Shown: piece after piece, positions 1 to 59,969 of the stretch
Position numbering within the stretch: the stretch's first letter is position 1
How the letters are laid out: each line of letters opens with the position of its first letter
IMG/VR virus record: IMGVR_UViG_3300037310_000161
Source of the DNA: a virus
Strand: one strand, 5' to 3'
DNA length: 59,969 nucleotides
The notes under the pieces: generated by a model
What the model saw: the letters and a program-made list of their open reading frames with translations, nothing else
Database searches by the model: none
Told to the model about the DNA's origin: nothing
Position numbers and translations under genes: made by a program

Positions 1-127
1 TTTCCGTAATCTTGTAGACGGCATTTTCCCGCATGAATTTCTTCGCCGCCTCAAGCCGCCCAGCGCGGTTCCGGGTCTCGCTCCACATGCCCTTGAGGGC
101 GTCTATCATCATATCCTCAAGGCCCGC
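1..127. repeat. Terminal overlap copy 1, identical to 59843-59969; the contig is a circle opened inside a gene
   Basis: Read directly: tttccgtaatcttgtagacggc...catatcctcaaggcccgc occurs at 1-127 and again at 59843-59969. An exact 127-nt overlap is what a k=127 de Bruijn assembler leaves on a circular path (inference). Confidence 0.95.
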
Positions 128-3100
128 GACGTTGTAGAAAGTCTTGAAGGCGTTCTTGAGATCGTTGATCGCACTCAGATTGCCATGCTCCGGGATATCG
201 AGCTTCCCGTCACGGGTCATGTAATCCAGGGCGTGAGCCCACTCATGCGCGAGCGACCCGTCACCATGGGGCTTGGTGAGCCCGATAACCCGGTTTGCCG
301 GGTAAAACATCGCCGCCGCCTTCTCACCTTTCCCGCGAGCGCCCCACCCGATACCGAGGCGCATGTCATCGTCTATGGACATCCCGAGATCCGGCGCGCC
401 CAGAGTCTCCGCCAGCATCTTAAAGGAGTCGTAGGTCAGATCGAGGCTTCGCTGTCGGAACCTGTTTTCGACCCACTCACCGAAGTCGCCGCCCCGGAAG
501 CCGAAAACGTCCTGCAGTTCCTGGCCGGTGATGTTGCGCCCGTTGCGGTACTTGTCGGGAGTCTCTATTTCGAAGATACTCACCCGCCGGTTGCGGCGTT
601 CTATGTCCTTGTTCCGGGTCTCCTCCGTCTCGTTAAGGGTGTGGGCGTCCCAATCCTTCAGAAGGTGCATGGAGAGGTCCGTCTTCTTTTTGGTCATCCT
701 GAAGACTGCCCGCCCAAAAGGCGTAAGGTACGTGGTATCTTCGTCGTAAAATCGGGAGATTCTTGAATAGAGGGTGCGCCCGTCCTCCACCCCAAGGTCG
801 GACTCCATTTCCAGGGTGTTGACCCACCGCTCGGCGGTGTCCTCCCCGACGAAGAGCTTGAGGATGTTCTGCCGGGCTTCCATCACGGTGAGCGCGGTGC
901 TGACGGCTTCATCCATCTGCTCCAGGACGGAGATGTATTGGGCTGCCTTGGCCTTGACGAGCTTCTGCTGATCGTCCCCCTTCTTGAGCGCATAGACGAG
1001 TTTATCGGCAAACCGATTGGCCCACCCCTTTTGAATGCTGCGGTCCCGCTCAATAGCGTCCGCATAGGTCGGGAGCTTTTCCCGGAACTCCTTCAGATAT
1101 CGCTCGACCCCGGGGGTCCGGCCTTCCACCGGGTGCACCGTGTTGAAATGCTCCGAACGTGCGGTCATGTTTATGAGGGACTTGGCGATCTGCTCCGGGG
1201 TTGCGTTCTGCGTGATATCGTCCAGATCGACATCGACCGCTTTCACCCGGTCTTCGAACTTCATCCCGGCTCGCTTGCCGCCGAGGGCTTCCCCGAAGTC
1301 TTCGACCTTCGGCCCGCGTTTCTCGCCCTTCTTCTCCTCTTTTTCCGCCTTCTTGGCTGCCTTCATCTCCTCCATGAACCGCCTCAGATATGGCTTGATC
1401 TTGGCGGAGAAGCTGTCGTAAGCCCATTTCACGAACTCCCGGACATCTTTCCCGGCGGCTTGGAACTCTGCCAGGGCCGTCTGAAAATGCGGCTTCGCTT
1501 TCGCGTAGGTGTCCTCATCGATGGCGCCCGGGCCAGATTTGAGCGCCTTGCCGCCGAACAGTTCAAAGAGCCCGGAGACCGCTTCATCCAGGCCTTTGGC
1601 TCCGTGCTCCGCCGCACTCTTCAAGATGTCGCTGGCGGCTCGGACGGGTTTCGGGGTCTTGGGCGTGCGGGGCGTCCGCGGCCCGCCGGCCGGCTTCGTG
1701 ATGGTGATCGATTCATCCGGGGGCGTTTCTGCGGGGGCTGTCTCGGCCGGGGCTGCCTCGCCCTCGTCCAGAATGGCGTCCAACTCGTCCATGGACATTT
1801 CTTGGATCTGATCGGCCGCGCCCTTCCCCCCGGTTTTCTCCGGAGTAACGGTCTCTTCCACCGGGGCAGTCTCCACCGGGGCGGCTTCTTCCACTGGGGC
1901 CGGTGGAAGCGGCCCAGCTTCGATCAATTCCTTAACCTTGTCGGGGACGTTCTCCATTATGAGGGGGTAGATGACCCCGACAACTTCTCCGTTCTGCTTG
2001 ACCGCCACTATGTTGAAAGAGTTTTTCCGTTTGGATTTTTCCCCCACTTGGTGATAAGTCGCGTCCGGGAACTTCTTTCGAAACACGTCAAAGAATCGGG
2101 CGTCTACATGCCCCCCGTTATCGAATGAAATCACCCGGCGGTCTGCGGCATTGTAGAACGCAACCGGGTGAATCTGCTTTTCCCCGGTCTTCGCCTGATC
2201 CACAAAATCTTTGACCTGTTCATCTTCAATCTGGTCGAGCCCTTTCGGTGGCTTCCCCTGGATCACAATTCGACCGTCGGAATAGTAGGACTTGCCGTCC
2301 ACGGTGTGCGTAACCCATGCCTCCTGCCCGCTCGACGTGGGTAGGGGTCTGGGGAGCTTCGGGTTCGCCGGGGGCTGATACTCGGAGATCGGCTTACCTT
2401 CCCGAAACGGGGCGTGCGGATCCTCTTTGCCAGTAAAGTAGGACTCCACAAAAGCCTTGGCTTCTTCTTTCGGGACATGGGTCAGCAGGGCTTCCGCGTC
2501 CGCGAAATACTGTCCAGGTCTGTACCCACGTTTCTCCACCGCCCAGAGCTTTTTATCCTTCATCTGAGTGATGCGGAGATAATCCTTCCGGTTGCCCGCT
2601 TCGTCCAGGGCGTGAACATCAAATTCCTTGTACCCGCTCTTCGTGGTCTCGGGGCCGTACTCGACCGAAGTGTAAAGGGTCTTAACCTCGTCCAGGCCTT
2701 CTTCGACGCTGGGAAGCCGCCCGTACTTTTCGGTAAGCTCGGCTTCGTATTTCTTGAGCTTATCCTTAAGGTCCAGATCCTTTTCGATATCATCCAGGGT
2801 CACGTGGTCGATATCGTGGCGGCTTCCCGACTCAAAGGTTTCTGCTGCCGCCGGGGTTTCGGCTACTGTCGGAACCGTTTCGGTCGCTGTCGGGGTCGGG
2901 GTCGGGGTCGTTTCGGCCACTGTCGGGGCTGCGCCCTGGAGCTTCTTCTGGTTTACCGCGTAAACCTTGCCGGTTTCGTCGTGGATGACTGCCTGCCCCT
3001 TGGCGAAGCTCCTGATTGTGCCGGTGCGGGTCACACCCTTGCTGTCCATCCAGGAGACTGCTCCGCCGACACTGAACCCCTTGGGGGCTCTCGCCCCACC

Positions 3101-5518
3101 AACCCCGCCCCCGCCGGTCGGGGTAATAATCAGCTCAGATGTCGGTGATTTATCACCCGTTTCTGGGGTCGGCCCAGCACCCGCGCCGGCTCCCATCGTT
3201 TCGGTCGTCGGTGATAAATCACCGGCCGCTTGCGTACTCGGGGTGCTCTTCGGTTTTTGAGAGTCTTTAAACTGCGACATCCACCGCTTTAACGTATCGA
3301 CGGCAGATTTTTTAGACATGGCAGACCCCCACCCCAGGTCATCATCCCCGGCCATTAGCCACTGGTCGCCGTATCGGACAAACTGCCCGGAATTGTTATT
3401 AAGCAGACCGCTTTTTAGCTCTTGGGGGGTACGAAGTATAATTCTTTCCGCTCCATCAATATCGTGCCTATATTCAAACCCTTCCGGGTGCGCACGGGCT
3501 ACTTCTTTAAACTTTTCAAGAATACTTTCATCGATATCGACCCACGCTGACCCAGTGGCTGGGATAGCATCAACCGCCCCAATGATTCTTTTTCTGTGCT
3601 CGTCTTCGCTGTCGAGGGTTACTTCTTTTGGCTTTTGAACCACCTCATCCGCCTGCAGGGGTTTCTGAATCAGGGTACTGATGGATGGTTTTCGATATCC
3701 GGTCGGCGTAACCGGGGTTTCCTGCAGGCTCTTCAGCCGGATTTCCTCTTCTGTAAGCTCCGGACCCGCCGTCTGTTCTTGCGCAAGTGGTTTCCGGGTT
3801 ACAGTTTCAAGGCTTGGCTCGCGGTACGAGGCCTTCTCGACCGGGGTTTCCTGAAGCTCTTTCAGCCGCGCCTCGTACTTGGCGAGGTTCCGCTTCTGGG
3901 TTTCAGAGCGGGTCCATTCCCGGATCTTAGTCAGGTTGGCTATCCGCCACTCAAGGTCTGCCTGCTCCTGCTGGCGGCTGGCAAGCTCATCCTTCTGCTG
4001 CTGCTGCACCAGGATCGCGGCTTCATCGACCCCCCGATCATACATCTCTGTTTCCTGGTCTGCGGGGACGGGCGCTTCCTCGGGAAGGGTTTGCGGAGTC
4101 TCACGATCCGTGCGGAGCTTATGCGCGTCAAACAGGTCTTCCGCTTCAAGAGTCCCGTGGATCTCTGCGATCCGGGCGTCCACGTCCGCAGGCGGTACGC
4201 CTTTCGTCTTGGTGTCTTCCAGGTACTGAAGCTCCGTTTCAAGATCCTGCCTGGAAACCGGCGTGCCCGTGACATCCACGCCCTGATCCCCGTAATACTT
4301 CGCCATCTGCGCCCGGTAGTCTTCAAGGTTCCGGGTCTGCTCGGGCGTCCGAACCTTCTCCGGGATCTTCTCAAGGTTGGCGATCTTCAGGTCCAGATCG
4401 GTCAGACTGTCATCGGCGGAGATCACCCGCCCGTTTTGAACGGCATCCGTGGCGTACCGCCGCCACATTTCCGCTGTGGTCGGGCTCTGCGGCTTGATCG
4501 ATTCATAGGCATAGTTGACCGCCGCCATGCGCTTTTCCGGCGCGGTAGCCGGGTCTTCCAGGGCTTTCGTCATCGAGCGGTTCTGGAGAGCTTTAACCCC
4601 CTGCCCGGCCCCGACGAGGATCATGGAAGCGGTGAGCGCCGGGCCGAAGGCGGCCTTGGCGGCATCCCACCAGCCCTGATCGCCTATCCCGAGGGCGCGC
4701 TCTTCTTCAGCCTGCCCCGCCGCCGTTCCCATTTCCGAGCCGACTTCCGCAACCGCAACCCCGCCTGCCTTCTTTGCAAACTCTTTGAAGGACGTGGTGA
4801 AAAGATCCTTTACGGCGGAGAATGCCGCTTTCTTTTCCGGACCGCCGAGAAGCCCCAGGATCTTGGCCCCCACCAAGTCGGAGAGGATTTCACCGCCGGT
4901 CTCGTAGAGGGCTTCCCGAACCGCCGTGGGTCGGGTCAACCGCTCGGCTTCTTCCTGCGTCTTGCCTTCGGCCATGAACTTTTTGACGCCACGCTCCATT
5001 ACGTCATCATACTGGGCGAGCCCGAACGTAGTACCCGCCGAGAGCGCGAAGCCGACCATTGCCGGAGCCCCTGCTACAGCTACTGCCGCGCCGGGAAGGC
5101 CCGCGCTGATAGACTGTACCGCCGATTCGACGCCGCCGGTCACACTGCCCCAGACCGGGCCTTCCTCCCGGCTGGACTGCTGCATGAGCGGGGTCGTTTC
5201 CTTCCACCCTTCCAGGCTCTTGAGCCCTCGAGTCGTGAGATCGTTCACCACTTCGACCCCGCCCTTGGGGTCGAGGGTGCGCGCCGCCTGGAGGACCATC
5301 TCCCCAGCACCTACAACGCCGCGAGAAACGGCGGACCCCAGGTCTCCCAGATACCCGCGCTCTTCCGCCCCGATCTTCGCTTCCTGCTTTGACAGGTCCT
5401 CGTGGATCGTTTCCAGGTCGGAAAGGAATCCGCCCGGCTGGGGGGTTTTCGACTGAGCGCTTTCTTCCTCAGCCAGTTTCCTGTTGTGGATAGCTTCGAG
5501 ATAGTCAAGGAAAGCCAT
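1..5518 (-). CDS. Giant polyvalent virion protein, N-terminal about 1,839 codons; the ORF continues through the circular junction into 59842..49581 (5,259 aa in total)
   Basis: ATG at 5518 lies 14 nt after the upstream stop (5532) and follows a GGGAG RBS. Hand translation starts MAFLDYLEAIHNRKLAEEES. Spot checks: 5341-5401 (EDLSKQEAKIGAEERGYLGD), 5015-5104 (GLPGAAVAVAGAPAMVGFALS) and 226-310 (MFYPANRVIGLTKPHGDGSLAHEWAHALDY). The track lists no complete minus-strand ORF in this frame over 5.5 kb, as expected if the frame is open to base 1. (5518-112)/3 = 1802, so it is in frame with the listed 49581..59954 ORF. Confidence 0.85.
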   Translation of the reverse strand, partial: MAFLDYLEAIHNRKLAEEESAQSKTPQPGGFLSDLETIHEDLSKQEAKIGAEERGYLGDLGSAVSRGVVGAGEMVLQAARTLDPKGGVEVVNDLTTRGLKSLEGWKETTPLMQQSSREEGPVWGSVTGGVESAVQSISAGLPGAAVAVAGAPAMVGFALSAGTTFGLAQYDDVMERGVKKFMAEGKTQEEAERLTRPTAVREALYETGGEILSDLVGAKILGLLGGPEKKAAFSAVKDLFTTSFKEFAKKAGGVAVAEVGSEMGTAAGQAEEERALGIGDQGWWDAAKAAFGPALTASMILVGAGQGVKALQNRSMTKALEDPATAPEKRMAAVNYAYESIKPQSPTTAEMWRRYATDAVQNGRVISADDSLTDLDLKIANLEKIPEKVRTPEQTRNLEDYRAQMAKYYGDQGVDVTGTPVSRQDLETELQYLEDTKTKGVPPADVDARIAEIHGTLEAEDLFDAHKLRTDRETPQTLPEEAPVPADQETEMYDRGVDEAAILVQQQQKDELASRQQEQADLEWRIANLTKIREWTRSETQKRNLAKYEARLKELQETPVEKASYREPSLETVTRKPLAQEQTAGPELTEEEIRLKSLQETPVTPTGYRKPSISTLIQKPLQADEVVQKPKEVTLDSEDEHRKRIIGAVDAIPATGSAWVDIDESILEKFKEVARAHPEGFEYRHDIDGAERIILRTPQELKSGLLNNNSGQFVRYGDQWLMAGDDDLGWGSAMSKKSAVDTLKRWMSQFKDSQKPKSTPSTQAAGDLSPTTETMGAGAGAGPTPETGDKSPTSELIITPTGGGGVGGARAPKGFSVGGAVSWMDSKGVTRTGTIRSFAKGQAVIHDETGKVYAVNQKKLQGAAPTVAETTPTPTPTATETVPTVAETPAAAETFESGSRHDIDHVTLDDIEKDLDLKDKLKKYEAELTEKYGRLPSVEEGLDEVKTLYTSVEYGPETTKSGYKEFDVHALDEAGNRKDYLRITQMKDKKLWAVEKRGYRPGQYFADAEALLTHVPKEEAKAFVESYFTGKEDPHAPFREGKPISEYQPPANPKLPRPLPTSSGQEAWVTHTVDGKSYYSDGRIVIQGKPPKGLDQIEDEQVKDFVDQAKTGEKQIHPVAFYNAADRRVISFDNGGHVDARFFDVFRKKFPDATYHQVGEKSKRKNSFNIVAVKQNGEVVGVIYPLIMENVPDKVKELIEAGPLPPAPVEEAAPVETAPVEETVTPEKTGGKGAADQIQEMSMDELDAILDEGEAAPAETAPAETPPDESITITKPAGGPRTPRTPKTPKPVRAASDILKSAAEHGAKGLDEAVSGLFELFGGKALKSGPGAIDEDTYAKAKPHFQTALAEFQAAGKDVREFVKWAYDSFSAKIKPYLRRFMEEMKAAKKAEKEEKKGEKRGPKVEDFGEALGGKRAGMKFEDRVKAVDVDLDDITQNATPEQIAKSLINMTARSEHFNTVHPVEGRTPGVERYLKEFREKLPTYADAIERDRSIQKGWANRFADKLVYALKKGDDQQKLVKAKAAQYISVLEQMDEAVSTALTVMEARQNILKLFVGEDTAERWVNTLEMESDLGVEDGRTLYSRISRFYDEDTTYLTPFGRAVFRMTKKKTDLSMHLLKDWDAHTLNETEETRNKDIERRNRRVSIFEIETPDKYRNGRNITGQELQDVFGFRGGDFGEWVENRFRQRSLDLTYDSFKMLAETLGAPDLGMSIDDDMRLGIGWGARGKGEKAAAMFYPANRVIGLTKPHGDGSLAHEWAHALDYMTRDGKLDIPEHGNLSAINDLKNAFKTFYNVAGLEDMMIDALKGMWSETRNRAGRLEAAKKFMRENAVYKITE
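233..247 (-). other. HEWAH (HExxH) zinc-metallopeptidase motif of the giant ORF; the domain spans the junction (about 1-600 plus 59721-59969)
   Basis: The reverse complement of 233-247 is catgagtgggctcac = HEWAH. Context is GIGWGARGKGEKAAAMFYPANRVIGLTKPHGDGSLAHEWAHALDY, followed by PDEMFARAFEAYV after the junction. This resembles the metallopeptidase of phage and plasmid polyvalent proteins (recollection, needs HMM). Confidence 0.7.
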
Positions 5519-5531
5519 GGATGCCGTCTCC

Positions 5532-6959
5532 CTACTTCGTGCTCCTGTAGATGCTAAGAATGGCGTCTCTTTGTTCTTTTGGGAGACGCGCAAAGATAGA
5601 CTTCTGCTGTGCTTCCGGGTACTGCTGAAAGAGCTGCATCATTTCCTGCGGACTTTTGGACTTTGCAATGGCGGCGGCCGCCCGACTAACCTGCACTTCC
5701 GGGTCTACCTTCTGCTCCCCGGTTCTTTCATTAAAGAAAACGGGCTCTTCATCCCCTTCCAGCGTTTGACGCATCCGCACGTCATATTTATCCGCGCCCT
5801 TGGTTTCCGCCATGATCCGGGCCGTTTTCTCTGCGCCTTCGTTTGCGAGCTTGCGCTCTTCGAGCCGCCCGGCAATCACCGCTTTTTCGCGCGCGAGTGC
5901 GTTTTCACCGGAAAGGATCTCGCGGGCCATGGCTCCCTCGTTCTGCATCCCCTGTAGCGTCCGCTGAGTGGCCTGCTGCCGTGCATTTTCCACAGCATTC
6001 TGATACTGCGCGCCGGTCATGTGGTTGCTCCAAATCGGGTAATCCACCCGGCCAGGATCGGGCTGGCCGGAGTAGGAGACCCTGGACCCCCGAATCTCCA
6101 TTATAGGCTGCCTGGTGGTAGGATTCACGATTGCCGAGGGGCTATTCTGCGCGGCGGACTCCGCCTGTCTCGGCTGAAGGGCGTTGATCGCTTCCTCCAT
6201 CCAGGGCGGACGGGGAAGCGGCGGAAGCGCCGCCAGCGTCTGCTCTTGCTGGACCTTTGCTTGAGTTCTTTCCTGCTCGGCCTTCATGGCGTCGGGCGAG
6301 TTGATCGAGACCTTCATGGTTCCCCCGTCGGGGGTCCGCATGGTCTGAATGAAATTTTGAACCGGGAGCCCTGTTTGAATCGGAGCCGCCGAGGCGGCCG
6401 CCGCGCCAAGGATCTTTTGAATGCGGTCTGAGAGGCCCGAAACTTGTGCTGCGGTCTGCTGCAAAGTAGGCCTTGGTGTGCCCATACCGGACGGGTCATA
6501 GGGGCCTGGAAGAGGCTTCGGCGCCGTTACGGGCCGAGGGGTGTCCGGCCCGGGAAAGACGCCCGGATTGTTCGGATTCGGCCCGAGGGGTGTCTCAGGG
6601 CGCGTATCTTCCATCCACCTTCCGGCGGGCATCGCCTGTCCTGCCCCTGCATCCTGGGGGGCTTTTCCGGACTGATATCGTTGATAGCTTTGCCACATGC
6701 TGTCCGCGTTCGTGAAGGGGTTGGCTTGGCGATAGGGCTGTTCCTGGATGTATAGAACCCGTTGAGCGGGATCTGCGGCCTTGTCCCCGAACCCCCGAAA
6801 TGGGGCGGCAAAAGACTCCGTGTTAATCAGCCCCTCCGTCGGGGCGCCAAACTTGGCATGAATGGCTTGTTCAATTCTTCGCCCAAGATCCGGTGTGACT
6901 TCGGGGGCAGCCTGCCCCGCGAGCTTCTTTCTCTTCTCTTCTTCAGTCAAGTAAGCCAT
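5532..6959 (-). CDS. Virion-module protein of unknown function (475 aa, Pro/Gln-rich centre)
   Basis: Track ORF. A GAGGGAG RBS lies just upstream of ATG 6959. It is tightly packed between the 924-aa repeat protein and the giant ORF. No motif recognised. Confidence 0.6.
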   Translation of the reverse strand: MAYLTEEEKRKKLAGQAAPEVTPDLGRRIEQAIHAKFGAPTEGLINTESFAAPFRGFGDKAADPAQRVLYIQEQPYRQANPFTNADSMWQSYQRYQSGKAPQDAGAGQAMPAGRWMEDTRPETPLGPNPNNPGVFPGPDTPRPVTAPKPLPGPYDPSGMGTPRPTLQQTAAQVSGLSDRIQKILGAAAASAAPIQTGLPVQNFIQTMRTPDGGTMKVSINSPDAMKAEQERTQAKVQQEQTLAALPPLPRPPWMEEAINALQPRQAESAAQNSPSAIVNPTTRQPIMEIRGSRVSYSGQPDPGRVDYPIWSNHMTGAQYQNAVENARQQATQRTLQGMQNEGAMAREILSGENALAREKAVIAGRLEERKLANEGAEKTARIMAETKGADKYDVRMRQTLEGDEEPVFFNERTGEQKVDPEVQVSRAAAAIAKSKSPQEMMQLFQQYPEAQQKSIFARLPKEQRDAILSIYRSTK

Positions 6960-6972
6960 GGGCGAACTCCCT

Positions 6973-9747
6973 CTAGTCGTTATGGTGGTAAATGTGCGAA
7001 GTGCTGACGCCGATGGACTCGGTCTCCGCCCCCGTACCAGTTTGGCTTGTGCTGTCGCTCCGCTGTTCGTGGAACCCGATACTCATCCCGGCGCTCACGC
7101 TGCCGAGCGCTGAAGCCATCATCTGGGCCGCGACCATGGCGGCCTGTTTCATGGCTTCCTTGTTGAACCCGTAGGCCTGGACCTTCTCTTCGAGGAGCGT
7201 CTGAGCCCGTTTTATGAGAAGCTCGGCTTCCGCCACGTTCTCTTTTACCAGTTCTGCAAAGACCTTTACCAGTGCATCCCACATGCTGGCATATACCTGC
7301 GCGTCGGCTTCGTAGAGTTTAACCAGGCCCTCGTTCTTTTTGGACTGAATCTCGGCAATGGCGGTGTCGCGGGTAATGAGGGTCTTGATCCTCTCCATCA
7401 TGATCTGAGCCTCGGAAACGTTCTGCTTCACCAGCTCGGAAAAGATCTGCGTGAGAGCGTTCCAGGTCTGGGCGTAAACCGTTGAGTCGGCTTCGTAAAT
7501 CCGAATTAGACCCTCGTTATTTTTGAGCTTCAGCTCCGCCGCCTGGACCTCGGCCTGAAGACGCTTGACCGCAACGTCCGCCGCCGCGATGTTTTCTTTC
7601 ACCAGCTCGGAAAAGATTTGGGTGAGGGCGTTCCACTGCTGGGCGTAAACCTGTGCGTCCGCCTCATAGATCCGAATGAGTCCGTCGTTTGCCTTGAGCG
7701 TCAACTCCGCCGCCTGGATCTCCGCCTGCACCCGTTTGAAGAGCACGTCGGCCTGCGCCACGTTCTCTTTGACCTTCTCGCTGAAAATCTGCGTAAGGGC
7801 GTTCCAGGCCTGCGAGTACATCCCCGCGTCGGCTTCATAGAGCCGGATCAGGTTCTCGTTCTTCTTGCTTCGAATCTCGGCAAAGGCGGTATCCCGCTGA
7901 ATCGTGACCTTGATCCGCTCCATGGCCAGCTCGGCCGCCGCGATGTTTTCTTTCACCAGCTCGGAAAAGATCTGGGTGAGGGCGTTCCACTGCTGAGCAT
8001 AGACGGAGGCATCGGCTTCGTAAATCCGAATAAGCCCGTCGTTGGCTTTGATGGACAGCTCCGCCGCCTGAATCTCTGCCTGAACGCGGCGGTACAGAGC
8101 CTCGGAAGCGGCAACATTTTGTTTCACCTGTTCGCTGAAAATGGCCGTGAGAGCGTTCCAGGCCTGCGAGTAGGCCCCGGAGTCCGCTTCATAGAGCCGG
8201 ATCAGGTTCTCGTTCTTCTTGCTTCGAATCTCGGCAAAGGCGGTATCCCGCTGGAGAATCACCTTGATTCGCTCAAGGGCGATGTTGGCGGCGGTCTCAT
8301 TCTCCCGCGCAAGCACTGTGAAGACCTTGGTGAGTGCGTCCCATTGCTGGGCGTAAACCTGCGCGTCGGCTTCGTAGAGCTTGACCAGCCCGTCATTCTT
8401 CTTGGACTTGATGTCCGCGATGGCGGTATCCCGCATGATGAGAGCCTTGAGCCTCTCGATCTTGCCCTGGAAGATCGCGACCGCGTTGCGGGTGAGGTCA
8501 AGGAAGTAGTCCATCAGGTTCTTTTCAATCTGAATGGCTTTCTCGACGGCAAAGTGCGTGTTGGTCTGGGCAAGCCGGGCCTGCTCGATGGCAATCTCGC
8601 TGTTCAGGATCGTGAGGTTCCGCTCGATCCGGGCGTTAGCCTCCGCGTACTGCCCGAAGTAGGCTCCGGGCGGGTGGTGCCACCCCTGGACCGAGAAGCG
8701 TTCCGTGATATCCGCCCTCGTCTTTTCGCTCTCCAGCTCCTGGCGGGCGCGGGCGTTTTGCCAGATCTCGGCTTCGATGGCCGAGCCGAGCCCCGTTCCG
8801 CCGTTCAGAACCCAGTTCAGGAGCTTGGCGATCACGGCGCGAGTAAGCTCGGAGGTGTACTCCCCGCTCATAGGCTCAAACTCCACCGCCTCAAGCTCGG
8901 CGCTCACGGTGATGTCTTCGAGCGTCGGGCGAACGGGTGCGGCGGGGTTGATCTCGGGAACCGAGCCCAGCCGGTCCAGCGTGACCGTGGTGTCGATTTC
9001 CGAGGTCTCGATGTCGGTAAGTGCTGGCCTGACAGGTTCAACCGGGTTGACGGCGGGCGGGTCCGCCGCCCGCTCAAACGTGATGTCCGCCTCTACGGAA
9101 TCCACCGTCGCAAGTGTCGGACGAACCGGGGCGACCGGATTGATACTAGGAGTCGAGCCCACCCGCTCAAGCTCCACCCCGTCCACGTCGATGTCCCCCA
9201 GCTCGACGGTGTCGAGCGTGGGTCTGGATGGCTCAACGGGTGTAATGCCTGGAACCTCCGACTGCTTTTCGAAGGCGATCCCGCTTGTGTCCACCGTGGA
9301 GTCCACGTCCGCAAGCGCTGGGCGAACCGGGGCAACGGGGTTGACTGAGGGAACCCCTCCCTGTCTTTCGAAAGCGACTCCGCTCAAATCAAAATCGGTG
9401 TCCGGCTCAACCAGAGTCGGCCGCGTCGGGGCGACGGGCGTTGGTGTCGCAGGAGTAGTTTCCCGCTGAAAGGTGATATCCGCAGCAGTGTCGGGGACCG
9501 TAATATCCTCGATCTCCGGCCGGACCGGGGCAACCGGGTTGATGCTGGGCGGCGCCCCCACCCGCTGAAGAACAACGTCCGCCAGATCCATGTCGATGAG
9601 ATCTAGGGCGAGAAGCTGTTGCAGCAGGGCCGAGGCTTGCGCGTAGGCATCGGAGGCATAGTCCCCCGAAAGCCTGAAGCGGCTTTCTACAACGGCGCGG
9701 GTGTCCTCGCCCGTAATCGGTGGAACAGATGGAACTCCGATAGCCAT
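6973..9747 (-). CDS. Repeat-rich virion protein (924 aa) with two internal repeat families
   Basis: Track ORF with a GAGGAG RBS. It has about 6 N-terminal repeats of about 33 aa (xNPVAPVRPxL...) and about 8 C-terminal helical repeats of about 58 aa (LIRIYEADAQVYAQQWNALTQIFSELVKENIAAA...). Confidence 0.7.
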   Translation of the reverse strand: MAIGVPSVPPITGEDTRAVVESRFRLSGDYASDAYAQASALLQQLLALDLIDMDLADVVLQRVGAPPSINPVAPVRPEIEDITVPDTAADITFQRETTPATPTPVAPTRPTLVEPDTDFDLSGVAFERQGGVPSVNPVAPVRPALADVDSTVDTSGIAFEKQSEVPGITPVEPSRPTLDTVELGDIDVDGVELERVGSTPSINPVAPVRPTLATVDSVEADITFERAADPPAVNPVEPVRPALTDIETSEIDTTVTLDRLGSVPEINPAAPVRPTLEDITVSAELEAVEFEPMSGEYTSELTRAVIAKLLNWVLNGGTGLGSAIEAEIWQNARARQELESEKTRADITERFSVQGWHHPPGAYFGQYAEANARIERNLTILNSEIAIEQARLAQTNTHFAVEKAIQIEKNLMDYFLDLTRNAVAIFQGKIERLKALIMRDTAIADIKSKKNDGLVKLYEADAQVYAQQWDALTKVFTVLARENETAANIALERIKVILQRDTAFAEIRSKKNENLIRLYEADSGAYSQAWNALTAIFSEQVKQNVAASEALYRRVQAEIQAAELSIKANDGLIRIYEADASVYAQQWNALTQIFSELVKENIAAAELAMERIKVTIQRDTAFAEIRSKKNENLIRLYEADAGMYSQAWNALTQIFSEKVKENVAQADVLFKRVQAEIQAAELTLKANDGLIRIYEADAQVYAQQWNALTQIFSELVKENIAAADVAVKRLQAEVQAAELKLKNNEGLIRIYEADSTVYAQTWNALTQIFSELVKQNVSEAQIMMERIKTLITRDTAIAEIQSKKNEGLVKLYEADAQVYASMWDALVKVFAELVKENVAEAELLIKRAQTLLEEKVQAYGFNKEAMKQAAMVAAQMMASALGSVSAGMSIGFHEQRSDSTSQTGTGAETESIGVSTSHIYHHND

Positions 9748-9751
9748 TGAC

Positions 9752-11632
9752 TCACTCCTCTAACTGGCGGGTGCTCCATTTATCTTCACGCACCAGTCGG
9801 AAACGACCCTTGCAGATCACAGGCTCGCCCCCCGCCCGAATGTTTTCGATGTAGTGCATGGGTATGTTCAGGTCGATGTCCTGCACTTCGTCCCCGTAAT
9901 ATGTTTGATGAGAATCCACTTCCTTGTCGAATGTCGGAAAAGCAACTTCGAGCTGAACCGGCTCATCCGCCCATGGTCGGATGAGGAGATACCGGACTTC
10001 AACGGGGGTAGACCATTGAGCCATGTCAGATTTGATAAGGGCCGCCAAGACCCAGGTCTTTGTTCCAACCCGGTAGTACCGGATGTTGGTGTCAGACATC
10101 AAGGTATCAACTGACGTATTCGGAGCATGATGATACCAGAGAATGCCTTCAGGTCCAGGACTGAGCGGATACTGAATCCCGTCTACGAGAGCGGAAACAA
10201 TGTTGTAGCCGTTTCGATCCTGATTGACGGTAGCTGCGGGGTAAGCATAAGCCGCATAGCAGATGGCCCATTCATACGTGGTGTTTTCAATGTTTTCCGT
10301 ATAGGCCACTAAAGCCTTATTGATCGCGGCAAACAGCTCACTATCTCTGACCGTGGAATACCGGGTATAATAGTCGGTCAGGATATTGGTTTCGCTGCCC
10401 CATACACTTGGCTGAACGTTGTGGCTGTAAAGGAGCGTGGGCTCGTAAGTCCAAACTCCATCTATATATTCAAGAAGAACCGCCCGATATGCGACGAGCA
10501 AATCCTGATAGGAGCGATAGGCAAATTCTGGAAGCCCAGGAAGAACGCTCCCCGCCGGGTCTGCCCCGGCGTAGTATGGTGGGAGGAAAGTGGGGTCATC
10601 CAGAAACTGCATATTGACTTTGAGAGAGTAGACATCCTCTGTTTCCGAAGCGAAAGGTTTCGTGTACCCCGGCCACTCACAGGCCGGTGGTGGCCAATTC
10701 TGTCCGCTTGGATTGAATGCGTAGTGCCATACTCCGAAGAACTCATCCCACGCTCGGGTACATTTACACTGCTGCCATCCATGGTCTGTGTAGTCCCCTT
10801 CCGTAAGCCAACTGTCCCTCTCTTTGTCCAGAAAAGCCCGGTTGTGATATCCGCTCGGAGCAATGTCCCAGACTTCCCTGCCAGGCTCCGCGAAAAGGAG
10901 CCTGTCTTTCAACTCATCCTGAAAAGGCTTTTGCGTGTAATGCTCCATCCAGAGCCCATACTGGAAAGGGTCGAACTCAAGTCCCTGAATACGCGGGATA
11001 AATTCATAGCCCCCCTTCCAGGTCGTACTGTGACAGAGCACCCAGCCAACGACCTCACCCAGAGAGTTTTCGACTTCGAAGGCGGGCATGTACTTGGAGG
11101 TGAACTCAGGTTCTTCCCGGCCCTTCTTGGGGATCGGCTTGGGAGGAACATGGACGTGGATCTTGTCCTGCCCGAAAGTGGTGCTGCATCTGATGAAGCC
11201 CTTCAGGGCGGGCAAGGGGAGTTTCTTCTCATACCGGGGCAGGCGGAAGATATTCTCACGGTTCATCTGAGAGAAGAGACTCACCGCCTGGAACCACTGC
11301 TCGGCGGCAAGGTCCAGATCTCCGGTGAACTCGACTTCGACCGGGCGGAAGATCGTGGTGGGTTCGGCTGAAACCCCTTCAACCTTTTTGGCCTTGAAAT
11401 CCTCCCGCTGCCCGAGATCGATTTTAGAGAATTTCGAGTCGGTAAAGTCCATCCGCCGATCAGAGATCACTGAAGGGATAAAGATGCTGAAAACCCGTCT
11501 TTCCCCGAGCGGCTCGACCTTCTGCCAGGATTTCTCCCTATCCACCGGACGGTTTACCCCCCAGGACAACGAGAAGAGCATCAACAGCGTCAATGCTGAA
11601 ATCCCCGCCGCCCACATTCTGAATCGCGACAT
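9752..11632 (-). CDS. Trp/Tyr-rich virion protein with an N-terminal signal/TM segment (about 626 aa)
   Basis: Track ORF 9752..11881 trimmed to Met 84 (ATG 11632, GCGAGG RBS 7 nt upstream). This gives MSRFRMWAAGISALTLLMLFSLSWG. The extension upstream overlaps the preceding gene and looks non-coding. The start is uncertain (alternatives 11617 and 11581). Confidence 0.55.
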   Translation of the reverse strand: MSRFRMWAAGISALTLLMLFSLSWGVNRPVDREKSWQKVEPLGERRVFSIFIPSVISDRRMDFTDSKFSKIDLGQREDFKAKKVEGVSAEPTTIFRPVEVEFTGDLDLAAEQWFQAVSLFSQMNRENIFRLPRYEKKLPLPALKGFIRCSTTFGQDKIHVHVPPKPIPKKGREEPEFTSKYMPAFEVENSLGEVVGWVLCHSTTWKGGYEFIPRIQGLEFDPFQYGLWMEHYTQKPFQDELKDRLLFAEPGREVWDIAPSGYHNRAFLDKERDSWLTEGDYTDHGWQQCKCTRAWDEFFGVWHYAFNPSGQNWPPPACEWPGYTKPFASETEDVYSLKVNMQFLDDPTFLPPYYAGADPAGSVLPGLPEFAYRSYQDLLVAYRAVLLEYIDGVWTYEPTLLYSHNVQPSVWGSETNILTDYYTRYSTVRDSELFAAINKALVAYTENIENTTYEWAICYAAYAYPAATVNQDRNGYNIVSALVDGIQYPLSPGPEGILWYHHAPNTSVDTLMSDTNIRYYRVGTKTWVLAALIKSDMAQWSTPVEVRYLLIRPWADEPVQLEVAFPTFDKEVDSHQTYYGDEVQDIDLNIPMHYIENIRAGGEPVICKGRFRLVREDKWSTRQLEE

Positions 11633-12035
11633 TCCAGTACCTCGCTTTTCCGTCCCGACCCACGGGAACCCTCTCCGTGTGCTGCTGCTGGGCGCCCCGC
11701 CGGTTTTCGACGGTATAAGTGCGGGCGGCCGCCGACTCGTCGTCCCCGGTGACCGTAACATCAAGCTGCGCGTCTTCCCCCAGCTCACACCCGAGGTACA
11801 GGTGGCGGATGCGCTTTTGCTCATGGGAACCAAAGTCCATGAGGTGGGACTCCACAAGCGAGCTGATGGCCGTGCCGCCATCGGTATCCGCGTCGTCGTC
11901 CAGGGTGCAGATGCCCGTGGGCCGGGCCGCGATCACCACCCCGTTCCGAACGCAAAAGGACGTGAACTCAAGCCCGGCGTATTGGGTCAGAGCCCCCTGC
12001 GAAGTGTTCAATGCGAGTCCCAGCCGTTCAGCCAT
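11538..12035 (-). CDS. Virion-module protein of unknown function (165 aa)
   Basis: Track ORF 11538..12059 trimmed to MAERLGLALNTSQ (ATG 12035), which overlaps the stop of the upstream 52-aa ORF. Confidence 0.55.
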   Translation of the reverse strand: MAERLGLALNTSQGALTQYAGLEFTSFCVRNGVVIAARPTGICTLDDDADTDGGTAISSLVESHLMDFGSHEQKRIRHLYLGCELGEDAQLDVTVTGDDESAAARTYTVENRRGAQQQHTERVPVGRDGKARYWNVAIQNVGGGDFSIDAVDALLVVLGGKPSGG

Positions 12036-12186
12036 CTGACCGCTCCACCCTCGCCACACTCTGGCCTGTGATCTTCATGTACTGCTTAAAAAGCTCCCCG
12101 AAGCGAAATCCGCAATGCGGGCAGTTCGGGAGCTCCGCCGAAACACTTCCCTTGCATCCTGGGCACGTTTTCCTGTTGTCTATCAT
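12028..12186 (-). CDS. Small zinc-ribbon protein (52 aa), below the track size cut-off
   Basis: Hand-translated base by base: MIDNRKTCPGCKGSVSAELPNCPHCGFRFGELFKQYMKITGQSVARVERSDG. It has CPGC...CPHC. There is an ATGA overlap with the upstream stop at 12183-12186 and an 8-nt overlap with the next start. Confidence 0.5.
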   Translation of the reverse strand: MIDNRKTCPGCKGSVSAELPNCPHCGFRFGELFKQYMKITGQSVARVERSDG

Positions 12187-14063
12187 CGCCTATACCTCAG
12201 AATGAAATTTTCGAAGCGCGAGTGCGAAGTGGCAAAAGATCCTCCCCCGGAACCTTCAGCCCCCGTCGCGATCTCCCCTTGAATGAACGGCTCAAATCCC
12301 GCCGCCCCGACTGCCAGCTTGTCCGACAGCGTCCGGCCCGATCCCATGGGTGCTGGCAATTCCGCGTCATGGCCCGTCATCCGGTCCCTGGAGGTTTGCG
12401 CCGAGCCCGCTATCGTGGGCAGGGCTCCCCCAGCCAGAACGAGTTTTTCACGAATCGCGGCGGCGGCCCCCGTCACCTGCGGGACTGCTCCGGCGCGAAC
12501 CTTGATCCCGCAACGCCCGGCCGCCTCAAGATCGTACAGCTCCGCCGCGCCCTGGGCTGTGAGTACCGTCGCCCCAGCACCCGTAAACGGTCGGACTGTC
12601 CCGGCCCCGGCCAGGATCCGGGCCGAAGTTGCCGCGCCTGATCCCGTAAATTTCGGGACCGACCGCGAAACCGTCTGAAGCCCGGCCCGCCCGGCCCCGG
12701 TAAAAGCCGGGAGGCTTCTTGCGCCGCGTGCCAGGGGCTGGGTCTGCCCGGCCCCGGTAAAGGCCCGGACTGCGCCGGATCCCAGCGCCCGCGTTTCCTG
12801 GTCTGCCTGCGCGGACCCGGTAAAAGGTGCTATGGATTGCGAACGGGTTGCAAGGCAGGTCTTGCCGGAACCCTGAAAAGCGGTAAGCGTTGCCGCCGCC
12901 CGGGCGAATTTGGCTGTTTCAGCTTCCGCACTCCCAGTTATCCTCGGAAGGGTCTTCGAGCCGGTTGCCCGCGTGGCGATGTCGGCAACCGACGATCCGG
13001 CAAGCGCCGGGAGCCGCATGGTGCGCGGGTGAAGACTGATTCTTGCAGACCCCGAGAAGATTCTCCGATATGGGGGATTGATCTCGCCATCCCCAATGGC
13101 GGTGTTATTTTCCGCCGAGCCGCTTCCGGTAAAGGCCGAAACCGTTGCGGCGCCGTAGGCGAGAAGCTCCCCCTCCCCAGCAACCGCCGCCCCCGTGATG
13201 GGGTCGTCAATCCAGGTGGTTCCCGCCACATCTCCAGTGAAGCTGAAGTCCCGCGCCCCCGGCACGAAGGGCTCGATCTCGACCGACTCGACGCGGAGCC
13301 CGGTCTCGCCGGTTCCTGCAAACGGGGAGATTGAAGCGTCTCCGTCCGCCGTGGCCGGGCCTTCCATGACGTAGGTTCCCGAGCGGATATCGTCGATCTC
13401 GTCGGTTGAGAGCAGGTCATCGAAGAGGACCAGTTCGTCAAAGGTCATGTCCTCAAGATAACCGAGGTAGAAATCGCTTGTGTTGCTATAGAGCGTATCA
13501 TTGAGCGTTGTCGAGGTGTCTTCGTAGGACTGCGCGGTATCATCCCAGACGCGGCAGAAAAAGGTCTTGTTCGCCGTTCCGTCGATAACGATGGCCACGT
13601 GATACCACCGGCCCGCCACAAGGGAATCCGATACTCGGATACGCTGGTTCTTGTGAATGACTTCAAGAACGTTGGGTGTTGAGTCGGAAGAGCTGTACCC
13701 GGCAACGATATCGATTGTCGCGGCGGGATAGTTCCCCTTGGAGATCATGCTCTCCAGGGTGTCTGAATAAAGATAGGTCGGCTTCCACCAGAAACAGATG
13801 GAGAAAGTGTCAACGGCGCAGGTCGATTTGAGCGGGATATCCGCCGCGAGATTGCTGTTTGAGATGAAGAAAGCCGAAGCGCCGTCCTGAAACAGCGCGG
13901 CGCATGATCCTTCTTTGTAGTTGGTGGTGTCCGCCTCGACGGGGTCGCCCGGCGCGCCCTCATCGACCCACGTGTTGCTGCCTATGGAGTCGGTGGCGAG
14001 CGCCCCCGACTCAAACCGCCATAGGGCTACACAATGTTCATCGCCGGAAAAGTCGTTTGCCAT
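12183..14063 (-). CDS. LamG/concanavalin-like lectin-fold fibre protein with a C-terminal FTG[AS]G repeat array (626 aa)
   Basis: N-terminal half: ALWRFESG...GSCAALFQDGASAFFISNS...WYHVAIVIDGTANKTFFCRVWDD...LYLGY...DELVLFDDLLSTDEIDDIRSG, which is the LamG_3-type pattern. C-terminal half: about 12 repeats such as AFTGAGQTQPLARGARSLPAFTGAGRAGL. Confidence 0.7.
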   Translation of the reverse strand: MANDFSGDEHCVALWRFESGALATDSIGSNTWVDEGAPGDPVEADTTNYKEGSCAALFQDGASAFFISNSNLAADIPLKSTCAVDTFSICFWWKPTYLYSDTLESMISKGNYPAATIDIVAGYSSSDSTPNVLEVIHKNQRIRVSDSLVAGRWYHVAIVIDGTANKTFFCRVWDDTAQSYEDTSTTLNDTLYSNTSDFYLGYLEDMTFDELVLFDDLLSTDEIDDIRSGTYVMEGPATADGDASISPFAGTGETGLRVESVEIEPFVPGARDFSFTGDVAGTTWIDDPITGAAVAGEGELLAYGAATVSAFTGSGSAENNTAIGDGEINPPYRRIFSGSARISLHPRTMRLPALAGSSVADIATRATGSKTLPRITGSAEAETAKFARAAATLTAFQGSGKTCLATRSQSIAPFTGSAQADQETRALGSGAVRAFTGAGQTQPLARGARSLPAFTGAGRAGLQTVSRSVPKFTGSGAATSARILAGAGTVRPFTGAGATVLTAQGAAELYDLEAAGRCGIKVRAGAVPQVTGAAAAIREKLVLAGGALPTIAGSAQTSRDRMTGHDAELPAPMGSGRTLSDKLAVGAAGFEPFIQGEIATGAEGSGGGSFATSHSRFENFILRYRR

Positions 14064-14160
14064 GGGGCTCCCCGCTTGAGCTTTGGTGCGTGATAGGTTC
14101 CGGTCGGATGCGTCCCCCGATTACCGCCGGGCGATATGCCCGGCGGCTGGCCCATCGAGC

Positions 14161-14901
14161 TTAGCTCGGGCTCATCGTGTAGCTGAAGCTGTCAATAGTT
14201 GTAGTCTCGCCGGTCGTCATGGTAGTGCCGCTCGGCATGTTGATGTCCCCGCCGCTCTGGGCGATAGTGCCCTGGATGCGCGGGAGAGACGTGCTGGACC
14301 CGTTGCTGTCTGAGGCGTTGCCGACCAGGCGGTAGTGGGTCGCGGACCCGTCGGCCAGAGCTACCCCCGACCAGACCTCCCCGGAGGCTTTGTTCACAAC
14401 TCCGGCAGTGGCGTCGCCAAGCTCCAGACCGTTGTCGAAAGCCCCGGCCACGAACGCCCCCGAAGAGAGCGTGAACTGGCAGAGAAGTGTCCCGGTGATG
14501 GCTGCATCCGCCGTTGCGGGCGCCGTCCCCGAGAAGAACCGAAGAACTCCGTCTTTAAAGATGTCTCGGAGAGACCCGCCCTTGCAGGCCACGATGCACC
14601 CGGCGGCGGGGAACGCCTCCGAAGCCGCCAGTGTCCCCGTGGCGAAAGTCAGGGTTCCTGCCGTAACCGCCGTTAGGGTCACCCCAGAGAGTTTGTTACC
14701 CCCGGTGGTGGGATTGTAGGTGTAAATGAGGTCTCCGGGGGCGAAGCCCGCCGTGATGAAGCCGCTCCCGGAATCGGTGATCGTGTCCGCGCTCCCGCCG
14801 TTGTCGGAATAGGCGAGCGTGGTACCGGAGATGAAAGCCTTGACCTCGGCCTGCATCCCCATGAGCTTGTTGACAAGTCCTGTGCTGAGTTTAAGCGCCA
14901 T
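14161..14901 (-). CDS. Gly/Thr/Ala-rich virion structural protein (246 aa)
   Basis: Track ORF with an AAGGAG RBS. It lies in the structural module. No specific family recognised. Confidence 0.6.
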   Translation of the reverse strand: MALKLSTGLVNKLMGMQAEVKAFISGTTLAYSDNGGSADTITDSGSGFITAGFAPGDLIYTYNPTTGGNKLSGVTLTAVTAGTLTFATGTLAASEAFPAAGCIVACKGGSLRDIFKDGVLRFFSGTAPATADAAITGTLLCQFTLSSGAFVAGAFDNGLELGDATAGVVNKASGEVWSGVALADGSATHYRLVGNASDSNGSSTSLPRIQGTIAQSGGDINMPSGTTMTTGETTTIDSFSYTMSPS

Positions 14902-14961
14902 TCGGACGACTCCTTTCTTTGCTTTGCCGTCCGAATGTTTGGGTTGGGCAAGTTCAAAATC

Positions 14962-15906
14962 TTACGGGGCGAGCAGTGCCAGGTATTTCCCATTCCACCA
15001 GCATGCGGCGGCGCCGCTTACGGCGACGGGATACCCCAGCCCGGTACGGGTCAGGTCCAGTTTGTCCTGGGTGAGGTTTCTCACCCGACCGCCAGGAAAT
15101 CCCTCATAGATCCCTTTCGGAGATACCCACATGGCCCCCGTGGCAAGCTGCCCGTCCTGTAGAACTCGCTCAATCTTAACGTCGGTCCCCTCCATCGCCG
15201 GAACATCCGAAACGACAGAGAGAATCATTTGCTGAGGGGAGGTTCCAGAAACAAAGCACACCTCCTCATCCGTTGAGATATAGAGCCCGTCCGCCACGGG
15301 GCGAAACATGCGAACCTGTGACGGGAATTTGAGATATGACGTTCCCAGCCGGAAATACTCATACCACCAGGGCTCGGAGTACCATGCCGTGTCACCCTGG
15401 ATGACCCACATCCGGCTTGCGTGAAAGGCCAGCTTGGTCCCCATGGGCGGGTTGTAGAACTTGAGGGAAGTCTCATCCTCAAGCCCCGGAGGCAAGGGGT
15501 TTGCCGGGTCGATGGCCCATGTGTAGCTCACCGCCTTTTGGACAAACCCCCTTTGCACCCCGTTGCAGTAATAGACCCGGTCCGCGACTTGCGCGTAAGC
15601 CATCGGAAGACCCGGGGTCACGTTTCGGATTGGGGTCCAGGTGTAATCTTCATTCAGGACCGCGAGGGCATCGCCAACAACAAACAAGGTGTCCGTCCCC
15701 TCATGGAAGAGGGAATGCGGGTCGGTCAGAGTTAACCTGGAGGTAAACCCCTTCCTCCGCGAGAGCCTGCCCGTGTCGTCAATGTCCACGTTGACGGCGG
15801 CCGCCAGATCGGAGATCCCGGTTTCAGGATTGTACCGAAGCCTGACCGGATCCACCCGGTTGTTGATTCCCGCCGCGCCGCGAAAGACTGGAACGAGTTT
15901 TGACAC
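14962..15906 (-). CDS. Virion-module protein (314 aa)
   Basis: Track ORF 14962..16104 trimmed to GTG 15906 (VSKLVPVFRGAAGINN...). That start follows AAGGGGGG and lies directly after the stop of the 67-aa ORF. The longer N-terminus overlaps that ORF. Confidence 0.6.
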   Translation of the reverse strand: MSKLVPVFRGAAGINNRVDPVRLRYNPETGISDLAAAVNVDIDDTGRLSRRKGFTSRLTLTDPHSLFHEGTDTLFVVGDALAVLNEDYTWTPIRNVTPGLPMAYAQVADRVYYCNGVQRGFVQKAVSYTWAIDPANPLPPGLEDETSLKFYNPPMGTKLAFHASRMWVIQGDTAWYSEPWWYEYFRLGTSYLKFPSQVRMFRPVADGLYISTDEEVCFVSGTSPQQMILSVVSDVPAMEGTDVKIERVLQDGQLATGAMWVSPKGIYEGFPGGRVRNLTQDKLDLTRTGLGYPVAVSGAAACWWNGKYLALLAP

Positions 15907-15919
15907 CTGCTCACCCCCC

Positions 15920-16123
15920 TTACGGGTTGAACTTGAAATTCCGTCCCTGACAGTGTTTCTGGGACGTGCATCCCTCTTCGAACATCCCGATCCGCCCTTC
16001 ATGAGTGAGATGAACGCAGATATCCGGGCATTTCGTGGATCGCAGGCACCCACCTCGAAACTTGTGAGGTGGGCAGAAATTTCGGAACTCGGTTTTGACA
16101 ACACTCTCTTCTATAGGAGTCAT
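15920..16123 (-). CDS. Small Cys-rich protein (67 aa, 7 Cys)
   Basis: Track ORF MTPIEESVVKTEFRNFCPPHKFRGGCLRSTKCPDICVHLTHEG...CTSQKHCQG. It has an ATGA overlap with the upstream stop (16120-16123) and fills the gap to the next RBS. Confidence 0.55.
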   Translation of the reverse strand: MTPIEESVVKTEFRNFCPPHKFRGGCLRSTKCPDICVHLTHEGRIGMFEEGCTSQKHCQGRNFKFNP

Positions 16124-16776
16124 GCGTAAAGTCCTTCATCCTCAATGTATTCCGGCTCCCCGTCCTCCGCCCCGACAAAGCGGTTCAGCTCCCCCAAGGC
16201 ATCGACCCAGTTTTTGAAGTGCCGGTTTGTGTTGGGTTGGTTTCCGTCGTCCTGCTCGATCTCGCTCCAGATTTTCCAACACGCGTAACTGACGAGCAGG
16301 GGCTCCTGAAGGTGCTGCGGAATGCCGTCCGGGGTCGTCTGGTCGTTGACTCCGGTAGTCAGAACCATGGGAACCGGGTTTCGTTGATAGTGCAGGGTGA
16401 GGGTGTCGGCGGTCGAAGGCTTCGGCTGATAGTAGAGCCTGGACCCGCGAATCGCGGCATGCGCAACATCCCCCACCTGATCGAGCGCGGGATACTGCTT
16501 CATGAACTTGAGAAATGAGCGGAAATACTCGATCCGCATCTTCTGCTTCGCGCTCGAGATGAAAAGCACCTCCCGCATATAGTCGGCCGGGAGGCTCACA
16601 TAAGGATACGTTATGGAGGTCGAGACCGTGGAGGAAGCCCCGAGAAGCGGAAGCGTAATAACCCCCGCCACCTGCCCCGCCCCACGGTTCAGAAGAGCGA
16701 GAATCGAGGTCGGCGTGTAAGACACGTCCTGGATGTTCACTTGAACCAGTGCGATCAGCTCGGCCGCCGTCATCAA
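16120..16776 (-). CDS. Possible head-completion/adaptor protein (218 aa)
   Basis: Track ORF immediately downstream of the capsid gene. The call rests on position only. Confidence 0.4.
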   Translation of the reverse strand: MMTAAELIALVQVNIQDVSYTPTSILALLNRGAGQVAGVITLPLLGASSTVSTSITYPYVSLPADYMREVLFISSAKQKMRIEYFRSFLKFMKQYPALDQVGDVAHAAIRGSRLYYQPKPSTADTLTLHYQRNPVPMVLTTGVNDQTTPDGIPQHLQEPLLVSYACWKIWSEIEQDDGNQPNTNRHFKNWVDALGELNRFVGAEDGEPEYIEDEGLYA

Positions 16777-16832
16777 TCACCCCGCGAACCTCCGGAGACA
16801 AGCCCCGGAGGTGTCATTGGTTAGCTCGGCTG

Positions 16833-17807
16833 TTAGCTCGGCTCTGACAGGTTGGAGTGCCTGCAATGAGCCTTACGATGGGAGCAAACAAGCTGCCCGG
16901 CCCACTTGGTAAAGGCAACCAGCTTGTCGGGTGAATTCATATTGAAGACCTCCCACTTGGGCTTGGTGAAAGCGTAGTCCCTGTGGGTCTTGATCTTCAG
17001 GTATTGCAGGTTGACCCCGTCGCAGATGCCGGAGCCCTGCCGGTCGTCGGCCACCACGGGGGCGCCGCCAAAAAGGACGTTGGTGAAGCCCGCATTGGCG
17101 AGATCCACATCCTGATACCGGACGTTAGTCTGAAGGGTCCGCTCGTACCCGTCGCGGAGAAGCTCGGTCGTAACGTAGAGGTTGGGTTTGTCGCCCGAGC
17201 CCTGCCCGACGCTCGCGGTCCGGCGGATCGCTTGCATGACCTTGAAGGAAATGGCTTCCGACGTGGAAATCACGTTCGCCTTCCAATTCGCCATGTCCGC
17301 TTCTTGGATGGTCCCGTAAGCAGTTGAGGTCGTGGTGTTGAAGAGGTCGGCCATCCCAACGAAAGCCTTGGCATCGCCGCCAGCGGCGGCGTAAACATCG
17401 ATACCCATCTTTTTGCGAATGGTCTTCTGAATGTTTCTTAGTTTCTGAAAGGCGATATCCACAACAGCGGCAGACCCGGCATTTTGAAGCTGGTCATCGA
17501 GATCGATGTAGTTGTCTGCAATGTACGCGGCCCAGGAGAACCGGGCGGCGTTCAAAATCGCGGCCTTGGTGCCGGAAAGAGTGGTATTGGCGGCGTAAGT
17601 CGTAACATTCGACTCACCGTATTCGAGGGGGACACGGATCATCTGACCGCCATCCACGATCTCGCCCGCCGTCACAAAGTCCTCCACCATTTTCCCCTTG
17701 CCGAGGAGCTTGTAGAGGAGCACGTTATCCAGAAAGTAGATATCAACCGGGGTTTTCTCCCAGTAATCATCCGTTACAGCCTGAAGTTCTGTCAGAGAAA
17801 GCGCCAT
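16833..17807 (-). CDS. Major capsid protein (HK97-fold type)
   Basis: MALSLTELQAVTDDYWEKTPVDIYFLDNVLLYKLLGKG...DGGQMIRVPLEYG. Size is about 324 aa and it lies directly after the scaffold gene. ATG 17807 has a better RBS (GAAAGGG) than the track start at 17825. Confidence 0.8.
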   Translation of the reverse strand: MALSLTELQAVTDDYWEKTPVDIYFLDNVLLYKLLGKGKMVEDFVTAGEIVDGGQMIRVPLEYGESNVTTYAANTTLSGTKAAILNAARFSWAAYIADNYIDLDDQLQNAGSAAVVDIAFQKLRNIQKTIRKKMGIDVYAAAGGDAKAFVGMADLFNTTTSTAYGTIQEADMANWKANVISTSEAISFKVMQAIRRTASVGQGSGDKPNLYVTTELLRDGYERTLQTNVRYQDVDLANAGFTNVLFGGAPVVADDRQGSGICDGVNLQYLKIKTHRDYAFTKPKWEVFNMNSPDKLVAFTKWAGQLVCSHRKAHCRHSNLSEPS

Positions 17808-17847
17808 GACGAACCCTTTCGTCATGCCCTAAATATACGGGTGGGAT

Positions 17848-18696
17848 CTATCGCCCTCTGGCCTTTCCGAGCGCGGCGGCCATGGACTGTTTGATGTCGT
17901 AATCACTCATCGGTTTCGCGGGCGGGTTCGCGTTGCGAACGCCGCTTCCCGGAGTCTGCATCACTCGACCTGCGGCCTGGGCGCCCTGCGCCACCTTCTC
18001 GATCTCTGACTTCCCGCGATTGTATGCTTCTTCAGCCGCTGTTTTGGCAGACTGCTCATTCTGGACTGCTTTCCAGTTCCAGTAAGCGGAGAAGTCATCG
18101 TGAAGGGGGTTTGACTGCCTCAGTGCCTGCCTCTCCGGGCTTTGGAGAAACGTGTTGAAATCCGGGTGCTCTTCCATGAATTTCTGCTGGATAGACCGAG
18201 CCTGCTTCTGCTGGTCATACTGCTGGTATTTTTGCTCCGCGAGACTGAGCGCCCGGCTGGTAGTAATCTCAGAGGTCATTCGGAGGGCCTGCGAGATGTC
18301 GATCTCGCCGGAATCCACTTGCCTCTGAATATCGGCAAGCTGTTGATCCCAATCAGGGGCCGCCGGTTTGGACTCCTCCTTACCTTTCGGCGCCTGCATG
18401 TTCTGTTGCAACAGCTCCAGGTTCTTTGCCAGAAGATCGTTTTGCTTACGGAGGTCGCCAAGCTCTGACGATTGTCTCCCGCGAAACGACTCCAGCTCCT
18501 GGTAGGACTTCGCCAGATCATCGACGTTCTTGAACTTGCCGAGGATCAGCTCATCCTGTGCCGCCTTGCTCTCCCCGGCCGGAGCTTGTCCCTCGGGTTC
18601 CGCATATTGCTCGCCGGGGGGCTGGGCCTGGGTAGAAATAACCTTCGAATCGTCTATCAGGGGCGTACTTGCCATGGTGTGTATACCTTCTGCCAT
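17848..18696 (-). CDS. Capsid scaffolding protein
   Basis: Acidic, helical and Gln/Glu-rich. It has ILGKFKNVDDLAKSYQELESFRGRQ and lies immediately upstream of the capsid gene. Confidence 0.7.
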   Translation of the reverse strand: MAEGIHTMASTPLIDDSKVISTQAQPPGEQYAEPEGQAPAGESKAAQDELILGKFKNVDDLAKSYQELESFRGRQSSELGDLRKQNDLLAKNLELLQQNMQAPKGKEESKPAAPDWDQQLADIQRQVDSGEIDISQALRMTSEITTSRALSLAEQKYQQYDQQKQARSIQQKFMEEHPDFNTFLQSPERQALRQSNPLHDDFSAYWNWKAVQNEQSAKTAAEEAYNRGKSEIEKVAQGAQAAGRVMQTPGSGVRNANPPAKPMSDYDIKQSMAAALGKARGR

Positions 18697-18770
18697 GGCC
18701 GCAAACGTATGGGTGTGCTTTAACTGACCGCCTTCTCCGGTGTCAGTTTGAAGGGTCGGTGGAGGGCCGA

Positions 18771-18968
18771 TTATCCTTCGGTTGATATCTCGATGCGGAC
18801 CTTGGGGTCCACCCTGAAAATCCCGATCACTCGGTACTGCCCGTCACCAGAAAGGATTCGGTACTTGGCGACCCCGTAAGCCTCGACGGCCGAATCCGCC
18901 GGGACCGTGATGTCGCCGAAGATCACGCCCGATTTCTTGTGTGAATAGAATATCTTCCAGCTCTTCAC
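18771..18968 (-). CDS. Small hypothetical protein (65 aa)
   Basis: Track ORF 18771..19064 trimmed to GTG 18968 (VKSWKIFYSHKK...), directly after the stop of the FmdB-like gene. The upstream part overlaps that gene. Confidence 0.35.
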   Translation of the reverse strand: MKSWKIFYSHKKSGVIFGDITVPADSAVEAYGVAKYRILSGDGQYRVIGIFRVDPKVRIEISTEG

Positions 18969-18969
18969 A

Positions 18970-19263
18970 TCACTCTTTCGGCCGAATATTGGGGTTTTCC
19001 CGCAGGAAACGGCTGTAATCATCGCGGTCTTCAATCGGGCGCACCCGTTTTGCCGCGATGGCATCCGTGTCTTGCAGCGATCCCCTCAAATCGTCATTGA
19101 TCCAGGTAGGCTCAACGCGCCAGATGCCGCCATGCCCGAGACTGATGATCTTCGATGCCCGGCCCCCGCAGGTGCAGGGGTGAGCTTCCGGGCATTCCGC
19201 GAGCGGGTGGAACTCTTCCGTCACTATCCCGCATTTACTGCATTGAAAGTCGTAAGTCGGCAT
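18970..19263 (-). CDS. FmdB-family zinc-ribbon protein (97 aa)
   Basis: MPTYDFQCSKCGIVTEEFHPLAECPEAHPCTCGG matches the MPxYxYxCxxCG...CPxCG pattern of the FmdB/CxxC_CxxC_SSSS family. Confidence 0.65.
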   Translation of the reverse strand: MPTYDFQCSKCGIVTEEFHPLAECPEAHPCTCGGRASKIISLGHGGIWRVEPTWINDDLRGSLQDTDAIAAKRVRPIEDRDDYSRFLRENPNIRPKE

Positions 19264-19296
19264 TACTTCGTTTCACCAATCCCAGAGGTCGAAGGG

Positions 19297-19650
19297 TTAT
19301 TTGGACAGTAGCAGTTTTACGGGTGCTGCCGATTTTGACGGTCTTGTAAAGGAGAAAGGGAGTGATTCATCACTGCACACCTCTCCCCAACTAGCGTCCA
19401 CCTTGCAGGCCCGCGCCTTGACCGTGAACGACCCTACGGGCAGGCTCGCCAGATCGTGCCAGAGAGCCCCGCCGGAATCCTTGATAGCTGCCTTCACGGG
19501 CTCTGGCGCCAGCCCGGAGACATAGTAATACTCGACCGTCGCTTGCGGATCACAGGTCAGGAATGGTGAGCCGCAAGCCAAATAGGGGCTCACCAGTAAT
19601 CCACAGAGCACCAACACGAACATCAATCTTTTCATCGAACACCCTTTCAT
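19297..19650 (-). CDS. Secreted or lipoprotein-like small protein (117 aa)
   Basis: Signal-like N-terminus MKGCSMKRLMFVLVLCGLLVSPYLACG. It has an ATGA overlap with the portal stop at 19647-19650. Confidence 0.55.
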   Translation of the reverse strand: MKGCSMKRLMFVLVLCGLLVSPYLACGSPFLTCDPQATVEYYYVSGLAPEPVKAAIKDSGGALWHDLASLPVGSFTVKARACKVDASWGEVCSDESLPFSFTRPSKSAAPVKLLLSK

Positions 19651-21605
19651 TGTGTGAGTTGCTGGCCAAACCGCTGCTGCTGCGCGATATCCTGGGCCGA
19701 GGGGATCTGCCCCTGCTGCGCTCTCGGCATCCCGGCTTCCGGCGTTTGCTGCCCCACAGGCTGTTGTGACACGTTTCCCGGCCCGCCCTGCGTCTGCATG
19801 AGAAAGGTCTTGAGCTGGATGGCGTAATCCTGGGGAAGGCCCGCCTGGATGAGGAGCTGAAGAGCCTGATCGAGCTGGCTCTCCGCCGTCCGCTCAAGGA
19901 TAGCCTTCCAGTTCGGAAAGTTGAGAGCCTCCAACAACGCCTGCCGGTCGATCACGCCGCCCTTGTAAAGCTCTTTCGCGTCTTCCATCACCTGGAGACT
20001 GGTCTTCGTGATCGTGGAGCCGGATTCCACAACGTAGTTGAATTTCCGCCCCACGTAGTCGACGCCTCGGAAGGTCCTGGGCTCATCGTTCACCGTGATC
20101 GATTCCTGTTTCCACCCGAAATTCTGAAAGAAGCTGATCGCCCACCGGCCGCGCTCCCGGACTAGATAGTCGCAAGCCCGGATCTTATGGCGCATGAGCA
20201 CCGCGTTGCGCTCTTGCAGGGTCACGATGGCTGAAGCCGCCTGGATGTTGCGCGGCGTCTCTCCCCGGTCCACGTCCTGAATGGCGAAGATCCGGTCGAA
20301 AAAGCCCAGATAGAGGTTCAGAACTTCGAAGAAGTTGGAGGGCAGGTTCGGCACCTGAAGAAACCGGATCCCCTGCGAAACCGCCGTGCTCGCTGGCCGG
20401 ATGACCAGTCCCGCGCGATTGCTGAACTTGAACTTGTCGAGCCCGGTGTCCTTGGGCAGAATGAGTGGTGGGGAACATGTCAGGTCGATGTACTGTTTGA
20501 TCCGCGAGAGAAGCTCGTTGATTTTGAACTGAAGGTCGCCCACCTGCTCGCTCGCCGAAAACCCCCAGACCGACGTGGTGTCTTCATAGCTGCAAGCCTT
20601 GGCGCACGGGAAGTTGTCCCACGCGTAGGTATCTTTCACCAACTCTGCTGGAATCGCGGGGTTGATGTTCGGGTTCGGACTGTCGTCCAGGACCAGATTG
20701 CCCCGGTTCGTAATCGTAATCTTGCGGATCCGCCCCGGATACCTGTCTCGGATCTCTTCTCCGTAGGTGACCGCCCCGCTTCTCGGGTTTGTTGTGTCTT
20801 CGATAAGCACGGTTTCCTGGGTCGGGTCGCGAAGCCAGATTTCAATCACCAGAGCCCGCGCCGTCCGGTAGTCTTTTGACGCCTTGACCGGATGCATGGT
20901 CTGGGAAAAGTTTCCCGGAGCATTGCCGGACCCATAGCGGGAGCCTGACGGGATGGGGACGTTCTCTTCCCGGTCCTCGCCAAGCAGGCTGTAAGTATCG
21001 TCAGGGTCTACACCCGCTACGCCAAACATGGTCTCCACCTCTTCGACCGAAATGGCATCAGCGAAGCAGTGGTACGGCATGTCCTGGATATCGACATAGT
21101 TTCCTGGCGCCGGAAACCAGGAGAATGGGTCCACGATGATGACCGAGGGTTGCATCCTCTTGGCATCGTAGACATATTTTTCGATGGTCGGTCCGTAGAC
21201 CTCCATCTGCGTTGCCGACCGCTGGAGGAGAGAGATCTGCTCGGTGTCCATCCACCAGTTCTTGAGCGCCGTGCTCATGAGCTGATCGGCGCTATCTTCG
21301 ATCCCGTCCGAGGTCACAACCTCCGCCACCGGGTTGCGGGCGGTGAGATTGGCCACCGTCCGCTGAATATTGGCGAAAAGCAGGTTAACCTGTACTTTGT
21401 GCCGATCATCCCGCCCCTGGAGCTTTCCGGCCCGCCAGTGATCGCCCCGGTAAAGCCTGTGCGCCTCATACCACCTGTCGGTGAGCCCCTGCCGGTCCTT
21501 CTCGGCCGTGGCGGCTTCGAAAAGCCCGTAAGCCCACAGGCCTACGTCCTTATGTCCTTCGGGCGGCGGGTTGGTGATTGACCACTCGGTATCGAACTTT
21601 GCCAT
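19647..21605 (-). CDS. Portal protein
   Basis: 652 aa, lying between the terminase and scaffold/capsid genes. The N-terminal DRWYEAHRLYRGDHW...VNLLFANIQRTVANLTARNP segment is portal-like. Needs HMM confirmation. Confidence 0.75.
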   Translation of the reverse strand: MAKFDTEWSITNPPPEGHKDVGLWAYGLFEAATAEKDRQGLTDRWYEAHRLYRGDHWRAGKLQGRDDRHKVQVNLLFANIQRTVANLTARNPVAEVVTSDGIEDSADQLMSTALKNWWMDTEQISLLQRSATQMEVYGPTIEKYVYDAKRMQPSVIIVDPFSWFPAPGNYVDIQDMPYHCFADAISVEEVETMFGVAGVDPDDTYSLLGEDREENVPIPSGSRYGSGNAPGNFSQTMHPVKASKDYRTARALVIEIWLRDPTQETVLIEDTTNPRSGAVTYGEEIRDRYPGRIRKITITNRGNLVLDDSPNPNINPAIPAELVKDTYAWDNFPCAKACSYEDTTSVWGFSASEQVGDLQFKINELLSRIKQYIDLTCSPPLILPKDTGLDKFKFSNRAGLVIRPASTAVSQGIRFLQVPNLPSNFFEVLNLYLGFFDRIFAIQDVDRGETPRNIQAASAIVTLQERNAVLMRHKIRACDYLVRERGRWAISFFQNFGWKQESITVNDEPRTFRGVDYVGRKFNYVVESGSTITKTSLQVMEDAKELYKGGVIDRQALLEALNFPNWKAILERTAESQLDQALQLLIQAGLPQDYAIQLKTFLMQTQGGPGNVSQQPVGQQTPEAGMPRAQQGQIPSAQDIAQQQRFGQQLTQ

Positions 21606-22106
21606 TTACCTTGCCTTCCGTGGTCGGCCCTTTTTTACGGGAGGTGACGATGTTGAAAGTCTGGGGAGACCCTCGAAAAGGTCTTCCATAAGCGGGCTCT
21701 TTTCCAGTGGAACTTCGGGCAGACTGTCGCTCGCCAGAAGGTCGGTCCACTCATCGTCTTCGGGGGCATATGCCTCTGCGACTTCGGCCTGTGTCTGGAT
21801 CAGGGGCATCGGTAGCTGCTCTTCGGTTCGGATCCGGCCGGAGACATCCGCATAGGGTGTCTCGCATTCCGGGCATTGCAGCGCGTCACCCGCATACCAT
21901 GGATCCTGCGGGAAGGTTGCCCAGCCCCAGGAGCGAAATGGCTCCTTCAACGTCATCATGGACCCGTTGGGGGTTAGCGGGCTATACTTGGTCTGTCTCG
22001 GATTCTTGACCTTTCCCATGCCTTTCAGGGGCTCGACATATCCGTCTTCATCAAACGTTTCGTGGAATCTTCCCCCGCACCCAGGACATACAACGTCAAG
22101 CGGCAT
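21606..22106 (-). CDS. Zinc-ribbon protein with a basic GRPRK tail (166 aa)
   Basis: Track ORF 21606..22328 trimmed to Met 75 (ATG 22106) behind a strong GGGAGAGAGAGG RBS. Sequence: MPLDVVCPGCGGRFHETF...LQCPECETPY...KKGRPRKAR. Confidence 0.55.
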   Translation of the reverse strand: MPLDVVCPGCGGRFHETFDEDGYVEPLKGMGKVKNPRQTKYSPLTPNGSMMTLKEPFRSWGWATFPQDPWYAGDALQCPECETPYADVSGRIRTEEQLPMPLIQTQAEVAEAYAPEDDEWTDLLASDSLPEVPLEKSPLMEDLFEGLPRLSTSSPPVKKGRPRKAR

Positions 22107-22452
22107 CCTCTCTCTCCCTACTGTTGATCTGGGCCAGGAACGCCGCGTTGCGTCCCAGCGTGATCGGGCTTGATTTTTCCTCGGCGAACGGGTCCGGGTA
22201 GTTCTCTTCCCCGGCATTCCATGCTGGAGGGGGTTGCCTGCGGGCATCGGGCTGCTCAAATTCGTCAAACTGCGTGATCTCCCCCTCGGGATTGGTTCGG
22301 CCCGAAGTGCCGCATACCCGTTGGCCACGGCAGCAGATCTCTGTGCCGTCTATGTGGGTCGCCCGGAAAATCATCCAGGCACCAGCACATCCGGCGATCA
22401 GGGTTGTGAAAGCCCCACCTACAAACAGAAACAATGCCTCTCTTAATTCCAT
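22096..22452 (-). CDS. Small membrane protein (118 aa, one N-terminal TM helix)
   Basis: MELREALFLFVGGAFTTLIAGCAGAWMIF followed by a hydrophilic tail. Track ORF. Confidence 0.5.
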   Translation of the reverse strand: MELREALFLFVGGAFTTLIAGCAGAWMIFRATHIDGTEICCRGQRVCGTSGRTNPEGEITQFDEFEQPDARRQPPPAWNAGEENYPDPFAEEKSSPITLGRNAAFLAQINSREREDAA

Positions 22453-22453
22453 G

Positions 22454-23905
22454 CTAATAAGCCGTCCCCAAGCTCACCCTCCGCCAGTTTTGTCCCGTGA
22501 CCCCGTTAGCCGCGACGCAGACGTACAGGTAGCTTGCATCGACCTTAATATCCCATTGGTCTCCGAGGGTTCCGTTCACTCCGCCGAGCAGGGTCGTATC
22601 GCCCCATGAGGTGTTGGAGTCGTTCTCCGTAGTTGCAATGGCATTCCCGGCAGCCCCGCGAGTCTTTGCCGTTATCGTCATGGTATCACCGGCGCCTGCC
22701 GCTGCCGCGACATCAGCGTGTACGGCGGTACCTGTGCCATATGTGGACCCCTCTCCCGCCGCGCCGTTGATGGCGGCGATGAGGTTATCTATCGTATCAG
22801 AGGCGCTCGCTCCGACCAGCACCGTATCGGCGGCCTCCGCCACCGCGTCAACGCCGCCGTTGAGAGTCGCATGGTCCCATGCGCCATTCGCCATATCCTC
22901 GGCAACGGCAATGGAGTTGCCTGCGGTCCCTGCCGCCAGAGCCTCGACCTCGATCGTGGCGGCCGAGCCCTTGCTGACTTCGACATCGTCCGGCTGTTCG
23001 GTCCCCGTGGAATACTTGGTCCCGGCCCCGGATCCGCCCGTTGCAGCCGCCACGAGGTTGTTGATGCAGGCTTCGGCGGTCACCTCGACCAGCACCTCAT
23101 TTGCCACCGTATCCGCCCCGCCGGAAAGGGTTGCCCCCGTCCAGGATGCCGCCGCCCCGTACTCCAGAGTGGCTATGGCGTTGCCCGCAACACCCGGCGC
23201 CTTGGCGGTGATCGTCGCGGTGTCCCCCGCCCCGGCAGCCGCCGAGACCGTCGGGTGCGCTACCGTGCCTGTCCCGTAGGTGGACCCTTCGCCTGCCGCC
23301 TTGTTGATTGCGGCGATGAGGTTATCCAGGGTCGCGCTCGCATCCACCCCGATCAGAACATCGTAGGCCTGCGCCAGGGTCTCGCGGAGTGTGTAGGTCG
23401 TGCTCCCGATGACGATGCGGTTGCCGTCGGTGAGATTGTTGGCCAGCGTGAGGGTGCTCGACGCCGCCGCCCCGGTGAGAGCTGCAACCCACGTGTACTC
23501 AACCCCGTTGATCGTGGTCGTGTCGTCGGCCTCCGCAACGTCGGAAAGGGTCAGCACTGCAAGGGCTTTGACCCCCGAAACACTCAGGTTGTCCACCCAT
23601 GTGTAGGTTCGGCCCCCGATTGTGACCGTGTGACCCGCCGTGGGATTGCCCGCGAGGGTCAGAGTGCCAGTCGCCGCAGCAGCATTGACCGGCGTGGCTG
23701 TCGGCGCCTTGATCTGCGCGGGTACGAGCGCGCCGCCGGAAACTGTGGCCCCTGTTGCAGTCACCGTACCCGAAATCGTCGGGGCCGTGAGCGTTGGAAA
23801 GGCCAGGGTCTTGCCGGTGAGGGTCTGAGCCCCCGTCAACAGGACGAAATCACTGAGCAGTTTGCTGGGCTCTCCACTGTCAACAAGCGGTACACGTGCG
23901 CTCAT
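22454..23905 (-). CDS. Ala/Gly/Thr-rich repeat protein, fibre- or decoration-like (483 aa)
   Basis: Internal repeats DNLIAAIN[KG]AAGEGSTYGTGT..H..V.AAAGAGDT.TITAK..G.AGNAIAT.E in 2 copies plus a diverged third, and TLTLAGNPTAGHTVTIGGRTYTWV-type repeats in 3 copies. Confidence 0.6.
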   Translation of the reverse strand: MSARVPLVDSGEPSKLLSDFVLLTGAQTLTGKTLAFPTLTAPTISGTVTATGATVSGGALVPAQIKAPTATPVNAAAATGTLTLAGNPTAGHTVTIGGRTYTWVDNLSVSGVKALAVLTLSDVAEADDTTTINGVEYTWVAALTGAAASSTLTLANNLTDGNRIVIGSTTYTLRETLAQAYDVLIGVDASATLDNLIAAINKAAGEGSTYGTGTVAHPTVSAAAGAGDTATITAKAPGVAGNAIATLEYGAAASWTGATLSGGADTVANEVLVEVTAEACINNLVAAATGGSGAGTKYSTGTEQPDDVEVSKGSAATIEVEALAAGTAGNSIAVAEDMANGAWDHATLNGGVDAVAEAADTVLVGASASDTIDNLIAAINGAAGEGSTYGTGTAVHADVAAAAGAGDTMTITAKTRGAAGNAIATTENDSNTSWGDTTLLGGVNGTLGDQWDIKVDASYLYVCVAANGVTGQNWRRVSLGTAY

Positions 23906-23919
23906 GGGTCGTGCTCCTC

Positions 23920-25389
23920 TTAGCTGTATCGCTCATCGTTATCGTGGTGAGCTGTACCATAGATAACCTCGAAATCCTTTTCCGCCTGCGACTTGGGCTT
24001 CTGGGCCGCCAGCGGAGTGATCGGCCGCGCCATGGCAATGTGGCAGCACTCGTCATAGAGATGGTCCTCGGTCGCCGTATCGATATCCTCCGGGTTGTTC
24101 TTATCCATGATGAGATTGGGCAGGGTACGGAAAAAGTGGTCGCATGTGTCATAGGCCGCCATCATGGGCCGCCCGATATCCGGCACCCTGATGCGCTCGC
24201 GGAATGCCCTGATCTTGAGCTGGCGATTTGGGTCGCCGGTGACCAAATAGATTCCCTTCTCGGCGAACACCTCGGCTGTGCTCGGGCCTTGCCCGCCGCC
24301 CCGGTAGTCCGGGCGCTTCTGGAAGCAGTCCGGCCCGGCGAGCCGGATAATGCCGCGCCCGTTGAGCTTCCAGCGGTCCTCGCGCTCAATGATGCCGTCC
24401 GCGATCTCGGAATCCGAGAGCCTCATGCCCTGGTCGGCCGTGCCATTCCACCCGTACCACTCAGCACATCGGATCACCCGGCCGTCGTTGTCCACCCACC
24501 ACCAACCGATGGAAAACGGCTTGCCGAAGCCCCAATCCATGGTCATGTAGAGCGGCTTGCCCTCGGGAACGGGCCAGAGGGGCCTGATGCCGTGGTGCTT
24601 GCGCGTGATCTCTGGGAAGGCCTGCCCCACGAAAATTTGCCAATCGCCTTCCGCGAAGGCCCTGCGGAGTTGTTCGGGAAGTGTCTGGAGCATCGCCCAG
24701 TAGTTGGGGTCCAGGTGCGGGTTATCCGTGGCCTTGCTGGGGACGTAGGCGAACATGGGCCTGTAGTCGGTTGGGGCGATCCACTCTGGTGGAAAATCGT
24801 GGTCCATCCAGAATGCTTTGACCCAGCCATGCCCCACGCCGCCAGGGTTTGTCGCGCCGATGAACTGGCACTGCCGGTCTGTGAGTCCCGGCCAGCGGAG
24901 TCTGGATCGCAGATGTGTGAATGTCTCGAAAGGGTTTTTGGTCAGCTCGTCTACCGCGATCAGGCAGAACTCGGCTGATTGATATTTGCTGGGGTCGTCC
25001 AGGTTGCGGAAACAGATCACTCCGCCGCCGAGGTAGGGAGCCAGGATGTAGCATCGCCCGTATTCCTTGTGGTCGGAGTGCATCGCACCCATCTCGGGCG
25101 GAAACTCTCTGGGGATCTTAGAGAGTTGCCGGTCCTTGAGGGCCGGATAATCTTCGCAGGCCAGCATCGAAACCGGGCGGTCCACTCCCTGCCCCGCGAG
25201 ATCGATCAGGCGTCTTACCGAATACCACCGCAGGAAATAGCTCTTGCCGCCGCCCAGCGCCCCACCATACAGCAGGAACTTGATGATCCCGCTGTCCAGC
25301 AGGTCAATAGCCTCCATCTGGCGCGGCGTGAACCGGGCCAGCTCGGTGTCGAACTCGACCTCGGCCTTAGGTGAGTAGTTCAGAGGCAT
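23920..25389 (-). CDS. terL: Terminase large subunit
   Basis: Walker A-like YGGALGGGKSY and Walker B-like CLIAVDELT, with a C-terminal nuclease-size region. It is 489 aa and overlaps the TerS stop. Confidence 0.9.
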   Translation of the reverse strand: MPLNYSPKAEVEFDTELARFTPRQMEAIDLLDSGIIKFLLYGGALGGGKSYFLRWYSVRRLIDLAGQGVDRPVSMLACEDYPALKDRQLSKIPREFPPEMGAMHSDHKEYGRCYILAPYLGGGVICFRNLDDPSKYQSAEFCLIAVDELTKNPFETFTHLRSRLRWPGLTDRQCQFIGATNPGGVGHGWVKAFWMDHDFPPEWIAPTDYRPMFAYVPSKATDNPHLDPNYWAMLQTLPEQLRRAFAEGDWQIFVGQAFPEITRKHHGIRPLWPVPEGKPLYMTMDWGFGKPFSIGWWWVDNDGRVIRCAEWYGWNGTADQGMRLSDSEIADGIIEREDRWKLNGRGIIRLAGPDCFQKRPDYRGGGQGPSTAEVFAEKGIYLVTGDPNRQLKIRAFRERIRVPDIGRPMMAAYDTCDHFFRTLPNLIMDKNNPEDIDTATEDHLYDECCHIAMARPITPLAAQKPKSQAEKDFEVIYGTAHHDNDERYS

Positions 25390-25936
25390 CCGGCTGCCCG
25401 CCTTTGTTGATCGTGATGTGGAGCGTGTTGACCTGATTTTCGATCACGTCCCCGAATAGTCGCAAGTGCTTCCCAGCCTTCTCCAGCGCTGAATTTTTGT
25501 CCCAGAACTTGTACTCCAGAATCGCCTCGGGCAGCACCAGGCCCTCGCGGGTTTTGAGCACCTTGACCTTGACGCTCGCGACCGCTCGGGCGGTGTCCTC
25601 GTCCAGATCTTGCAGCGGTATCAGCGACCCATCCGGATGAACCAGCTTTCGGGCATCCGAGAACGCAATGCGCCCGATCTCCCGCAGAACATCATCCTGT
25701 TTGATCCCGGTCCTCTCGGAGCGCGCCTGGATAGCCTGATCGACCGCCAGCTTGACCCGAGGATCCTTGAGCAGCAGACGACCGATAGTCGCTGCACTCG
25801 GGGGGTCCGGGCTGTACCCCGCCCGCACAGCCGCCGCCGAGGCGTTGAGATCGAGCAGGTACTCCTCGACAAACCGCCGCTGTTTCGGCCGGAGCCCCGC
25901 CTGATAGAGGCCTTTACGCTCGGCGCCTTCAGCCAT
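25367..25936 (-). CDS. terS: Terminase small subunit (Terminase_2-like)
   Basis: LRPKQRRFVEEYLLDLNASAAAVRAGYSPDPPSAATIGRLLLKDPRVKLAV matches the classic TerS HTH pattern. Confidence 0.85.
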   Translation of the reverse strand: MAEGAERKGLYQAGLRPKQRRFVEEYLLDLNASAAAVRAGYSPDPPSAATIGRLLLKDPRVKLAVDQAIQARSERTGIKQDDVLREIGRIAFSDARKLVHPDGSLIPLQDLDEDTARAVASVKVKVLKTREGLVLPEAILEYKFWDKNSALEKAGKHLRLFGDVIENQVNTLHITINKGGQPDASELLT

Positions 25937-26238
25937 TAGAGCAGTCTCCTGCGAGCCCAGCTCCCGGCGGGCTCAACGCACGCGGTCTGAGGCCCGCAGT
26001 AAGCGTTGATCGCCGCCCTGCACCCCAGCGAGAAGGCCTGCCAGTAGCACCACTCAGCCCCTCCTGCCAGGGGGGCCATCTGCATGGCAGCATCAGCGAC
26101 CGCCATGGCCGCGCGGGCCTCCAGGCACCGGGCAGCTCGCTCTTCCGCCGGAGCCGCCCCGTCCGGGAGACTCAGCGTCGCACACGCCGCCAGAAGCATG
26201 AGCAGCACGGCCGCCACGCTGCAGTGCATCCAGCTCAT
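25936..26238 (-). CDS. Lipoprotein, candidate o-spanin (100 aa)
   Basis: Lipobox in MSWMHCSVAAVLLMLLAAC|ATLS, plus additional Cys residues. Its start overlaps the stop of the upstream TM/coiled-coil gene (ATGA). Confidence 0.45.
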   Translation of the reverse strand: MSWMHCSVAAVLLMLLAACATLSLPDGAAPAEERAARCLEARAAMAVADAAMQMAPLAGGAEWCYWQAFSLGCRAAINAYCGPQTACVEPAGSWARRRLL

Positions 26239-26603
26239 TTCGGCCCCTCCCGTCCCCGCGCACGCGGCAACAGCTCCCCGCTCTCAATCCGCATCAATCG
26301 ATCACACACGTCCTTGTCTGCCTGCCGCAGCTCGGTTACCTGCGACGCCAGCCGGGCAATCTCAAGCTGGTTAGTCTGGCTCGCGAGACTGAGAGACCAA
26401 CCATAGCTCACAATCGTGGAGCCAATCCCAACCAGCACCATGAGGCATGTACCCATGAGCCCGACAACCCACCTGCCCGCACCCCGAAGCCAAAGCAGGT
26501 GCGCGGCTATCTCCGCCTGATTTTCCGCCAGCTCCTGATGGTACTCGCACAGGCTGTCATGATCCCGTCTGATAGGCCCGGCCACAAGCAGGCTCCCTCC
26601 CAC
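26235..26603 (-). CDS. TM plus coiled-coil protein, candidate i-spanin (122 aa)
   Basis: TM segment WVVGLMGTCLMVLVGIGSTIVSYGW followed by a helical SQTNQLEIARLASQVTELRQADKD. It is the first gene of the late operon. Confidence 0.4.
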   Translation of the reverse strand: MGGSLLVAGPIRRDHDSLCEYHQELAENQAEIAAHLLWLRGAGRWVVGLMGTCLMVLVGIGSTIVSYGWSLSLASQTNQLEIARLASQVTELRQADKDVCDRLMRIESGELLPRARGREGPK

Positions 26604-26790
26604 GCGATTTTAGGGGGTTGAGGATTACCGAGACAGGCCGGGCCGACCCCGGCCCTCCCGTGGTGCATGAGCACCTGCCGACATTGTCCAGGACCAGTAT
26701 ATCCAAGCAGTTAAGGCTGTCGATTCCAGAAATATCACACGGAGTGATTTTCCTGGGCATGGGTCAAACTGTTTCACCTGAAGTTGCCTC

Positions 26791-26900
26791 TGGTGCAACA
26801 TTCTTGTACCAAATGAAGCACTCTTGCACCAAATGTAACCGGAGTTACACTGCACCAAATGAAACATTTTTGCACCAAATGTAACCGGAGTTACACTGCA
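26791..26900. promoter_or_regulatory. Array of TTG[CT]ACCA boxes, including two perfect 31-bp direct repeats
   Basis: TGGTGCAA (26791, inverted), TTGTACCA (26804) and TTGCACCA or TGCACCA at about 26825, 26851 and 26871. The 31-mer ttgcaccaaatgtaaccggagttacactgca occurs at 26824-26854 and 26870-26900. Each copy contains the palindrome TGTAAC-cgga-GTTACA. Confidence 0.7.
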
Positions 26901-26930
26901 TCAAACGGCTCACCATGCAGCAAACCCCGC

Positions 26931-26959
26931 TTGACAATAACCCAACGTTGGGTTATTCT
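26931..26959 (+). promoter_or_regulatory. Sigma-70-like promoter with a perfect 20-bp palindromic operator filling the spacer
   Basis: TTGACA (26931-26936), a 17-nt spacer, then TATTCT (26954-26959). ATAACCCAAC|GTTGGGTTAT is at 26937-26956. An AGGAGG RBS and ATG 27035 lie downstream. Confidence 0.55.
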
Positions 26960-27034
26960 AATCATGCACAAACCACAAATCGGCTGTAAAAACAGCCGGT
27001 TAGGTAATTCTCTAACTAACACTAGGAGGACAAC

Positions 27035-27670
27035 ATGATGAAAAACGAACACCGCTCCCACCTCGTTGAAAAGCTAGCCCCGCGCTGTATCAGCTGCGGG
27101 CACACTGTGCACTTGTCGCCTTGGCAGGCCGAATGCGTATTCGGCCTGCCAAGGGCTATCCACGCGCGGTGCCTGGCGGAGAACCCGCCAGGCCGAGACT
27201 TCCTGGAGGCGGAGGGGGAGATCATTGTCCCCCTCCACCACGACAAGTACATTGTCGTGGTGTGGGTGAAAACAGAGTACCCGTTGGACCGGCGACCCCG
27301 AGTCGCCATCATATGTAACGAATCGGGGACGCCGGTTCTCGCGGCTGGATCTGTCGCCTGCCCCCTCGACACGTGGGCGCAGGTAGCCGCGAGTTTCGCG
27401 GAATTCAGCACAGACCGTCTGTGGTCTGTGCTGGGTCTCCTGGAAGGCGATGCCGTCCCCAAAACCCACTCCGATGAGTGGGACACTATACTAGAGGTGT
27501 TGGAGTTTGAAGGGCCGTTCTGGTGGGTTACACAGCCCACCTGGGAGCAGACTGACATCGTCCAAGGCCACTGGCCACCTGACCCCCCAGGTGGGGGCCA
27601 GTGGCCCTTCTCGCCCCCTCTCGGGCCGTTCTCGGCCCGTGAGGCGGCAGAGGCTGCCGCCCACCAATAA
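27035..27670 (+). CDS. Hypothetical protein (211 aa): N-terminal Cys/His cluster, C-terminal Trp/Pro-rich tail
   Basis: Track ORF with an AGGAGG RBS. It has CISCGHTVH...HARC and a tail WWVTQPTWEQTDIVQGHWPPDPPGGGQWPF. No family recognised. Confidence 0.6.
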   Translation: MMKNEHRSHLVEKLAPRCISCGHTVHLSPWQAECVFGLPRAIHARCLAENPPGRDFLEAEGEIIVPLHHDKYIVVVWVKTEYPLDRRPRVAIICNESGTPVLAAGSVACPLDTWAQVAASFAEFSTDRLWSVLGLLEGDAVPKTHSDEWDTILEVLEFEGPFWWVTQPTWEQTDIVQGHWPPDPPGGGQWPFSPPLGPFSAREAAEAAAHQ

Positions 27671-27737
27671 ACGCCGCCCGATACCCCCCCCGGACCGTTC
27701 GGGGGCTGGGTATCGGGTGGGGACACGAAAGGAAACC

Positions 27738-28331
27738 ATGAAAATCAGTGAATGCCGCCCCGGAATGATCGTCGCCGTGAGCGACGATCCTGGAACCCAG
27801 CTCTACACCGTGCTGGGCATCCAGGGGACGCTGGCCGACCTCGGGTACTACGAGGGGGGCCAGCTCCTCCGGGCAGGGAAGATGGACGTGGGCACCTGTC
27901 GCAGGCCCTCCCGCGCCCAGCTCGCAACGACATCGGCCCGCACCATGCGGGCCGTCAACTCCGAGGCCCAGCAGGCGGCCGCCCGCGAGAACGGGCGCAA
28001 GGGTGGCCGCCCCAACCAGGGCAAAACGCCCCGATTCAACAAAACGGAGACCCGGCTTCTGCTTGAGGGACTCCGGAACAACGGCGTGCTTGAGACCGAG
28101 CACGGGTACCGCGCCTCCAGGCGCGGCTCCAGCTATGGCGCCCGCGAAAGCGCGGCGGCAGGGAACCTCATTGCGCGGGGCCTCCTGGAGCACGCCCACG
28201 CCGAGAGCAGCACCCTCGGCACCGCCCGCAGCCATGGGTCCTGGCACGTCTGGGTCAACCGCTACCGCCTCACCCCGGAGGGGATGGAGGTGGCTAGAAC
28301 CCTAAGAAGGCCCACTACTGTGGAGGAGTAG
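27738..28331 (+). CDS. Hypothetical, possibly DNA-binding, protein (197 aa)
   Basis: Track ORF 27507..28331 trimmed to MKISECRPGMIVAV (ATG 27738). It has a basic ENGRKGGRPNQGK motif mid-protein. Confidence 0.55.
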   Translation: MKISECRPGMIVAVSDDPGTQLYTVLGIQGTLADLGYYEGGQLLRAGKMDVGTCRRPSRAQLATTSARTMRAVNSEAQQAAARENGRKGGRPNQGKTPRFNKTETRLLLEGLRNNGVLETEHGYRASRRGSSYGARESAAAGNLIARGLLEHAHAESSTLGTARSHGSWHVWVNRYRLTPEGMEVARTLRRPTTVEE

Positions 28332-28351
28332 GGGAACGGACACCGGCAAAC

Positions 28352-28371
28352 CGCCCGGCTTCGGCCGGGCG
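28352..28371. terminator. GC hairpin between convergent genes (possible bidirectional terminator)
   Basis: CGCCCGGC-ttcg-GCCGGGCG is an 8-bp stem with a TTCG loop. The flanking T-tracts are weak. Confidence 0.4.
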
Positions 28372-28382
28372 CAATATTCCAC

Positions 28383-28598
28383 TCATTTCGGCCCCAGAAT
28401 CCCTTCGAACCCGGCCCCGCGCACCCCCTCCGCCCGCCCGCACAGAGCCCCGGCAACGGCGACATGCACATCCCGCATGACCGCCGCCAGCGCCGAGAGC
28501 ATCGTCTGAGGCTCCCGCGCCTGCCCGTGCAGATCGAGGGTCACCGTGAGCCGGTACTCCCTCGGCGGATCCCGCAGCACAATATCCAGCTCCACCAC
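28383..28598 (-). CDS. Small hypothetical protein (71 aa)
   Basis: GTG 28598 or 28595 lies 6 nt after GGGGAGG and directly after the upstream stop (28612). Sequence: VVELDIVLRDPPREYRLTVTLDLHGQ... Confidence 0.4.
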   Translation of the reverse strand: MVELDIVLRDPPREYRLTVTLDLHGQAREPQTMLSALAAVMRDVHVAVAGALCGRAEGVRGAGFEGILGPK

Positions 28599-28611
28599 GC
28601 TCCACCTCCCC

Positions 28612-28962
28612 CTAATCGTGCAGCGCCCACTCATGCGGCGGCAGATCCGATTCCCATATCGGACCGGCGCCCGGCCCGCAGTAACCCCACTCCGGCCGGG
28701 CATCGGCCGGAACCCAGTGCCGGAAACACCGGCCCGTGAGGTTGTACGCGCTGAGAGTCGCCCCACACAGCTCACACAGCCCGGAGGCCCGCCGCCGGGC
28801 CTGCTGGACCTTGTAGCCCGTGGCGCACCGATTGGAGCAAAACCGCCTGAGCCGGTACTTGCTCGGGGCCTCCATCTCCCCGTTAGGCAACACGTGCCGC
28901 TCCCGGACCCGCCCGCAGAACTCGCACTCCCTCAATATCACCTCAACTCGACGCCTACCCAT
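28612..28962 (-). CDS. Cys-rich zinc-finger-like protein (116 aa)
   Basis: CEFCG...FCSNRC and CELCG...GRCFRH pairs. Track ORF. Confidence 0.5.
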   Translation of the reverse strand: MGRRRVEVILRECEFCGRVRERHVLPNGEMEAPSKYRLRRFCSNRCATGYKVQQARRRASGLCELCGATLSAYNLTGRCFRHWVPADARPEWGYCGPGAGPIWESDLPPHEWALHD

Positions 28963-28977
28963 CGATATACCCCCCTC

Positions 28978-29373
28978 TCAGGCGAGCAGATCCTCGGCGT
29001 TCCCGCCAAGGTCCGCGAGTGTTATCTGACGCACGCGGGGCTCCCACCTCATGGCGACCCCGCCTCGCTTCATCTTGACCTTCCGCCAGGACCACAATTC
29101 AAGGGCCGTTCCAGGCGTTTCCAGCCACTTTCTCGTCTCGACCGCCCGCTCGCCCGTGATCTTCCGAAAATGGTCTGAAAAGCTGTTTCCGCAGCTTTGC
29201 ACCCCTATCACGCCAGCTACCGGGTCGAGCGCGATCACGTCGATTATCCCAAACAGGTCCTGCCGGACACCGTGGGGTCCGGCGTATTGATTCCACTTCT
29301 CGACTATCGCGCACTCCAGGCCGCGTGCACGGAGTGCTCGAAGGGTTCGTTGTGTCGGTGTCAATTCTGCCAT
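28978..29373 (-). CDS. PD-(D/E)xK-type nuclease, candidate Holliday-junction resolvase (131 aa)
   Basis: Track ORF trimmed to Met 69 (ATG 29373, GGAGAA RBS). Sequence: MAELTPTQRTLRALRARGLECAIVEKWN...RQDLFGIIDVIALDPVAGVIGVQSC. The E...D-x-(I/V)-A...VQ layout is typical of small phage resolvase-like nucleases (recollection). Confidence 0.55.
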   Translation of the reverse strand: MAELTPTQRTLRALRARGLECAIVEKWNQYAGPHGVRQDLFGIIDVIALDPVAGVIGVQSCGNSFSDHFRKITGERAVETRKWLETPGTALELWSWRKVKMKRGGVAMRWEPRVRQITLADLGGNAEDLLA

Positions 29374-29389
29374 TCCGTTTTCTCCATCT

Positions 29390-29989
29390 GCGAGATTCTG
29401 CAAGGGGGGTGCGAGAGAGAGATCCCCTATATAGGGAATCTCTCTCGCACGCACCCTCCTAGTCCCCGCGAGATTCTCGCATCCCCCCAAACCACTGGAA
29501 TCATTACGTTTTCGGAACCTGCGCCTTTTATCTCGCACGAATCTCGCACGAATCTCGCACGAATCTCGCACTCGCACGAATCTCGCACCGAAAACCTAAT
29601 GATTTCGGCCCCCGAGCCCGGAATCTCGCGCGAATCTCGCGCGAATCTCGCACGAATCTCGCACCCAAAATTCGGCCGTTTTTCGAATCTCGCACGAATC
29701 TCGCACAGCTCCCCCCGAATCTCGCAGGCCCCCGAATCTCGCATGAATCTCGCGCGTGGCTCTATCGCGGGGGAGGTCTGGATGCCCTCCCCCCTTAAAA
29801 AATCTCGCACCCGTAAACCCTTGAGTTTTCTAGTTTCTCGCACCGATCTCGCACGAATCTCGCACGACTCTCGCACCCGTTCATCCGAGCACCTCATCCA
29901 CGTTTACACCCATCAACTCGTCAATCTCGCGTGATTCTCGCAGTATTCTCGCAGCATTCTCGCACGGGTACAGCCCATTCCCGCGAGAT
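29390..29989. repeat. Iteron array (probable replication origin): about 25 forward and 4 inverted copies of the (GAA)TCTCGCA(C) core
   Basis: Counted by eye. Runs with exact 11-bp phasing occur at 29531/42/53/64, 29624/35/46/57, 29687/98, 29737/48 and 29836/47/58/69. There is also a 42-bp imperfect palindrome at 29409-29450. The array lies in the 507-bp gap downstream of the primase-helicase gene and runs into its last codons. Confidence 0.8.
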
Positions 29990-31875
29990 CGGCCCGTTAC
30001 CCGCTCAACCCGGCCGACAGCAATCAGCCCGTCCAAAATCCGCTGGAGAGCGGTCCGCGTGAGAGGTCTCCCCCCACCATTAGTGAGGCACCCCCACACC
30101 GGCCGCCGAGCATTCCGGGCATCCCCGAATGGGTTACCCTCCGCCACGCCCCGCCGGAGCATCTCGACCACCTGATCCCCGTGAGTGGCCAGCAGGCCCG
30201 CAAACATCGCGGCGTCTTCCCGCGCATGGAACACCCCGTCGGCATAGTCGAGGGTGAGTGACTCCCCCGCGAGAGAATAGTTGGATTTGATGCGGACCAG
30301 TTTGCGGGCGCCGGGGATTTCCTTGTGCTGCATCAAGACAAGGCGGGTCCGGACGGAGTTTTCCCACGCGGTGGATCCCGAGAGCATGTCGCCCGTGGAT
30401 ACTCCGGCCCGTGACGGGTGGGCCAGGAGCATTTGGGTGAGCCCGTGGAGTCGGCACCATCGGCGTAAATCAACGCGGATGAACCCGCTTGCCTGAGCCC
30501 GGTCGTTTTCGTTGCCCCCGAACACTGAGGTCAGGGGGTCTGCGACCAGGAGGCGCGGGCCGGGCGGCATCCCCTTGATCCACGCCTCGACCTGATCGTA
30601 AAACGGTGTGCGCTGGGGGTTGCCGTTGCGGTCGAACTGGACGAGCGTGTAATCCCTGGAGGGGACAGCGTAGGCCCGGATCCATGGCGCGTGGCCCTCC
30701 GGGGGCGTGATCTCGCCCAGAGCCCGGCGGTAGCGGGCGACGCGCCGGTGGACCTCGTTTTTATCGTCCTCGGAGAGAAGCAGGAGCACGGCGGCGGGGG
30801 TGGTGGGGAGCCCCAGCCACTCCGTCCCGTAGGCTGCCGAGTAGGCGAGCTGGAGGGCCAGGAGCGTCTTGCCGAACCCGCCCGCGCCATAGAGCGAGGT
30901 GATCTCGCCTCGGGGGATCCAGTCCTCTACGAGCCACTCCCGTGGGGGCGGGTCGTCGTTGAGGGTCGTGAGGTCGAGCAGCGCGGAGATCGGTTTTGGC
31001 GGGGGCTTCGGGGCTTCGGGGATGGGTTCGAAATCGGCCGCCGGACTGGCGCACCCGGCCTGGTTTTGCGCGTAGCGGTAGGCATTGGCGATGCGGACGA
31101 GGAAGTGGTTTTCAATCTCTTCGCCCTCCCACGGGGGCTCGCACCGGGGGTTCCAGTGTTCCATCATTAGCTGCTCGCAGACATCCTGGGAGACCCCGAG
31201 GTCGCGGACCCGGCACGCGGTGCGGTAGACGAGCCCTTCGGTCACGCCGTCGATTGAGGGCTCGGCGTCGTTTTTGAGGTAGCGCGTGGCGAGGTGAATG
31301 GCGAGATCGGTATCGATTTCGCAGGCGGGCGTTTCCTTGCGGGGCTCGCGGGTGTGCTCGGAGGGCTTGAGGGCCTCCAGCAGGGGTGTGGGGAGCGCGG
31401 CAAATCGGCGGTCTTCCTCCCAGCGATACCGCCTGCCCTCGACCACGGAACCGGGGGAGATGACATACCCGCCGCGTGATTTGATATCAAGCCCGATGCC
31501 GGAAAACGGCTTCGTGGCTGATTTGGTGACCCCGACGTACCATCTGTGGAGCTTGCCTGAGTGCGTGCGGGTCGTAAACGTCTCCGGGATAGGCCCGTAG
31601 AGCATGTCCAGCTCGGCGAACGCGCCGGGCCTGTCCTCATCGACCACGCAGTGGCCAGACCGGCCAGGGGCGATCCCCCAGTTGCAGCCGGGGAACTCCT
31701 GCATCCAGTGGCGAACTTGCTCGGGATCGTTGCTGGCCTTGGCTTCCCAGTTTTTGACGAGGGGCGGGGACTTCGCGCTCCTTTTAATAGGAAACAGGAA
31801 GAGCCCGAGGGTCAGGGCTTTTCGGAGGTCCGACCCGAGGGCTGGAGGTTTGTTGGTGTCGGCAGGGGCTGACAT
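29881..31875 (-). CDS. Bifunctional primase-polymerase (Prim-Pol) / RepA-DnaB-like P-loop helicase (664 aa)
   Basis: Trimmed to MSAPADTNKPP (ATG 31875, GAGGAG RBS). Prim-Pol pattern: LFLFPIKRSAKSP...NWGIAPGRSGHCVVDEDRP...THSGKLHRWY. Walker A ITSLYGAGGFGKTLLALQLA and Walker B RLLVADPLTSVF. Confidence 0.85.
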   Translation of the reverse strand: MSAPADTNKPPALGSDLRKALTLGLFLFPIKRSAKSPPLVKNWEAKASNDPEQVRHWMQEFPGCNWGIAPGRSGHCVVDEDRPGAFAELDMLYGPIPETFTTRTHSGKLHRWYVGVTKSATKPFSGIGLDIKSRGGYVISPGSVVEGRRYRWEEDRRFAALPTPLLEALKPSEHTREPRKETPACEIDTDLAIHLATRYLKNDAEPSIDGVTEGLVYRTACRVRDLGVSQDVCEQLMMEHWNPRCEPPWEGEEIENHFLVRIANAYRYAQNQAGCASPAADFEPIPEAPKPPPKPISALLDLTTLNDDPPPREWLVEDWIPRGEITSLYGAGGFGKTLLALQLAYSAAYGTEWLGLPTTPAAVLLLLSEDDKNEVHRRVARYRRALGEITPPEGHAPWIRAYAVPSRDYTLVQFDRNGNPQRTPFYDQVEAWIKGMPPGPRLLVADPLTSVFGGNENDRAQASGFIRVDLRRWCRLHGLTQMLLAHPSRAGVSTGDMLSGSTAWENSVRTRLVLMQHKEIPGARKLVRIKSNYSLAGESLTLDYADGVFHAREDAAMFAGLLATHGDQVVEMLRRGVAEGNPFGDARNARRPVWGCLTNGGGRPLTRTALQRILDGLIAVGRVERVTGRSRGNGLYPCENAARILRESREIDELMGVNVDEVLG

Positions 31876-31879
31876 GGTC

Positions 31880-32011
31880 TCACTCCTCGTCGGGCGACAG
31901 GTAGTCGCCCCGGCTGTCGCGCAGGGCCGCGCACAGCCCAAACGCCACATAGCCAACGGTTGCGCCCAGAAATAGCCCGATGAGACCTGTGATTATTGGG
32001 TTCGACAGCAT
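31880..32011 (-). CDS. Small single-pass membrane peptide (43 aa), below the track size cut-off
   Basis: Hand-translated base by base: MLSNPIITGLIGLFLGATVGYVAFGLCAALRDSRGDYLSPDEE. An AAAGGAG RBS lies 7 nt upstream. Its stop is 4 nt before the primase ATG. Confidence 0.5.
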   Translation of the reverse strand: MLSNPIITGLIGLFLGATVGYVAFGLCAALRDSRGDYLSPDEE

Positions 32012-32056
32012 TACGCCGCTCCTTTCAGGTTGGTAATACGAAAATATTACTGACAG

Positions 32057-32251
32057 TTATCCCCGCGTCTGCTCCAGTGTCACCAGTCGCAGGAGCGCCG
32101 GGTTTGCCCGGATCTGCGGCACGGCGAGCAGCAGGGAGGTGCGTATCAGCTCACTCGCGGTACAATCCAGGTGGAGCTGGTGCTCCGAGAGCCATTGTCG
32201 GAAGTCCGTCGTGACCTTGAATACGACGGGCGAGTCCTCGGTTTTTGCCAT
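32057..32251 (-). CDS. Ribbon-helix-helix (CopG/Arc-like) small regulator (64 aa)
   Basis: Trimmed to Met 86 (ATG 32251, AGAGGAGG RBS). Sequence: MAKTEDSPVVFKVTTDFRQWLSEHQLHLDCTASELIRTSLLLAV, which has a beta-alpha-alpha layout. Confidence 0.45.
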   Translation of the reverse strand: MAKTEDSPVVFKVTTDFRQWLSEHQLHLDCTASELIRTSLLLAVPQIRANPALLRLVTLEQTRG

Positions 32252-32275
32252 GGCAGTCCTCCTCTTTATTGGTTC

Positions 32276-32309
32276 GGAAAAAATGGCCCGCGCAGGATTT
32301 GCGCGGGCC
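32276..32309 (-). terminator. Rho-independent terminator on the minus strand, between the Cro-like gene and the replication genes
   Basis: GGCCCGCGC-aggattt-GCGCGGGCC (32285-32309) is a 9-bp GC stem. On the minus strand it is followed by CATTTTTTCC. Confidence 0.7.
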
Positions 32310-32333
32310 GGGACACAGAAGGGTGCGCCCGGC

Positions 32334-32567
32334 TTACGTGCGGGCGGGCGGTCCAGCTTCGCAGCCCGGAGGCAGGGTGCTACTCGTCCCAGGACGGGGG
32401 CGGGAAAGGGGTTGGAGGAGCAGGGCGAGGATCGCCTGCCCCGAACCGGATATCCGGCCGCCCCGTCGCCACCTCCACCATGTGGCGTAAGACACCCCCG
32501 CCGCACGGGCCGCGCCGACGGGGCCGCCGTAATGTTTCTCTACTAATTTGAATGGATAGGTTTCCAT
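32334..32567 (-). CDS. Cro/YdaS-like HTH protein (77 aa)
   Basis: KLVEKHYGGPVGAARAAGVSYATWWRWRRGG has an HTH layout. It is divergent from the CI-like repressor. Confidence 0.5.
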   Translation of the reverse strand: METYPFKLVEKHYGGPVGAARAAGVSYATWWRWRRGGRISGSGQAILALLLQPLSRPRPGTSSTLPPGCEAGPPART

Positions 32568-32719
32568 AATGCCGAGTAATATTTCATGGTGTGATATCGC
32601 AAATCAAGCGGAATTTTTTGCGGGTGCTATCGCCCTGCTATCGCGGGCCGCCTATATTAGGGAGTCGTCGTAATCGTTGCGTTCGGATGGGGATTATTGT
32701 AGATAGAGGGGGTCTGAAG
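32568..32719. promoter_or_regulatory. Divergent repressor/Cro-type switch region
   Basis: 152-bp gap between divergent HTH genes. It contains TGTGATATC (32590-32598) and three TATCGC boxes (about 32594, 32630, 32642). Promoter hexamers are not confidently placed. Confidence 0.5.
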
Positions 32720-33067
32720 GTGGGAATACGTCTGAGGCAAATTAGGGAGCGGCGGGGGTTGACACAGCTACAGCTCTCAACCCGGAGCGGCGTGGCGCAG
32801 AGCACGATCTCTCAGTATGAGACGGGGACTCGGAGCGCCACCCTGAGGACGTTGAGATCCCTCGCCGGGGTTTTACAATGCAAACCATGGGAACTTGTGG
32901 AGGGGGCTTCGGACTTGGAAACCGTGGAGGATTGCGTTGCCGTTCTGGAGGAGCGGCTGGGCTGGGAGCCGCTTGATAATGCCCGGCTCCGCCGGGTAAG
33001 GCGGTTGTTGGAAATGCTGCGGGAGGAAATAGCTGGTCCACCGCCGGATCCGCCCGCTATTAAATGA
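32720..33067 (+). CDS. XRE/CI-type HTH repressor (115 aa)
   Basis: GTG 32720 lies 7 nt after GAGGGGG. Sequence: VGIRLRQIRERRGLTQLQLSTRSGVAQSTISQYETGTRSATLRTLRSLAGVL, a canonical HTH_3 pattern. The track's longer N-terminus looks non-coding. Confidence 0.8.
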   Translation: MGIRLRQIRERRGLTQLQLSTRSGVAQSTISQYETGTRSATLRTLRSLAGVLQCKPWELVEGASDLETVEDCVAVLEERLGWEPLDNARLRRVRRLLEMLREEIAGPPPDPPAIK

Positions 33068-33092
33068 CCTTTAATATCTCCTATTAAGAGAG

Positions 33093-33123
33093 CCCTCGGG
33101 AACCCTCCCGAGGGTTTTTTTTT
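33093..33123 (+). terminator. Rho-independent terminator after the repressor gene
   Basis: CCCTCGGGA-accc-TCCCGAGGG followed by a run of nine T. Confidence 0.85.
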
Positions 33124-33274
33124 GTTTTGTGATATCCCATCCTGCAATATTCACTTGACGACCCATATCTCACCATGTGATATATATGGGCACCTCGGGC
33201 GGCGTGGACAGCGACCCGAGGTGCCGGTCTCTCAAGCCCCCGGTGGACAGGCCACCGGGGGCAACCCCCGTACG

Positions 33275-33337
33275 CATAGACGACATAGACGACATAGACG
33301 ACATAGACGACATAGACGACATAGACGACATAGACGA
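33275..33337. repeat. Seven tandem copies of the 9-bp unit CATAGACGA, ending on the ATG of the SNF2 gene
   Basis: Read directly at 33275-33337. An in-frame TAG at 33331-33333 lies 3 nt before ATG 33337. Confidence 0.9.
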
Positions 33338-35388
33338 TGGAAAAACCCGCCGCAGTATTTCGGCTGCCGCGATATATCGCGGAAGCTAAAAATCTTCCAC
33401 GGACAATCGAGGCCGCCGTGTTGCAGCGCACCCCCCGAGGGGGTGTGTACGTTTATGGGCACGGGGCGGCCGACCCCGAAGGTCTCTGCTGCAAATGCGG
33501 CCGGAGGCTCACACACCCTGTCTCGATCCTGACCGGGATTGGGCCGGAATGTGGCAGCCACTGGTGGGACCCCAAGGTTCTCGGGTCATACGGGTTCACC
33601 GAGCAACACGCCGAGGCCCTGCGGGCCATGATCCGCTCGGTGCGGGTCGATTGTTGGCTCCCCGAGTCCGTGCTATCGATGGTCAAGGGCGGCGACGGTT
33701 GCACTGTCGAAGTCCCCGACGACCACCCGATGCTGGCGGAGCCCCGCAAGCCTGATGCTCCCGCCGCCCCTCCTACTGGCACGGCCCGCGCCACCTCCGG
33801 CGGTTTCGCGGAGCTGCGGTTCGCCTACGACCCCAAGCTGATCGATAGTGTCAAGATGCTCTCCGGCAGACGCTGGGATGCCGCCGAAAAGTGCTGGCGC
33901 GTGCCTGCGACGCACGCCGCCCGGCTGGCCGAGCTGGGCTTCGAGCTGGACGAGACTCTCGACCGGATCGCCAACCCGCCCGAAGTCCGCCGCGTGACGA
34001 GCGAGGATATCGGGATTCCGGGCCTGTACCCCTTTCAGGTCGAAGGTGTGCGGTTCCTCGAAGCTCGGGGCGGCTGCGGGCTCCTAGGAGACGAGATGGG
34101 CCTGGGCAAGACAATCCAGGCTGTCGCGTGGCTCAAGCTGCACCCCGAGGCGCGTTTGGCGGTGATCGTCGTTCCCGCGAGCCTCAAAATCAACTGGGTG
34201 AGAGAAATCGCGAAGTGGATTCCAGGCGACAACAAGGTCGTCACGCTCTCAGGCAAGAAGCCCAGCAAGAAAGCGCTCGCGGGCGCTCAGATCGTTATCA
34301 TCAACTACGACATCCTGGGCGCATGGCTCAGCACTCTGCTGGCCCGGAGCCCCGTGGCCGTGATCGCCGATGAGAGCCATTACATTAAGAGCGCCAAGGC
34401 GGCTCGCACGAAGGCTGTCCTGACCCTCGCCCGCGCCTGCCTCCACCAGATTTACCTCTCGGGTACTCCGATCACGAACCGCCCAGCGGAGTTCTACACG
34501 GTCCTGAACGCACTCGCCCCGGCTGAGTTCGCTAATTGGTACCGCTACACCGAACGCTACTGCGGTGCGTATCGCGACCGCTGGGGCTGGCAGGTGCGCG
34601 GGGCGACCAACACGCGGGAGCTGTTCGAAAAAGTAAACGGCAGACTCATGCTCCGCCGCAAGAAGGCGGACGTGCTGAAAGACCTCCCCGAGAAGCGGCG
34701 GCTGGTGATCCCCATGCCGCTCGACAACGCGGCGGAGTACGGGCGGGCGGATGAAGAGCTTCTCAGATGGATCCGGGAGAATTTCGGAGTCGGGCGGGCG
34801 AACGCTGCGGCGAACGCGGAGGCTCTGGTGCGCTTCGGTGTGCTCAAGCAACTGGCGGCGAAGGGCAAGTTGTCGTCTGCCGTCGAGTGGATCGAAAACG
34901 CCCTGGAGACGAACGGCAAGTTAGTCGTCTTCGCCGTCCACCACGCGACCATCGACTACCTGCGCGAGGCTCTCGCGGCATGGAACCCCGCCGTGGTTGA
35001 CGGCCGGGTGGACACGGCGCGCCGCCAGGAAGCGGTGGACCGTTTCCAAAACGACCCCGAGTGCAAGGTGTTTTTGGGAAACATCAAGGCGGCCGGTGTC
35101 GGGCTCACGCTCACCGCCGCCAGCACAACGGTTTTTGTCGAGATGGGGTGGACCCCCGGTGAGCACGATCAGGCTGAAGACCGGGTCCACAGAATCGGGC
35201 AGGAAGCCGCAAGCGTTGAGGCGTACTACCTCGTCGCGGAAAATACCATTGAAGAAGAAATCGCGGGCATCCTCGATGAGAAACGCGAGGTGCTCAATAT
35301 GGTGCTGGACGGCGAGGAAACGCCGGAAAGCTCGATGCTGACCGTCCTGCTCGAAAAGCGGGGCCTTACCAGAAAGGAGGAGGAATAG
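33337..35388 (+). CDS. SNF2-family ATPase/helicase with an N-terminal Cys motif (683 aa)
   Basis: CCKCGRRLTHPVSILTGIGPECG (DUF6011-like, from memory), LYPFQVEGVRFL, LLGDEMGLGKTIQAVAW, VIADESHYIKS, LSGTPITNRPAEFYTVLN, and FLGNIKAAGVGLTLTAASTTVFVEMGWTPGEHDQAEDRVHRIGQ. The exact start is uncertain because no RBS is visible. Confidence 0.88.
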   Translation: MEKPAAVFRLPRYIAEAKNLPRTIEAAVLQRTPRGGVYVYGHGAADPEGLCCKCGRRLTHPVSILTGIGPECGSHWWDPKVLGSYGFTEQHAEALRAMIRSVRVDCWLPESVLSMVKGGDGCTVEVPDDHPMLAEPRKPDAPAAPPTGTARATSGGFAELRFAYDPKLIDSVKMLSGRRWDAAEKCWRVPATHAARLAELGFELDETLDRIANPPEVRRVTSEDIGIPGLYPFQVEGVRFLEARGGCGLLGDEMGLGKTIQAVAWLKLHPEARLAVIVVPASLKINWVREIAKWIPGDNKVVTLSGKKPSKKALAGAQIVIINYDILGAWLSTLLARSPVAVIADESHYIKSAKAARTKAVLTLARACLHQIYLSGTPITNRPAEFYTVLNALAPAEFANWYRYTERYCGAYRDRWGWQVRGATNTRELFEKVNGRLMLRRKKADVLKDLPEKRRLVIPMPLDNAAEYGRADEELLRWIRENFGVGRANAAANAEALVRFGVLKQLAAKGKLSSAVEWIENALETNGKLVVFAVHHATIDYLREALAAWNPAVVDGRVDTARRQEAVDRFQNDPECKVFLGNIKAAGVGLTLTAASTTVFVEMGWTPGEHDQAEDRVHRIGQEAASVEAYYLVAENTIEEEIAGILDEKREVLNMVLDGEETPESSMLTVLLEKRGLTRKEEE

Positions 35389-35660
35389 TGTTGGAGCGGA
35401 AATACTCCAAGGATGAACTGAAAGAGATCGAGGCGGCGACGAACGCCGCCTCGGTACATGCCTACGGGTACGTCCGGGCGAAGGGATTGAACCTGGACAC
35501 GGATGAGGGAAAGGGGACGTGGAACTATGTGTTCCATCGTCGGGCGAACCGCATCCTGGTGGCCGCCGGGATCAGGCGACCCCGGAGATGGTTCGAGGCG
35601 AGGGCTAGGGAAATCAACTCAAAAAAGGGGGTAAATCATGGAAATTTTGTTCAGGGTTGA
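35388..35660 (+). CDS. Hypothetical protein (90 aa)
   Basis: Track ORF with a GTG start overlapping the SNF2 stop and an AGGAGGAGG RBS upstream. Confidence 0.5.
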   Translation: MLERKYSKDELKEIEAATNAASVHAYGYVRAKGLNLDTDEGKGTWNYVFHRRANRILVAAGIRRPRRWFEARAREINSKKGVNHGNFVQG

Positions 35661-36123
35661 AGTGATTGGGCTGGAGAGGCTGTGCGCGGCAATCGAGGCA
35701 ATTGCGACGCCGACGCGGCCCCCGGCAAACGAGCCTGCCGCCCCGGCGGAAGAGCCTGCCGCCCCGGTGGAAGAGCCTGCCGCCCCGGTGGAAGAGCCTG
35801 CCGCCCCGGTGGAAGAGCCTGCCGCCCCGGTGGAGACCCGGCGCTCACGGAGTCGGAAGTCATCTAAAGCGGCTCCGGCCGAGGAGCTTCCGCCCGCCGA
35901 AGTCCCCCCGGCCGAGGAGCCCCCGGCCGAAAACACCCTTGTCCTGGTGTCGGATGAGCAGGCGGAGAGCCTGCGGGAGCCGCTCAAAAATTACCTCTCC
36001 AAGTATGGGCGGGATCGGGCCGTGCAGCTTCTCGCGGAATACGACGCGGTCAACGTGAGCACGGTCCCGGCGGCGCACTATGAGTCACTGCTGGCGGCTC
36101 TCGGCAATGGAGGCGGGGCATGA
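35638..36123 (+). CDS. Hypothetical protein with 5 tandem (E)EPAAPV repeats (161 aa)
   Basis: Track ORF. It contains a 21-bp DNA repeat, gaagagcctgccgccccggtg, in 4 copies plus one variant at 35728-35832. Confidence 0.55.
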   Translation: MEILFRVEVIGLERLCAAIEAIATPTRPPANEPAAPAEEPAAPVEEPAAPVEEPAAPVEEPAAPVETRRSRSRKSSKAAPAEELPPAEVPPAEEPPAENTLVLVSDEQAESLREPLKNYLSKYGRDRAVQLLAEYDAVNVSTVPAAHYESLLAALGNGGGA

Positions 36124-37310
36124 GCGCAACAGCCCATGCGAAGTTGAGCCCCAGTTCCGCGTACCGCTGGATGGCGTGCCCCGCCAGTATCCGTCTCTCG
36201 GAGGGGGTCGAGCAGAAGCGCTCGGTATTTGCTGAAGAAGGCTCCGCCGCACATTTCCTGGCGGAGGTTGCCCTGCTCGGAAGACGCCAAGCGGCGGAGT
36301 ATCTGGATCGGGTGATCCGCCCCGTGGGTGGGGGGTTCAGCATATTGAAGGCCGGGGCGGAACCCCAGGACGGGGACTACCTCGTCACCGAGGAGATGGC
36401 CGAGGCGGTCCAGATCTATCTGGACACGGTCCGGGAAGGCGCCGGGAACGGTTCCCGGCTGGTGATCGAGAAAAAATTCGACCTCGGCGCCTACGTGCCC
36501 GGCATGTTCGGAACCGTGGATGCGGCGCGGATCGAGCCCTTTAAAAAGGTGACCGTGATCGACCTCAAGTACGGCGCCGGGGTGGCGGTCGAGGTCGAGG
36601 AAAATCCCCAGCTCAAAATTTATGGGCTGGGGGCGTGTCAGGGGGAGTTGCCCGAGAGGGTCGAGTTGGTCATCGTCCAGCCCCGCGCCCGACACCGGGA
36701 CGGTCCCGTGCGCCGCTGGGAAGTTGCCGCCGCCGACCTGGAGAAGTGGGCGCGGGAAGAGTTGGTTCCGGCTGCTCTGGCGACGGAAGACCCCGCTGCT
36801 CCTATCGCGGCGGGGAACCATTGCCGGTTTTGCCCCGCCCTCGGGGGGTGTCCTGCGGTCCGCGACCTCGCCCTCGAAGTGGCGCGGGCCGACTTCCAAG
36901 ACCCGCCGGAGTTCCCGGCGCCGGAGCTTCTCTCAAACGCCGAACTGGCGCGGGTGCTGACGTTCAACGACGTTTTCAAGAGCTGGATCAAGGCGGCGGA
37001 AGCCGAGGGTCAAAACCGAATGGAGCGCGGGGAGGTGCTTGAGGGCTTCAAGCTCGTGCGTAAACGCACGCGGCGACGGTGGATCGATGAGGAGCAGGCG
37101 GCTGCCCGGTTGTCCTTGTTCGCGGAGTATTTCGTGACGCGCCTCATCAGCCCGGCACAGGCCTACAAGGCGGGGTCCGTGGAAAAGGCGGTCCTCGACG
37201 CACTAGTAGAAACGCCCGAGGGGGGTCTCACAATCGCCCCGGAGGCCGATAGGCGAGAGGCGGTGCTGTGTGGCCCCGCCATCGACTTTGACGACGCACT
37301 GCTGATCTGA
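36120..37310 (+). CDS. PD-(D/E)xK nuclease of the DUF2800/Cas4-like phage exonuclease type (396 aa)
   Basis: AKLSPSSAYRWMACPAS N-terminus and a C-terminal Cys cluster CRFCPALGGCPA. It has an ATGA overlap with the upstream stop. Confidence 0.8.
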   Translation: MSATAHAKLSPSSAYRWMACPASIRLSEGVEQKRSVFAEEGSAAHFLAEVALLGRRQAAEYLDRVIRPVGGGFSILKAGAEPQDGDYLVTEEMAEAVQIYLDTVREGAGNGSRLVIEKKFDLGAYVPGMFGTVDAARIEPFKKVTVIDLKYGAGVAVEVEENPQLKIYGLGACQGELPERVELVIVQPRARHRDGPVRRWEVAAADLEKWAREELVPAALATEDPAAPIAAGNHCRFCPALGGCPAVRDLALEVARADFQDPPEFPAPELLSNAELARVLTFNDVFKSWIKAAEAEGQNRMERGEVLEGFKLVRKRTRRRWIDEEQAAARLSLFAEYFVTRLISPAQAYKAGSVEKAVLDALVETPEGGLTIAPEADRREAVLCGPAIDFDDALLI

Positions 37311-37323
37311 AAGGAGCAAGACC

Positions 37324-37971
37324 ATGGAAATGAACAAGAACAAGAGGGGCAACCAAGTGAAAACCGGGATTTTCCGGTTGAGCTTTCCCGCCCTGTTTGA
37401 GCCGAAAGCAGGGCCGGAAGGTGGGAAAGAGAAGTATTCAATTGTGATGTTGTTTATGAAGAGCGACCAGAAGAATCTGACCATTCTCCGCAAGGCCGCC
37501 TATGACGAGATCGTCAGGAAGTGGGGGCAGGACCGGACGAAGTGGCCCGCGAATCTCCGGGCCATGGACTTCCGCACCTACCTGTCGATCACGGGGAAAG
37601 ACGGCTGGCCCTTCCGCGACGGGGATGCCCAGACCCTCGACGGGTATGCGGGTATGGTGAGCATCAAGGCAAGCTCCAACGAGCCTCCGGGGGTCGTGGA
37701 TCAGCGGGTCCAGCCGGTTCAGGACGCTGGCGAGGTTTACGCCGGGTGCTACTGCCGGGCGACGATAGTCCCGTTTGTGTTCGACAAACCCATCAACAAA
37801 GGGGTCTCGTTCGGGCTGCGGAACGTCCAGTTTGTCAAGGACGGCCAGCCGTTCAGCGGGCGGACCCGCCCCGAGGACGACTTTGACGTGATCGAGGACG
37901 ACGCCGAACTGGAGGGCTGGGACAACCCGGCAAATTATGCCCCCGGCACGGGCGAGGATATGTTCGCGTAG
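37324..37971 (+). CDS. DUF2815-type phage ssDNA-binding protein (215 aa)
   Basis: VKTGIFRLSFPALFEPKAGPEGGKEKYSIVMLF plus an acidic C-terminal tail DDFDVIEDDAELEGWD. It lies between the nuclease and the DNA polymerase. Confidence 0.8.
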   Translation: MEMNKNKRGNQVKTGIFRLSFPALFEPKAGPEGGKEKYSIVMLFMKSDQKNLTILRKAAYDEIVRKWGQDRTKWPANLRAMDFRTYLSITGKDGWPFRDGDAQTLDGYAGMVSIKASSNEPPGVVDQRVQPVQDAGEVYAGCYCRATIVPFVFDKPINKGVSFGLRNVQFVKDGQPFSGRTRPEDDFDVIEDDAELEGWDNPANYAPGTGEDMFA

Positions 37972-38033
37972 CAGACATCCCGCCGGGGCGGCGGGGGTAA
38001 CGCCGCCGCCCCGGCAAAACCCGGAAAGAAAGT

Positions 38034-40166
38034 ATGAGAAAGCTTACCGTCGACTTCGAGACCCGGTCCCCCGTTGACCTGAAATCCTCGGGGGTCTGGC
38101 GCTATGCCGAAAGCCCGGAAACAGATGTCTTGTGTCTCGCCGTGGCCGAGGGCGATGAGCCTCCCCGGATCTGGATCAATCGGGAAATTGCCGGATTCGA
38201 TCCTATCTATGACGACCTCCCCGGCATCAGTTCGGATGATCTCGGCGCCATCGTCGAGCGGGCCGATATCCTGGAGGCCCATAACGCGGAGTTTGAGCGG
38301 GCCATCTGGAAACACGTGTTCGCCGGGCGGTACGGGCTCCCGCGAATCCATCCCGGAAAATGGCGCTGCACCGCATCCCGCGCCGCTGCCATGGCGCTCC
38401 CCCGGTCTCTCGAAGGGGTTGCGTCGGCCCTCAAGCTCCCCGTTCAAAAGGACGTTGGGGGCAACCGACTCATGAAAACTCTCTGTAAGCCGGTCAACAC
38501 GATTCCATCTGAGAAGACCCAGAAGCTCCGGGGAATGGTTCGAAACTCGCTCGGGCGGGTTTACCGGCAGGCTCCGGCGGACCTCAAGCGGCTGTTCCGA
38601 TACTGCCTGCATGACGTGGTCACAGAGCAGGCGGTGAGCCGCGCTCTCCCGGAGTTGCACCCGGTGGAGCTGGCGGTGTGGCACCTCGACCAGACGATCA
38701 ACGAGCGGGGCATTCAGGTGGACGTGGGATCTGCGCGGGCTGTCGTGGAGGTGCTGCAATACCATGAAGAGAAGCTCCTGGGAGAAATCCCAGGACTCAC
38801 AAACGGGGAACTGGCGTCGGTCAGGCAGGTGGGCGAGCTTGCCCAACACTGTAGTCTCCCCAACGTCCGAAAAGACACGGTGGAGCAGGCTCTCGAAAGG
38901 GACGACCTGAAGCCCGAGGTCAAGCGGTTGCTTGAGATTCGCACGTATCTCGGCAAGGCCAGCACGTTGAAGTTCAAAGCCGTCCTGAACCGGGTTTGTT
39001 CTGATGGGCGGCTCCGGGGAGAGTTGCGTTATCACGCAGCCTCTCCGGGGAGGTGGGCCGGGTCCGGGGTCCAGCTCCAGAACCTCCCCCGGGCGGGCAT
39101 GTCTCCGCAGGCCACCGAAACCGCTCTCGACCTGTTCCAAGGCCCGGGGGAGTACCTGGACCTGTTTTACAGTGACCTCTCCGATACGGCGAAAAGGCTG
39201 GTCCGGGCCATGCTGGTAGCGGGGGAGGGGCGCGACCTGATCGCGGCGGACTTCGCGTCGATTGAGGCGCGGGTGCTGCTGTGGTTAGCCGGGGACCGGG
39301 ACGGGCTCGACCTCTTCTGGTCGGGGGCGGATATCTATTGTGACATGGCATCCGACGTGTTCGACCGCCCCGTCACCAAGGCGGATAAATTCGAGCGGCA
39401 GCTCGGAAAGACAATGATCCTCGGGCTCGGCTACGGCATGGGCGCCCCGAAATTCCGGGAGACCTGCGCCTCCGGGGGAATCGAGATCGAAAAGAAGTTC
39501 GCCCGGTTCGCGGTCAGGAAGTACCGCGAAAAATACTCCACGGTCCCGCAGCTCTGGCGGACCATGGAGGCCGGGGCCATGCTCGCCGTATCAAGCGGGG
39601 GGCAGATACCCGCCGGGCCGGTGACGTTCGGGGTCCGGGGGGACTTTCTCCATTGCCGCCTGCCTTCGGGCAGGCTCCTTTCCTACCCATACCCGGAACT
39701 GAAAACGGAACCCGCCTGGATATTCCCGACCGCGGACGAGGATGGGGAGGCCGGGAAAATCATGGTGGTCGGACCCAGCATCAAGATGGTTGTCCCTACG
39801 GCGCGCAAACGGGCCGCCGACGAGGGGGTCACGATCACCGGGCAACCCATCGAGCGGGAGAAAATCTCCCTGACGTTCATGTCGGTCATCAAAGGCCAAT
39901 GGCTCCGGGAGACGACCTATGGCGGGAAGCTCACGGAAAACGTGGATCAGGCTATTTCCCGCGACCTCATGGCGTGGGCCATGCTCCGCCTGGAGCTGTC
40001 GGGATATCCAATCGTGCTCACCGTTCATGATGAAGCCGTAGCGGAGGTGCCCGAAGGGAAGGGCTCCGTCAAGGAGTTCGAAGAACTGATGTCCGAAATC
40101 CCCATATGGGGGAAAGGCATCCCCGTCGCCGCCGAAGGCTGGCGAGGGAAAAGGTATCGCAAATGA
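38034..40166 (+). CDS. Family-A DNA polymerase with a 3'-5' exonuclease domain (710 aa)
   Basis: Exo I LTVDFETRS, motif A AADFASIEARVLLWLAG, motif B RQLGKTMILGLGYGMG and motif C VLTVHDEAVAEV. Confidence 0.95.
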   Translation: MRKLTVDFETRSPVDLKSSGVWRYAESPETDVLCLAVAEGDEPPRIWINREIAGFDPIYDDLPGISSDDLGAIVERADILEAHNAEFERAIWKHVFAGRYGLPRIHPGKWRCTASRAAAMALPRSLEGVASALKLPVQKDVGGNRLMKTLCKPVNTIPSEKTQKLRGMVRNSLGRVYRQAPADLKRLFRYCLHDVVTEQAVSRALPELHPVELAVWHLDQTINERGIQVDVGSARAVVEVLQYHEEKLLGEIPGLTNGELASVRQVGELAQHCSLPNVRKDTVEQALERDDLKPEVKRLLEIRTYLGKASTLKFKAVLNRVCSDGRLRGELRYHAASPGRWAGSGVQLQNLPRAGMSPQATETALDLFQGPGEYLDLFYSDLSDTAKRLVRAMLVAGEGRDLIAADFASIEARVLLWLAGDRDGLDLFWSGADIYCDMASDVFDRPVTKADKFERQLGKTMILGLGYGMGAPKFRETCASGGIEIEKKFARFAVRKYREKYSTVPQLWRTMEAGAMLAVSSGGQIPAGPVTFGVRGDFLHCRLPSGRLLSYPYPELKTEPAWIFPTADEDGEAGKIMVVGPSIKMVVPTARKRAADEGVTITGQPIEREKISLTFMSVIKGQWLRETTYGGKLTENVDQAISRDLMAWAMLRLELSGYPIVLTVHDEAVAEVPEGKGSVKEFEELMSEIPIWGKGIPVAAEGWRGKRYRK

Positions 40167-40273
40167 TTCATCCCGGCATATCACATCTCAACGCACCCCT
40201 ACGCGAAGCCCCGCGAGGCACGTCTCGGTATCGGCCTGTACAAAGCGCACCGACGCGATGCATCGTAACGCTT

Positions 40274-40470
40274 CGCAAGGCGCTCCATCCCTTCGCATCG
40301 GCCGCATCCGGGCCTCGCGTCGCACGTCGCCGCAAGGCATTCCACCCCTTCGCATCGGCCACATCTGAGCCCCGCGTCGCACGTCGTCGCAAGGCATCCC
40401 ACCCCTTCGCATCGGCCACATCTGAGCCCCGCGTCGCGTGCCGTCGCAAGGCAACCCCAAGCCGCGCAAC
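40274..40470. repeat. 57-bp tandem repeat, 3 full units plus a partial fourth, in a 525-bp non-coding gap
   Basis: Units start at 40274, 40331 and 40388 (cgcaaggc[ag][ct]tcca[tc]cccttcgcatcggcc[ga]catc...gcgtcgc...), with a partial unit from 40445. Degenerate relatives extend over about 40190-40650. Confidence 0.85.
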
Positions 40471-40694
40471 CCAACGCACCGTGTATTACCTGGAACAAAG
40501 TCCTGCATCGCCCGGCAAGAAACACGGCCCTTCGCGTATCAACGCGGGGCAAAGCAAGTGCAGGGCTTCGCAGTACACCGCTCATACCAACGCGCTCCCA
40601 CGCAACGCATCGCTGGGCAAGGCGCTGCGCCGCACCGGAAACACCCGGCATAAAAAGCTGCCCACCTAATAAACCCAACAGAGGAGTTTCAACC

Positions 40695-41345
40695 ATGGCG
40701 ACGAAGAAAACAGCAATCCCGATCATCGACGTTGATCCCGTAGTTGTCGTGTCCCCCAAAGTCTATGAGGTCACGATAACGGGGCTGGACGGGCTTCTTC
40801 CCGACCGATGCCCGCTCATGGACAAACCCAAGAGCGAGGCGAAATCTGCGGTGAAAGAAGACCCCACCCTGAGGGAGTGGCGCATCTGGAGGGAAAAGCT
40901 GTACGTCTTCCCGAATGGCATGACCTATATTCCCGGTGAAAACATCCACGAATGTCTGAAAGAAGGATCCAAATACTGGGGGGCAACGATCCCCGGCGAA
41001 GGCAAGAAGAAGTACACCGATGTCGTCGCCTCGGCCTGTATCGTTGAGCCCATGCCCCTCGGCCTCCACCAGGACGACGAGCGTATCATCCCGTTCGGGG
41101 TCATGTGCTCCGCAAACCCGACTATCGGCAAGGGTGGAGGTAAGGTTTTCAAAGTTCGCCCGCTCATCCGCCCTTGGGGTGGAACGTTTACGATACACGT
41201 TTTCGACGCCCGCCTCACCCCTATGGTGCTCAAGACCATTATCACTTTCGCGGGATCCTTTAAGGGACTTTGCAACTGGCGCCCGAAGTTCGGGCGATTC
41301 AAGCTCGTCAACATTACGGAAAAGGTGCTGGCCAATGCAGAATGA
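40695..41345 (+). CDS. Hypothetical protein (216 aa)
   Basis: Track ORF with a GAGGAG RBS. No family recognised. Confidence 0.6.
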   Translation: MATKKTAIPIIDVDPVVVVSPKVYEVTITGLDGLLPDRCPLMDKPKSEAKSAVKEDPTLREWRIWREKLYVFPNGMTYIPGENIHECLKEGSKYWGATIPGEGKKKYTDVVASACIVEPMPLGLHQDDERIIPFGVMCSANPTIGKGGGKVFKVRPLIRPWGGTFTIHVFDARLTPMVLKTIITFAGSFKGLCNWRPKFGRFKLVNITEKVLANAE

Positions 41346-41847
41346 GCGAGCCGCTTTAATTGGTCGGGTAGTGAAAACGGTCATGGGGCTGCCTCACGGG
41401 CAGATTATAACCCACATCCAACTGGAGCATCTGCTGGAGATCTCCCGGCGGGAAAACCCCGGAGGGTATCACAATGTCGTAAGGGGGGTCCGCTCGGAGC
41501 TGATTCGCAATGGCCGGTTTCTTCAGACGCTGCATAAGAGGGGGTATCTGATCGTCTACCCCGGACAGGAAGCCGACCAATGTGTCGGCAAGGCCCGCAG
41601 GGGCATGGCCGCGATCCGGCGGGCGGTGACGGAGGCCCAGGATATCCGGTTGACTGAAATGCCCCCGGAAAAGCGGACCGAGACCATTTCGAAAGTTGGG
41701 CTTCTTGCCAACTGCCATGGTCTCCTGTCGAACGCATTCAGTAAGATCGACAGTCTTCAGCCCGCGCAGCCGGAGAGCCTGCCGCCACCCCCGGCTGATC
41801 CAAATATCACGGAGTTAAAAGTTGTCGGCACTATTGCCAAGCACTAA
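41335..41847 (+). CDS. Hypothetical protein (170 aa)
   Basis: Track ORF 41020..41847 trimmed to MQNERAALIGRVVK (ATG 41335), which overlaps the upstream stop. Confidence 0.5.
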   Translation: MQNERAALIGRVVKTVMGLPHGQIITHIQLEHLLEISRRENPGGYHNVVRGVRSELIRNGRFLQTLHKRGYLIVYPGQEADQCVGKARRGMAAIRRAVTEAQDIRLTEMPPEKRTETISKVGLLANCHGLLSNAFSKIDSLQPAQPESLPPPPADPNITELKVVGTIAKH

Positions 41848-41902
41848 TCCCAGCCGCGCCAGCGCCCCTCCGGAGGCTGGCGCACGAAAAGGATGATCCG
41901 CC

Positions 41903-42283
41903 ATGATTACTGCGTCAAACCGCGCCCCTGGTAAATACGAAACCCTGGCAGCAGACCTTGGCAAAACGGTTGATGCCAAGCAGAAAGCTTACGGCTACAG
42001 CTTCGCGAAATCCGGGCGCGTTCTTTCCCTTCTGTATCCGGACGGGGTACGGCCGGAACAGTTCCAGGACATGCTGGCCGTTACGCGAATCATCGATAAG
42101 CTCTTTCGAATCGCCACCGAGCCCGAAGCTTTCGATGAAGATCCGTGGCTGGATATCGCGGGGTACGGACTCCTTGGGTATCAAACCGTTCGAGAGTCGA
42201 AAGATACCTTTCGGCAAAAAGGGGCGGGGGGAAGATGGTGGTTTGAAGAGACACGGGAGGCCTCCGCCGATGACGCGCAATGA
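41903..42283 (+). CDS. Hypothetical helical protein, DUF1599-like (126 aa)
   Basis: KQKAYGYSFAKSG...DMLAVTRIIDKLFRIAT...DPWLDIAGYGLLG resembles the DUF1599 pattern (recollection only). Confidence 0.35.
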   Translation: MITASNRAPGKYETLAADLGKTVDAKQKAYGYSFAKSGRVLSLLYPDGVRPEQFQDMLAVTRIIDKLFRIATEPEAFDEDPWLDIAGYGLLGYQTVRESKDTFRQKGAGGRWWFEETREASADDAQ

Positions 42284-42764
42284 ATATGAAGTGGGAATGT
42301 GTCTCCTCAAATTTCTGGAGAGCGTCGAAGGGCGTCGGGCGAGGATTTACAGCGACGTGGGGGGCCAGCCGACAATCGGTATCGGACACATGCTCACTCC
42401 CTCCGAGCGCAAATCCGGGAAGATCCGCATTGCCGGGAACCCGGTCATATACCGCAACGGGCTGTCGGATGAAGACATCGACAGGCTGTGCCTTCAGGAT
42501 GCCGAGCGTGCGGCCCGGGCTGTCCGCGTCTATGTCAACGTGCCGCTTGAAGAGAACCAGTTTAACGCTCTCGTTTCATTCGTTTTCAATGTCGGGGAAG
42601 AAGCATTCCGCTGGAGCACTCTGCTCCGGCGGCTCAATCTGGGGGACTACGAATCGGTCCCCGGTCAGCTCAAGCGGTGGGTCTATAGCTGCGGGGCGAA
42701 GATTCGCGGGCTTGCCATTCGACGCCAAAAGGAGATCGAGGAATGGAACAACTGTCAAGATTGA
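42270..42764 (+). CDS. GH24 (T4/lambda-type) lysozyme, endolysin (164 aa)
   Basis: Trimmed to MTRNEYEVG (ATG 42270). LKFLESVEGRRARIYSDVGGQPTIGIGH gives the E...D...T catalytic triad spacing. NQFNALVSFVFNVG is also present. Confidence 0.85.
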   Translation: MTRNEYEVGMCLLKFLESVEGRRARIYSDVGGQPTIGIGHMLTPSERKSGKIRIAGNPVIYRNGLSDEDIDRLCLQDAERAARAVRVYVNVPLEENQFNALVSFVFNVGEEAFRWSTLLRRLNLGDYESVPGQLKRWVYSCGAKIRGLAIRRQKEIEEWNNCQD

Positions 42765-43027
42765 TGAAGATGTTTGGCGGGCGGGAAAGCCGCACCGTGT
42801 CGCATCACACCTGCCCGCACTGTGGGGCGGGGTTGAGCCGCCTGCGTCTCCGGCAAGGGGGGTTTGTCGGGAAACTGGCGAAAGACCTTCGCGTGAAGGC
42901 GCTTGTCGAGTGCCGGGAGTGCTTGCGGGCGCATAAGATTCAGGGATCCACCCGCTATGAGCGGGAGTTGATCCTCCACCTCATCCAGAGCCCGCGCCTG
43001 AACGGTGCCGCCAAGGTGTTGCCATGA
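42743..43027 (+). CDS. Zinc-ribbon protein (94 aa)
   Basis: CPHCG...CRECLRAH. Track ORF overlapping the lysozyme stop. Confidence 0.45.
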   Translation: MEQLSRLMKMFGGRESRTVSHHTCPHCGAGLSRLRLRQGGFVGKLAKDLRVKALVECRECLRAHKIQGSTRYERELILHLIQSPRLNGAAKVLP

Positions 43028-43230
43028 CCGCCGGGGAAACGCATCGAGCGAACATCGATGATCTGCTTGCGGCTCTTACGCACGTCTGCCGGAAGAACGC
43101 CCTGCTCAAGCTCCGGCCGGATCACTGCAAAAAGCGGAAGGCGCGGCGCCAGCGGATTGCCCGAGGGCGGGATTACGCTATCCATGCTGAGTGCCGGGAC
43201 TGCCCCGGCCCGGTCGAAATTGGGAGTTGA
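43024..43230 (+). CDS. Small basic hypothetical protein (68 aa)
   Basis: Track ORF with an ATGA overlap with the upstream stop. Confidence 0.4.
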   Translation: MTAGETHRANIDDLLAALTHVCRKNALLKLRPDHCKKRKARRQRIARGRDYAIHAECRDCPGPVEIGS

Positions 43231-43591
43231 TCGGGTGGTTCTCCTCGACTACAAAGAACTCGCGGCAATGCTCAAGATCCGGCCGGGCACCCTCATGAAG
43301 TCGTGGCGGGAATGGCCCCATGTTTTTGTGGGGGCGGGACGGACTCTGAGGAGCGCCAGGTTTCCACTGGATGCGGTCGAGGGGGCTATCCGTGAGCGTC
43401 TACAAAGACAAACGGTATCCGGGGCAGTGGGCTGTGAGCTTCATGGTCCAGGGGGTGCGGTATCGAAAGCGCGGGTTCAGAACCCGCCGGGAGGCCCAGC
43501 TTTGGGAGGCCGCCGAGCGGGAAAGGGTGCTGTCCCCGCCGCGCCAGACCCCTACGGCATCCTTTGCCTCGTTGGCAAACCGCTATCTTGA
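43220..43591 (+). CDS. Excisionase/AlpA-like HTH ORF whose 3' end is anomalous
   Basis: LLDYKELAAMLKIRPGTLMKSWREWPHVFVGAGRTLRSARFPLDAVEGAIRE is a complete HTH_17-like domain. The start is TTG 43220 or GTG 43235. There is no stop until 43591, about 200 nt into the integrase gene in another frame. Confidence 0.4.
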   Translation: MGVDRVVLLDYKELAAMLKIRPGTLMKSWREWPHVFVGAGRTLRSARFPLDAVEGAIRERLQRQTVSGAVGCELHGPGGAVSKARVQNPPGGPALGGRRAGKGAVPAAPDPYGILCLVGKPLS

Positions 43592-44447
43592 GCATTGTGC
43601 CGCCAGAATGGGGAAGAACACCGTTCGGTATAAGGCGACCCATTTTCGGCGGTTTGCTCAATGGCTGGGGGGTGACTACAGTGTTGAGCTGCTCACCAAA
43701 AATATGGTCGGGGACTTCCTGCTCCATGTCGCTGGAACTAGTGGAAATAAGCAGGCAAACCGAACTCACAGGGATCTGTTCGCTCTGTTCAACTGGGCCG
43801 TGCAGGGTGAACTTACAGGAAAAAATCCGGCGCGCTCTTGGGTCCGATTCCCAGAAGATCCGTTCCACAAGTATGTACCCCCCGTAGCGGATGTTGAGGC
43901 GGTCATCCTGGCCGCCGACCCGGACGAGACCGATTTACTCGAGACCCTGTACTACACTGGAGGACGGATTGGCGAGGTACTCGCGGCCACTTGGGAGGAT
44001 GTCAATTTTGAGCGACGGGAGATCGTCCTTTGCACGCGCAAAAGAAAAGGTGGGGAGCTGCAACGGGATAAGGTTCCGATCCCGGAAGCCCTTGTCAAAA
44101 CCCTTGCCCGACGATACCGAAGACGCGGCGGTGACGGGGACGGAGCCCACATTTTCCATTTCACCGTTCACCGGAAGCGGTACTTGCTCCACCATCTCTG
44201 TGACCGGGCTAAGGTTCGGCGATTCGGGTACCATGGAATCCGCCATCACGTGGCGAGCATCCTGGCGGACAGTGGAAAGGCGACGCTCAGACAGGTTCAG
44301 CAGTTTCTCCGGCACCGCAGACCCACCACAACAGAGCACTATCTGCATGAGGTGACCCGTGATCAGCGGGAGGTGGTCGAAATTCTGGAAATCGCTCGAA
44401 AAGGGGAGAAACAGAATGAGAAGGATCATCGATGGAAAGAGGTATGA
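43392..44447 (+). CDS. int: Tyrosine recombinase / phage integrase (351 aa)
   Basis: GTG 43392 lies 8 nt after GAGGGGG (the track start at ATG 43371 is also possible). It has an arm-binding-like N-terminus VYKDKRYPGQWAVSFMVQGVRYRKRGF. Catalytic residues sit in TGGRIGEVL (R), GYHGIRHHVAS (HxxR) and RPTTTEHYLH (Y). Confidence 0.9.
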   Translation: MSVYKDKRYPGQWAVSFMVQGVRYRKRGFRTRREAQLWEAAERERVLSPPRQTPTASFASLANRYLEHCAARMGKNTVRYKATHFRRFAQWLGGDYSVELLTKNMVGDFLLHVAGTSGNKQANRTHRDLFALFNWAVQGELTGKNPARSWVRFPEDPFHKYVPPVADVEAVILAADPDETDLLETLYYTGGRIGEVLAATWEDVNFERREIVLCTRKRKGGELQRDKVPIPEALVKTLARRYRRRGGDGDGAHIFHFTVHRKRYLLHHLCDRAKVRRFGYHGIRHHVASILADSGKATLRQVQQFLRHRRPTTTEHYLHEVTRDQREVVEILEIARKGEKQNEKDHRWKEV

Positions 44448-44727
44448 TACGGAGACAGCCGAGGACGTGGCGAGCTGGCATAACCACTACTATCCCAACG
44501 ATTTCCACTATTGTACGGAGACCCTCTACCGGACGAAAAAAGGCGGCTGGTTTCTCGCCGGGGAGGGTGGCCCTCTGAGTAAATACGCCAGATCCTGCGG
44601 GGACGGACGGCGCGGGGGCAAGGGGCTCTTCCCCATCACGGAGGAAGAAGCCCGGCAATGGCTGGAGGAGCGGGATGGGGTCGATGTGCTCGAAAAATAC
44701 TTCGGACACTTGGTCGAGGATGCCTGA
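44416..44727 (+). CDS. Hypothetical protein (103 aa)
   Basis: Trimmed to MRRIIDGKRYDTETAEDVA (ATG 44416, AAAGGGGAG RBS). It overlaps the integrase stop. Confidence 0.5.
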   Translation: MRRIIDGKRYDTETAEDVASWHNHYYPNDFHYCTETLYRTKKGGWFLAGEGGPLSKYARSCGDGRRGGKGLFPITEEEARQWLEERDGVDVLEKYFGHLVEDA

Positions 44728-44924
44728 TGGTCTTTGAGATCCTTCCCGGAAATCGGATCAAGCGGTTCAGGAACCGGCAGACCCGGTGCCGGTGCGGCAA
44801 GAAACGGCACGGCCGCCCTGGTGTCGGCCGGGGGGTATGTCACTGGGGAACTCAAAACAAACCGCGCCGCCGTGAGTGGAAGGTGGTCCCGTGGGAGGAG
44901 TCTTATGGAAGCACAAGCACTTGA
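44727..44924 (+). CDS. Small basic Cys-containing ORF (65 aa)
   Basis: TGATG coupling with the upstream stop. Sequence: MVFEILPGNRIKRFRNRQTRCRCGKKRHG... The composition is borderline for a real gene. Confidence 0.3.
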   Translation: MVFEILPGNRIKRFRNRQTRCRCGKKRHGRPGVGRGVCHWGTQNKPRRREWKVVPWEESYGSTST

Positions 44925-45036
44925 ATGGACATGGGACACCCCGGCAAAGCCTGGTTTTTACTGGTGCCACCAGAGTGGCCAAACCCGCATGGTCGAGGTC
45001 TGGGGTTATCGTAGCGAGGCAAATCGGCCAAACTAA
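44905..45036 (+). CDS. Small hypothetical protein (43 aa)
   Basis: A GGGAGGAG RBS lies 4 nt before ATG 44905. Sequence: MEAQALEWTWDTPAKPGFYWCHQSGQTRMVEVWGYRSEANRPN. Confidence 0.4.
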   Translation: MEAQALEWTWDTPAKPGFYWCHQSGQTRMVEVWGYRSEANRPN

Positions 45037-45138
45037 AGGCTTTTTACCAGTGAGGGCGGCGGAGCGGTGGTCGATGGCATAAATTACTATGGCGCCGCGT
45101 GGTACGGCCCGATTGAGCCGCCGGGATATGTCACTCCC

Positions 45139-45160
45139 GGCGAGCAATCAGGTGAGCAAT
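45139..45160. promoter_or_regulatory. Left arm-type repeat pair (GG[CT]GAGCAAT in 2 copies) flanking the tRNA-like core
   Basis: ggcgagcaatcaggtgagcaat read at 45139-45160. The same dimer occurs at 45372-45394. Confidence 0.55.
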
Positions 45161-45223
45161 TCACTACTAAGTTTGCGTGAGCTGCGCGGGGAAACCGCCG
45201 GTTTATCCGGGATTGGCGCCAAC

Positions 45224-45315
45224 GGATGAATGCGGGTCTGGGGCTCTCGCTCGCCTGCTAAGCGAGTGTAGTCCGTAGAGGGCTACCGAGGGTTCGAATC
45301 CCTCTCTCTCCGCCA
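45224..45315 (+). tRNA. tRNA-Ser(GCU)-like element with a defective acceptor stem, the probable attP core
   Basis: Anticodon arm CTCGC-CUGCUAA-GCGAG (45250-45266, anticodon GCU). Long variable arm GTAGTCC-gtaga-GGGCTAC. T arm GAGGG-TTCGAAT-CCCTC, then 3' TCTCTCC-G-CCA ending at 45315. The only 5' partner, GGATGAA (45224-45230), leaves 2 mismatches out of 7. Confidence 0.55.
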
Positions 45316-45330
45316 AATCAACAAGTTAGC

Positions 45331-45368
45331 CCACCCCCCTGGACACAAGACCCAGGGGGTGGTTTTTT
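45331..45368 (+). terminator. Rho-independent terminator closing the plus-strand arm
   Basis: CCACCCCCCTGG-acacaaga-CCCAGGGGGTGG followed by TTTTTT. Confidence 0.8.
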
Positions 45369-45371
45369 AAC

Positions 45372-45394
45372 AGGTGAGCAATCAGGCGAGCAAA
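45372..45394. promoter_or_regulatory. Right arm-type repeat pair (GG[TC]GAGCAA in 2 copies)
   Basis: aggtgagcaatcaggcgagcaaa read at 45372-45394. Confidence 0.55.
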
Positions 45395-45495
45395 ACGTTT
45401 TTGGGAGGGTTGATTCGGGGTCCATGCCCAGGTATGGGTCACCCCGAGATCTCCGGAAAAAAGGGCAAAATAGCGCGAAAAATTTTGGAGAATCG

Positions 45496-45789
45496 TTACT
45501 CGAAAGTACCGTAGACGGAAAAAAGGGCCGTCTCCCCCCTCCCGGACCACCCCGCCAGCGTCAAGCCCGCCTGCACCCGGTATTCCCCGACCTGATCGAG
45601 ATCCCCCGTAATGGTGATGTATCGAAGATACCGGGTCTCGCCGTCTATTGTGTGAACGCTTGCGGTTTTGGAAACCGTGGTGCCGTTCGGTTTCTTGATG
45701 TGGATCTTGGGGGACGTGGCCCCGGTGATATCCGACCCGCAGTCCACGATGATCTCGGTTCCGATGTCGCCTGTATAATATTTGTTCAT
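45496..45789 (-). CDS. Small beta-rich virion-module protein (97 aa), the last gene of the late operon
   Basis: Track ORF with an AGGGAG RBS. No family recognised. Confidence 0.55.
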   Translation of the reverse strand: MNKYYTGDIGTEIIVDCGSDITGATSPKIHIKKPNGTTVSKTASVHTIDGETRYLRYITITGDLDQVGEYRVQAGLTLAGWSGRGETALFSVYGTFE

Positions 45790-45801
45790 TGCCTGTGCTC
45801 C

Positions 45802-46662
45802 CTAGAAATTCGTGGCTGGCTCGTCTTCCAGGTCCATATCGGACACAAGGGTCATCGAACGGTTGCATGGTGACCGGAGGGCCACCGTCTGGTTCAACGT
45901 CGAGTCAAGCATCGCCGCCGGGTGGATGAAGGACCGGAGGCGGGCTTTTTCCAGAATGAGTCGGGTCACCGCCGCCGCCGCGTTTTGGGTCAGGGTCAGC
46001 GACAGGGTTCCGACCGGGTAAGCCTGCTCCACACTGACCGGGTTCACGGTCAAGGTGAGGGTCTGTGCGTCCAGAGTGATTTTGCAGTCCGCCTGGATCG
46101 ACGGGGGGAGTACCGTCAGATCGAGCCCCAGTGCCGCGCCGATGTCAACGGTCATGTCAACGACCGCACCTCCGGCAGCATGAAGCAAGGCCAGCGTCAA
46201 GGCCTGCGCCGCCACTTGTATGGTCGAGCTGACAGAGACCCCGGCGGGTTTTAGCTCAAGCTGGCAGGAAAGCGCCGAGACGTTTACCGTCGAAGAGATG
46301 CCGCCGGTGGCGCCGTGAAGCGTGAGTGTGAGGTTTTGCGGGTTGAGAGACAGGGTGCAGGACACCCCGGCACTCGCGGGAAGAAGCCCCAGGGAAAGAG
46401 CCAGCGGTTCCCCGAGTACCACCCCGCCGGAAATCGAAAGCGCGGGGCTCTTGAGCGACAGGGTCAGATCCTGGGTGCCTGAGAGCGCCGCCGTGCAGGA
46501 TATGGCAACCGTCGGGGTCTTTTTAGTGAGGGTGAGCCCGAGGGCGTTCAGGGCGGCGACGACATCCCCGGCGGCGTAAAACGGCACGATCTGGCCATCG
46601 ATCCAGGCCCACTCCGTGCTCGCGATGATGAACTGCCCGTCTACCCACTTTTCTGCCGCCAT
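45802..46662 (-). CDS. Leu/Thr/Ser-repeat structural protein (286 aa)
   Basis: Track ORF with repeated L.LTL motifs. Its start shares a base with the tailspike stop (TGATG). Confidence 0.55.
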   Translation of the reverse strand: MAAEKWVDGQFIIASTEWAWIDGQIVPFYAAGDVVAALNALGLTLTKKTPTVAISCTAALSGTQDLTLSLKSPALSISGGVVLGEPLALSLGLLPASAGVSCTLSLNPQNLTLTLHGATGGISSTVNVSALSCQLELKPAGVSVSSTIQVAAQALTLALLHAAGGAVVDMTVDIGAALGLDLTVLPPSIQADCKITLDAQTLTLTVNPVSVEQAYPVGTLSLTLTQNAAAAVTRLILEKARLRSFIHPAAMLDSTLNQTVALRSPCNRSMTLVSDMDLEDEPATNF

Positions 46663-49058
46663 CAGCTTATCACCACCTTCGGGTCAACCCACACGGTTTT
46701 TCCGGACTCGTACCCGAGAAGCCATAGCTCCAGGCGCACCCAGCCTTCCTGCTGCTGAGTAAATGAAACTTCCACGTACTGGGACCAATCCGATTGGGAC
46801 GTTCGGGTCGTAATGCTCTCATCGGAAGTCACTACTGCGGTCGAGGGGATGGTCGCATTGTCAAAGTATTGCGCCGTGAACTCCAACTCTTCAGCGGGCA
46901 GGGTCGCAAAATCACTCTGCACATAGATCCGCAGGGTTTTGGCTCCCGTAGTCAACCATATGGCGGTTTTAAGAATCTCAAATTTTCTAAGCGCATATGC
47001 CGGACTAGCTTCACTGTTTGGAACAACTTGAAAAATATATGCAGATCCTCCACTTCTCTGAGATGGATTACTTCCAGAACCATTAGCAGAAATTTTAGTG
47101 GATGTTCCATACATAGTATATTTGATATGAGTATTCAAAATTTGATTATCATGCTCAGATGTGAGTGAAAATTGATCATCATTGGAAGCATTATTAGATA
47201 TAAGACTAGTAGTAGCATATTTTAGGTTTCTACACTGGATAGATCTAGTCCCCCCTCTAATATCAAAAGCGGTAACAGGAGTAATCGGACAATTTCCATC
47301 TCTGTCATAACCAATGTTACCAGAAAAAATTCCTCCAAAATTTACCCCGGTATATACAAATTTATATAACTGATACGCATAAAAATCATCTTTTATTACA
47401 AATTGAGAAGGGATTGGAGCGTTAAAAGACGTATAAAATATCTGCCCACAATCTTTACACTCTCCGGATATTTGGCCCCTATATATAGTTCCATTAAATA
47501 CTAGTGAGCATTGTTCAGCATAAAAAGTACTTGTAGTTTCAAGCCAATATACAGTTCCAAAAACATTTGTAATTGACCTATATACTTTTGCACCAAAAAG
47601 AATTTTTGCATTATAAGTATTATAATTATCTACGACATTCCCACAACCGTACATCTCACAAGTAGAAGTAAAAGTTACAACCCCATTATTAGTATTAGCG
47701 GAAATTGCAGCCGTACCACATCCAAAAAACTTAGCATTAATTTCACCACTCGATATAGTGTGCAGACCATAACACAGACCGGCAAAATGAGTGTTACTAT
47801 CTACAGAAAGAGTGCCAGACATTGTCCTAATACCGACAGTAACAGCAGAGACACTACCGCCAGCAAAAACAGCGTTAGAAACAGTCACATTGGAGGCATA
47901 ATACGTAGCTCCACTGCAACCCCAATAACACCCACCAGATATTACGTGACCAACCCCATAATATATAAAATATCCCACTGCAGAAGTTGATGTTGTGCCA
48001 AAACTACCTATTTCACATTGAAATATACCACCATGAGTGGCAGTTAACCCATAATCAATTATATATGTAGTATTAATAGTTGTGTAAGTTCTTATTGAAA
48101 CATTTCTACTTAATAAATAAATTCGACTCTTGGAATCTATTGTGCTGTCAACATTATTTCCTAGAGTTATTGAAGTGGAGCTTATACTTGAAAGTGTAGA
48201 AGTTTGACTATCTGGATATATTGTGGATGCTATACCATCTATAAGTGCTACCCTATTATGGTCTGCTGTAGTGGCCCATTGGGAATCACCTGTAACATCA
48301 GTATTAACCGCTAACACGCCCGTAGAAGTATTGGTAAAAGGAGACCAAACTGAAATAGTGCCACTTCCATCAGTAGTTAAATCAATAATTCCAAAAGCTA
48401 TACTATAACAATTAGTCTGTAATTTTATAGTGTTTGTTGTAACTGCTGTTGTATAATAAATTTTATTTTCTTGAAGAGGGGCAGGAAGGCTGCCTCCAGA
48501 AACAGTCAAATAAACGGGAGTGTAATTTGCAAGTCCATGGGAAGTGAATGTTAAGGTGTCGTTTGCTGCTGAACCAACCCACCCGGATTGCTGCTTGCCT
48601 TTTATCTCTGCGTACTTGATCGTAGGGTCGGTACAATAGAGGGCGATGTCCAGGTTCGCCGCGTTGATCTTCGCGGTTCCGGCAAGGTGGATGATCGCCT
48701 TATAGGCAAACGCGAGAGGCGATGTTCCGCCCCATGTCCCGTTGCTGTTCGCGAGCAGGCGCCCACGGTTCGTACTGGTTGTCCCCGCAATACTGCACGC
48801 TGTTTTGACCTTTAGGAATCCCGAGGTTCCGTCATGAAATTCCAGCATTCCGGGAGGGGCTCCCCCACGGATCGTAAGGCCCCCCAGCCCATCGGCAAAC
48901 CCGCTCTGGTCAGCATCCATCGTGACGGTCACGCCCGCGCAGATGTAGACCACGTCATTGTTGGCGGGAACGGTAGCCCCGCCCGAACCCCCATCGCTGT
49001 CGCTCCACGTGCTGGTGGAAGACCAGAGCCCCGAGGCTACCGCATATTTGTTTGCCAT
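46662..49058 (-). CDS. Tailspike / receptor-binding protein with a beta-helix-like core (798 aa) and mosaic base composition
   Basis: N-terminus MANKYAVASGLWSSTSTWSDSDGG...VVYICAGVTVTMDAD. The centre is long and Ser/Thr/Asn/Gly-rich with periodic G.C/Y.G strands. The call as a beta-helix depolymerase-like spike rests on pattern and position only. Confidence 0.65.
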   Translation of the reverse strand: MANKYAVASGLWSSTSTWSDSDGGSGGATVPANNDVVYICAGVTVTMDADQSGFADGLGGLTIRGGAPPGMLEFHDGTSGFLKVKTACSIAGTTSTNRGRLLANSNGTWGGTSPLAFAYKAIIHLAGTAKINAANLDIALYCTDPTIKYAEIKGKQQSGWVGSAANDTLTFTSHGLANYTPVYLTVSGGSLPAPLQENKIYYTTAVTTNTIKLQTNCYSIAFGIIDLTTDGSGTISVWSPFTNTSTGVLAVNTDVTGDSQWATTADHNRVALIDGIASTIYPDSQTSTLSSISSTSITLGNNVDSTIDSKSRIYLLSRNVSIRTYTTINTTYIIDYGLTATHGGIFQCEIGSFGTTSTSAVGYFIYYGVGHVISGGCYWGCSGATYYASNVTVSNAVFAGGSVSAVTVGIRTMSGTLSVDSNTHFAGLCYGLHTISSGEINAKFFGCGTAAISANTNNGVVTFTSTCEMYGCGNVVDNYNTYNAKILFGAKVYRSITNVFGTVYWLETTSTFYAEQCSLVFNGTIYRGQISGECKDCGQIFYTSFNAPIPSQFVIKDDFYAYQLYKFVYTGVNFGGIFSGNIGYDRDGNCPITPVTAFDIRGGTRSIQCRNLKYATTSLISNNASNDDQFSLTSEHDNQILNTHIKYTMYGTSTKISANGSGSNPSQRSGGSAYIFQVVPNSEASPAYALRKFEILKTAIWLTTGAKTLRIYVQSDFATLPAEELEFTAQYFDNATIPSTAVVTSDESITTRTSQSDWSQYVEVSFTQQQEGWVRLELWLLGYESGKTVWVDPKVVIS

Positions 49059-49074
49059 TCCCGTCCCCTAACTT

Positions 49075-49485
49075 TTAGCTTTGGGTGAAAATCCCGTCCG
49101 TGTGAAACTGAAGCGTGAAGGTGCCATTCTCGACGGTCTTGTCCGCCCCGAGGTCGAACAGGCAAACCAGTGGGTCATTTGCCGCCGTCTCATCGAGAAT
49201 GACCGCATATCGGCACGTGAACGTGGCCCCTGTCCAGGAGGGGTTATCCGCATCAAAAGTTACGACCGCGCCGTCCCGCGTCCAGGTCACACCCGTTAGA
49301 GCTTTGTCTTTTTGAGTGTATCCCCCGGAGGACGCAAGCTCGTCTGAAAGGTCTGCATAAACCGCGTCGGTTGCGTCCGGGGTGTAGGAACTGCTCAGAA
49401 GGACGACCTTGAAAGTGTCATTGTCGAGATCAATGGTGCCGTCGCCCAAGAACTCTCTGAAACTGTTGAAAAACATGTCCGCCAT
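49075..49485 (-). CDS. Conserved-looking virion protein (136 aa) between the giant ORF and the tailspike
   Basis: Track ORF with an AAAGGAG RBS. Sequence: MADMFFNSFREFLGDGTIDLDNDTFKVVLL... Confidence 0.6.
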   Translation of the reverse strand: MADMFFNSFREFLGDGTIDLDNDTFKVVLLSSSYTPDATDAVYADLSDELASSGGYTQKDKALTGVTWTRDGAVVTFDADNPSWTGATFTCRYAVILDETAANDPLVCLFDLGADKTVENGTFTLQFHTDGIFTQS

Positions 49486-49580
49486 TGGAAAGCTCCTTTT
49501 CTGTGGGGGCCTTCCAGTGTGTGTGGGTCTGACCCGGTTGACTTCAGCCTATTTTAGGAGAGTGGCGGGGATTTGTCCAG

Positions 49581-52500
49581 CTAATCCGCCGTCGCGGCGA
49601 GAAGCGCCCGCTCCCGCCTGCCGGGTTGCCGCATCCGGTTTATCTGACCCCGCAGTGCTTCCCTGCTGATGAGTGGAACGTAGGCCTGCCGCCCGGCCGA
49701 AAGCACCCGGTTGTTGTAAGCCGCCACCTGATCCATGATGATCTTGAGCTCCACCGGATCCTTGGCGCCGTCTGACACGTATGCCCGATACCGCTCGTAG
49801 ATCTTCCCCCTGGATTCGCCATAGCGGGACAGCTCCGCCTTAGCCTCGAACTGCCGCTCTTCGTGCATGGCCCGCTCGGATCCCCGGAACCCCGAAGCCC
49901 GCTGCATGGTCTCGGTCGTGCTCGGCCGGTACGGTTTCCCGTTCTTATCCCACACCTGCTTGCCGGAGCTGGTGGTGACCGAATCCAACTCCCGGAAGGC
50001 CCGAACGAGATTCGAGGCGAATGCCGGAAGCGCCTTTTCAGCCGCCTTGAGGGGCTGCCCGGTGGAGAGATACCCCCCGGCTTTCTGGATATCGGTCGCA
50101 ACCCCGCCGAAAGGCCCGGTAAGGTCGGTAAGAGTTTTAGGGACTTCGAGCCCGATGGCGAGAGACCCCGAGATATCGACCCCCAGAAGGCCCATGATCC
50201 CGTACCGGGCGCCTTTCTCCGCCGTGTCCCCGAGAGTCTTCCGGATGGTGTCGTAGACCATTTTCTCCGGGTCGCGGTCGTCGTCTGCGGCTCCGAGGAT
50301 CCCCCGAGCTATCGCCATGGCGGCGGCATAGCCCGCAAATCCCGAAGCCCCGCCGAGGACCGCCGGTGCCGCCAGGGCGAAAGCCAAGCCCTTGGCGTCT
50401 TGCCTGTTCAGCTTGTGCTCGAAGAGCATCTGCACGTAGTTGTGGGCAAACTTCTGAAACGTGTAGCCGGTCTGCGCGATCTTGGCGAACGGGTTGGTCC
50501 CCATGGCCCACGTCGGGAGCGTCCCCTTGCCGTACACCCCGTGCGCCCGCTCGGTTGCGAGCTGCGCGTTCTTTGCCGCCGTCGCGGCGTTCTGCCCCTG
50601 CGCCCGGGCCATCCGGTACGCGGCAAGAAGGGTCGTCCCACGGTTCCACTGCTCGGTTTTCCCGAACATCCACATGGCTTTGTCCATGACCTTAGACCAC
50701 ACGCCGCCGAACCCCTGATCCAACTCCCGCATGGCCTCCCGCACAAGCTGCGGGTTGTCCACCCCACGGGTGTGAACGTCGGCCATGAATGTCCGCTCCT
50801 CCTCGTTTGCAAACTCCTTTCCGCCCATGAAGGCCCCGTAATCTTTACCCGCCGTGAACAGCTCCTGCCCGATCTTGAGGAGGCTCCCCTTGCCGCCCAG
50901 TGCAAACTTGAGAATGGCGGGGGGTGCTGTCGTGGCCTGCGCCGTCACGTTGACGAGGGCCGACCTCGGGTTGAATCCCAGGTACTTGAAAGACACGATG
51001 GATTTCCCGAGCGCGATAGCCCGGTCCCACCTGTCGGCGTTCCGCATCTGCTCTGTGACGTATCCCTTGAGCCAGGAGTAGCGCTTAGGCTCTTTCACGG
51101 CATCAACGTCCATGAGCGCGGCCATCATCTTCTGCCCGGCTTCCGCCTTGGCGATACCGCCCGCGATCTGGGCGACGTAATTTCCAACCCTTTGGGCCGG
51201 GTCCGTGATGTAGCCCCGGACCACCTCGCCATCGCGCCCCGTTCGTGCGATCTTATGCGCCCGGAAGGCCCGGGCCTTCAGCATGTTGGATGCGGACACC
51301 AGGACTTCGCCCTGGAGGGCCGCGTTCAGCGCCGGGTGCTGGACCGCCTGATTGACCGCGTACTCGATGGCTTTTCCCATGTCCACGATGTTGAGGTTCA
51401 TCTGGATGTCTTCGGGGAGCTTCGAGACCAGGCCGTCCCGGAAGTTCGTGTAGCCTTCCCGCCCAAGCTGAAGCTTGAGCTTTTCGATCTGCCGCTGGCT
51501 TCCCTTGTGGAAGCGGTAGAAGTTGCCGTCCTTATCCTTGGCCGTCAGGAAATATTCTCCAGGCTCCCTGGACCGGGGGGCGTAAAAGCCCTTGAGTTCC
51601 CCCATCTCCTGGTAGAGAAGCAGGAGCTGGGAAAGGGTGTATTTCTGCTTGCGCCCGTCTCCCAGCGGGATCTCGATTGACGGCTCGCCCTGATCTGCTG
51701 GCGGTTTGTTCGGGTTCTTCTTCTCTTTTTCCAGGGTGTCGATGATGTCTTTGACCGGCTGTCTCAGGTACTCCAGCAACTCATCGAACGTCTTGCGAAC
51801 AGAGTCGACGGCCGCGAGCCCTTCGGCCGAAAGCCCGGACTTGGACCTCATCTCCGACCACTTGACCTCGTTCACGTCCATATCGTCCAGAATCTTTTCG
51901 ACCTTCGCATACTCCGCCGGGTCGGCTTTCCTGAGAGCGGACAGGCGGTCTACCGGGTCTTTATGCTTGAGGTAGATCTCGTTTTTGCGCTCTTCCCGGT
52001 GCTGGGTCGCATCATAGGCCTGCTTCACCGTCGGGTGGTCTATGTACTCCGGGGTTCGGAGCATACTCTCAAGGAACGTCATGTCCTTGGGGTGCAGGGC
52101 CTTCTTGAACGCCTGCACGGTCGAGGTGACTTCGTCTCTCATCTTGGACTTGAGCGAGGCATGGATGTCCGGGTTGCTGGGGTCGAACGTGCCGCGATTA
52201 AAAATGGATTTAATTTGAGTTGGAGAGAAAACAACATAAATATCATCAGTTATTGGATCATTCACATTTTTAAAAATTACTCCGTCGTTACCATCCGCTA
52301 TAGCTTCATCTAAAATCTCTGAAAAAGTTATATCGCCCCGCACTTCATGGTTAAAATCATGAATCTTAGGATTTTTTATAGATAAATATGCTGGAATTAT
52401 TCCTGGATTAAATTTTGCATATCGATCTCTCTGTAAATACATTTTTACAAAATAGTCAACCTTGTCTTTCTCTAGCTTAGCCTCATAAAATTCAACAGTA

Positions 52501-55500
52501 AGCCTTCGATCTTGTGCATATAATTTTTTTGCAACAGCAACATCATCTTTCGTTGTGTTATCGAGCACGTCATTGGCATCTAGCACTCTGTCTTCATACT
52601 GTTTTTTTGATAATTTCCCGGCATCGTACTCTCTTTTGGCAATATCAAGCTCCCTCAAGGAAGCTTTTGCTTTCTTGACCGGCTTTGGCAAAGACTTCAT
52701 TTGCTGCCTTGCTCGCCCTTCTCGTTTTTGAGTGATTTTATTGAATTGATCGTAGACCTCTTTTTGTCGAGAAAGAAAGGCTTCGCTTGTAATGTCGGGG
52801 GTCGTGTACATCTCGGCGTTGTCAGCAGATTTTGCGAAGAAAAACCCTCTTAGGGCGCTTGCAGCTCCCGTATTTTCTCCTAACCGACCAATGTCAAACG
52901 CTTTAAATTCAGGGTTGTCGGAGCCATGATACACTACCAGAGGTTCTCCATTTTCATCCACCACCTTGCTGTTACCGAACCACTTCTTGAAGGCGTCCGT
53001 GCTTGCAATCTTCTTCGCCGCACCCAGCACACCCTCAAGATTCTCGGCAGACTTCGGGCCTGCCTTCTCCAGGGCTTTCCTCGACGCCACCAGCATGGCT
53101 TTAATGTCGTTTTCGCTGAGCTGGATGTTGAACCCGAGCCGCCGCAGCCCCTCCCGAATGGCCGCGTACAGCCTCTTCAGAAATGCTGGGTTCTCCCCGG
53201 CTTCGGCCATCTCCGCGATCTTCTCGTCGGCCGCGATCAGCCGGTCGGCCTCTTCGGTGAGGTCCAGACCGTAAAGGTCCGCGATATCCTTCAGGCCCTT
53301 CTGCCCGTAGAGCGCCACCGCCTCTTTGAGGAACGGCTTGAACCTGTCCCCCAGAACCCCGCGCATCCCGTGGTGGCCCACCACTTCGTGGAGCACCACC
53401 TGCTGGGCGCGGTCTGCCGACTCCAGGTAGTCCGCAATCAGGTAAACGGCCCCGGTCGCTGGGTCGTAGAGACCCTCCAACCCGTCCGCGTCGGTCGCTC
53501 GGGAAAGGAGCTTCTGCACCTTTTCCTTAACGTCGTCCGGCAAGCCGTAGAGCGACTGCACGATCTGAATCTTCGGCCCGGCCTTCCACCTGTCGATAAC
53601 CGGGGAGAGCGCTGCCTGGATGTCGGACGCCTTGCTGCTGGACTGTGCTTGCCCCCGGGAGAACCGGAGATAGTCCTGAAGGTAGTTATCTTCCTGCTCC
53701 ATTTCGGCGTCTTGCTGCCCTTCCACCGCCCGCCGTCGCGCTTCCGCTTCCTCCGCCTGCTGCCGGGCAAGAAGCTCCTGTGTGATGGCTTCAAGCCTCT
53801 GTGTTTTCCGGGCCAGCTCTTCTTCCTGCGGAAACGGGGTCGCTATCAGTTTCTCCAGCTTGGGGGTTTCGTTCTTGATGTCCTGAATGCTCTTCAGCTT
53901 CTCTTGAATTGTTCGGGCGAGCGACCGCTCGATGTCGGTCAGACCGCTCTTAACGCCGTCCGCCATGGGTGCCTGATAGTGAACGTCTTTCCCTATCTTG
54001 TAGACAAGTGCCGTATCCCCTACCGTGAGGGAGAGATGGCCAGCCAGCGGGAGGAAAACCCTCGATTTCTTGGGCTTCCCCTTGGCGTCCGGGGTCTCGA
54101 CGGTGACAATGCGCCCGAATCTCCCGAGGTACACGCTGTCCGGGCTGTCTGCCGTCTTCTTGGCTGTCCACGCTGCATGAAGTTTGCGGGCGAGGGCGTT
54201 GACCTTGCCGCCCTCGGTTTCCAGGTTGAAATGGCGGTTGGGCTCGACAAGCCGCCCGAGGTTGTCATGCTGCGGCTTGAACTCTATCGCCATGATAGAT
54301 TCGGCTATTTGTTTGTGGATATGCGAGCGTTCAATGGTTTTCTCCGCTGCTGTCATCATCAGCGGGAGCTTCGCGAGCTTCTCCTTGGCCCGGCGGCGAC
54401 CGGACTCGTAGTCCGCCTTGACGTTCGAAAGCCGCCGCACTTCTTCATCCAGCTCGATCTTTTCCTTGTGGATCGGATCGTCTGCGAGCAACCCCTCCAT
54501 TTCCGAAGCGTCCATGGAGGTCTTCGAAATATCGATGATGTTCCGAATTTTCGGGTTGTTGCTCATGATCTGCTGCAGGACTTTTTCCTTGTAAGCCACG
54601 GTTGACCACATGAACGCATCGACCGTTTTCACCGTCCCGTAGTTGAAGATCCCGACGTTTTTGATCCGGTTCCCGTAGCGCCACCCACGCCCGTTGCGTT
54701 GCTCGTAGTTGGCATAAGTCCAGTCCACGTCCAGGTGGTGGATGTAGGACACCCGGTCTTGGACGTTCACCCCGATCCCCATCTTTGGGGTCGAGCCAAT
54801 GAGCACGCGGATTTGGCCTTTCCGCGCCTTGAGTAGCAGTGCGGCGAGATCGTCGTCGCTCTTCGCGTCGTGGATGAAAGCAATCTGCTCTTTCGGAATA
54901 CCCTTCTTGATGAGCTTCTGCTTGATGTCAGCGTAGATGTTGAACTTGTCTTTTTTGCCCGGTACTCCGCGATCCGCGAAGATGAGCTGCAGGTGGTTCT
55001 TTTCCTGGTACGCCTGCTTGTAATTCTTGGAGCTTTGATCCAGCTCTTCCGCGTCCACCGCTTTCTGATAAAGATCCCAAACCTTATCGACCGCGACGTT
55101 GACCTTCGTGTTCTCATAGTCGGGGAGAGTCGGGTCGTAGAGCCGGGGATCCATGGCGACCGTTCGCCCGTCGGAAACCACGCGGAGGATATTGTCGTTG
55201 ACCCCCCGGAAAGTAGCCTTGTCCCCGAGGGCGCGGATGCTCCGAATCCTCCGCTTGAGAAGATCCTGAAAGGCTTCCGTGAACTTGTTCCACTCCACCA
55301 TAACGGGCTCGGGCTTGCCCCCGATCACGTCCGGCCGGACAATCCCGAGGTCTTTCGCCTGCCGGACGTCCATTACCTGCCGCGCCAGCGCGAGAAGCTC
55401 CGGCACGTTCACGAACTCCGCAAACCGGCTGGTCATTTTGAAATGCCCGCCCTCCGGTGCGTACTCCGCCTCTTTGCGCATAACCCCGAACGTGTTCGCC

Positions 55501-58500
55501 CACGCATCGAACGTGTCGATCCCCAGCCGCGTAAGCTCGTTCGGCTGCAGATACCGCTGAATGTTGAAAAGCTCGCCCACGGAGTTTGTGAGCGGGGTGC
55601 CGGAAGCCAGGATGATTCCCCGACCGTTCCGCATGTGCAGGTACTGGGTCTTGAGGAAGAGGTCCAGAGCGATATTGGACTTCCCGGACTCCACACCCTT
55701 CATGTTCGCGAACTGGGTGGCAAACCCGATGTTCTTGTGGGTGTGAGCTTCGTCCGCCACAATCAGGTCGAGCCCCATTTCTTCGAACGTGGGGACTCCT
55801 TCCTCGCCTTCCGAGAGCTTGTCCAGTTTGTCTCTGAGGGCCTTGATCTGCTGCCCGATTTGCCGCACGGTGAACTGGGAGGCGCTAGCGCTGTCAGCGT
55901 GGCTCTGCACCCGCTCCATCCGCTGGATTTCCTGATGGAGGAACTCCCTTTGCGTATCGGGCGAGAGCTTGATTCGCTCAAAGGAGTTGTGGTTCATGAT
56001 GACGCAGTCATAATTTCCCGTGGCGATCTGGGCGAGCTGCCGCTGTCTCTTCTGCGGGTTGGTCTTGGAAACCGCTATCGTCAGGATGTTCGCCCCTGGA
56101 TAGAGCCGGAGGAAATCCGCCGCGATCTGCTCGACCGTGGCTTTCTTCACGATAAGGACCGGCTTCTTGGCGAGCCCGAGCCGCCGGGCCTCCATGATTG
56201 ACCCGATCATCGTGTAGGTCTTCCCGGTGCCAACCTCGTGCGCGAAGTATGTCGCCCCGGTCTGAAGGAACCGCCAAATGGCGTTCTTCTGGTGCGGTCT
56301 GAGCTTGATAATCTCGTCAGGCACTTTGCCGGGGAAAGTGAGGTGCTCCCCGTTATACTGCCGGTCCACAAACGAGTTGAGCCGCTCGTTGTAGGTTTTC
56401 TCGAGCTGGGCGGCCGCATCGTCGTTTTCGTAGACCCACTCGCTGAGCCTCGCCTGGAGTTTGGCGAGCTTCGCGTTAGCGGCGTCTGTCAGGGCGATGT
56501 TGGTGACCATCCGGGTCTTCCTGTTCCCGTTCTCGTCCAGGTACTCGATTTTATCCTCGATGACCGGAAAGCCGCCATTCAGCGCATAGTCGATAAGCCC
56601 ACGGTCGCTACCCTTTTTGAAGAGGTTGATCCGGTATTGTTTGAGCCCGGTCGCTTCCAGAACCTTGACGAAAAGAGGCACACTCAGGGAGTCGGTGTCA
56701 GGGTCGAAGTTTTGATTGTATTCCCTGATTGCCTCTTCAGAGCTGCCGAAGGTTTCTATCAGTTCATCACGTTCCTGGAGCGTCAGGTTTTCTCGAAGAG
56801 AGGTATACCCGATTGGGTTCTTCTTGTAGCTGACAACCCCGAACTCTTCTGCGGCAACCAGGGAAACCATCGCGTTGTCCTTCCGGCGTTTGGCTTCCGC
56901 TTCGGTACTCGCCCGGAAATGGGGGTTCCACATTCCCGTTTCAAGTACATGATCGACGTAAAAACCACGGATTCCACGGCCACCGAACAGACCGTCCTTC
57001 ACGAAGCTCTGAACCACCTGCGCCGGAACCCAGGACATCCCAAGACGTGCGCGGATGTCCGACATGGGGAGATCGACGGGCATTACAATCTTGAGCGCCT
57101 CGACGTTTTCCTTGTACTTCTCGTCCAGGGCGGCCGCCGCCTCGGCCACCGCCAGCTTGCGCCGCACGTTTCCGCTCAGATACGCGTCTGCCGCGACGTA
57201 CCCGGTCTCGGGGTCGTCGAATATCTGCCCCTTCAGTTCGGCAATAAGGGTGTCCCGGGTTTTGCCGGTGAGCTGCCCCATGTAGGCGAGGTCCACCCGG
57301 CCGCGCCACTGAAGCGAATAGAGAAGACTTTCATGTGAGGTATCCGCCGAAGTCGGCGGCTCTACCGGGGCGAGAGTGTTCTTGAAGAAAATGTCCGCGA
57401 GCCCGGTAACGGTCTTCGTCCCACGGTCCCACTTCTCCAGGCTGAGGAGAAGCCCGCCGTCCGGGTCATCAACGATGAGCCGGGCATTTTCCGGTTTGTT
57501 AATCGGCCCATACGTCTTGACCAACTGATCGTAGGCGGTGCGGAGCTGTTTTCTGAGAACGGTCAGGTCGGCGGCGGATTGCTTTTTTACCTGCGCGCGG
57601 AGAAGGTTTCGGATGATCCCCCGAATACCAATTACCCCCTTCATGAACTCCTGTTCTTTCGGAGTCAGATTGTCCCGCAGGGAAGGCCGCCCGTCCCGGT
57701 TCTGGTAAATCTTCCCGTTGTCCCCCACGTAGTAGTTGTAATTTTTGACGTGAGCGGCCTCCGGGATCATGTTCGTGAAGTCAAGCTCGATAGGAGCCCG
57801 GTCCTGCCCGTAAATCGAGACAGGCAAGCGGTCTATGGCGCTTCGCAAATCGTCGCGGTACGTGCTCTTCATAGCAACGTAGGGGCGGTATGCCCCGTAG
57901 CGCCCGGAGTTGACCGCGAGATCCCCGAGAACGTTCTCCGGGACCGCCTGGAAGAAGTTGTTCACCTGTGTTCTGCGGGGAGTCGAACCCGCTATGAAGT
58001 TGCCGTTGGAATCCACCTCGGGAAGGATGACCGCTTTGGACTCCACCCAATCGGGGACCGTTGGAAGCGCCGGTAGCCCTTCGCCTTTCTTCCGGAAGAT
58101 GAGAATGTCCGCTCCGGCGAAAGCCCCAGGGAAGACACCGTTTGGGAGCCGGATAGCGGAAACGAGGTCTGCGCTCTCCGCGAACTTTCGGCGGGCCTTG
58201 GCGTCTTCCTTATCCATGGTCCCCGTGGACGTGAGAACCACGGTCAGGCCGCCGGGCTTTGTAATGTTGATCATCTTGCTGATGAAGTAATCGTGGATCT
58301 GAAACTCTTCCAGGTTGTGCGTCCGGTCCACGGGCTCGGTCTGCCCGAACGGCACGTTGGAGATGGTGAGGTCATAGAAGTTGTTCGGGACGGCGGTCTT
58401 TTCGAACGGCTGATTCAGGATGTTCGCGTTCTGGTAGAGCTGGGCCGCGATTCTCGCGGAAATCGGGTCGATATCCACCCCTGTGAGGAGGGAATTTCGC

Positions 58501-59969
58501 CGCGTTTCCCGCGCCATGGTCCCGAAGAAATGCCCGATACCGCAGGAGGGCTCAAGAACTTTGCCGCCCATAAAGCCGAGGCGGCCGAGAGCTTCGTGGA
58601 CAAGTGCGGCAACGCTTGGTGGCGTGTAGTAGGCATCCACCGCGTTTTCGTAAAGCTGCCACCGCTCTTGATCGGTCAGGAGAGACTTGACGATTTCCGC
58701 ACGCCCGGCCCAAGCAGGGTTGGGGTAGGAACCGAGAGCTTCAGAAAGCTCCCCCCACCCGTTGTATTTGACCAGGATCTCTTGTTCCGCCGCCGTGGCC
58801 GTCCGGTTCTCGGCTTCGATCTGTTTGAGGGTTCGGATCGCCGCGATATTGTTGTTGAATCGGTCGGTGAGGTTGGTGTTCTCAAGATCCGTCGTGTTCC
58901 GGATGATGTAGTCTAGCCGCTCGGATACGTGAACGGCGTCTGCGTTGGATGAAGTGTCGGTTCCTCCTCCTCCGACGGCAAGTAGATCATCATCGGTAAG
59001 ACTATCTCCTTCGCTTCCTCCAGGCTGTACCCCTTCTGCATCAAGTCCACTACCAGATCCAGCGCCTTCTCCTGGGCCTCCAGGGCCGACTTCTCCAGCA
59101 CCCCCGCCGCTTCCAGGCGTGCTACCATGTTCGGACGGTGCTTCCGCCAGTGCTTCAGAGCCTCGGTCCCCCATGTCCGTAATTGTGCCATCCGGAACCT
59201 CCAATTTGATGATAGTGTCGCCGCCTGGATGATCGACCGCCTTCAAGAAGAAGGAAAGAGCATCATCCGCCTTGAGCGGCTGGTCGTACGCCACAGCCCC
59301 CTTGCCCGCGTACTCCACTCCCCCCTCGCCTTTTTCAAGCTGGTAGGAGTCATCGTAAGCGAGATACCCCTTCGGCTGGGCCGCCACCCCCCGCGCAGAC
59401 TGCTCGTATGCGTACCAGTAAAGCCCCCCGGCGCTTGCCTTCCCCCCGTAAAGGGCTTCATAGACCGCGTCGATCCGCTTCAGGAGCTTCTGGACTGCTT
59501 CTTTGGCTTCTTTCCGCTCGAGAGTCGTGATCGGGTTGTACCCCTCCTTCGCGTGGGGCTCGCCCTTTTCGGACCACTCAAGCTGGTCGAACATATTGTC
59601 AAAAAGCCGGTTGAACCTCTCCCGCTCTTCAGCCGTTGGATAAGCCCCGTTGTCGCGGTTGAAGAGCGTCTCCACACCCCCGGGAGCCACGAAATCCGTA
59701 TCGACCAGATACCTGTTACCTTCCTGGAGCTTGTCCGAAACGTAGGCTTCGAATGCCCGGGCAAACATCTCATCGGGCTTAGACCAATACTTGCCGACTT
59801 CGCCGCCGTCCAACGCCATAGCATTTTTGAAGAACTTCGTGTTTTCCGTAATCTTGTAGACGGCATTTTCCCGCATGAATTTCTTCGCCGCCTCAAGCCG
59901 CCCAGCGCGGTTCCGGGTCTCGCTCCACATGCCCTTGAGGGCGTCTATCATCATATCCTCAAGGCCCGC
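49581..59969 (-). CDS. Giant polyvalent virion protein, C-terminal 3,457+ codons (methyltransferase, SNF2 helicase, second zincin motif, ART-like domain, hydrophobic C-terminus)
   Basis: Track ORF 49581..59954. Its listed Met is internal because the frame stays open to 59969 and continues at base 128. Motifs are itemised in the separate domain features. Confidence 0.9.
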   Translation of the reverse strand, partial: AGLEDMMIDALKGMWSETRNRAGRLEAAKKFMRENAVYKITENTKFFKNAMALDGGEVGKYWSKPDEMFARAFEAYVSDKLQEGNRYLVDTDFVAPGGVETLFNRDNGAYPTAEERERFNRLFDNMFDQLEWSEKGEPHAKEGYNPITTLERKEAKEAVQKLLKRIDAVYEALYGGKASAGGLYWYAYEQSARGVAAQPKGYLAYDDSYQLEKGEGGVEYAGKGAVAYDQPLKADDALSFFLKAVDHPGGDTIIKLEVPDGTITDMGDRGSEALAEAPSEHGSTPGSGGGAGEVGPGGPGEGAGSGSGLDAEGVQPGGSEGDSLTDDDLLAVGGGGTDTSSNADAVHVSERLDYIIRNTTDLENTNLTDRFNNNIAAIRTLKQIEAENRTATAAEQEILVKYNGWGELSEALGSYPNPAWAGRAEIVKSLLTDQERWQLYENAVDAYYTPPSVAALVHEALGRLGFMGGKVLEPSCGIGHFFGTMARETRRNSLLTGVDIDPISARIAAQLYQNANILNQPFEKTAVPNNFYDLTISNVPFGQTEPVDRTHNLEEFQIHDYFISKMINITKPGGLTVVLTSTGTMDKEDAKARRKFAESADLVSAIRLPNGVFPGAFAGADILIFRKKGEGLPALPTVPDWVESKAVILPEVDSNGNFIAGSTPRRTQVNNFFQAVPENVLGDLAVNSGRYGAYRPYVAMKSTYRDDLRSAIDRLPVSIYGQDRAPIELDFTNMIPEAAHVKNYNYYVGDNGKIYQNRDGRPSLRDNLTPKEQEFMKGVIGIRGIIRNLLRAQVKKQSAADLTVLRKQLRTAYDQLVKTYGPINKPENARLIVDDPDGGLLLSLEKWDRGTKTVTGLADIFFKNTLAPVEPPTSADTSHESLLYSLQWRGRVDLAYMGQLTGKTRDTLIAELKGQIFDDPETGYVAADAYLSGNVRRKLAVAEAAAALDEKYKENVEALKIVMPVDLPMSDIRARLGMSWVPAQVVQSFVKDGLFGGRGIRGFYVDHVLETGMWNPHFRASTEAEAKRRKDNAMVSLVAAEEFGVVSYKKNPIGYTSLRENLTLQERDELIETFGSSEEAIREYNQNFDPDTDSLSVPLFVKVLEATGLKQYRINLFKKGSDRGLIDYALNGGFPVIEDKIEYLDENGNRKTRMVTNIALTDAANAKLAKLQARLSEWVYENDDAAAQLEKTYNERLNSFVDRQYNGEHLTFPGKVPDEIIKLRPHQKNAIWRFLQTGATYFAHEVGTGKTYTMIGSIMEARRLGLAKKPVLIVKKATVEQIAADFLRLYPGANILTIAVSKTNPQKRQRQLAQIATGNYDCVIMNHNSFERIKLSPDTQREFLHQEIQRMERVQSHADSASASQFTVRQIGQQIKALRDKLDKLSEGEEGVPTFEEMGLDLIVADEAHTHKNIGFATQFANMKGVESGKSNIALDLFLKTQYLHMRNGRGIILASGTPLTNSVGELFNIQRYLQPNELTRLGIDTFDAWANTFGVMRKEAEYAPEGGHFKMTSRFAEFVNVPELLALARQVMDVRQAKDLGIVRPDVIGGKPEPVMVEWNKFTEAFQDLLKRRIRSIRALGDKATFRGVNDNILRVVSDGRTVAMDPRLYDPTLPDYENTKVNVAVDKVWDLYQKAVDAEELDQSSKNYKQAYQEKNHLQLIFADRGVPGKKDKFNIYADIKQKLIKKGIPKEQIAFIHDAKSDDDLAALLLKARKGQIRVLIGSTPKMGIGVNVQDRVSYIHHLDVDWTYANYEQRNGRGWRYGNRIKNVGIFNYGTVKTVDAFMWSTVAYKEKVLQQIMSNNPKIRNIIDISKTSMDASEMEGLLADDPIHKEKIELDEEVRRLSNVKADYESGRRRAKEKLAKLPLMMTAAEKTIERSHIHKQIAESIMAIEFKPQHDNLGRLVEPNRHFNLETEGGKVNALARKLHAAWTAKKTADSPDSVYLGRFGRIVTVETPDAKGKPKKSRVFLPLAGHLSLTVGDTALVYKIGKDVHYQAPMADGVKSGLTDIERSLARTIQEKLKSIQDIKNETPKLEKLIATPFPQEEELARKTQRLEAITQELLARQQAEEAEARRRAVEGQQDAEMEQEDNYLQDYLRFSRGQAQSSSKASDIQAALSPVIDRWKAGPKIQIVQSLYGLPDDVKEKVQKLLSRATDADGLEGLYDPATGAVYLIADYLESADRAQQVVLHEVVGHHGMRGVLGDRFKPFLKEAVALYGQKGLKDIADLYGLDLTEEADRLIAADEKIAEMAEAGENPAFLKRLYAAIREGLRRLGFNIQLSENDIKAMLVASRKALEKAGPKSAENLEGVLGAAKKIASTDAFKKWFGNSKVVDENGEPLVVYHGSDNPEFKAFDIGRLGENTGAASALRGFFFAKSADNAEMYTTPDITSEAFLSRQKEVYDQFNKITQKREGRARQQMKSLPKPVKKAKASLRELDIAKREYDAGKLSKKQYEDRVLDANDVLDNTTKDDVAVAKKLYAQDRRLTVEFYEAKLEKDKVDYFVKMYLQRDRYAKFNPGIIPAYLSIKNPKIHDFNHEVRGDITFSEILDEAIADGNDGVIFKNVNDPITDDIYVVFSPTQIKSIFNRGTFDPSNPDIHASLKSKMRDEVTSTVQAFKKALHPKDMTFLESMLRTPEYIDHPTVKQAYDATQHREERKNEIYLKHKDPVDRLSALRKADPAEYAKVEKILDDMDVNEVKWSEMRSKSGLSAEGLAAVDSVRKTFDELLEYLRQPVKDIIDTLEKEKKNPNKPPADQGEPSIEIPLGDGRKQKYTLSQLLLLYQEMGELKGFYAPRSREPGEYFLTAKDKDGNFYRFHKGSQRQIEKLKLQLGREGYTNFRDGLVSKLPEDIQMNLNIVDMGKAIEYAVNQAVQHPALNAALQGEVLVSASNMLKARAFRAHKIARTGRDGEVVRGYITDPAQRVGNYVAQIAGGIAKAEAGQKMMAALMDVDAVKEPKRYSWLKGYVTEQMRNADRWDRAIALGKSIVSFKYLGFNPRSALVNVTAQATTAPPAILKFALGGKGSLLKIGQELFTAGKDYGAFMGGKEFANEEERTFMADVHTRGVDNPQLVREAMRELDQGFGGVWSKVMDKAMWMFGKTEQWNRGTTLLAAYRMARAQGQNAATAAKNAQLATERAHGVYGKGTLPTWAMGTNPFAKIAQTGYTFQKFAHNYVQMLFEHKLNRQDAKGLAFALAAPAVLGGASGFAGYAAAMAIARGILGAADDDRDPEKMVYDTIRKTLGDTAEKGARYGIMGLLGVDISGSLAIGLEVPKTLTDLTGPFGGVATDIQKAGGYLSTGQPLKAAEKALPAFASNLVRAFRELDSVTTSSGKQVWDKNGKPYRPSTTETMQRASGFRGSERAMHEERQFEAKAELSRYGESRGKIYERYRAYVSDGAKDPVELKIIMDQVAAYNNRVLSAGRQAYVPLISREALRGQINRMRQPGRRERALLAATAD
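52155..52997 (-). other. ART-like (polyvalent-protein ADP-ribosyltransferase-like) domain with a coiled-coil insert, inside the giant ORF
   Basis: FKKWFGNSKVVDENGEPLVVYHGSDNPEFKAFD (YHG at 52923-52931, verified) ... FFFAKSADNAEMY ... DGVIFKNVNDPITDDIYVVFSPTQIKSIFNRGTFDPSNPDI. The family assignment is from memory of the ART-PolyVal pattern and needs an HMM search. Confidence 0.5.
53370..53390 (-). other. Second zincin-like motif, HEVVGHH, inside the giant ORF
   Basis: The reverse complement of 53370-53399 reads VVLHEVVGHH. Context is GAVYLIADYLESADRAQQVVLHEVVGHHGMRGVLG. Confidence 0.5.
54645..56303 (-). other. SNF2/DEAH-box helicase module inside the giant ORF
   Basis: LRPHQKNAIWRFL, AHEVGTGKTY (about 56217-56231), LIVADEAH (DEAH at 55743-55754, verified), SGTPLTNSVGELFNIQRYL, and the C-terminal lobe IGSTPKMGIGVNVQ...EQRNGRGWRYGN. 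Confidence 0.85.
58080..58637 (-). other. N6-adenine DNA methyltransferase-like domain inside the giant ORF
   Basis: Motif I VLEPSCGIGHFFG at 58521-58559 and motif IV ISNVPFG at 58344-58364, both verified against the DNA. Confidence 0.8.
59843..59969. repeat. Terminal overlap copy 2, identical to 1-127
   Basis: Same comparison as for 1-127. The unique genome length is therefore 59,842 bp. Confidence 0.95.

Follow-up and report, generated by a model that had tools for sequence, protein, structure and literature searches.

Polyvalent proteins were defined in 2017 by Iyer, Burroughs, Anand, de Souza and Aravind (PMC5512222). The excerpts of that paper describe a class with metallopeptidase (MPTase), SNF2 and N6A-methyltransferase (MTase) hub domains, an ART-PolyVal domain with an H-Y-D active site, LPDs, MPTases of a variant HEXXXH clade, and a phage structural context. 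The same excerpts list prophage protein WP_004096050.1 of Acetonema longum, which combines GGDEF, SNF2, MTase, MPTase and ART domains, and an MPTase in the N4 virion RNA polymerase. In phage P1, DarB (2,255 aa) is packaged in the capsid, aided by DarA, Hdf and DdrA, and shields incoming DNA from type I restriction (P1 record annotation and cited papers). Larger DarB-like proteins of Bcep22-like and related podophages have been described, as the consulted parts of PMC6630229 and PMC9144972 (citing Gill et al. 2011) state. They include Bcep22 gp75, BcepIL02 gp70 (4,667 aa), JC1 gp69 (4,515 aa) and Atu_ph08 gp21 (4,877 aa), and Parlo, PEp14 and Ralstonia phages are further carriers. In mass spectrometry of JC1 virions, gp69 ranked second by score and gave more unique peptides (51) than any other protein, and no homologues of DarA, Hdf or DdrA are reported in Lessieviruses (PMC9144972). 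Lastavirus (Klebsiella) is a temperate podophage of ~62 kb in which the gene of a 495-kDa "PLxRFG" giant takes up 19% of the genome. Another podophage-encapsidated giant is the N4 virion RNA polymerase gp50 (~3,500 aa), which is expelled through the tail as beads on a string (PMC13434306).

The protein described here belongs to this already described class, a known kind among short-tailed phages of ~60 kb, in which comparable proteins of 4,500-4,900 aa close the structural module (Bcep22/BcepIL02/JC1, Atu_ph08, vB_PalP_Y7 and Lastavirus). It adds a very large, complete example, with 5,259 aa and 26% of the genome compared with 22% for JC1, from a lineage without a cultured relative. The idea of MTase-helicase antirestriction, the zincin and ART cargo, and the virion association of homologues are in the literature, and no new class is proposed. 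What is new is a family-poor N-terminal module of ~350 aa (N-module) which, together with the C-terminal tail, recurs around swappable cargo, in a temperate phage with a probable Syntrophobacteraceae host.

The window, that is, the whole stretch of 59,969 nt analysed, starts and ends with the same 127 nt. This terminal direct repeat marks the contig as circular: it is the overlap left by assembly, with the cut inside the giant gene, and the true genome unit is 59,842 bp once one copy is removed. In the ORF list of the window the gene appears as a 3,457-aa minus-strand ORF (49581..59954) still open at the window end. After joining, it runs in a single frame from 5518 to 1 and then from 59842 to 49581, giving the 5,259 aa originally claimed. 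The product has a mass of 583 kDa, and the gene measures 15.8 kb. The start codon, an ATG at 5518, follows GGGAGA and lies 14 nt past the stop of the preceding gene. Residue ranges from profile searches were numbered on the 3,462-aa C-terminal translation, and adding 1,797 gives the whole-protein numbering used here. A tandem-repeat scan of the 5′ part of the gene found nothing relevant, and a promoter/terminator scan around its 3′ end was not informative.

As the full ORF is visible solely once the window ends are joined, and the gene was publicly called at 3,457 aa, one could ask whether two unrelated genes were fused at the contig ends by assembly or circularisation. This is exceedingly improbable. 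The overlap is exact, the reading frame is kept through the join, and one zincin domain crosses it and aligns unbroken with 27 stand-alone homologues. One stand-alone homologue, P0121, shares 52% identity across 89% of the query and is co-linear over the join, and other giant proteins also align co-linearly there. Four relatives (P0002, P0007, P0009 and P0011) keep the same order from the N-module through to the tail, and the independent homologue P0226 begins at the same place as the giant protein. Hence, the contig join is correct.

Features of the giant gene and its protein, in window coordinates (residues numbered on the whole protein).
Feature	Coordinates	Strand	Evidence
Giant gene, 5′ part (aa 1-1840)	1..5518	-	ORF, start ATG 5518
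Giant gene, 3′ part (aa 1798-5259; stop 49581-49583)	49581..59969	-	ORF
Terminal direct repeat, 127 nt	59843..59969	.	identical to window 1-127
N-terminal module (aa ~40-395)	4334..5401	-	recurrence in homologues
Variable linker region (aa 396-1210)	1889..4333	-	low conservation among relatives
Conserved pre-core region, no assigned function (aa 1211-1640)	599..1888	-	P0002 55% identical
First zincin, N-terminal half (aa 1654-1840)	1..559	-	motif, family conservation, NCBIfam, predicted fold
LPD1 (aa 1851-1928)	59577..59810	-	Pfam 1e-18
N6-adenine DNA methyltransferase, gamma class, M.TaqI-like (aa 2228-2458)	57987..58679	-	Pfam N6_Mtase 2e-6
Conserved inter-domain region (aa 2459-3015)	56316..57986	-	conservation among relatives
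SF2/SNF2-related helicase (aa 3016-3661)	54378..56315	-	Pfam ResIII, SNF2-rel_dom, Helicase_C
Second zincin, HEXXXH type (aa 3914-4098)	53067..53621	-	motif conservation
ART-PolyVal ADP-ribosyltransferase domain (aa 4120-4408)	52137..53003	-	Pfam PF18760
PLxRFG / "tail-700" domain (aa 4591-5219)	49704..51590	-	NCBIfam NF032893

The giant gene lies in the structural operon, as had been proposed. The order of genes is TerS, TerL, portal, major capsid protein (MCP), head closure, virion protein, four ORFs without assignment, the giant gene, and fibre-like ORFs; hence the giant gene sits between head/tail-accessory and fibre-like genes, on the same strand and in the same block as the head and tail genes. 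The placement is the same in the relative L003. A 798-aa ORF downstream of the giant gene matched nothing in any profile library or the PDB. The phage was claimed to be temperate, and its tyrosine integrase, which adjoins a tRNA-Ser-derived attP, supports this. A scan of GTDB genomes with the giant protein found no close prophage relative.

The original prediction named a chain of domains along the protein, and all of them were found at their positions by motif location and profile searches. Pfam supports the MTase, the helicase, LPD1 and the ART domain, and PHROG 10089, "DarB-like antirestriction", matches the giant protein with E=0 and 1,336 bits. These matches, together with NCBIfam, bear out its reading as a polyvalent and DarB-like protein. 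A single ORF, encoded among the phage structural and late genes, holds LPD1, N6_Mtase, ResIII/SNF2/Helicase_C and ART-PolyVal as well as two conserved zincin motifs. The Acetonema protein resembles it in its described domain content.

The center of the chain is the methyltransferase-helicase core. MTase motif I, VLEPSCGIGHFFG, of the form xEPxxGxG, spans residues 2268-2280 (58521-58559), and motif IV, of the N/D-P-P-Y type, is ISNVPFG at residues 2333-2339 (58344-58364), both where they had been placed. In a PDB sequence search of the C-terminal part, the MTase was the sole region with a match, to M.TaqI and a type I M subunit. The helicase had been placed at 56303-54645 (residues 3020-3572) and agrees with Pfam matches to ResIII (4e-8), SNF2-rel_dom (1e-5) and Helicase_C (2e-9); GTGKT lies at 3044 and DEAH at 3203. 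Across 122 homologues, NVPF, GxGKT and DEAH are invariant or nearly so. The stretch between the two enzymes, predicted as 600 aa of unknown sequence, corresponds to the conserved inter-domain region. The precomputed Pfam entries PF28553 (WH_1) and PF28554 (DUF8437) of the giant protein probably lie in it, judging from their order in P0002, and a search of this region with the local Pfam copy found nothing. NCBIfam models of defence systems (DISARM DrmD and an anti-phage PLD protein) were rejected because their scores were far below the cut-offs and involved a generic helicase C-domain. P1 DarB aligns with the giant protein in three co-linear BLASTP blocks over residues 2228-3661 (31%, 26% and 28% identity), so the layout of P1 DarB is indeed present. 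P1 DarB has the core alone and belongs to a myophage; P1 uses separate genes for DdrB (with ParB and MPTase), DarA, Hdf and Ulx, whereas in the present protein the core is joined to zincins, ART and terminal modules in one chain. The Bcep22-type giants share this core (30-36% identity) and PHROG 10089.

The first zincin is a predicted gluzincin, in which the HExxH helix follows a small β-sheet and a downstream Glu would serve as the third ligand. Its motif HEWAH (residues 1758-1762, window 233-247) was predicted as a metallopeptidase across the junction, and the HExxH...E pattern is conserved in the family. The helix HEWAHALD provides His1758, Glu1759, His1762 and Asp1765. The LPD1 segment is read as the C-terminal half of the domain, because it carries the invariant Glu helix PDEMFARAFEAY with Glu1864, and the two halves together match NCBIfam CLCA_X at 9e-19. 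In 28 sequences, His1758, Glu1759, His1762 and Glu1864 are invariant and Asp1765 is nearly so (at least 90%). The giant-protein subgroup lacks the strand-2 His/Glu that the stand-alone relatives keep. The HEWAH half has no Pfam match at E≤1; family conservation and NCBIfam support the assignment of this putative peptidase. An AlphaFold model of both halves (pLDDT 68.5) has a three-stranded sheet, the HExxH helix and a later Glu helix. Its top PDB matches in Foldseek are zincins, namely collagenase H (4arf, E=0.09) and lethal factor (4dv8, E=1.5), and are non-significant. The second zincin motif, HEVVGHH, is present as predicted at residues 3991-3997 (53370-53390) and conserved, but it is of the HEXXXH type (HEVVGH, residues 3991-3996) and not HExxH; such a variant clade is described for polyvalent MPTases in the excerpts of Iyer et al. 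(2017). The HExxGH pattern is conserved in all six homologous segments, and an acidic helix with a Glu lies downstream. The match to Pfam DUF6647 is below threshold (21.2 versus 24.1 bits).

The ART-like domain, predicted at 52997-52155 (residues 4122-4402), is an ART-PolyVal domain of the Tox-ART-HYD2 clade, with a Pfam match at 3e-16 and 60.9 bits versus a gathering score of 31.2. The match falls into two stretches because of a charged insert of ~115 aa (residues ~4195-4310). According to the excerpts of PMC5512222, the active site consists of a His in strand 1, a Tyr in strand 2 and an Asp in strand 5. The giant protein conserves His4145 and Asp4359, and its GFFFAK segment begins at residue 4172. 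The strand-2 position is Phe here and in two of the 12 aligned homologues, giving H-F-D in place of H-Y-D. As the triad Tyr is replaced by Phe and the insert is large, the activity of this domain is uncertain.

The N-terminal part of the protein is poor in recognizable families. The N-module matches no Pfam, PHROG or NCBIfam model, and yet it occurs in 349 protein clusters. Among 150 matches listed, the proteins range from 172 to 5,669 aa and nearly all have the module near the N-terminus; one carrier is a 3,002-aa protein of Methanosarcina virus MetMV. This unannotated domain is worth defining. It contains an uncharged Gly/Ala-rich run at residues 136-168, so the predicted Gly/Ala-rich region exists, but its hydrophobicity is weak (KD19 1.6-1.7). 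The linker region consists of charged segments, small globular inserts and two low-complexity linkers rich in Pro/Thr/Gly/Ala. Ten sub-segments compared with Pfam at E≤1 showed no credible family anywhere in the N-module, linkers, pre-core, first zincin, post-helicase region or tail, and the N-terminal 1,839 aa had no match in a PDB sequence search.

The tail matches NF032893 with 162.2 bits, versus a curated cut-off of 100, over model positions 1-645 of 681, and is C-terminal in every relative compared. It had been predicted to be membrane-active with TM-like segments. Membrane activity is not borne out so far: the tail is a known PLxRFG domain predicted to be mainly α-helical, and the segments are weakly hydrophobic Gly/Ala-rich runs at residues 4991-5018 (KD19 1.6-1.7) and 5055-5073. 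The hydrophobic segments of tail and N-module are marginal, with a KD19 of at most 1.74. The AlphaFold model (pLDDT 67) has no significant PDB match; transporter-like helical bundles were hit with probabilities below 0.1 and were not taken as evidence of a membrane protein. Among the matches listed, the tail fold is seen again in fragments from the C-termini of viral polyvalent proteins, and also in podophage proteins of ~1,400-1,500 aa whose listed names contain no enzyme domain.

The terminal modules recur in relatives around differing cargo, which is InPase and MuF_C in P0002, FtsK_gamma in P0011, ART in P0010, and GGDEF in P0007 according to its source name. Constant end-modules can thus be told apart from swappable enzyme cargo, which yields a testable model of packaging and expulsion. 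We consider it likely, by analogy with described relatives, that the giant protein is a phage-type DarB-like/PLxRFG polyvalent protein that is made late, enters the capsid in few copies, and is expelled with or ahead of the DNA. Packaging in the virion and injection are probable from the homologues, as JC1 gp69 is found in virions (PMC9144972). The single 583-kDa chain would leave through the tail as beads on a string, for which N4 provides a precedent that such a giant can traverse the tail channel (PMC13434306). The N-module and the PLxRFG tail would constitute a constant chassis for encapsidation and ejection, and may touch the cell envelope through their Gly/Ala-rich hydrophobic runs. The middle would be cargo: the MTase and SNF2-like translocase would act in cis on the entering DNA and blunt type I restriction, both zincins would cut the chain into working pieces or cleave host proteins, and the ART would modify a host target using NAD+. 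The likeness to N4 gp50 is an analogy of mechanism only; Pfam, PHROG and NCBIfam scans found no RNA polymerase module in the giant protein, and no sequence similarity to gp50 was found.

A rather unlikely alternative is that the main role of the protein is structural, in ejection or in an internal core, as for T7 gp16 or the N4 ejectosome. The N-module and tail would then form a conduit across the envelope, with the enzymes as passengers that the phage could do without. This alternative overlaps with the preferred reading and differs in which role is essential. That the end-modules recur with different or no recognised cargo, and that both contain uncharged Gly/Ala-rich runs, speaks for it, as does the conservation of the tail, which in more distant relatives equals or exceeds that of the enzyme core (36-41% versus 30% identity in P0008, 37% versus 26-31% in P0010). 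Also in its favour, the giants of Bcep22-like phages and Atu_ph08 carry a wall hydrolase at the N-terminus, a trait shared with T7 gp16, and the only other ORF of the structural block with a TM-like segment is orf709. Against it, Pfam found no peptidoglycan hydrolase domain in the giant protein, and its tail model has no structural similarity to solved ejection proteins. The catalytic motifs of the cargo are strongly conserved in the 122 homologues, which argues against enzymes as mere passengers.

It is highly unlikely that the protein is instead an unpackaged cytoplasmic enzyme of DNA modification, replication or host takeover that lies near structural genes by chance. Such a role would fit its JGI name, "N12 class adenine-specific DNA methylase", and the abundance of MTase-helicase cores of 2,000-2,700 aa in non-phage elements. 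The phage owns a separate replication module, a further point on this side, but the giant gene is transcribed with the same-strand head and tail genes, and homologues were detected in purified virions. Moreover, ART-PolyVal, LPD1 and MPTase domains are the mark of polyvalent proteins that are delivered into cells, and the PLxRFG tail is shared with the Lastavirus giant and with that of vB_PalP_Y7, where it is C-terminal.

Among cultured phages, the closest architecture to the delivered chain proposed here is the DarB-like protein WPJ30526.1 of Pseudoalteromonas phage vB_PalP_Y7 (4,675 aa). It shares the MTase, helicase, ART-PolyVal and C-terminal tail (tail profile E 6e-56) at ~30% identity, and has a DdrB-like ParB domain where the giant protein has the N-module; Pfam detected neither LPD1/zincin nor a HEXXXH zincin in it. 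The Lastavirus giant, likened by its description, is named for the same C-terminal domain. The Bcep22-type phages are alike in having a single huge ORF that closes the structural module, and a ~60-kb genome with a recombinase and a Ser tRNA. The phage is nonetheless not of the Lessievirus/Bcep22-like type, as its MCP has no Lessievirus match and the terminal domains of BcepIL02 gp70 differ. The latter has an SLT transglycosylase at the N-terminus and LPD3/LPD38 at the C-terminus, and lacks the N-module, both zincin calls, ART-PolyVal and the PLxRFG tail. Since gp70 is without both end-modules, not every DarB-like giant has the chassis.

In the excerpts of Iyer et al. (2017), neither the N-module nor the ~700-aa tail is described as a delivery module. 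A broader proposal, which we regard as speculative and improbable on present evidence, is that the two form a generic delivery chassis for arbitrarily long effector trains in short-tailed viruses, replace separate ejection proteins, and are shared by bacterial phages and MetMV. If so, bacterial phages and a reported archaeal virus of Methanosarcina would have one delivery module set in common. The host of the present phage is probably a member of Syntrophobacteraceae, a syntrophic deltaproteobacterial lineage. The MCP of the phage has its best match in MetMV, besides a few others, and the portal and MCP of MetMV are 43% and 38% identical to those of the phage, respectively.

The first and last 127 nucleotides of the window (1-127 and 59843-59969) are identical, forming an exact terminal direct repeat. 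Ends of this kind usually mean that a circular contig was output with its assembly overlap still attached; hence, the genome is circular, and the contig breaks it within the giant gene. Removal of one repeat copy leaves a unit of 59,842 bp, and the ORF running off the window end can then be read on, without a frame change, through window 1..5518. Its earliest plausible start codon, the ATG at 5518, has GGGAGA in front of it and stands 14 nt downstream of the stop of the upstream gene. The giant protein comprises 5,259 aa (582.8 kDa), and its gene takes up 26.4% of the genome. On sequence grounds, the ORF across the join is no artefact, because one zincin domain straddles the join and aligns unbroken to 27 stand-alone homologues, and because four uncultured giant homologues (P0002 of 5,493 aa, P0007 of 5,120 aa, P0009, and P0011) are co-linear with it end to end. 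The public gene call P0001, named 'N12 class adenine-specific DNA methylase', has 3,457 aa and is short by 1,802 residues because the contig end cuts the gene. The original prediction had read the ORF as a polyvalent effector train, and all of its motifs were found where it had placed them.

Features of the giant protein (aa numbering of the 5,259-aa product) and of the genome (window numbering)
Feature	Coordinates	Strand	Remark
N-module	aa 35-370		conserved (BLAST block map)
Linkers	aa 370-1210		variable (BLAST block map)
Core	aa 1210-3890		conserved (BLAST block map)
Cargo slot	aa 3890-4580		variable (BLAST block map)
Tail	aa 4590-5255		conserved (BLAST block map)
First zincin, upstream half with HExxH	1-559	-	HExxH site completed by LPD1 Glu helix
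Pfam LPD1	59577-59810	-	invariant Glu helix (EMFARAF)
Giant-gene ORF as listed	49581..59954	-	3,457 aa, still open at window end
MCP	16836-17825	-	
Portal	19650-21605	-	
TerS	25370-25936	-	
Primase	29884-31956	-	
Second, separate SNF2-like helicase	33337-35388	+	683 aa; phrog_62, E 3e-115; replication module
Tyrosine integrase	about 43371-44447	+	
'tRNA-Ser(gct)', tRNA-like hybrid	45224-45315		adjoins integrase
286-aa ORF	45802-46662	-	repetitive 'LTLTL'-type beta-like, fibre-like; follows 798-aa ORF
798-aa ORF	46662-49058	-	low-GC island (48% vs ~60%); downstream of giant gene

The core carries the N6A-methyltransferase and SNF2/DEAH helicase that had been proposed. The methyltransferase matches Pfam N6_Mtase (1.7e-6) as well as the Eco57I and Methyltransf families, and a PDB sequence search places M.TaqI and a type I M subunit nearest to it among solved structures. 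The helicase matches ResIII (3.5e-8), Helicase_C (1.6e-9), and, barely over the cut-off, SNF2-rel_dom (1e-5) in Pfam. The predicted catalytic residues are conserved: 122 homologues show little or no variation in methyltransferase motifs I (xEPxxGxG) and IV (N-V-P-F), and none in the helicase GxGKT and DEAH. The region between the two enzymes, described beforehand as 600 aa of unknown sequence, spans ~560 aa and is conserved. It has no match in the local Pfam copy; two newer Pfam families precomputed for the giant protein without coordinates, PF28553 (WH_1) and PF28554 (DUF8437), probably sit here, judging from their order along P0002. P1 DarB aligns co-linearly with the whole block aa 2228-3661 (31%, 26%, and 28% identity), and the block scores 1,336 bits against PHROG 10089 'DarB-like antirestriction', in keeping with the suggested DarB-like layout.

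The HEWAH metallopeptidase claimed at the junction matches nothing in Pfam, even at E<=1, but NCBIfam CLCA_X matches on either side, at aa 1654-1767 (E 9e-19) and aa 1838-1927 (E 2e-10). When the protein is aligned with 27 others that contain LPD1, H1758, E1759, H1762, and E1864 show no variation, and D1765 is almost fully conserved (at least 90%). As E1864 lies within Pfam LPD1, in PDEMFARAFEAY, LPD1 here looks like the Glu-helix, C-terminal half of a gluzincin rather than a separate domain. An Asp three residues past HExxH is given as a feature of a phage-type MPTase clade by Iyer et al. (PMC5512222). The AlphaFold model of the first zincin with LPD1 (pLDDT 68.5, pTM 0.73) places three strands before the HExxH helix and the later Glu helix; its top PDB matches, collagenase H and anthrax lethal factor, are not significant. 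The strand-2 His-x-Glu, kept by stand-alone members, is uniformly absent from the giant-protein subgroup and has been lost there.

The second zincin motif is present, but as HEVVGH, which is of HEXXXH type. HE..GH and an acidic helix downstream are kept in all six homologous segments found, and the match to Pfam DUF6647 is sub-threshold. An HEXXXH set of polyvalent MPTases is explicitly described in the same survey (Iyer et al., PMC5512222). The ART-like domain matches ART-PolyVal at 60.9 bits against a Pfam cut-off of 31.2. Its site consists of H4145, a Phe within GFFFAK (from aa 4172), and D4359, thus H-F-D versus the H-Y-D site of the family as given in that source (PMC5512222). Phe also occupies the Tyr position in two of 12 aligned homologues, and the domain is interrupted by ~115 aa of charged inserted sequence.

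Searched exhaustively with HMMER, the N-terminal 420 aa recover 349 representative clusters at E<=1e-3. The match lies inside the first ~170 residues in nearly all of the 150 proteins listed (172-5,669 aa); among the 48 of these with at least 2,500 aa, the tail occurs in 15, methyltransferase plus helicase in 9, and ART in 13. The tail belongs to NCBIfam NF032893 'PLxRFG / tail-700' (162 bits vs a cut-off of 100, aa 4591-5219). The AlphaFold model of the tail resembles no PDB structure significantly; it matches, down to E 8e-22, the final fragments of numerous viral polyvalent, methyltransferase, or helicase proteins, and also podophage proteins of ~1,400-1,500 aa, such as those of Celeribacter P12053L and Vibrio ICP2. 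We infer that N-module and tail form a recurrent chassis, the middle being exchangeable cargo. The tail segments earlier called TM-like include an uncharged Gly/Ala-rich run (aa 4991-5018; another spans aa 136-168), but the hydrophobic segments are weak (KD19 <=1.74). The expected linker modules are found in the N-terminal ~1,200 aa as Pro/Thr/Gly/Ala-rich linkers and charged stretches. Two Pro/Thr/Gly-rich linkers flank a small insert (window 2669-3418, minus strand; aa ~700-950) that contains GGAVSWMDSKGVTRTGTIRSFAKGQAVIHDETGKVYAVNQKKL, has no family assignment, and is probably beta-rich.

Bcep22-type podophages have giant DarB-like virion proteins that were, according to later papers, described by Gill et al. 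in 2011. These proteins are one of three precedents for this kind of protein, the others being polyvalent proteins, described in 2017 and including one from a prophage that combines SNF2, MTase, MPTase, and ART (PMC5512222), and Lastavirus 'PLxRFG' giants of 495 kDa from temperate 62-kb podophages. What is new is the architecture and size of the present protein, and the bracketing of variable cargo by an N-module without annotation and the tail. Its best cultured-phage matches, at 30-36% identity and in the methyltransferase-helicase core only, are giants annotated 'DarB-like antirestriction' from podophages of ~58-63 kb (vB_PalP_Y7, BcepIL02, CSP3, Itty13, Pavtok, PEp14, Atu_ph08, and Ralstonia phages). 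The vB_PalP_Y7 giant (4,675 aa) combines DdrB-ParB, MTase, helicase, and ART-PolyVal with the same tail, whereas BcepIL02 gp70 (4,667 aa) has SLT, MTase, helicase, LPD3, and LPD38 without this N-module or tail. Metagenomic co-linear giants are closer. P0002, whose gene takes the equivalent place in its genome, in front of an integrase, shares 55-60% identity in the core, but carries InPase and MuF_C in the cargo slot instead of HEXXXH-zincin and ART.

By homology and position, the giant protein would be made late, and a few copies would be encapsidated via the end modules. It could then be threaded out one module at a time; the linkers would permit unfolding or beads-on-a-string passage. The methyltransferase and translocase would act in cis on the entering DNA; in parallel, the zincins might free or activate parts of the chain, and the ART might hit a host target. 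P1 DarB is packaged and shields DNA on its entry against some type I systems (P1 annotation), the JC1 homologue gave the second-highest score in virion mass spectrometry (PMC9144972), and the 383-kDa beads-on-a-string polymerase of N4 is ejected via a ~35 Å channel (PMC13434306). Iyer et al. propose that MPTases process polyvalent proteins and ARTs modify host proteins (PMC5512222).

As had been proposed, the giant gene lies among the structural genes. The minus-strand block starts with TerS, TerL, a 483-aa ORF, portal, MCP, head-closure Hc3, and a virion structural protein, followed by ORFs of 626 (Laminin_G_3), 709, 924, and 475 aa, the giant gene, and ORFs of 136, 798, and 286 aa. The 798-aa ORF has no match in Pfam, PHROGs, NCBIfam, or PDB; it and the 286-aa ORF may be interchangeable genes for fibres or receptor binding. 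Aside from the second helicase, the plus-strand replication genes encode a family-A DNA polymerase, a PD-(D/E)XK/DUF2800 nuclease, and an Enc34-type SSB. The lineage is also new; among cultured viruses, the head genes are most closely related to those of Methanosarcina virus MetMV (MK170447.1; portal 43%, MCP 38%, and two further head-module ORFs). The MetMV structural module likewise ends with a giant, of 3,002 aa, bearing the same N-module (hmmsearch E 4e-32), while its GC content is 42% versus 59% for this phage. This likeness points to a bacterial-archaeal virus link in syntrophic habitats.

The 3' ~68 nt of the tRNA-like hybrid, together with ~10 nt past CCA, exactly match genuine tRNA-Ser genes from Syntrophobacteraceae MAGs, and its 5' half is degenerate, which makes it a likely attP. 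A 41-nt exact pattern from the hybrid matched only four GTDB genomes, all of them Syntrophobacteraceae; in one of these, a homologous integrase (50-76% aa identity) lies directly upstream of the same hybrid. Together with the tyrosine integrase, these features imply a temperate phage, as predicted. A Syntrophobacteraceae bacterium is thus its probable host, one that is likewise new, with tRNA-Ser as the probable integration site.

Follow-up and report, generated by a model that had tools for sequence, protein, structure and literature searches.

The core of a predicted ADP-ribosyltransferase domain (ART-PolyVal), lying inside one giant phage protein, has probably given way, in frame, to foreign AT-rich DNA, with both crossovers in the conserved motifs at the two ends of the domain. 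The window, i.e. the whole stretch of 59,969 nt that we analysed (IMG/VR record IMGVR_UViG_3300037310_000161), begins and ends with the same 127 nt (nt 1-127 equal the last 127 nt) and is thus a circular contig with a unique length of 59,842 nt; on the reading that we prefer, it is the complete circular genome, about 59.8 kb, of a temperate tailed phage. One polyvalent protein of 5,259 residues takes up about a quarter of this genome. Its gene sits in a minus-strand block, adjoins a tail-fibre-like gene and is divided in the window as follows:

49581..59969, minus strand: C-terminal part of the giant polyvalent-protein ORF, 3,457 codons plus 5 more to the window end
1..5518, minus strand: N-terminal 1,802 codons of the giant ORF, which wraps around the circle to its start ATG at 5518
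residues 49-126 of the giant ORF: LPD1
residues 441-623 of the giant ORF: N6 adenine methylase
residues 1216-1761 of the giant ORF: SNF2/ResIII helicase
around residue 2190 of the giant ORF: HExxH-type region
residues 2333-2586 of the giant ORF: ART-PolyVal
residues 2590-3457 of the giant ORF: conserved C-terminal module of about 870 residues, common to other giant phage proteins

No stop occurs upstream of the ATG at 59954, so that the ORF totals 5,259 aa from the ATG at 5518; its N-terminal 1,802 codons have no internal stop and a GC3 of 0.7-0.8 throughout. Residues are numbered here from the ATG at 59954, and full-ORF positions are higher by 1802. A preliminary description of this DNA had numbered the residues on the truncated ORF, and its positions take the same shift. 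LPD1, N6_Mtase, SNF2/ResIII/Helicase_C and ART-PolyVal are found together within this one phage ORF, as in polyvalent proteins, and residues 1148-2125 match the PHROG 10089 'DarB-like antirestriction' profile (E = 0, 1335.7 bits), from which a DarB-like role is predicted. Among the other genes of the phage are those for an exonuclease and for a Gp2.5-like annealing protein, in keeping with the recombination proposed below.

The composition of the giant gene changes abruptly at the ART domain. The preliminary description had reported a GC switch within an uninterrupted ORF, and its counts are exact (18/60 G+C at 52381-52440 and 38/60 at 53041-53100); the low-GC block that it placed at about 52195-52980 is confirmed by the GC profile (38.9% vs 59.3% for the whole window), and maximum-likelihood segmentation of GC3 sets its limits at 52197-52958. 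In this minus-strand block GC3 drops from 0.77-0.82 to 0.32, a value with z = -7.3 when compared with every other stretch of 254 codons in this ORF (mean 0.763, sd 0.061, minimum 0.583). GC1 and GC2 hardly change, and the shift is therefore one of codon usage, at synonymous sites, and not of amino-acid composition. TTA for Leu, absent from the backbone (0/284), is used 6 times in the block, while ATA, AAA, GAT and TAT turn dominant inside it. The segmentation gave the following units:

52197..52958, minus strand: AT-rich in-frame cassette of 762 nt, the putatively swapped ART core (residues 2333-2586, GC3 0.32)
52551..52958, minus strand: cassette sub-block 1 (residues 2333-2468, GC3 0.44)
52197..52550, minus strand: cassette sub-block 2 (residues 2469-2586, GC3 0.18), beginning at the start of insert helix 4

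According to a regression over 74 phage loci, the sub-block GC3 values of 0.18-0.44 correspond to genomes of about 32-45% GC. Within sub-block 1, residues 2378-2387 form a single host-like run of 10 GC3 codons (longest run p = 0.013; the runs test is not significant). As a separate observation, GC3 takes two steps (0.44, then 0.18), which could reflect two events or a mosaic donor.

Both junctions can be placed between adjacent codons, GTG GTG / GAT GAA AAT and ATT TTT AAT / CGC GGC ACG, i.e. SKVV / DENGEP and IFN / RGTFDP in the peptide, and both fall within the two end motifs conserved in the ART family, hereafter called handles. Flanking codons are host-like up to both junctions, and host-like composition is back within one codon. 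The leader had been described as host-typical, which holds through ...FKKWFGNSKVV, while the third positions of DENGEPLVV are already AT-rich. No direct or inverted repeats flanking the block were found, which makes transposition unlikely. The module and its parts are:

52164..52994, minus strand: whole ART-PolyVal module, AFKKWFG ... GTFDPSNPDI, residues 2321-2597 (full-ORF 4123-4399), from family alignments, Pfam and AlphaFold2
52917..52994, minus strand: 5' handle, AFKKWFGNSKVVDENGEPLVVYHGSD, with the switch between codons 2332 and 2333 (window 52958/52959); contains His2343
52161..52235, minus strand: 3' handle, VVFSPTQIKSIFNRGTFDPSNPDIH, with the switch between codons 2586 and 2587 (window 52196/52197)
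52419..52784, minus strand: helical insert in the ART fold, 122 residues in four helices, with 19 Lys and 52 charged residues (AlphaFold2)
52926-52928, minus strand: invariant His2343 (VYHG), from family alignments
52806-52808, minus strand: invariant Tyr2383, from family alignments
52284..52286, minus strand: invariant Asp2557 (DG motif), from family alignments; candidate catalytic Asp of the H-Y-D triad

The 5' handle motif gives short DNA-level matches to unrelated phages. In other phages this motif forms a nucleotide handle of 93-100% identity. Counted from the junction, the host-like side of the 3' handle, AATCGCGGCACGTTCGACCCC, is exact over 21 nt to a GC-rich locus (L036) and over 20 nt to a mid-GC one (L039). 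Since the exchange concerns the core, with a conserved motif on each side of it, a resident ART allele would have been replaced, rather than a new domain arriving; that a resident ART preceded the swap is plausible from the host-like handles and from the distant phage F116.

The identity of the domain is supported by Pfam, PF18760 (ART-PolyVal) scoring 60.8 bits where the gathering score is 31.2. The match begins at residue 2333 and has two stretches, the first of them aligning residues 2333-2455 with positions 1-110 of the 140 in the profile. The block thus coincides with PF18760 and contains the 122-residue insert with its 19 Lys, just as the preliminary description had proposed in calling it an ART-like core with a Lys-rich insert. 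AlphaFold2 modelled the module with a pLDDT of 88 as a beta core plus the four-helix insert, the latter following the strand-2 region and preceding the next core strand. The top PDB matches of this model in Foldseek were the catalytic domains of PARP4 and tankyrase, which are weak (E of at least 0.14), and the ART family profile matched the diphtheria toxin catalytic domain with E = 0.0079. BLAST found no homologue of the insert among 80 IMG/VR modules. The active site of ART-PolyVal comprises His on strand 1, Tyr on strand 2 and Asp on strand 5 (PMC5512222). At the GxYF position, usually Tyr in the family, the window protein (Phe2372) and its nearest relatives with an insert have Phe, and catalytic competence of the predicted ART is therefore not assured; we found no experimental work on the ART-PolyVal family in the literature. 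In a six-frame translation of the window each ART end motif was found once only and no silent cassettes were seen, and no candidate immunity gene was identified near the ART in the window.

A second cassette of this type was observed in the adjoining gene:

46968..48578, minus strand: second in-frame AT-rich cassette, residues 161-697 of a 798-aa tail-fibre-like ORF (46662-49058)

Its GC3 is 0.20 vs 0.67-0.71 in its flanks, and its codon usage correlates with that of ART sub-block 2 (r = 0.67).

We also followed the ART module through related phages. Across 24 GC-rich ORFs from IMG/VR phages its GC3 lies on average 0.144 below that of the remaining ORF; in 13 of them no window has a lower GC3, and in 17 the module is among the lowest 5%, while in low-GC phages the module shows no GC3 deficit. 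Deficits span 0 to -0.38 across the family. Low-GC ART cores being common in GC-rich phages, the window cassette represents an extreme case of something more general. In the sister pair L057/L066 the backbone and both end motifs are homologous and homology is lost only in the ART core, which is AT-rich in L057 and not in L066 and differs in sequence and length too; in the collinear pair L033/L061 (76-78% identity), homology stops 29 nt into the ART leader. An identical 41-nt handle occurs in 20 contigs of one IMG/VR lineage, whose 16 complete modules fall into 10 unrelated core types (89-176 aa, 19-37% identity between types); over all pairs of this set the handles are 96% and 93% nt-identical, the cores and flanks are mostly unalignable, and the same core is met within unalignable flanks (e.g. 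L134/L137), all of these loci being metagenome assemblies in which identical handles could yield chimeric long-range linkages, while core-to-handle adjacency stays within read length. To judge from these alignments, swapping of the ART core between conserved end motifs is routine in related phages, and it is in these, not in the window's own lineage, that junction motifs bound a hypervariable segment in the manner of polymorphic toxins. The idea of an exchangeable cartridge, put forward in the preliminary description, gains support from the L057/L066 pair and from the 10 cores between identical handles, with the core between the handles as the exchanged unit. Its placement at the effector end of the protein was mistaken: the ART is internal and the conserved C-terminal module follows it.

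A foreign origin from much lower-GC DNA, also claimed there, agrees with the GC3 regression, the codons unused in the backbone, the abrupt junctions and the closest relatives of the module halves, which are phage contigs of 39-44% GC. No donor of the segment was found, the best full-length match among 1.84 billion representative proteins being at most 42% identical. Nor was a close sister genome of the phage found in the collections searched: the best backbone relatives are 35-45% identical, and in the closest of them (MAG prophages or phages attributed to Syntrophobacterales) the 10 kb upstream of the C-terminal module held in common are free of ART motifs. With neither donor nor close sister, the event in the window genome can be neither polarised nor dated, and of the proposal that the replacement was recent, what stands is the un-ameliorated composition.

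An alternative that we consider unlikely is a real but ancient transfer, common to an unsampled clade and kept AT-rich by slow amelioration or by repeated gene conversion from an AT-rich pool. The collections searched yielded no sister genome that would date the event, the GC3 of 0.44 and the host-like patch of sub-block 1 could represent partial amelioration, and the range of GC3 deficits in the family resembles a continuum of ages. Sub-block 2, however, is at the floor of phages with 30-34% GC, which indicates no measurable amelioration, and at both ends host-like composition returns within one codon. Very unlikely is an assembly chimera, in which a GC-rich and a co-occurring AT-rich phage were joined at k-mers shared in the ART end motifs and the cassette would be present in no real genome. 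Such a chimera would need two precise in-frame joins here and two more in the tail-fibre gene, and the same architecture is present in independent assemblies (L057, L007/L008, L004 and L005), although the contig does look metagenome-assembled (circular, with its 127-nt terminal overlap) and the end motifs, which are DNA-conserved between unrelated phages and identical over 75-160 nt in some lineages, are the kind of place where mis-joins occur. The overlap suggests k = 127, and a phage of 32% GC cannot have a stretch of 127 identical nt in common with host-like sequence of GC3 about 0.85 on both sides; were the partner a strain whose AT-rich core is bounded by GC-rich handles, the biological conclusion would still hold.

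Even more improbable is a native segment in which AT-rich synonymous codons were selected, be it for slow translation during ART folding, for dampened expression of a toxic domain or for an embedded DNA/RNA signal. The amino-acid composition of the Lys-rich insert could add to the effect, sigma-70-like matches are in slight excess in the block (4 vs 1.3 expected), and the fact that ART modules of GC-rich phages are systematically below their ORFs in GC3 could be a family-intrinsic bias. Many GC-rich phages, including F116, L086, L074 and L067, nevertheless carry fully host-like ART modules, the sisters L057 and L066 differ in core sequence, length and composition, and an unrelated domain of the tail-fibre gene has the same codon usage; besides, GC1 and GC2 barely move, the shift sitting at synonymous sites, the boundaries are abrupt and located at recombination-prone conserved motifs, and an Rfam search gave no family match. 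An intein, a group I/II intron or an IS/MITE-type element would also appear as an abrupt, in-frame, compositionally foreign block within a long ORF. This option is effectively refuted, as the block encodes the ART core itself with the invariant His, Tyr and Asp; it aligns to PF18760 from position 1, and there are no flanking repeats, no Rfam intron match and no other ART motif copy in the genome.

ART-PolyVal (PF18760) is a Tox-ART-HYD2-clade ADP-ribosyltransferase of polyvalent proteins from phages and conjugative elements (Iyer et al. 2017, PMC5512222; Iyer et al. 2022, PMC9503650). The window module shares the end motifs of this family and its setting, a giant phage protein with methylase, SNF2 helicase, zincin-like region and LPD1, and differs in its four-helix insert of 122 residues and in a core compositionally foreign to its own gene. 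The terms 'GC content' and 'shuffling' are absent from the published ART-PolyVal descriptions consulted, and we found no published description of the end motifs as crossover sites or of allelic polymorphism of the ART core. In Pseudomonas phage F116 (Hollowayvirus), gp59/gp60 are collinear with the window protein (methylase-helicase, HExxH, ART-PolyVal and C-terminal module with EQxNR region), gp60 alone comprising the HExxH region, then the ART, then the C-terminal module; in contrast to the window, the unit is split over two ORFs, identity to the window protein is no more than 23-36%, and the ART has no insert and a host-typical GC3 (0.6-0.88). The methylase plus helicase core is also shared with the phage-encoded P1 DarB-like proteins (PHROG 10089), although classical P1 DarB has less than half the length of the window protein and is not known to carry an ART, an HExxH region or the C-terminal module. 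P1 DarB is packaged in the virion. By analogy with its family, the giant protein is probably packaged in the virion and injected into the host.

Intragenic mosaicism of tail fibres and receptor-binding proteins is classical modular phage evolution. It resembles the present case in that a domain is replaced in frame between conserved N- and C-terminal parts, as seen in the window's own tail-fibre-like gene; the ART differs in being a putatively injected effector with crossovers at short family-wide peptide motifs. CdiA-CT swapping is mediated by the VENN motif. In polymorphic toxins, including Rhs and the MuF toxins of temperate phages (PMC5576092; PMC3585180), a DNA-conserved junction motif likewise bounds a hypervariable effector part that undergoes recombinational exchange, with many unrelated variants next to identical flanks, whereas the ART unit is internal, has two handles and keeps one constant fold in its core instead of varied C-terminal toxin folds.

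We propose that a resident, host-typical ART allele met a foreign allele in a co-infection or in an infected lysogen. Homologous or homeologous recombination at the end motifs, acting as recombination handles, is the most likely mechanism and would have replaced the 762 nt that separate SKVV from RGTFDP by DNA of phages with about 32-45% GC. The product would be a chimeric but intact ART, with the His at the first handle and with Tyr, Asp and a new four-helix insert in the imported core. As suggested by its family, the injected ART may modify host targets, and core swapping would then change target or evasion specificity, like toxin-domain swapping in polymorphic toxins.

The first 127 nt of the window are identical to its last 127 nt (1-127 = 59843-59969), and the window is therefore a circular contig with 59,842 unique bases. 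It has a GC content of 59.3% and encodes a terminase, a portal, a major head protein, a primase/helicase, a DNA polymerase, an exonuclease, a Gp2.5-like annealing protein, an endolysin and an integrase; on sequence grounds, it is a temperate tailed phage. Between the integrase (43371-44447) and the late block on the minus strand there is a tRNA-Ser gene (anticodon GCT; 45224-45315, plus strand), which may be either the attP/integration-site tRNA or a phage-borne tRNA. The giant ORF that encodes the polyvalent protein has no stop upstream of 59954 and runs over the contig junction, so that two stretches make up the gene:

49581-59954, minus strand: giant ORF as listed, 3,457 aa
1-5518, minus strand: N-terminal part of the giant ORF, starting with the ATG at 5518 and wrapping around the contig ends

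At its full length of 5,259 aa the ORF takes up about 26% of the genome, with no internal stops and with a host-like GC content at third codon positions (GC3) all along. Residues are numbered here from the ATG at 59954, the true positions being 1,802 higher. Besides ART-PolyVal, Pfam domains in the giant ORF are LPD1, N6_Mtase and SNF2/ResIII/Helicase_C, and the methylase-helicase core is annotated as 'DarB-like antirestriction' in PHROGs; Pfam recognised no domain in the N-terminal extension of 1,802 residues. ORFs listed on the plus strand at 185-5392 sit antisense to the giant ORF and are probably spurious.

A preliminary description had noted a low-GC block at 52195-52980 from G+C counts in two 60-nt stretches. 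Both counts were exact on recount, and the block has 38.9% GC when compared to 59.3% for the window. GC1 and GC2 hardly shift, whereas GC3 falls to 0.32 from about 0.8, and the drop is thus one of synonymous sites. Likelihood segmentation placed the block at residues 2333-2586 (52197-52958, minus strand) and split it into sub-block 1 (residues 2333-2468, GC3 0.44) and sub-block 2 (residues 2469-2586, GC3 0.18), with a z of -7.3 for the block against other 254-codon windows of the same ORF. Each transition falls between adjacent codons (5' junction, AAG GTG GTG/GAT GAA AAT GGA; 3' junction, ATT TTT AAT/CGC GGC ACG TTC), and the codon TTA, absent from the backbone (0/284), i.e. the rest of the giant ORF, is used six times in the block. 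The step from 0.44 to 0.18 is located where the fourth helix of the encoded insert begins and may stem from an additional crossover or from a donor that was itself mosaic. A runs test did not show sub-block 1 to alternate between tracts of host-like and of donor-like codons (z = -0.71, not significant), and a single 10-codon run stands out (p = 0.013). Four sigma-70-like promoter matches lie within the cassette (52288-52600) versus 1.3 expected from shuffles, an excess which is probably a by-product of AT-richness, intragenic transcription starts being possible. Elsewhere in the genome a single site has a comparable composition, within the adjacent tail-fibre-like ORF:

46968-48578, minus strand: second in-frame AT-rich cassette, residues 161-697 of the 798-aa product of ORF 46662-49058

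A third, milder low-GC spot is present among overlapping short ORFs at 26701-27100 (minimum 0.44 in 300-nt windows). Besides, a Gly/Ser/Glu-rich linker of the giant ORF (58950-59165, minus strand; residues 264-335) has a GC3 of 0.31 despite its high overall GC, owing either to a short foreign segment or to codon usage peculiar to the linker.

The block matches ART-PolyVal (PF18760) in Pfam with 60.8 bits for a cut-off of 31.2, over residues 2333-2455 and a second stretch. This match and a structural model agree with the earlier proposal that the block is an ART core with its insert, the bounds being corrected to residues 2333-2586. Alignment of homologues delimits the family module from AFKxWFGxSKVVDENGEPLVVYHG to QIKSAxGNRGTFDPxxPDI; the AT-rich block is nested within it, and about 12 N-terminal and about 11 C-terminal module residues stay host-like. 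Both junctions are inside the two most conserved motifs of the module, here called handles, of which the 5' one ends at the candidate catalytic His and the 3' one begins at the QIKS strand. In the AlphaFold2 model (pLDDT 88) the beta core is broken by four helices (residues 2391-2512), an insert without counterpart in the ART of Pseudomonas phage F116 and without a BLAST match among 80 related modules. The F116 proteins gp59/gp60 are more distant and collinear with the window protein, with an ART that is host-typical in GC3. His2343, Tyr2383 and Asp2557 are invariant in family alignments and may correspond to the H-Y-D residues described for ART-PolyVal by Iyer et al. (PMC5512222); the GxYF position, however, is a Phe in the window protein. 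PARP/tankyrase domains were the top Foldseek matches at non-significant values (E of at least 0.14), the family profile matched diphtheria toxin (E = 0.0079), and PDB sequence searches with single sequences gave no match. Altogether, the predicted fold is consistent, if weakly, with an ADP-ribosyltransferase.

Two GC-rich phages related to each other at 66-74% nucleotide identity, L057 and L066, are homologous through the leader to VVYHG, lose this homology in the core, i.e. the segment between the handles, and regain it at QIKSA. Core GC3 is 0.34 in L057 and 0.80 in L066, and the L057 core differs in length; read from the two sequences, this pair is a natural replicate of the window case in which the 'before' state has been kept. 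In a second collinear pair (L033 and L061, 76-78% identity) homology ends 29 nt into the ART leader of both. In five related contigs the shared 5' handle spans about 130-160 nt and ends at YHG, and the shared 3' handle starts at AFxPEQIKS and spans about 75 nt; both are 93-100% identical, with unalignable cores. Searching IMG/VR with 41 nt of this handle recovered 20 contigs (L119-L138), and the complete modules, present in 16 of them, represent 10 core types (89-176 aa) that are 19-37% identical to one another, for a handle identity over all pairs of 96% (5') and 93% (3'). Among contigs with the common handle the 1.1 kb upstream, like the cores, is mostly unalignable. Identical core types were observed within unrelated flanks (L134/L137 and L127/L133) and with either of two downstream variants, NINYMPS or NILFMPx, which are reassorted with respect to core type; these being metagenome contigs, mis-assembly at the handles could affect such long-range linkage, not core-handle adjacency. 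Together with L026, L044, L060, L071 and L083, the 20 IMG/VR contigs belong to a phage lineage of 41-46% GC with at least 10 unrelated ART cores.

In order to survey the family, we used the best 80 of at least 586 confirmed IMG/VR matches carrying the module, obtained by tblastn-based locus scans. In these 80 loci GC3 is lower in the module than elsewhere in the same ORF, by a margin that widens with backbone GC. The deficit averages -0.144 in ORFs with a GC3 of at least 0.65 (n = 24), where the module is the lowest window in 13 and among the lowest 5% in 17, and it is close to 0 in low-GC phages. The nearest insert-bearing homologues, from contigs of 61-64% GC, display a GC3 dip too, and the window has the most extreme deficit of those surveyed. 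Modules are fully host-like in the GC-rich F116, L086, L074 and L067, which argues against an intrinsic need for AT-rich codons and in favour of a continuum of acquisition ages. The effector end of the protein had been pictured as an exchangeable cartridge; swapping is supported by these data, while the position has to be revised, since the ART is internal and the swapped unit is, family-wide, the core between the handles.

An exhaustive HMMER search (12,637 family members scored) gave best full-length matches to the cassette of 36-42% identity, and blastn against phage records returned 58-75-nt matches to the leader motif only. In agreement with the low-GC relatives anticipated for the segment, the two halves of the module are closest to IMG/VR contigs of 39-44% GC (N-terminal half, L017, 63%; C-terminal half, L012, 58%). 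For the core alone the nearest neighbour is that of L007, a GC-rich phage whose own core is likewise AT-rich, with a 29% identity that is too weak to name a donor. A regression between genome GC and GC3 over 74 loci (r = 0.98) relates a GC3 of 0.18 to about 32% GC and a GC3 of 0.44 to about 45% GC. Some giant proteins of 3,000-5,300 aa (P0162-P0168) contain 15-28 separate ART-module matches, that is, tandem ART-PolyVal arrays, which could be cassette reservoirs.

The giant ORF had no megablast match in 50,697 phage records, and single-protein scans of GTDB genomes and JGI metagenomes found no close relative. Relatives of its C-terminal module (about 870 residues) share 35-45% identity with it and come from two 58-kb IMG/VR phage contigs, metagenome proteins and MAGs. 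In the GTDB MAG contigs (L102-L118) this module ends giant ORFs, and their labels (Syntrophobacteraceae, Smithella, Syntrophorhabdus, Syntrophaceae and Desulfobacterales) suggest a host among syntrophic Desulfobacterota. The giant ORF of one related IMG/VR phage carries InPase, an Sbno-type helicase and PBECR3, and that of the other InPase, GGDEF, ddrB-ParB and LPD1; none of the backbone relatives examined has an ART motif within 10 kb upstream of the C-terminal module they share. Local GC3 dips occur in most of the giant ORFs examined among L102-L118 (5 complete and 3 truncated ORFs), with none in L115 and L108. Sharp dips are found in the polyvalent ORFs of the two related IMG/VR phages, L001 (aa 1231-1351 and 2491-2611) and L002 (aa 781-841, 1051 and 1471-1561), one of them covering the PBECR3 nuclease domain, and compositional mosaicism is thus not confined to ART modules.

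The second cassette of the window has a GC3 of 0.20, compared to 0.67-0.71 on its N- and C-terminal sides in the same ORF, and its serine codons are led by TCT (21) and AGT (17), the latter rare elsewhere. The 798-aa tail-fibre or tailspike-like protein has no Pfam or PHROG match and its best homologues share 31-49% identity; for the cassette itself no donor was found, the best match, from mid-GC contigs, covering 41% of the query at 49% identity.

How the break arose can be weighed against these observations. An ancient acquisition is unlikely, as a GC3 of 0.18 is the floor for phages of 30-34% GC. An assembly chimera, quite improbable in our judgement, requires four precise in-frame joins and, with the k of 127 that the 127-nt overlap suggests, would need genomes that differ strongly in composition to be identical over 127 nt; the same pattern in independent assemblies also speaks against it. 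Even less credible is selection without transfer, given the abrupt junctions, the host-like ART modules elsewhere, the L057/L066 pair, and an unrelated tail-fibre domain whose codon usage resembles that of the ART cassette (r = 0.67). The chance of an intein, intron or transposon is negligible: there are no repeats flanking the cassette, no Rfam match and no second copy of the ART end motifs in the window. The simplest reading would be that ART alleles recombined with each other inside the conserved motifs at the module ends. On the host-like side of the 3' junction the window sequence, AATCGCGGCACGTTCGACCCC, is identical to GC-rich L036 over 21 nt and to mid-GC L039 over 20 nt, and the AT-rich inner sides of the junctions match lower-GC loci best. 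The phage has its own pair of exonuclease and annealing protein.

Tentatively, we propose that ART-PolyVal is a polymorphic phage effector locus, in which the nucleotide-conserved handles would serve as portable recombination sites and co-infecting phages, even when far apart in GC content and host range, would exchange the core that sets the targets of an injected ADP-ribosyltransferase. That the protein is delivered to the host cell and modifies host proteins by ADP-ribosylation would follow from the description of the family (PMC5512222, PMC9503650). The ART-PolyVal domain, the protein class, the variability of polyvalent-protein domains and the mosaicism of phage genes are already known. 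In the literature searched, where the family name is rare, we found no published description of the ART-PolyVal core as a polymorphic cassette between two nucleotide-conserved handles, of crossovers mapping inside these handles, or of systematically AT-richer cores in GC-rich phages, and the founding paper (PMC5512222) mentions neither GC content nor shuffling. The closest analogue is found in polymorphic toxins (CdiA VENN; MuF toxins, PMC5576092), where toxin domains are swapped past conserved junction motifs; unlike these, the variable unit of the ART is internal and two-sided, with an unchanged fold.

Exchange of the core between fixed handles indicates where in the enzyme diversifying pressure acts, probably on target recognition or on evasion of host counter-measures. 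Injected phage effectors are at the forefront of the conflict between phages and hosts; to our knowledge there is next to no experimental work on ART-PolyVal. A GC3 break at the handles is a simple computational marker of recent exchanges, while the handles are natural splice points for engineered chimeric effectors and their sequences could be used as PCR primers for surveying the effector diversity of communities. The exchange is a record of genes passing between phages that differ widely in base composition, here apparently into a phage of syntrophic Desulfobacterota. If the proposed exchange is true, the systematic AT-richness seen in the cores of GC-rich phages would be the trace of a net movement out of a low-GC phage reservoir and across host phyla, and the receptor-binding cassette of the tail-fibre-like gene, AT-rich as well, would point to host-entry and host-takeover modules being imported jointly.
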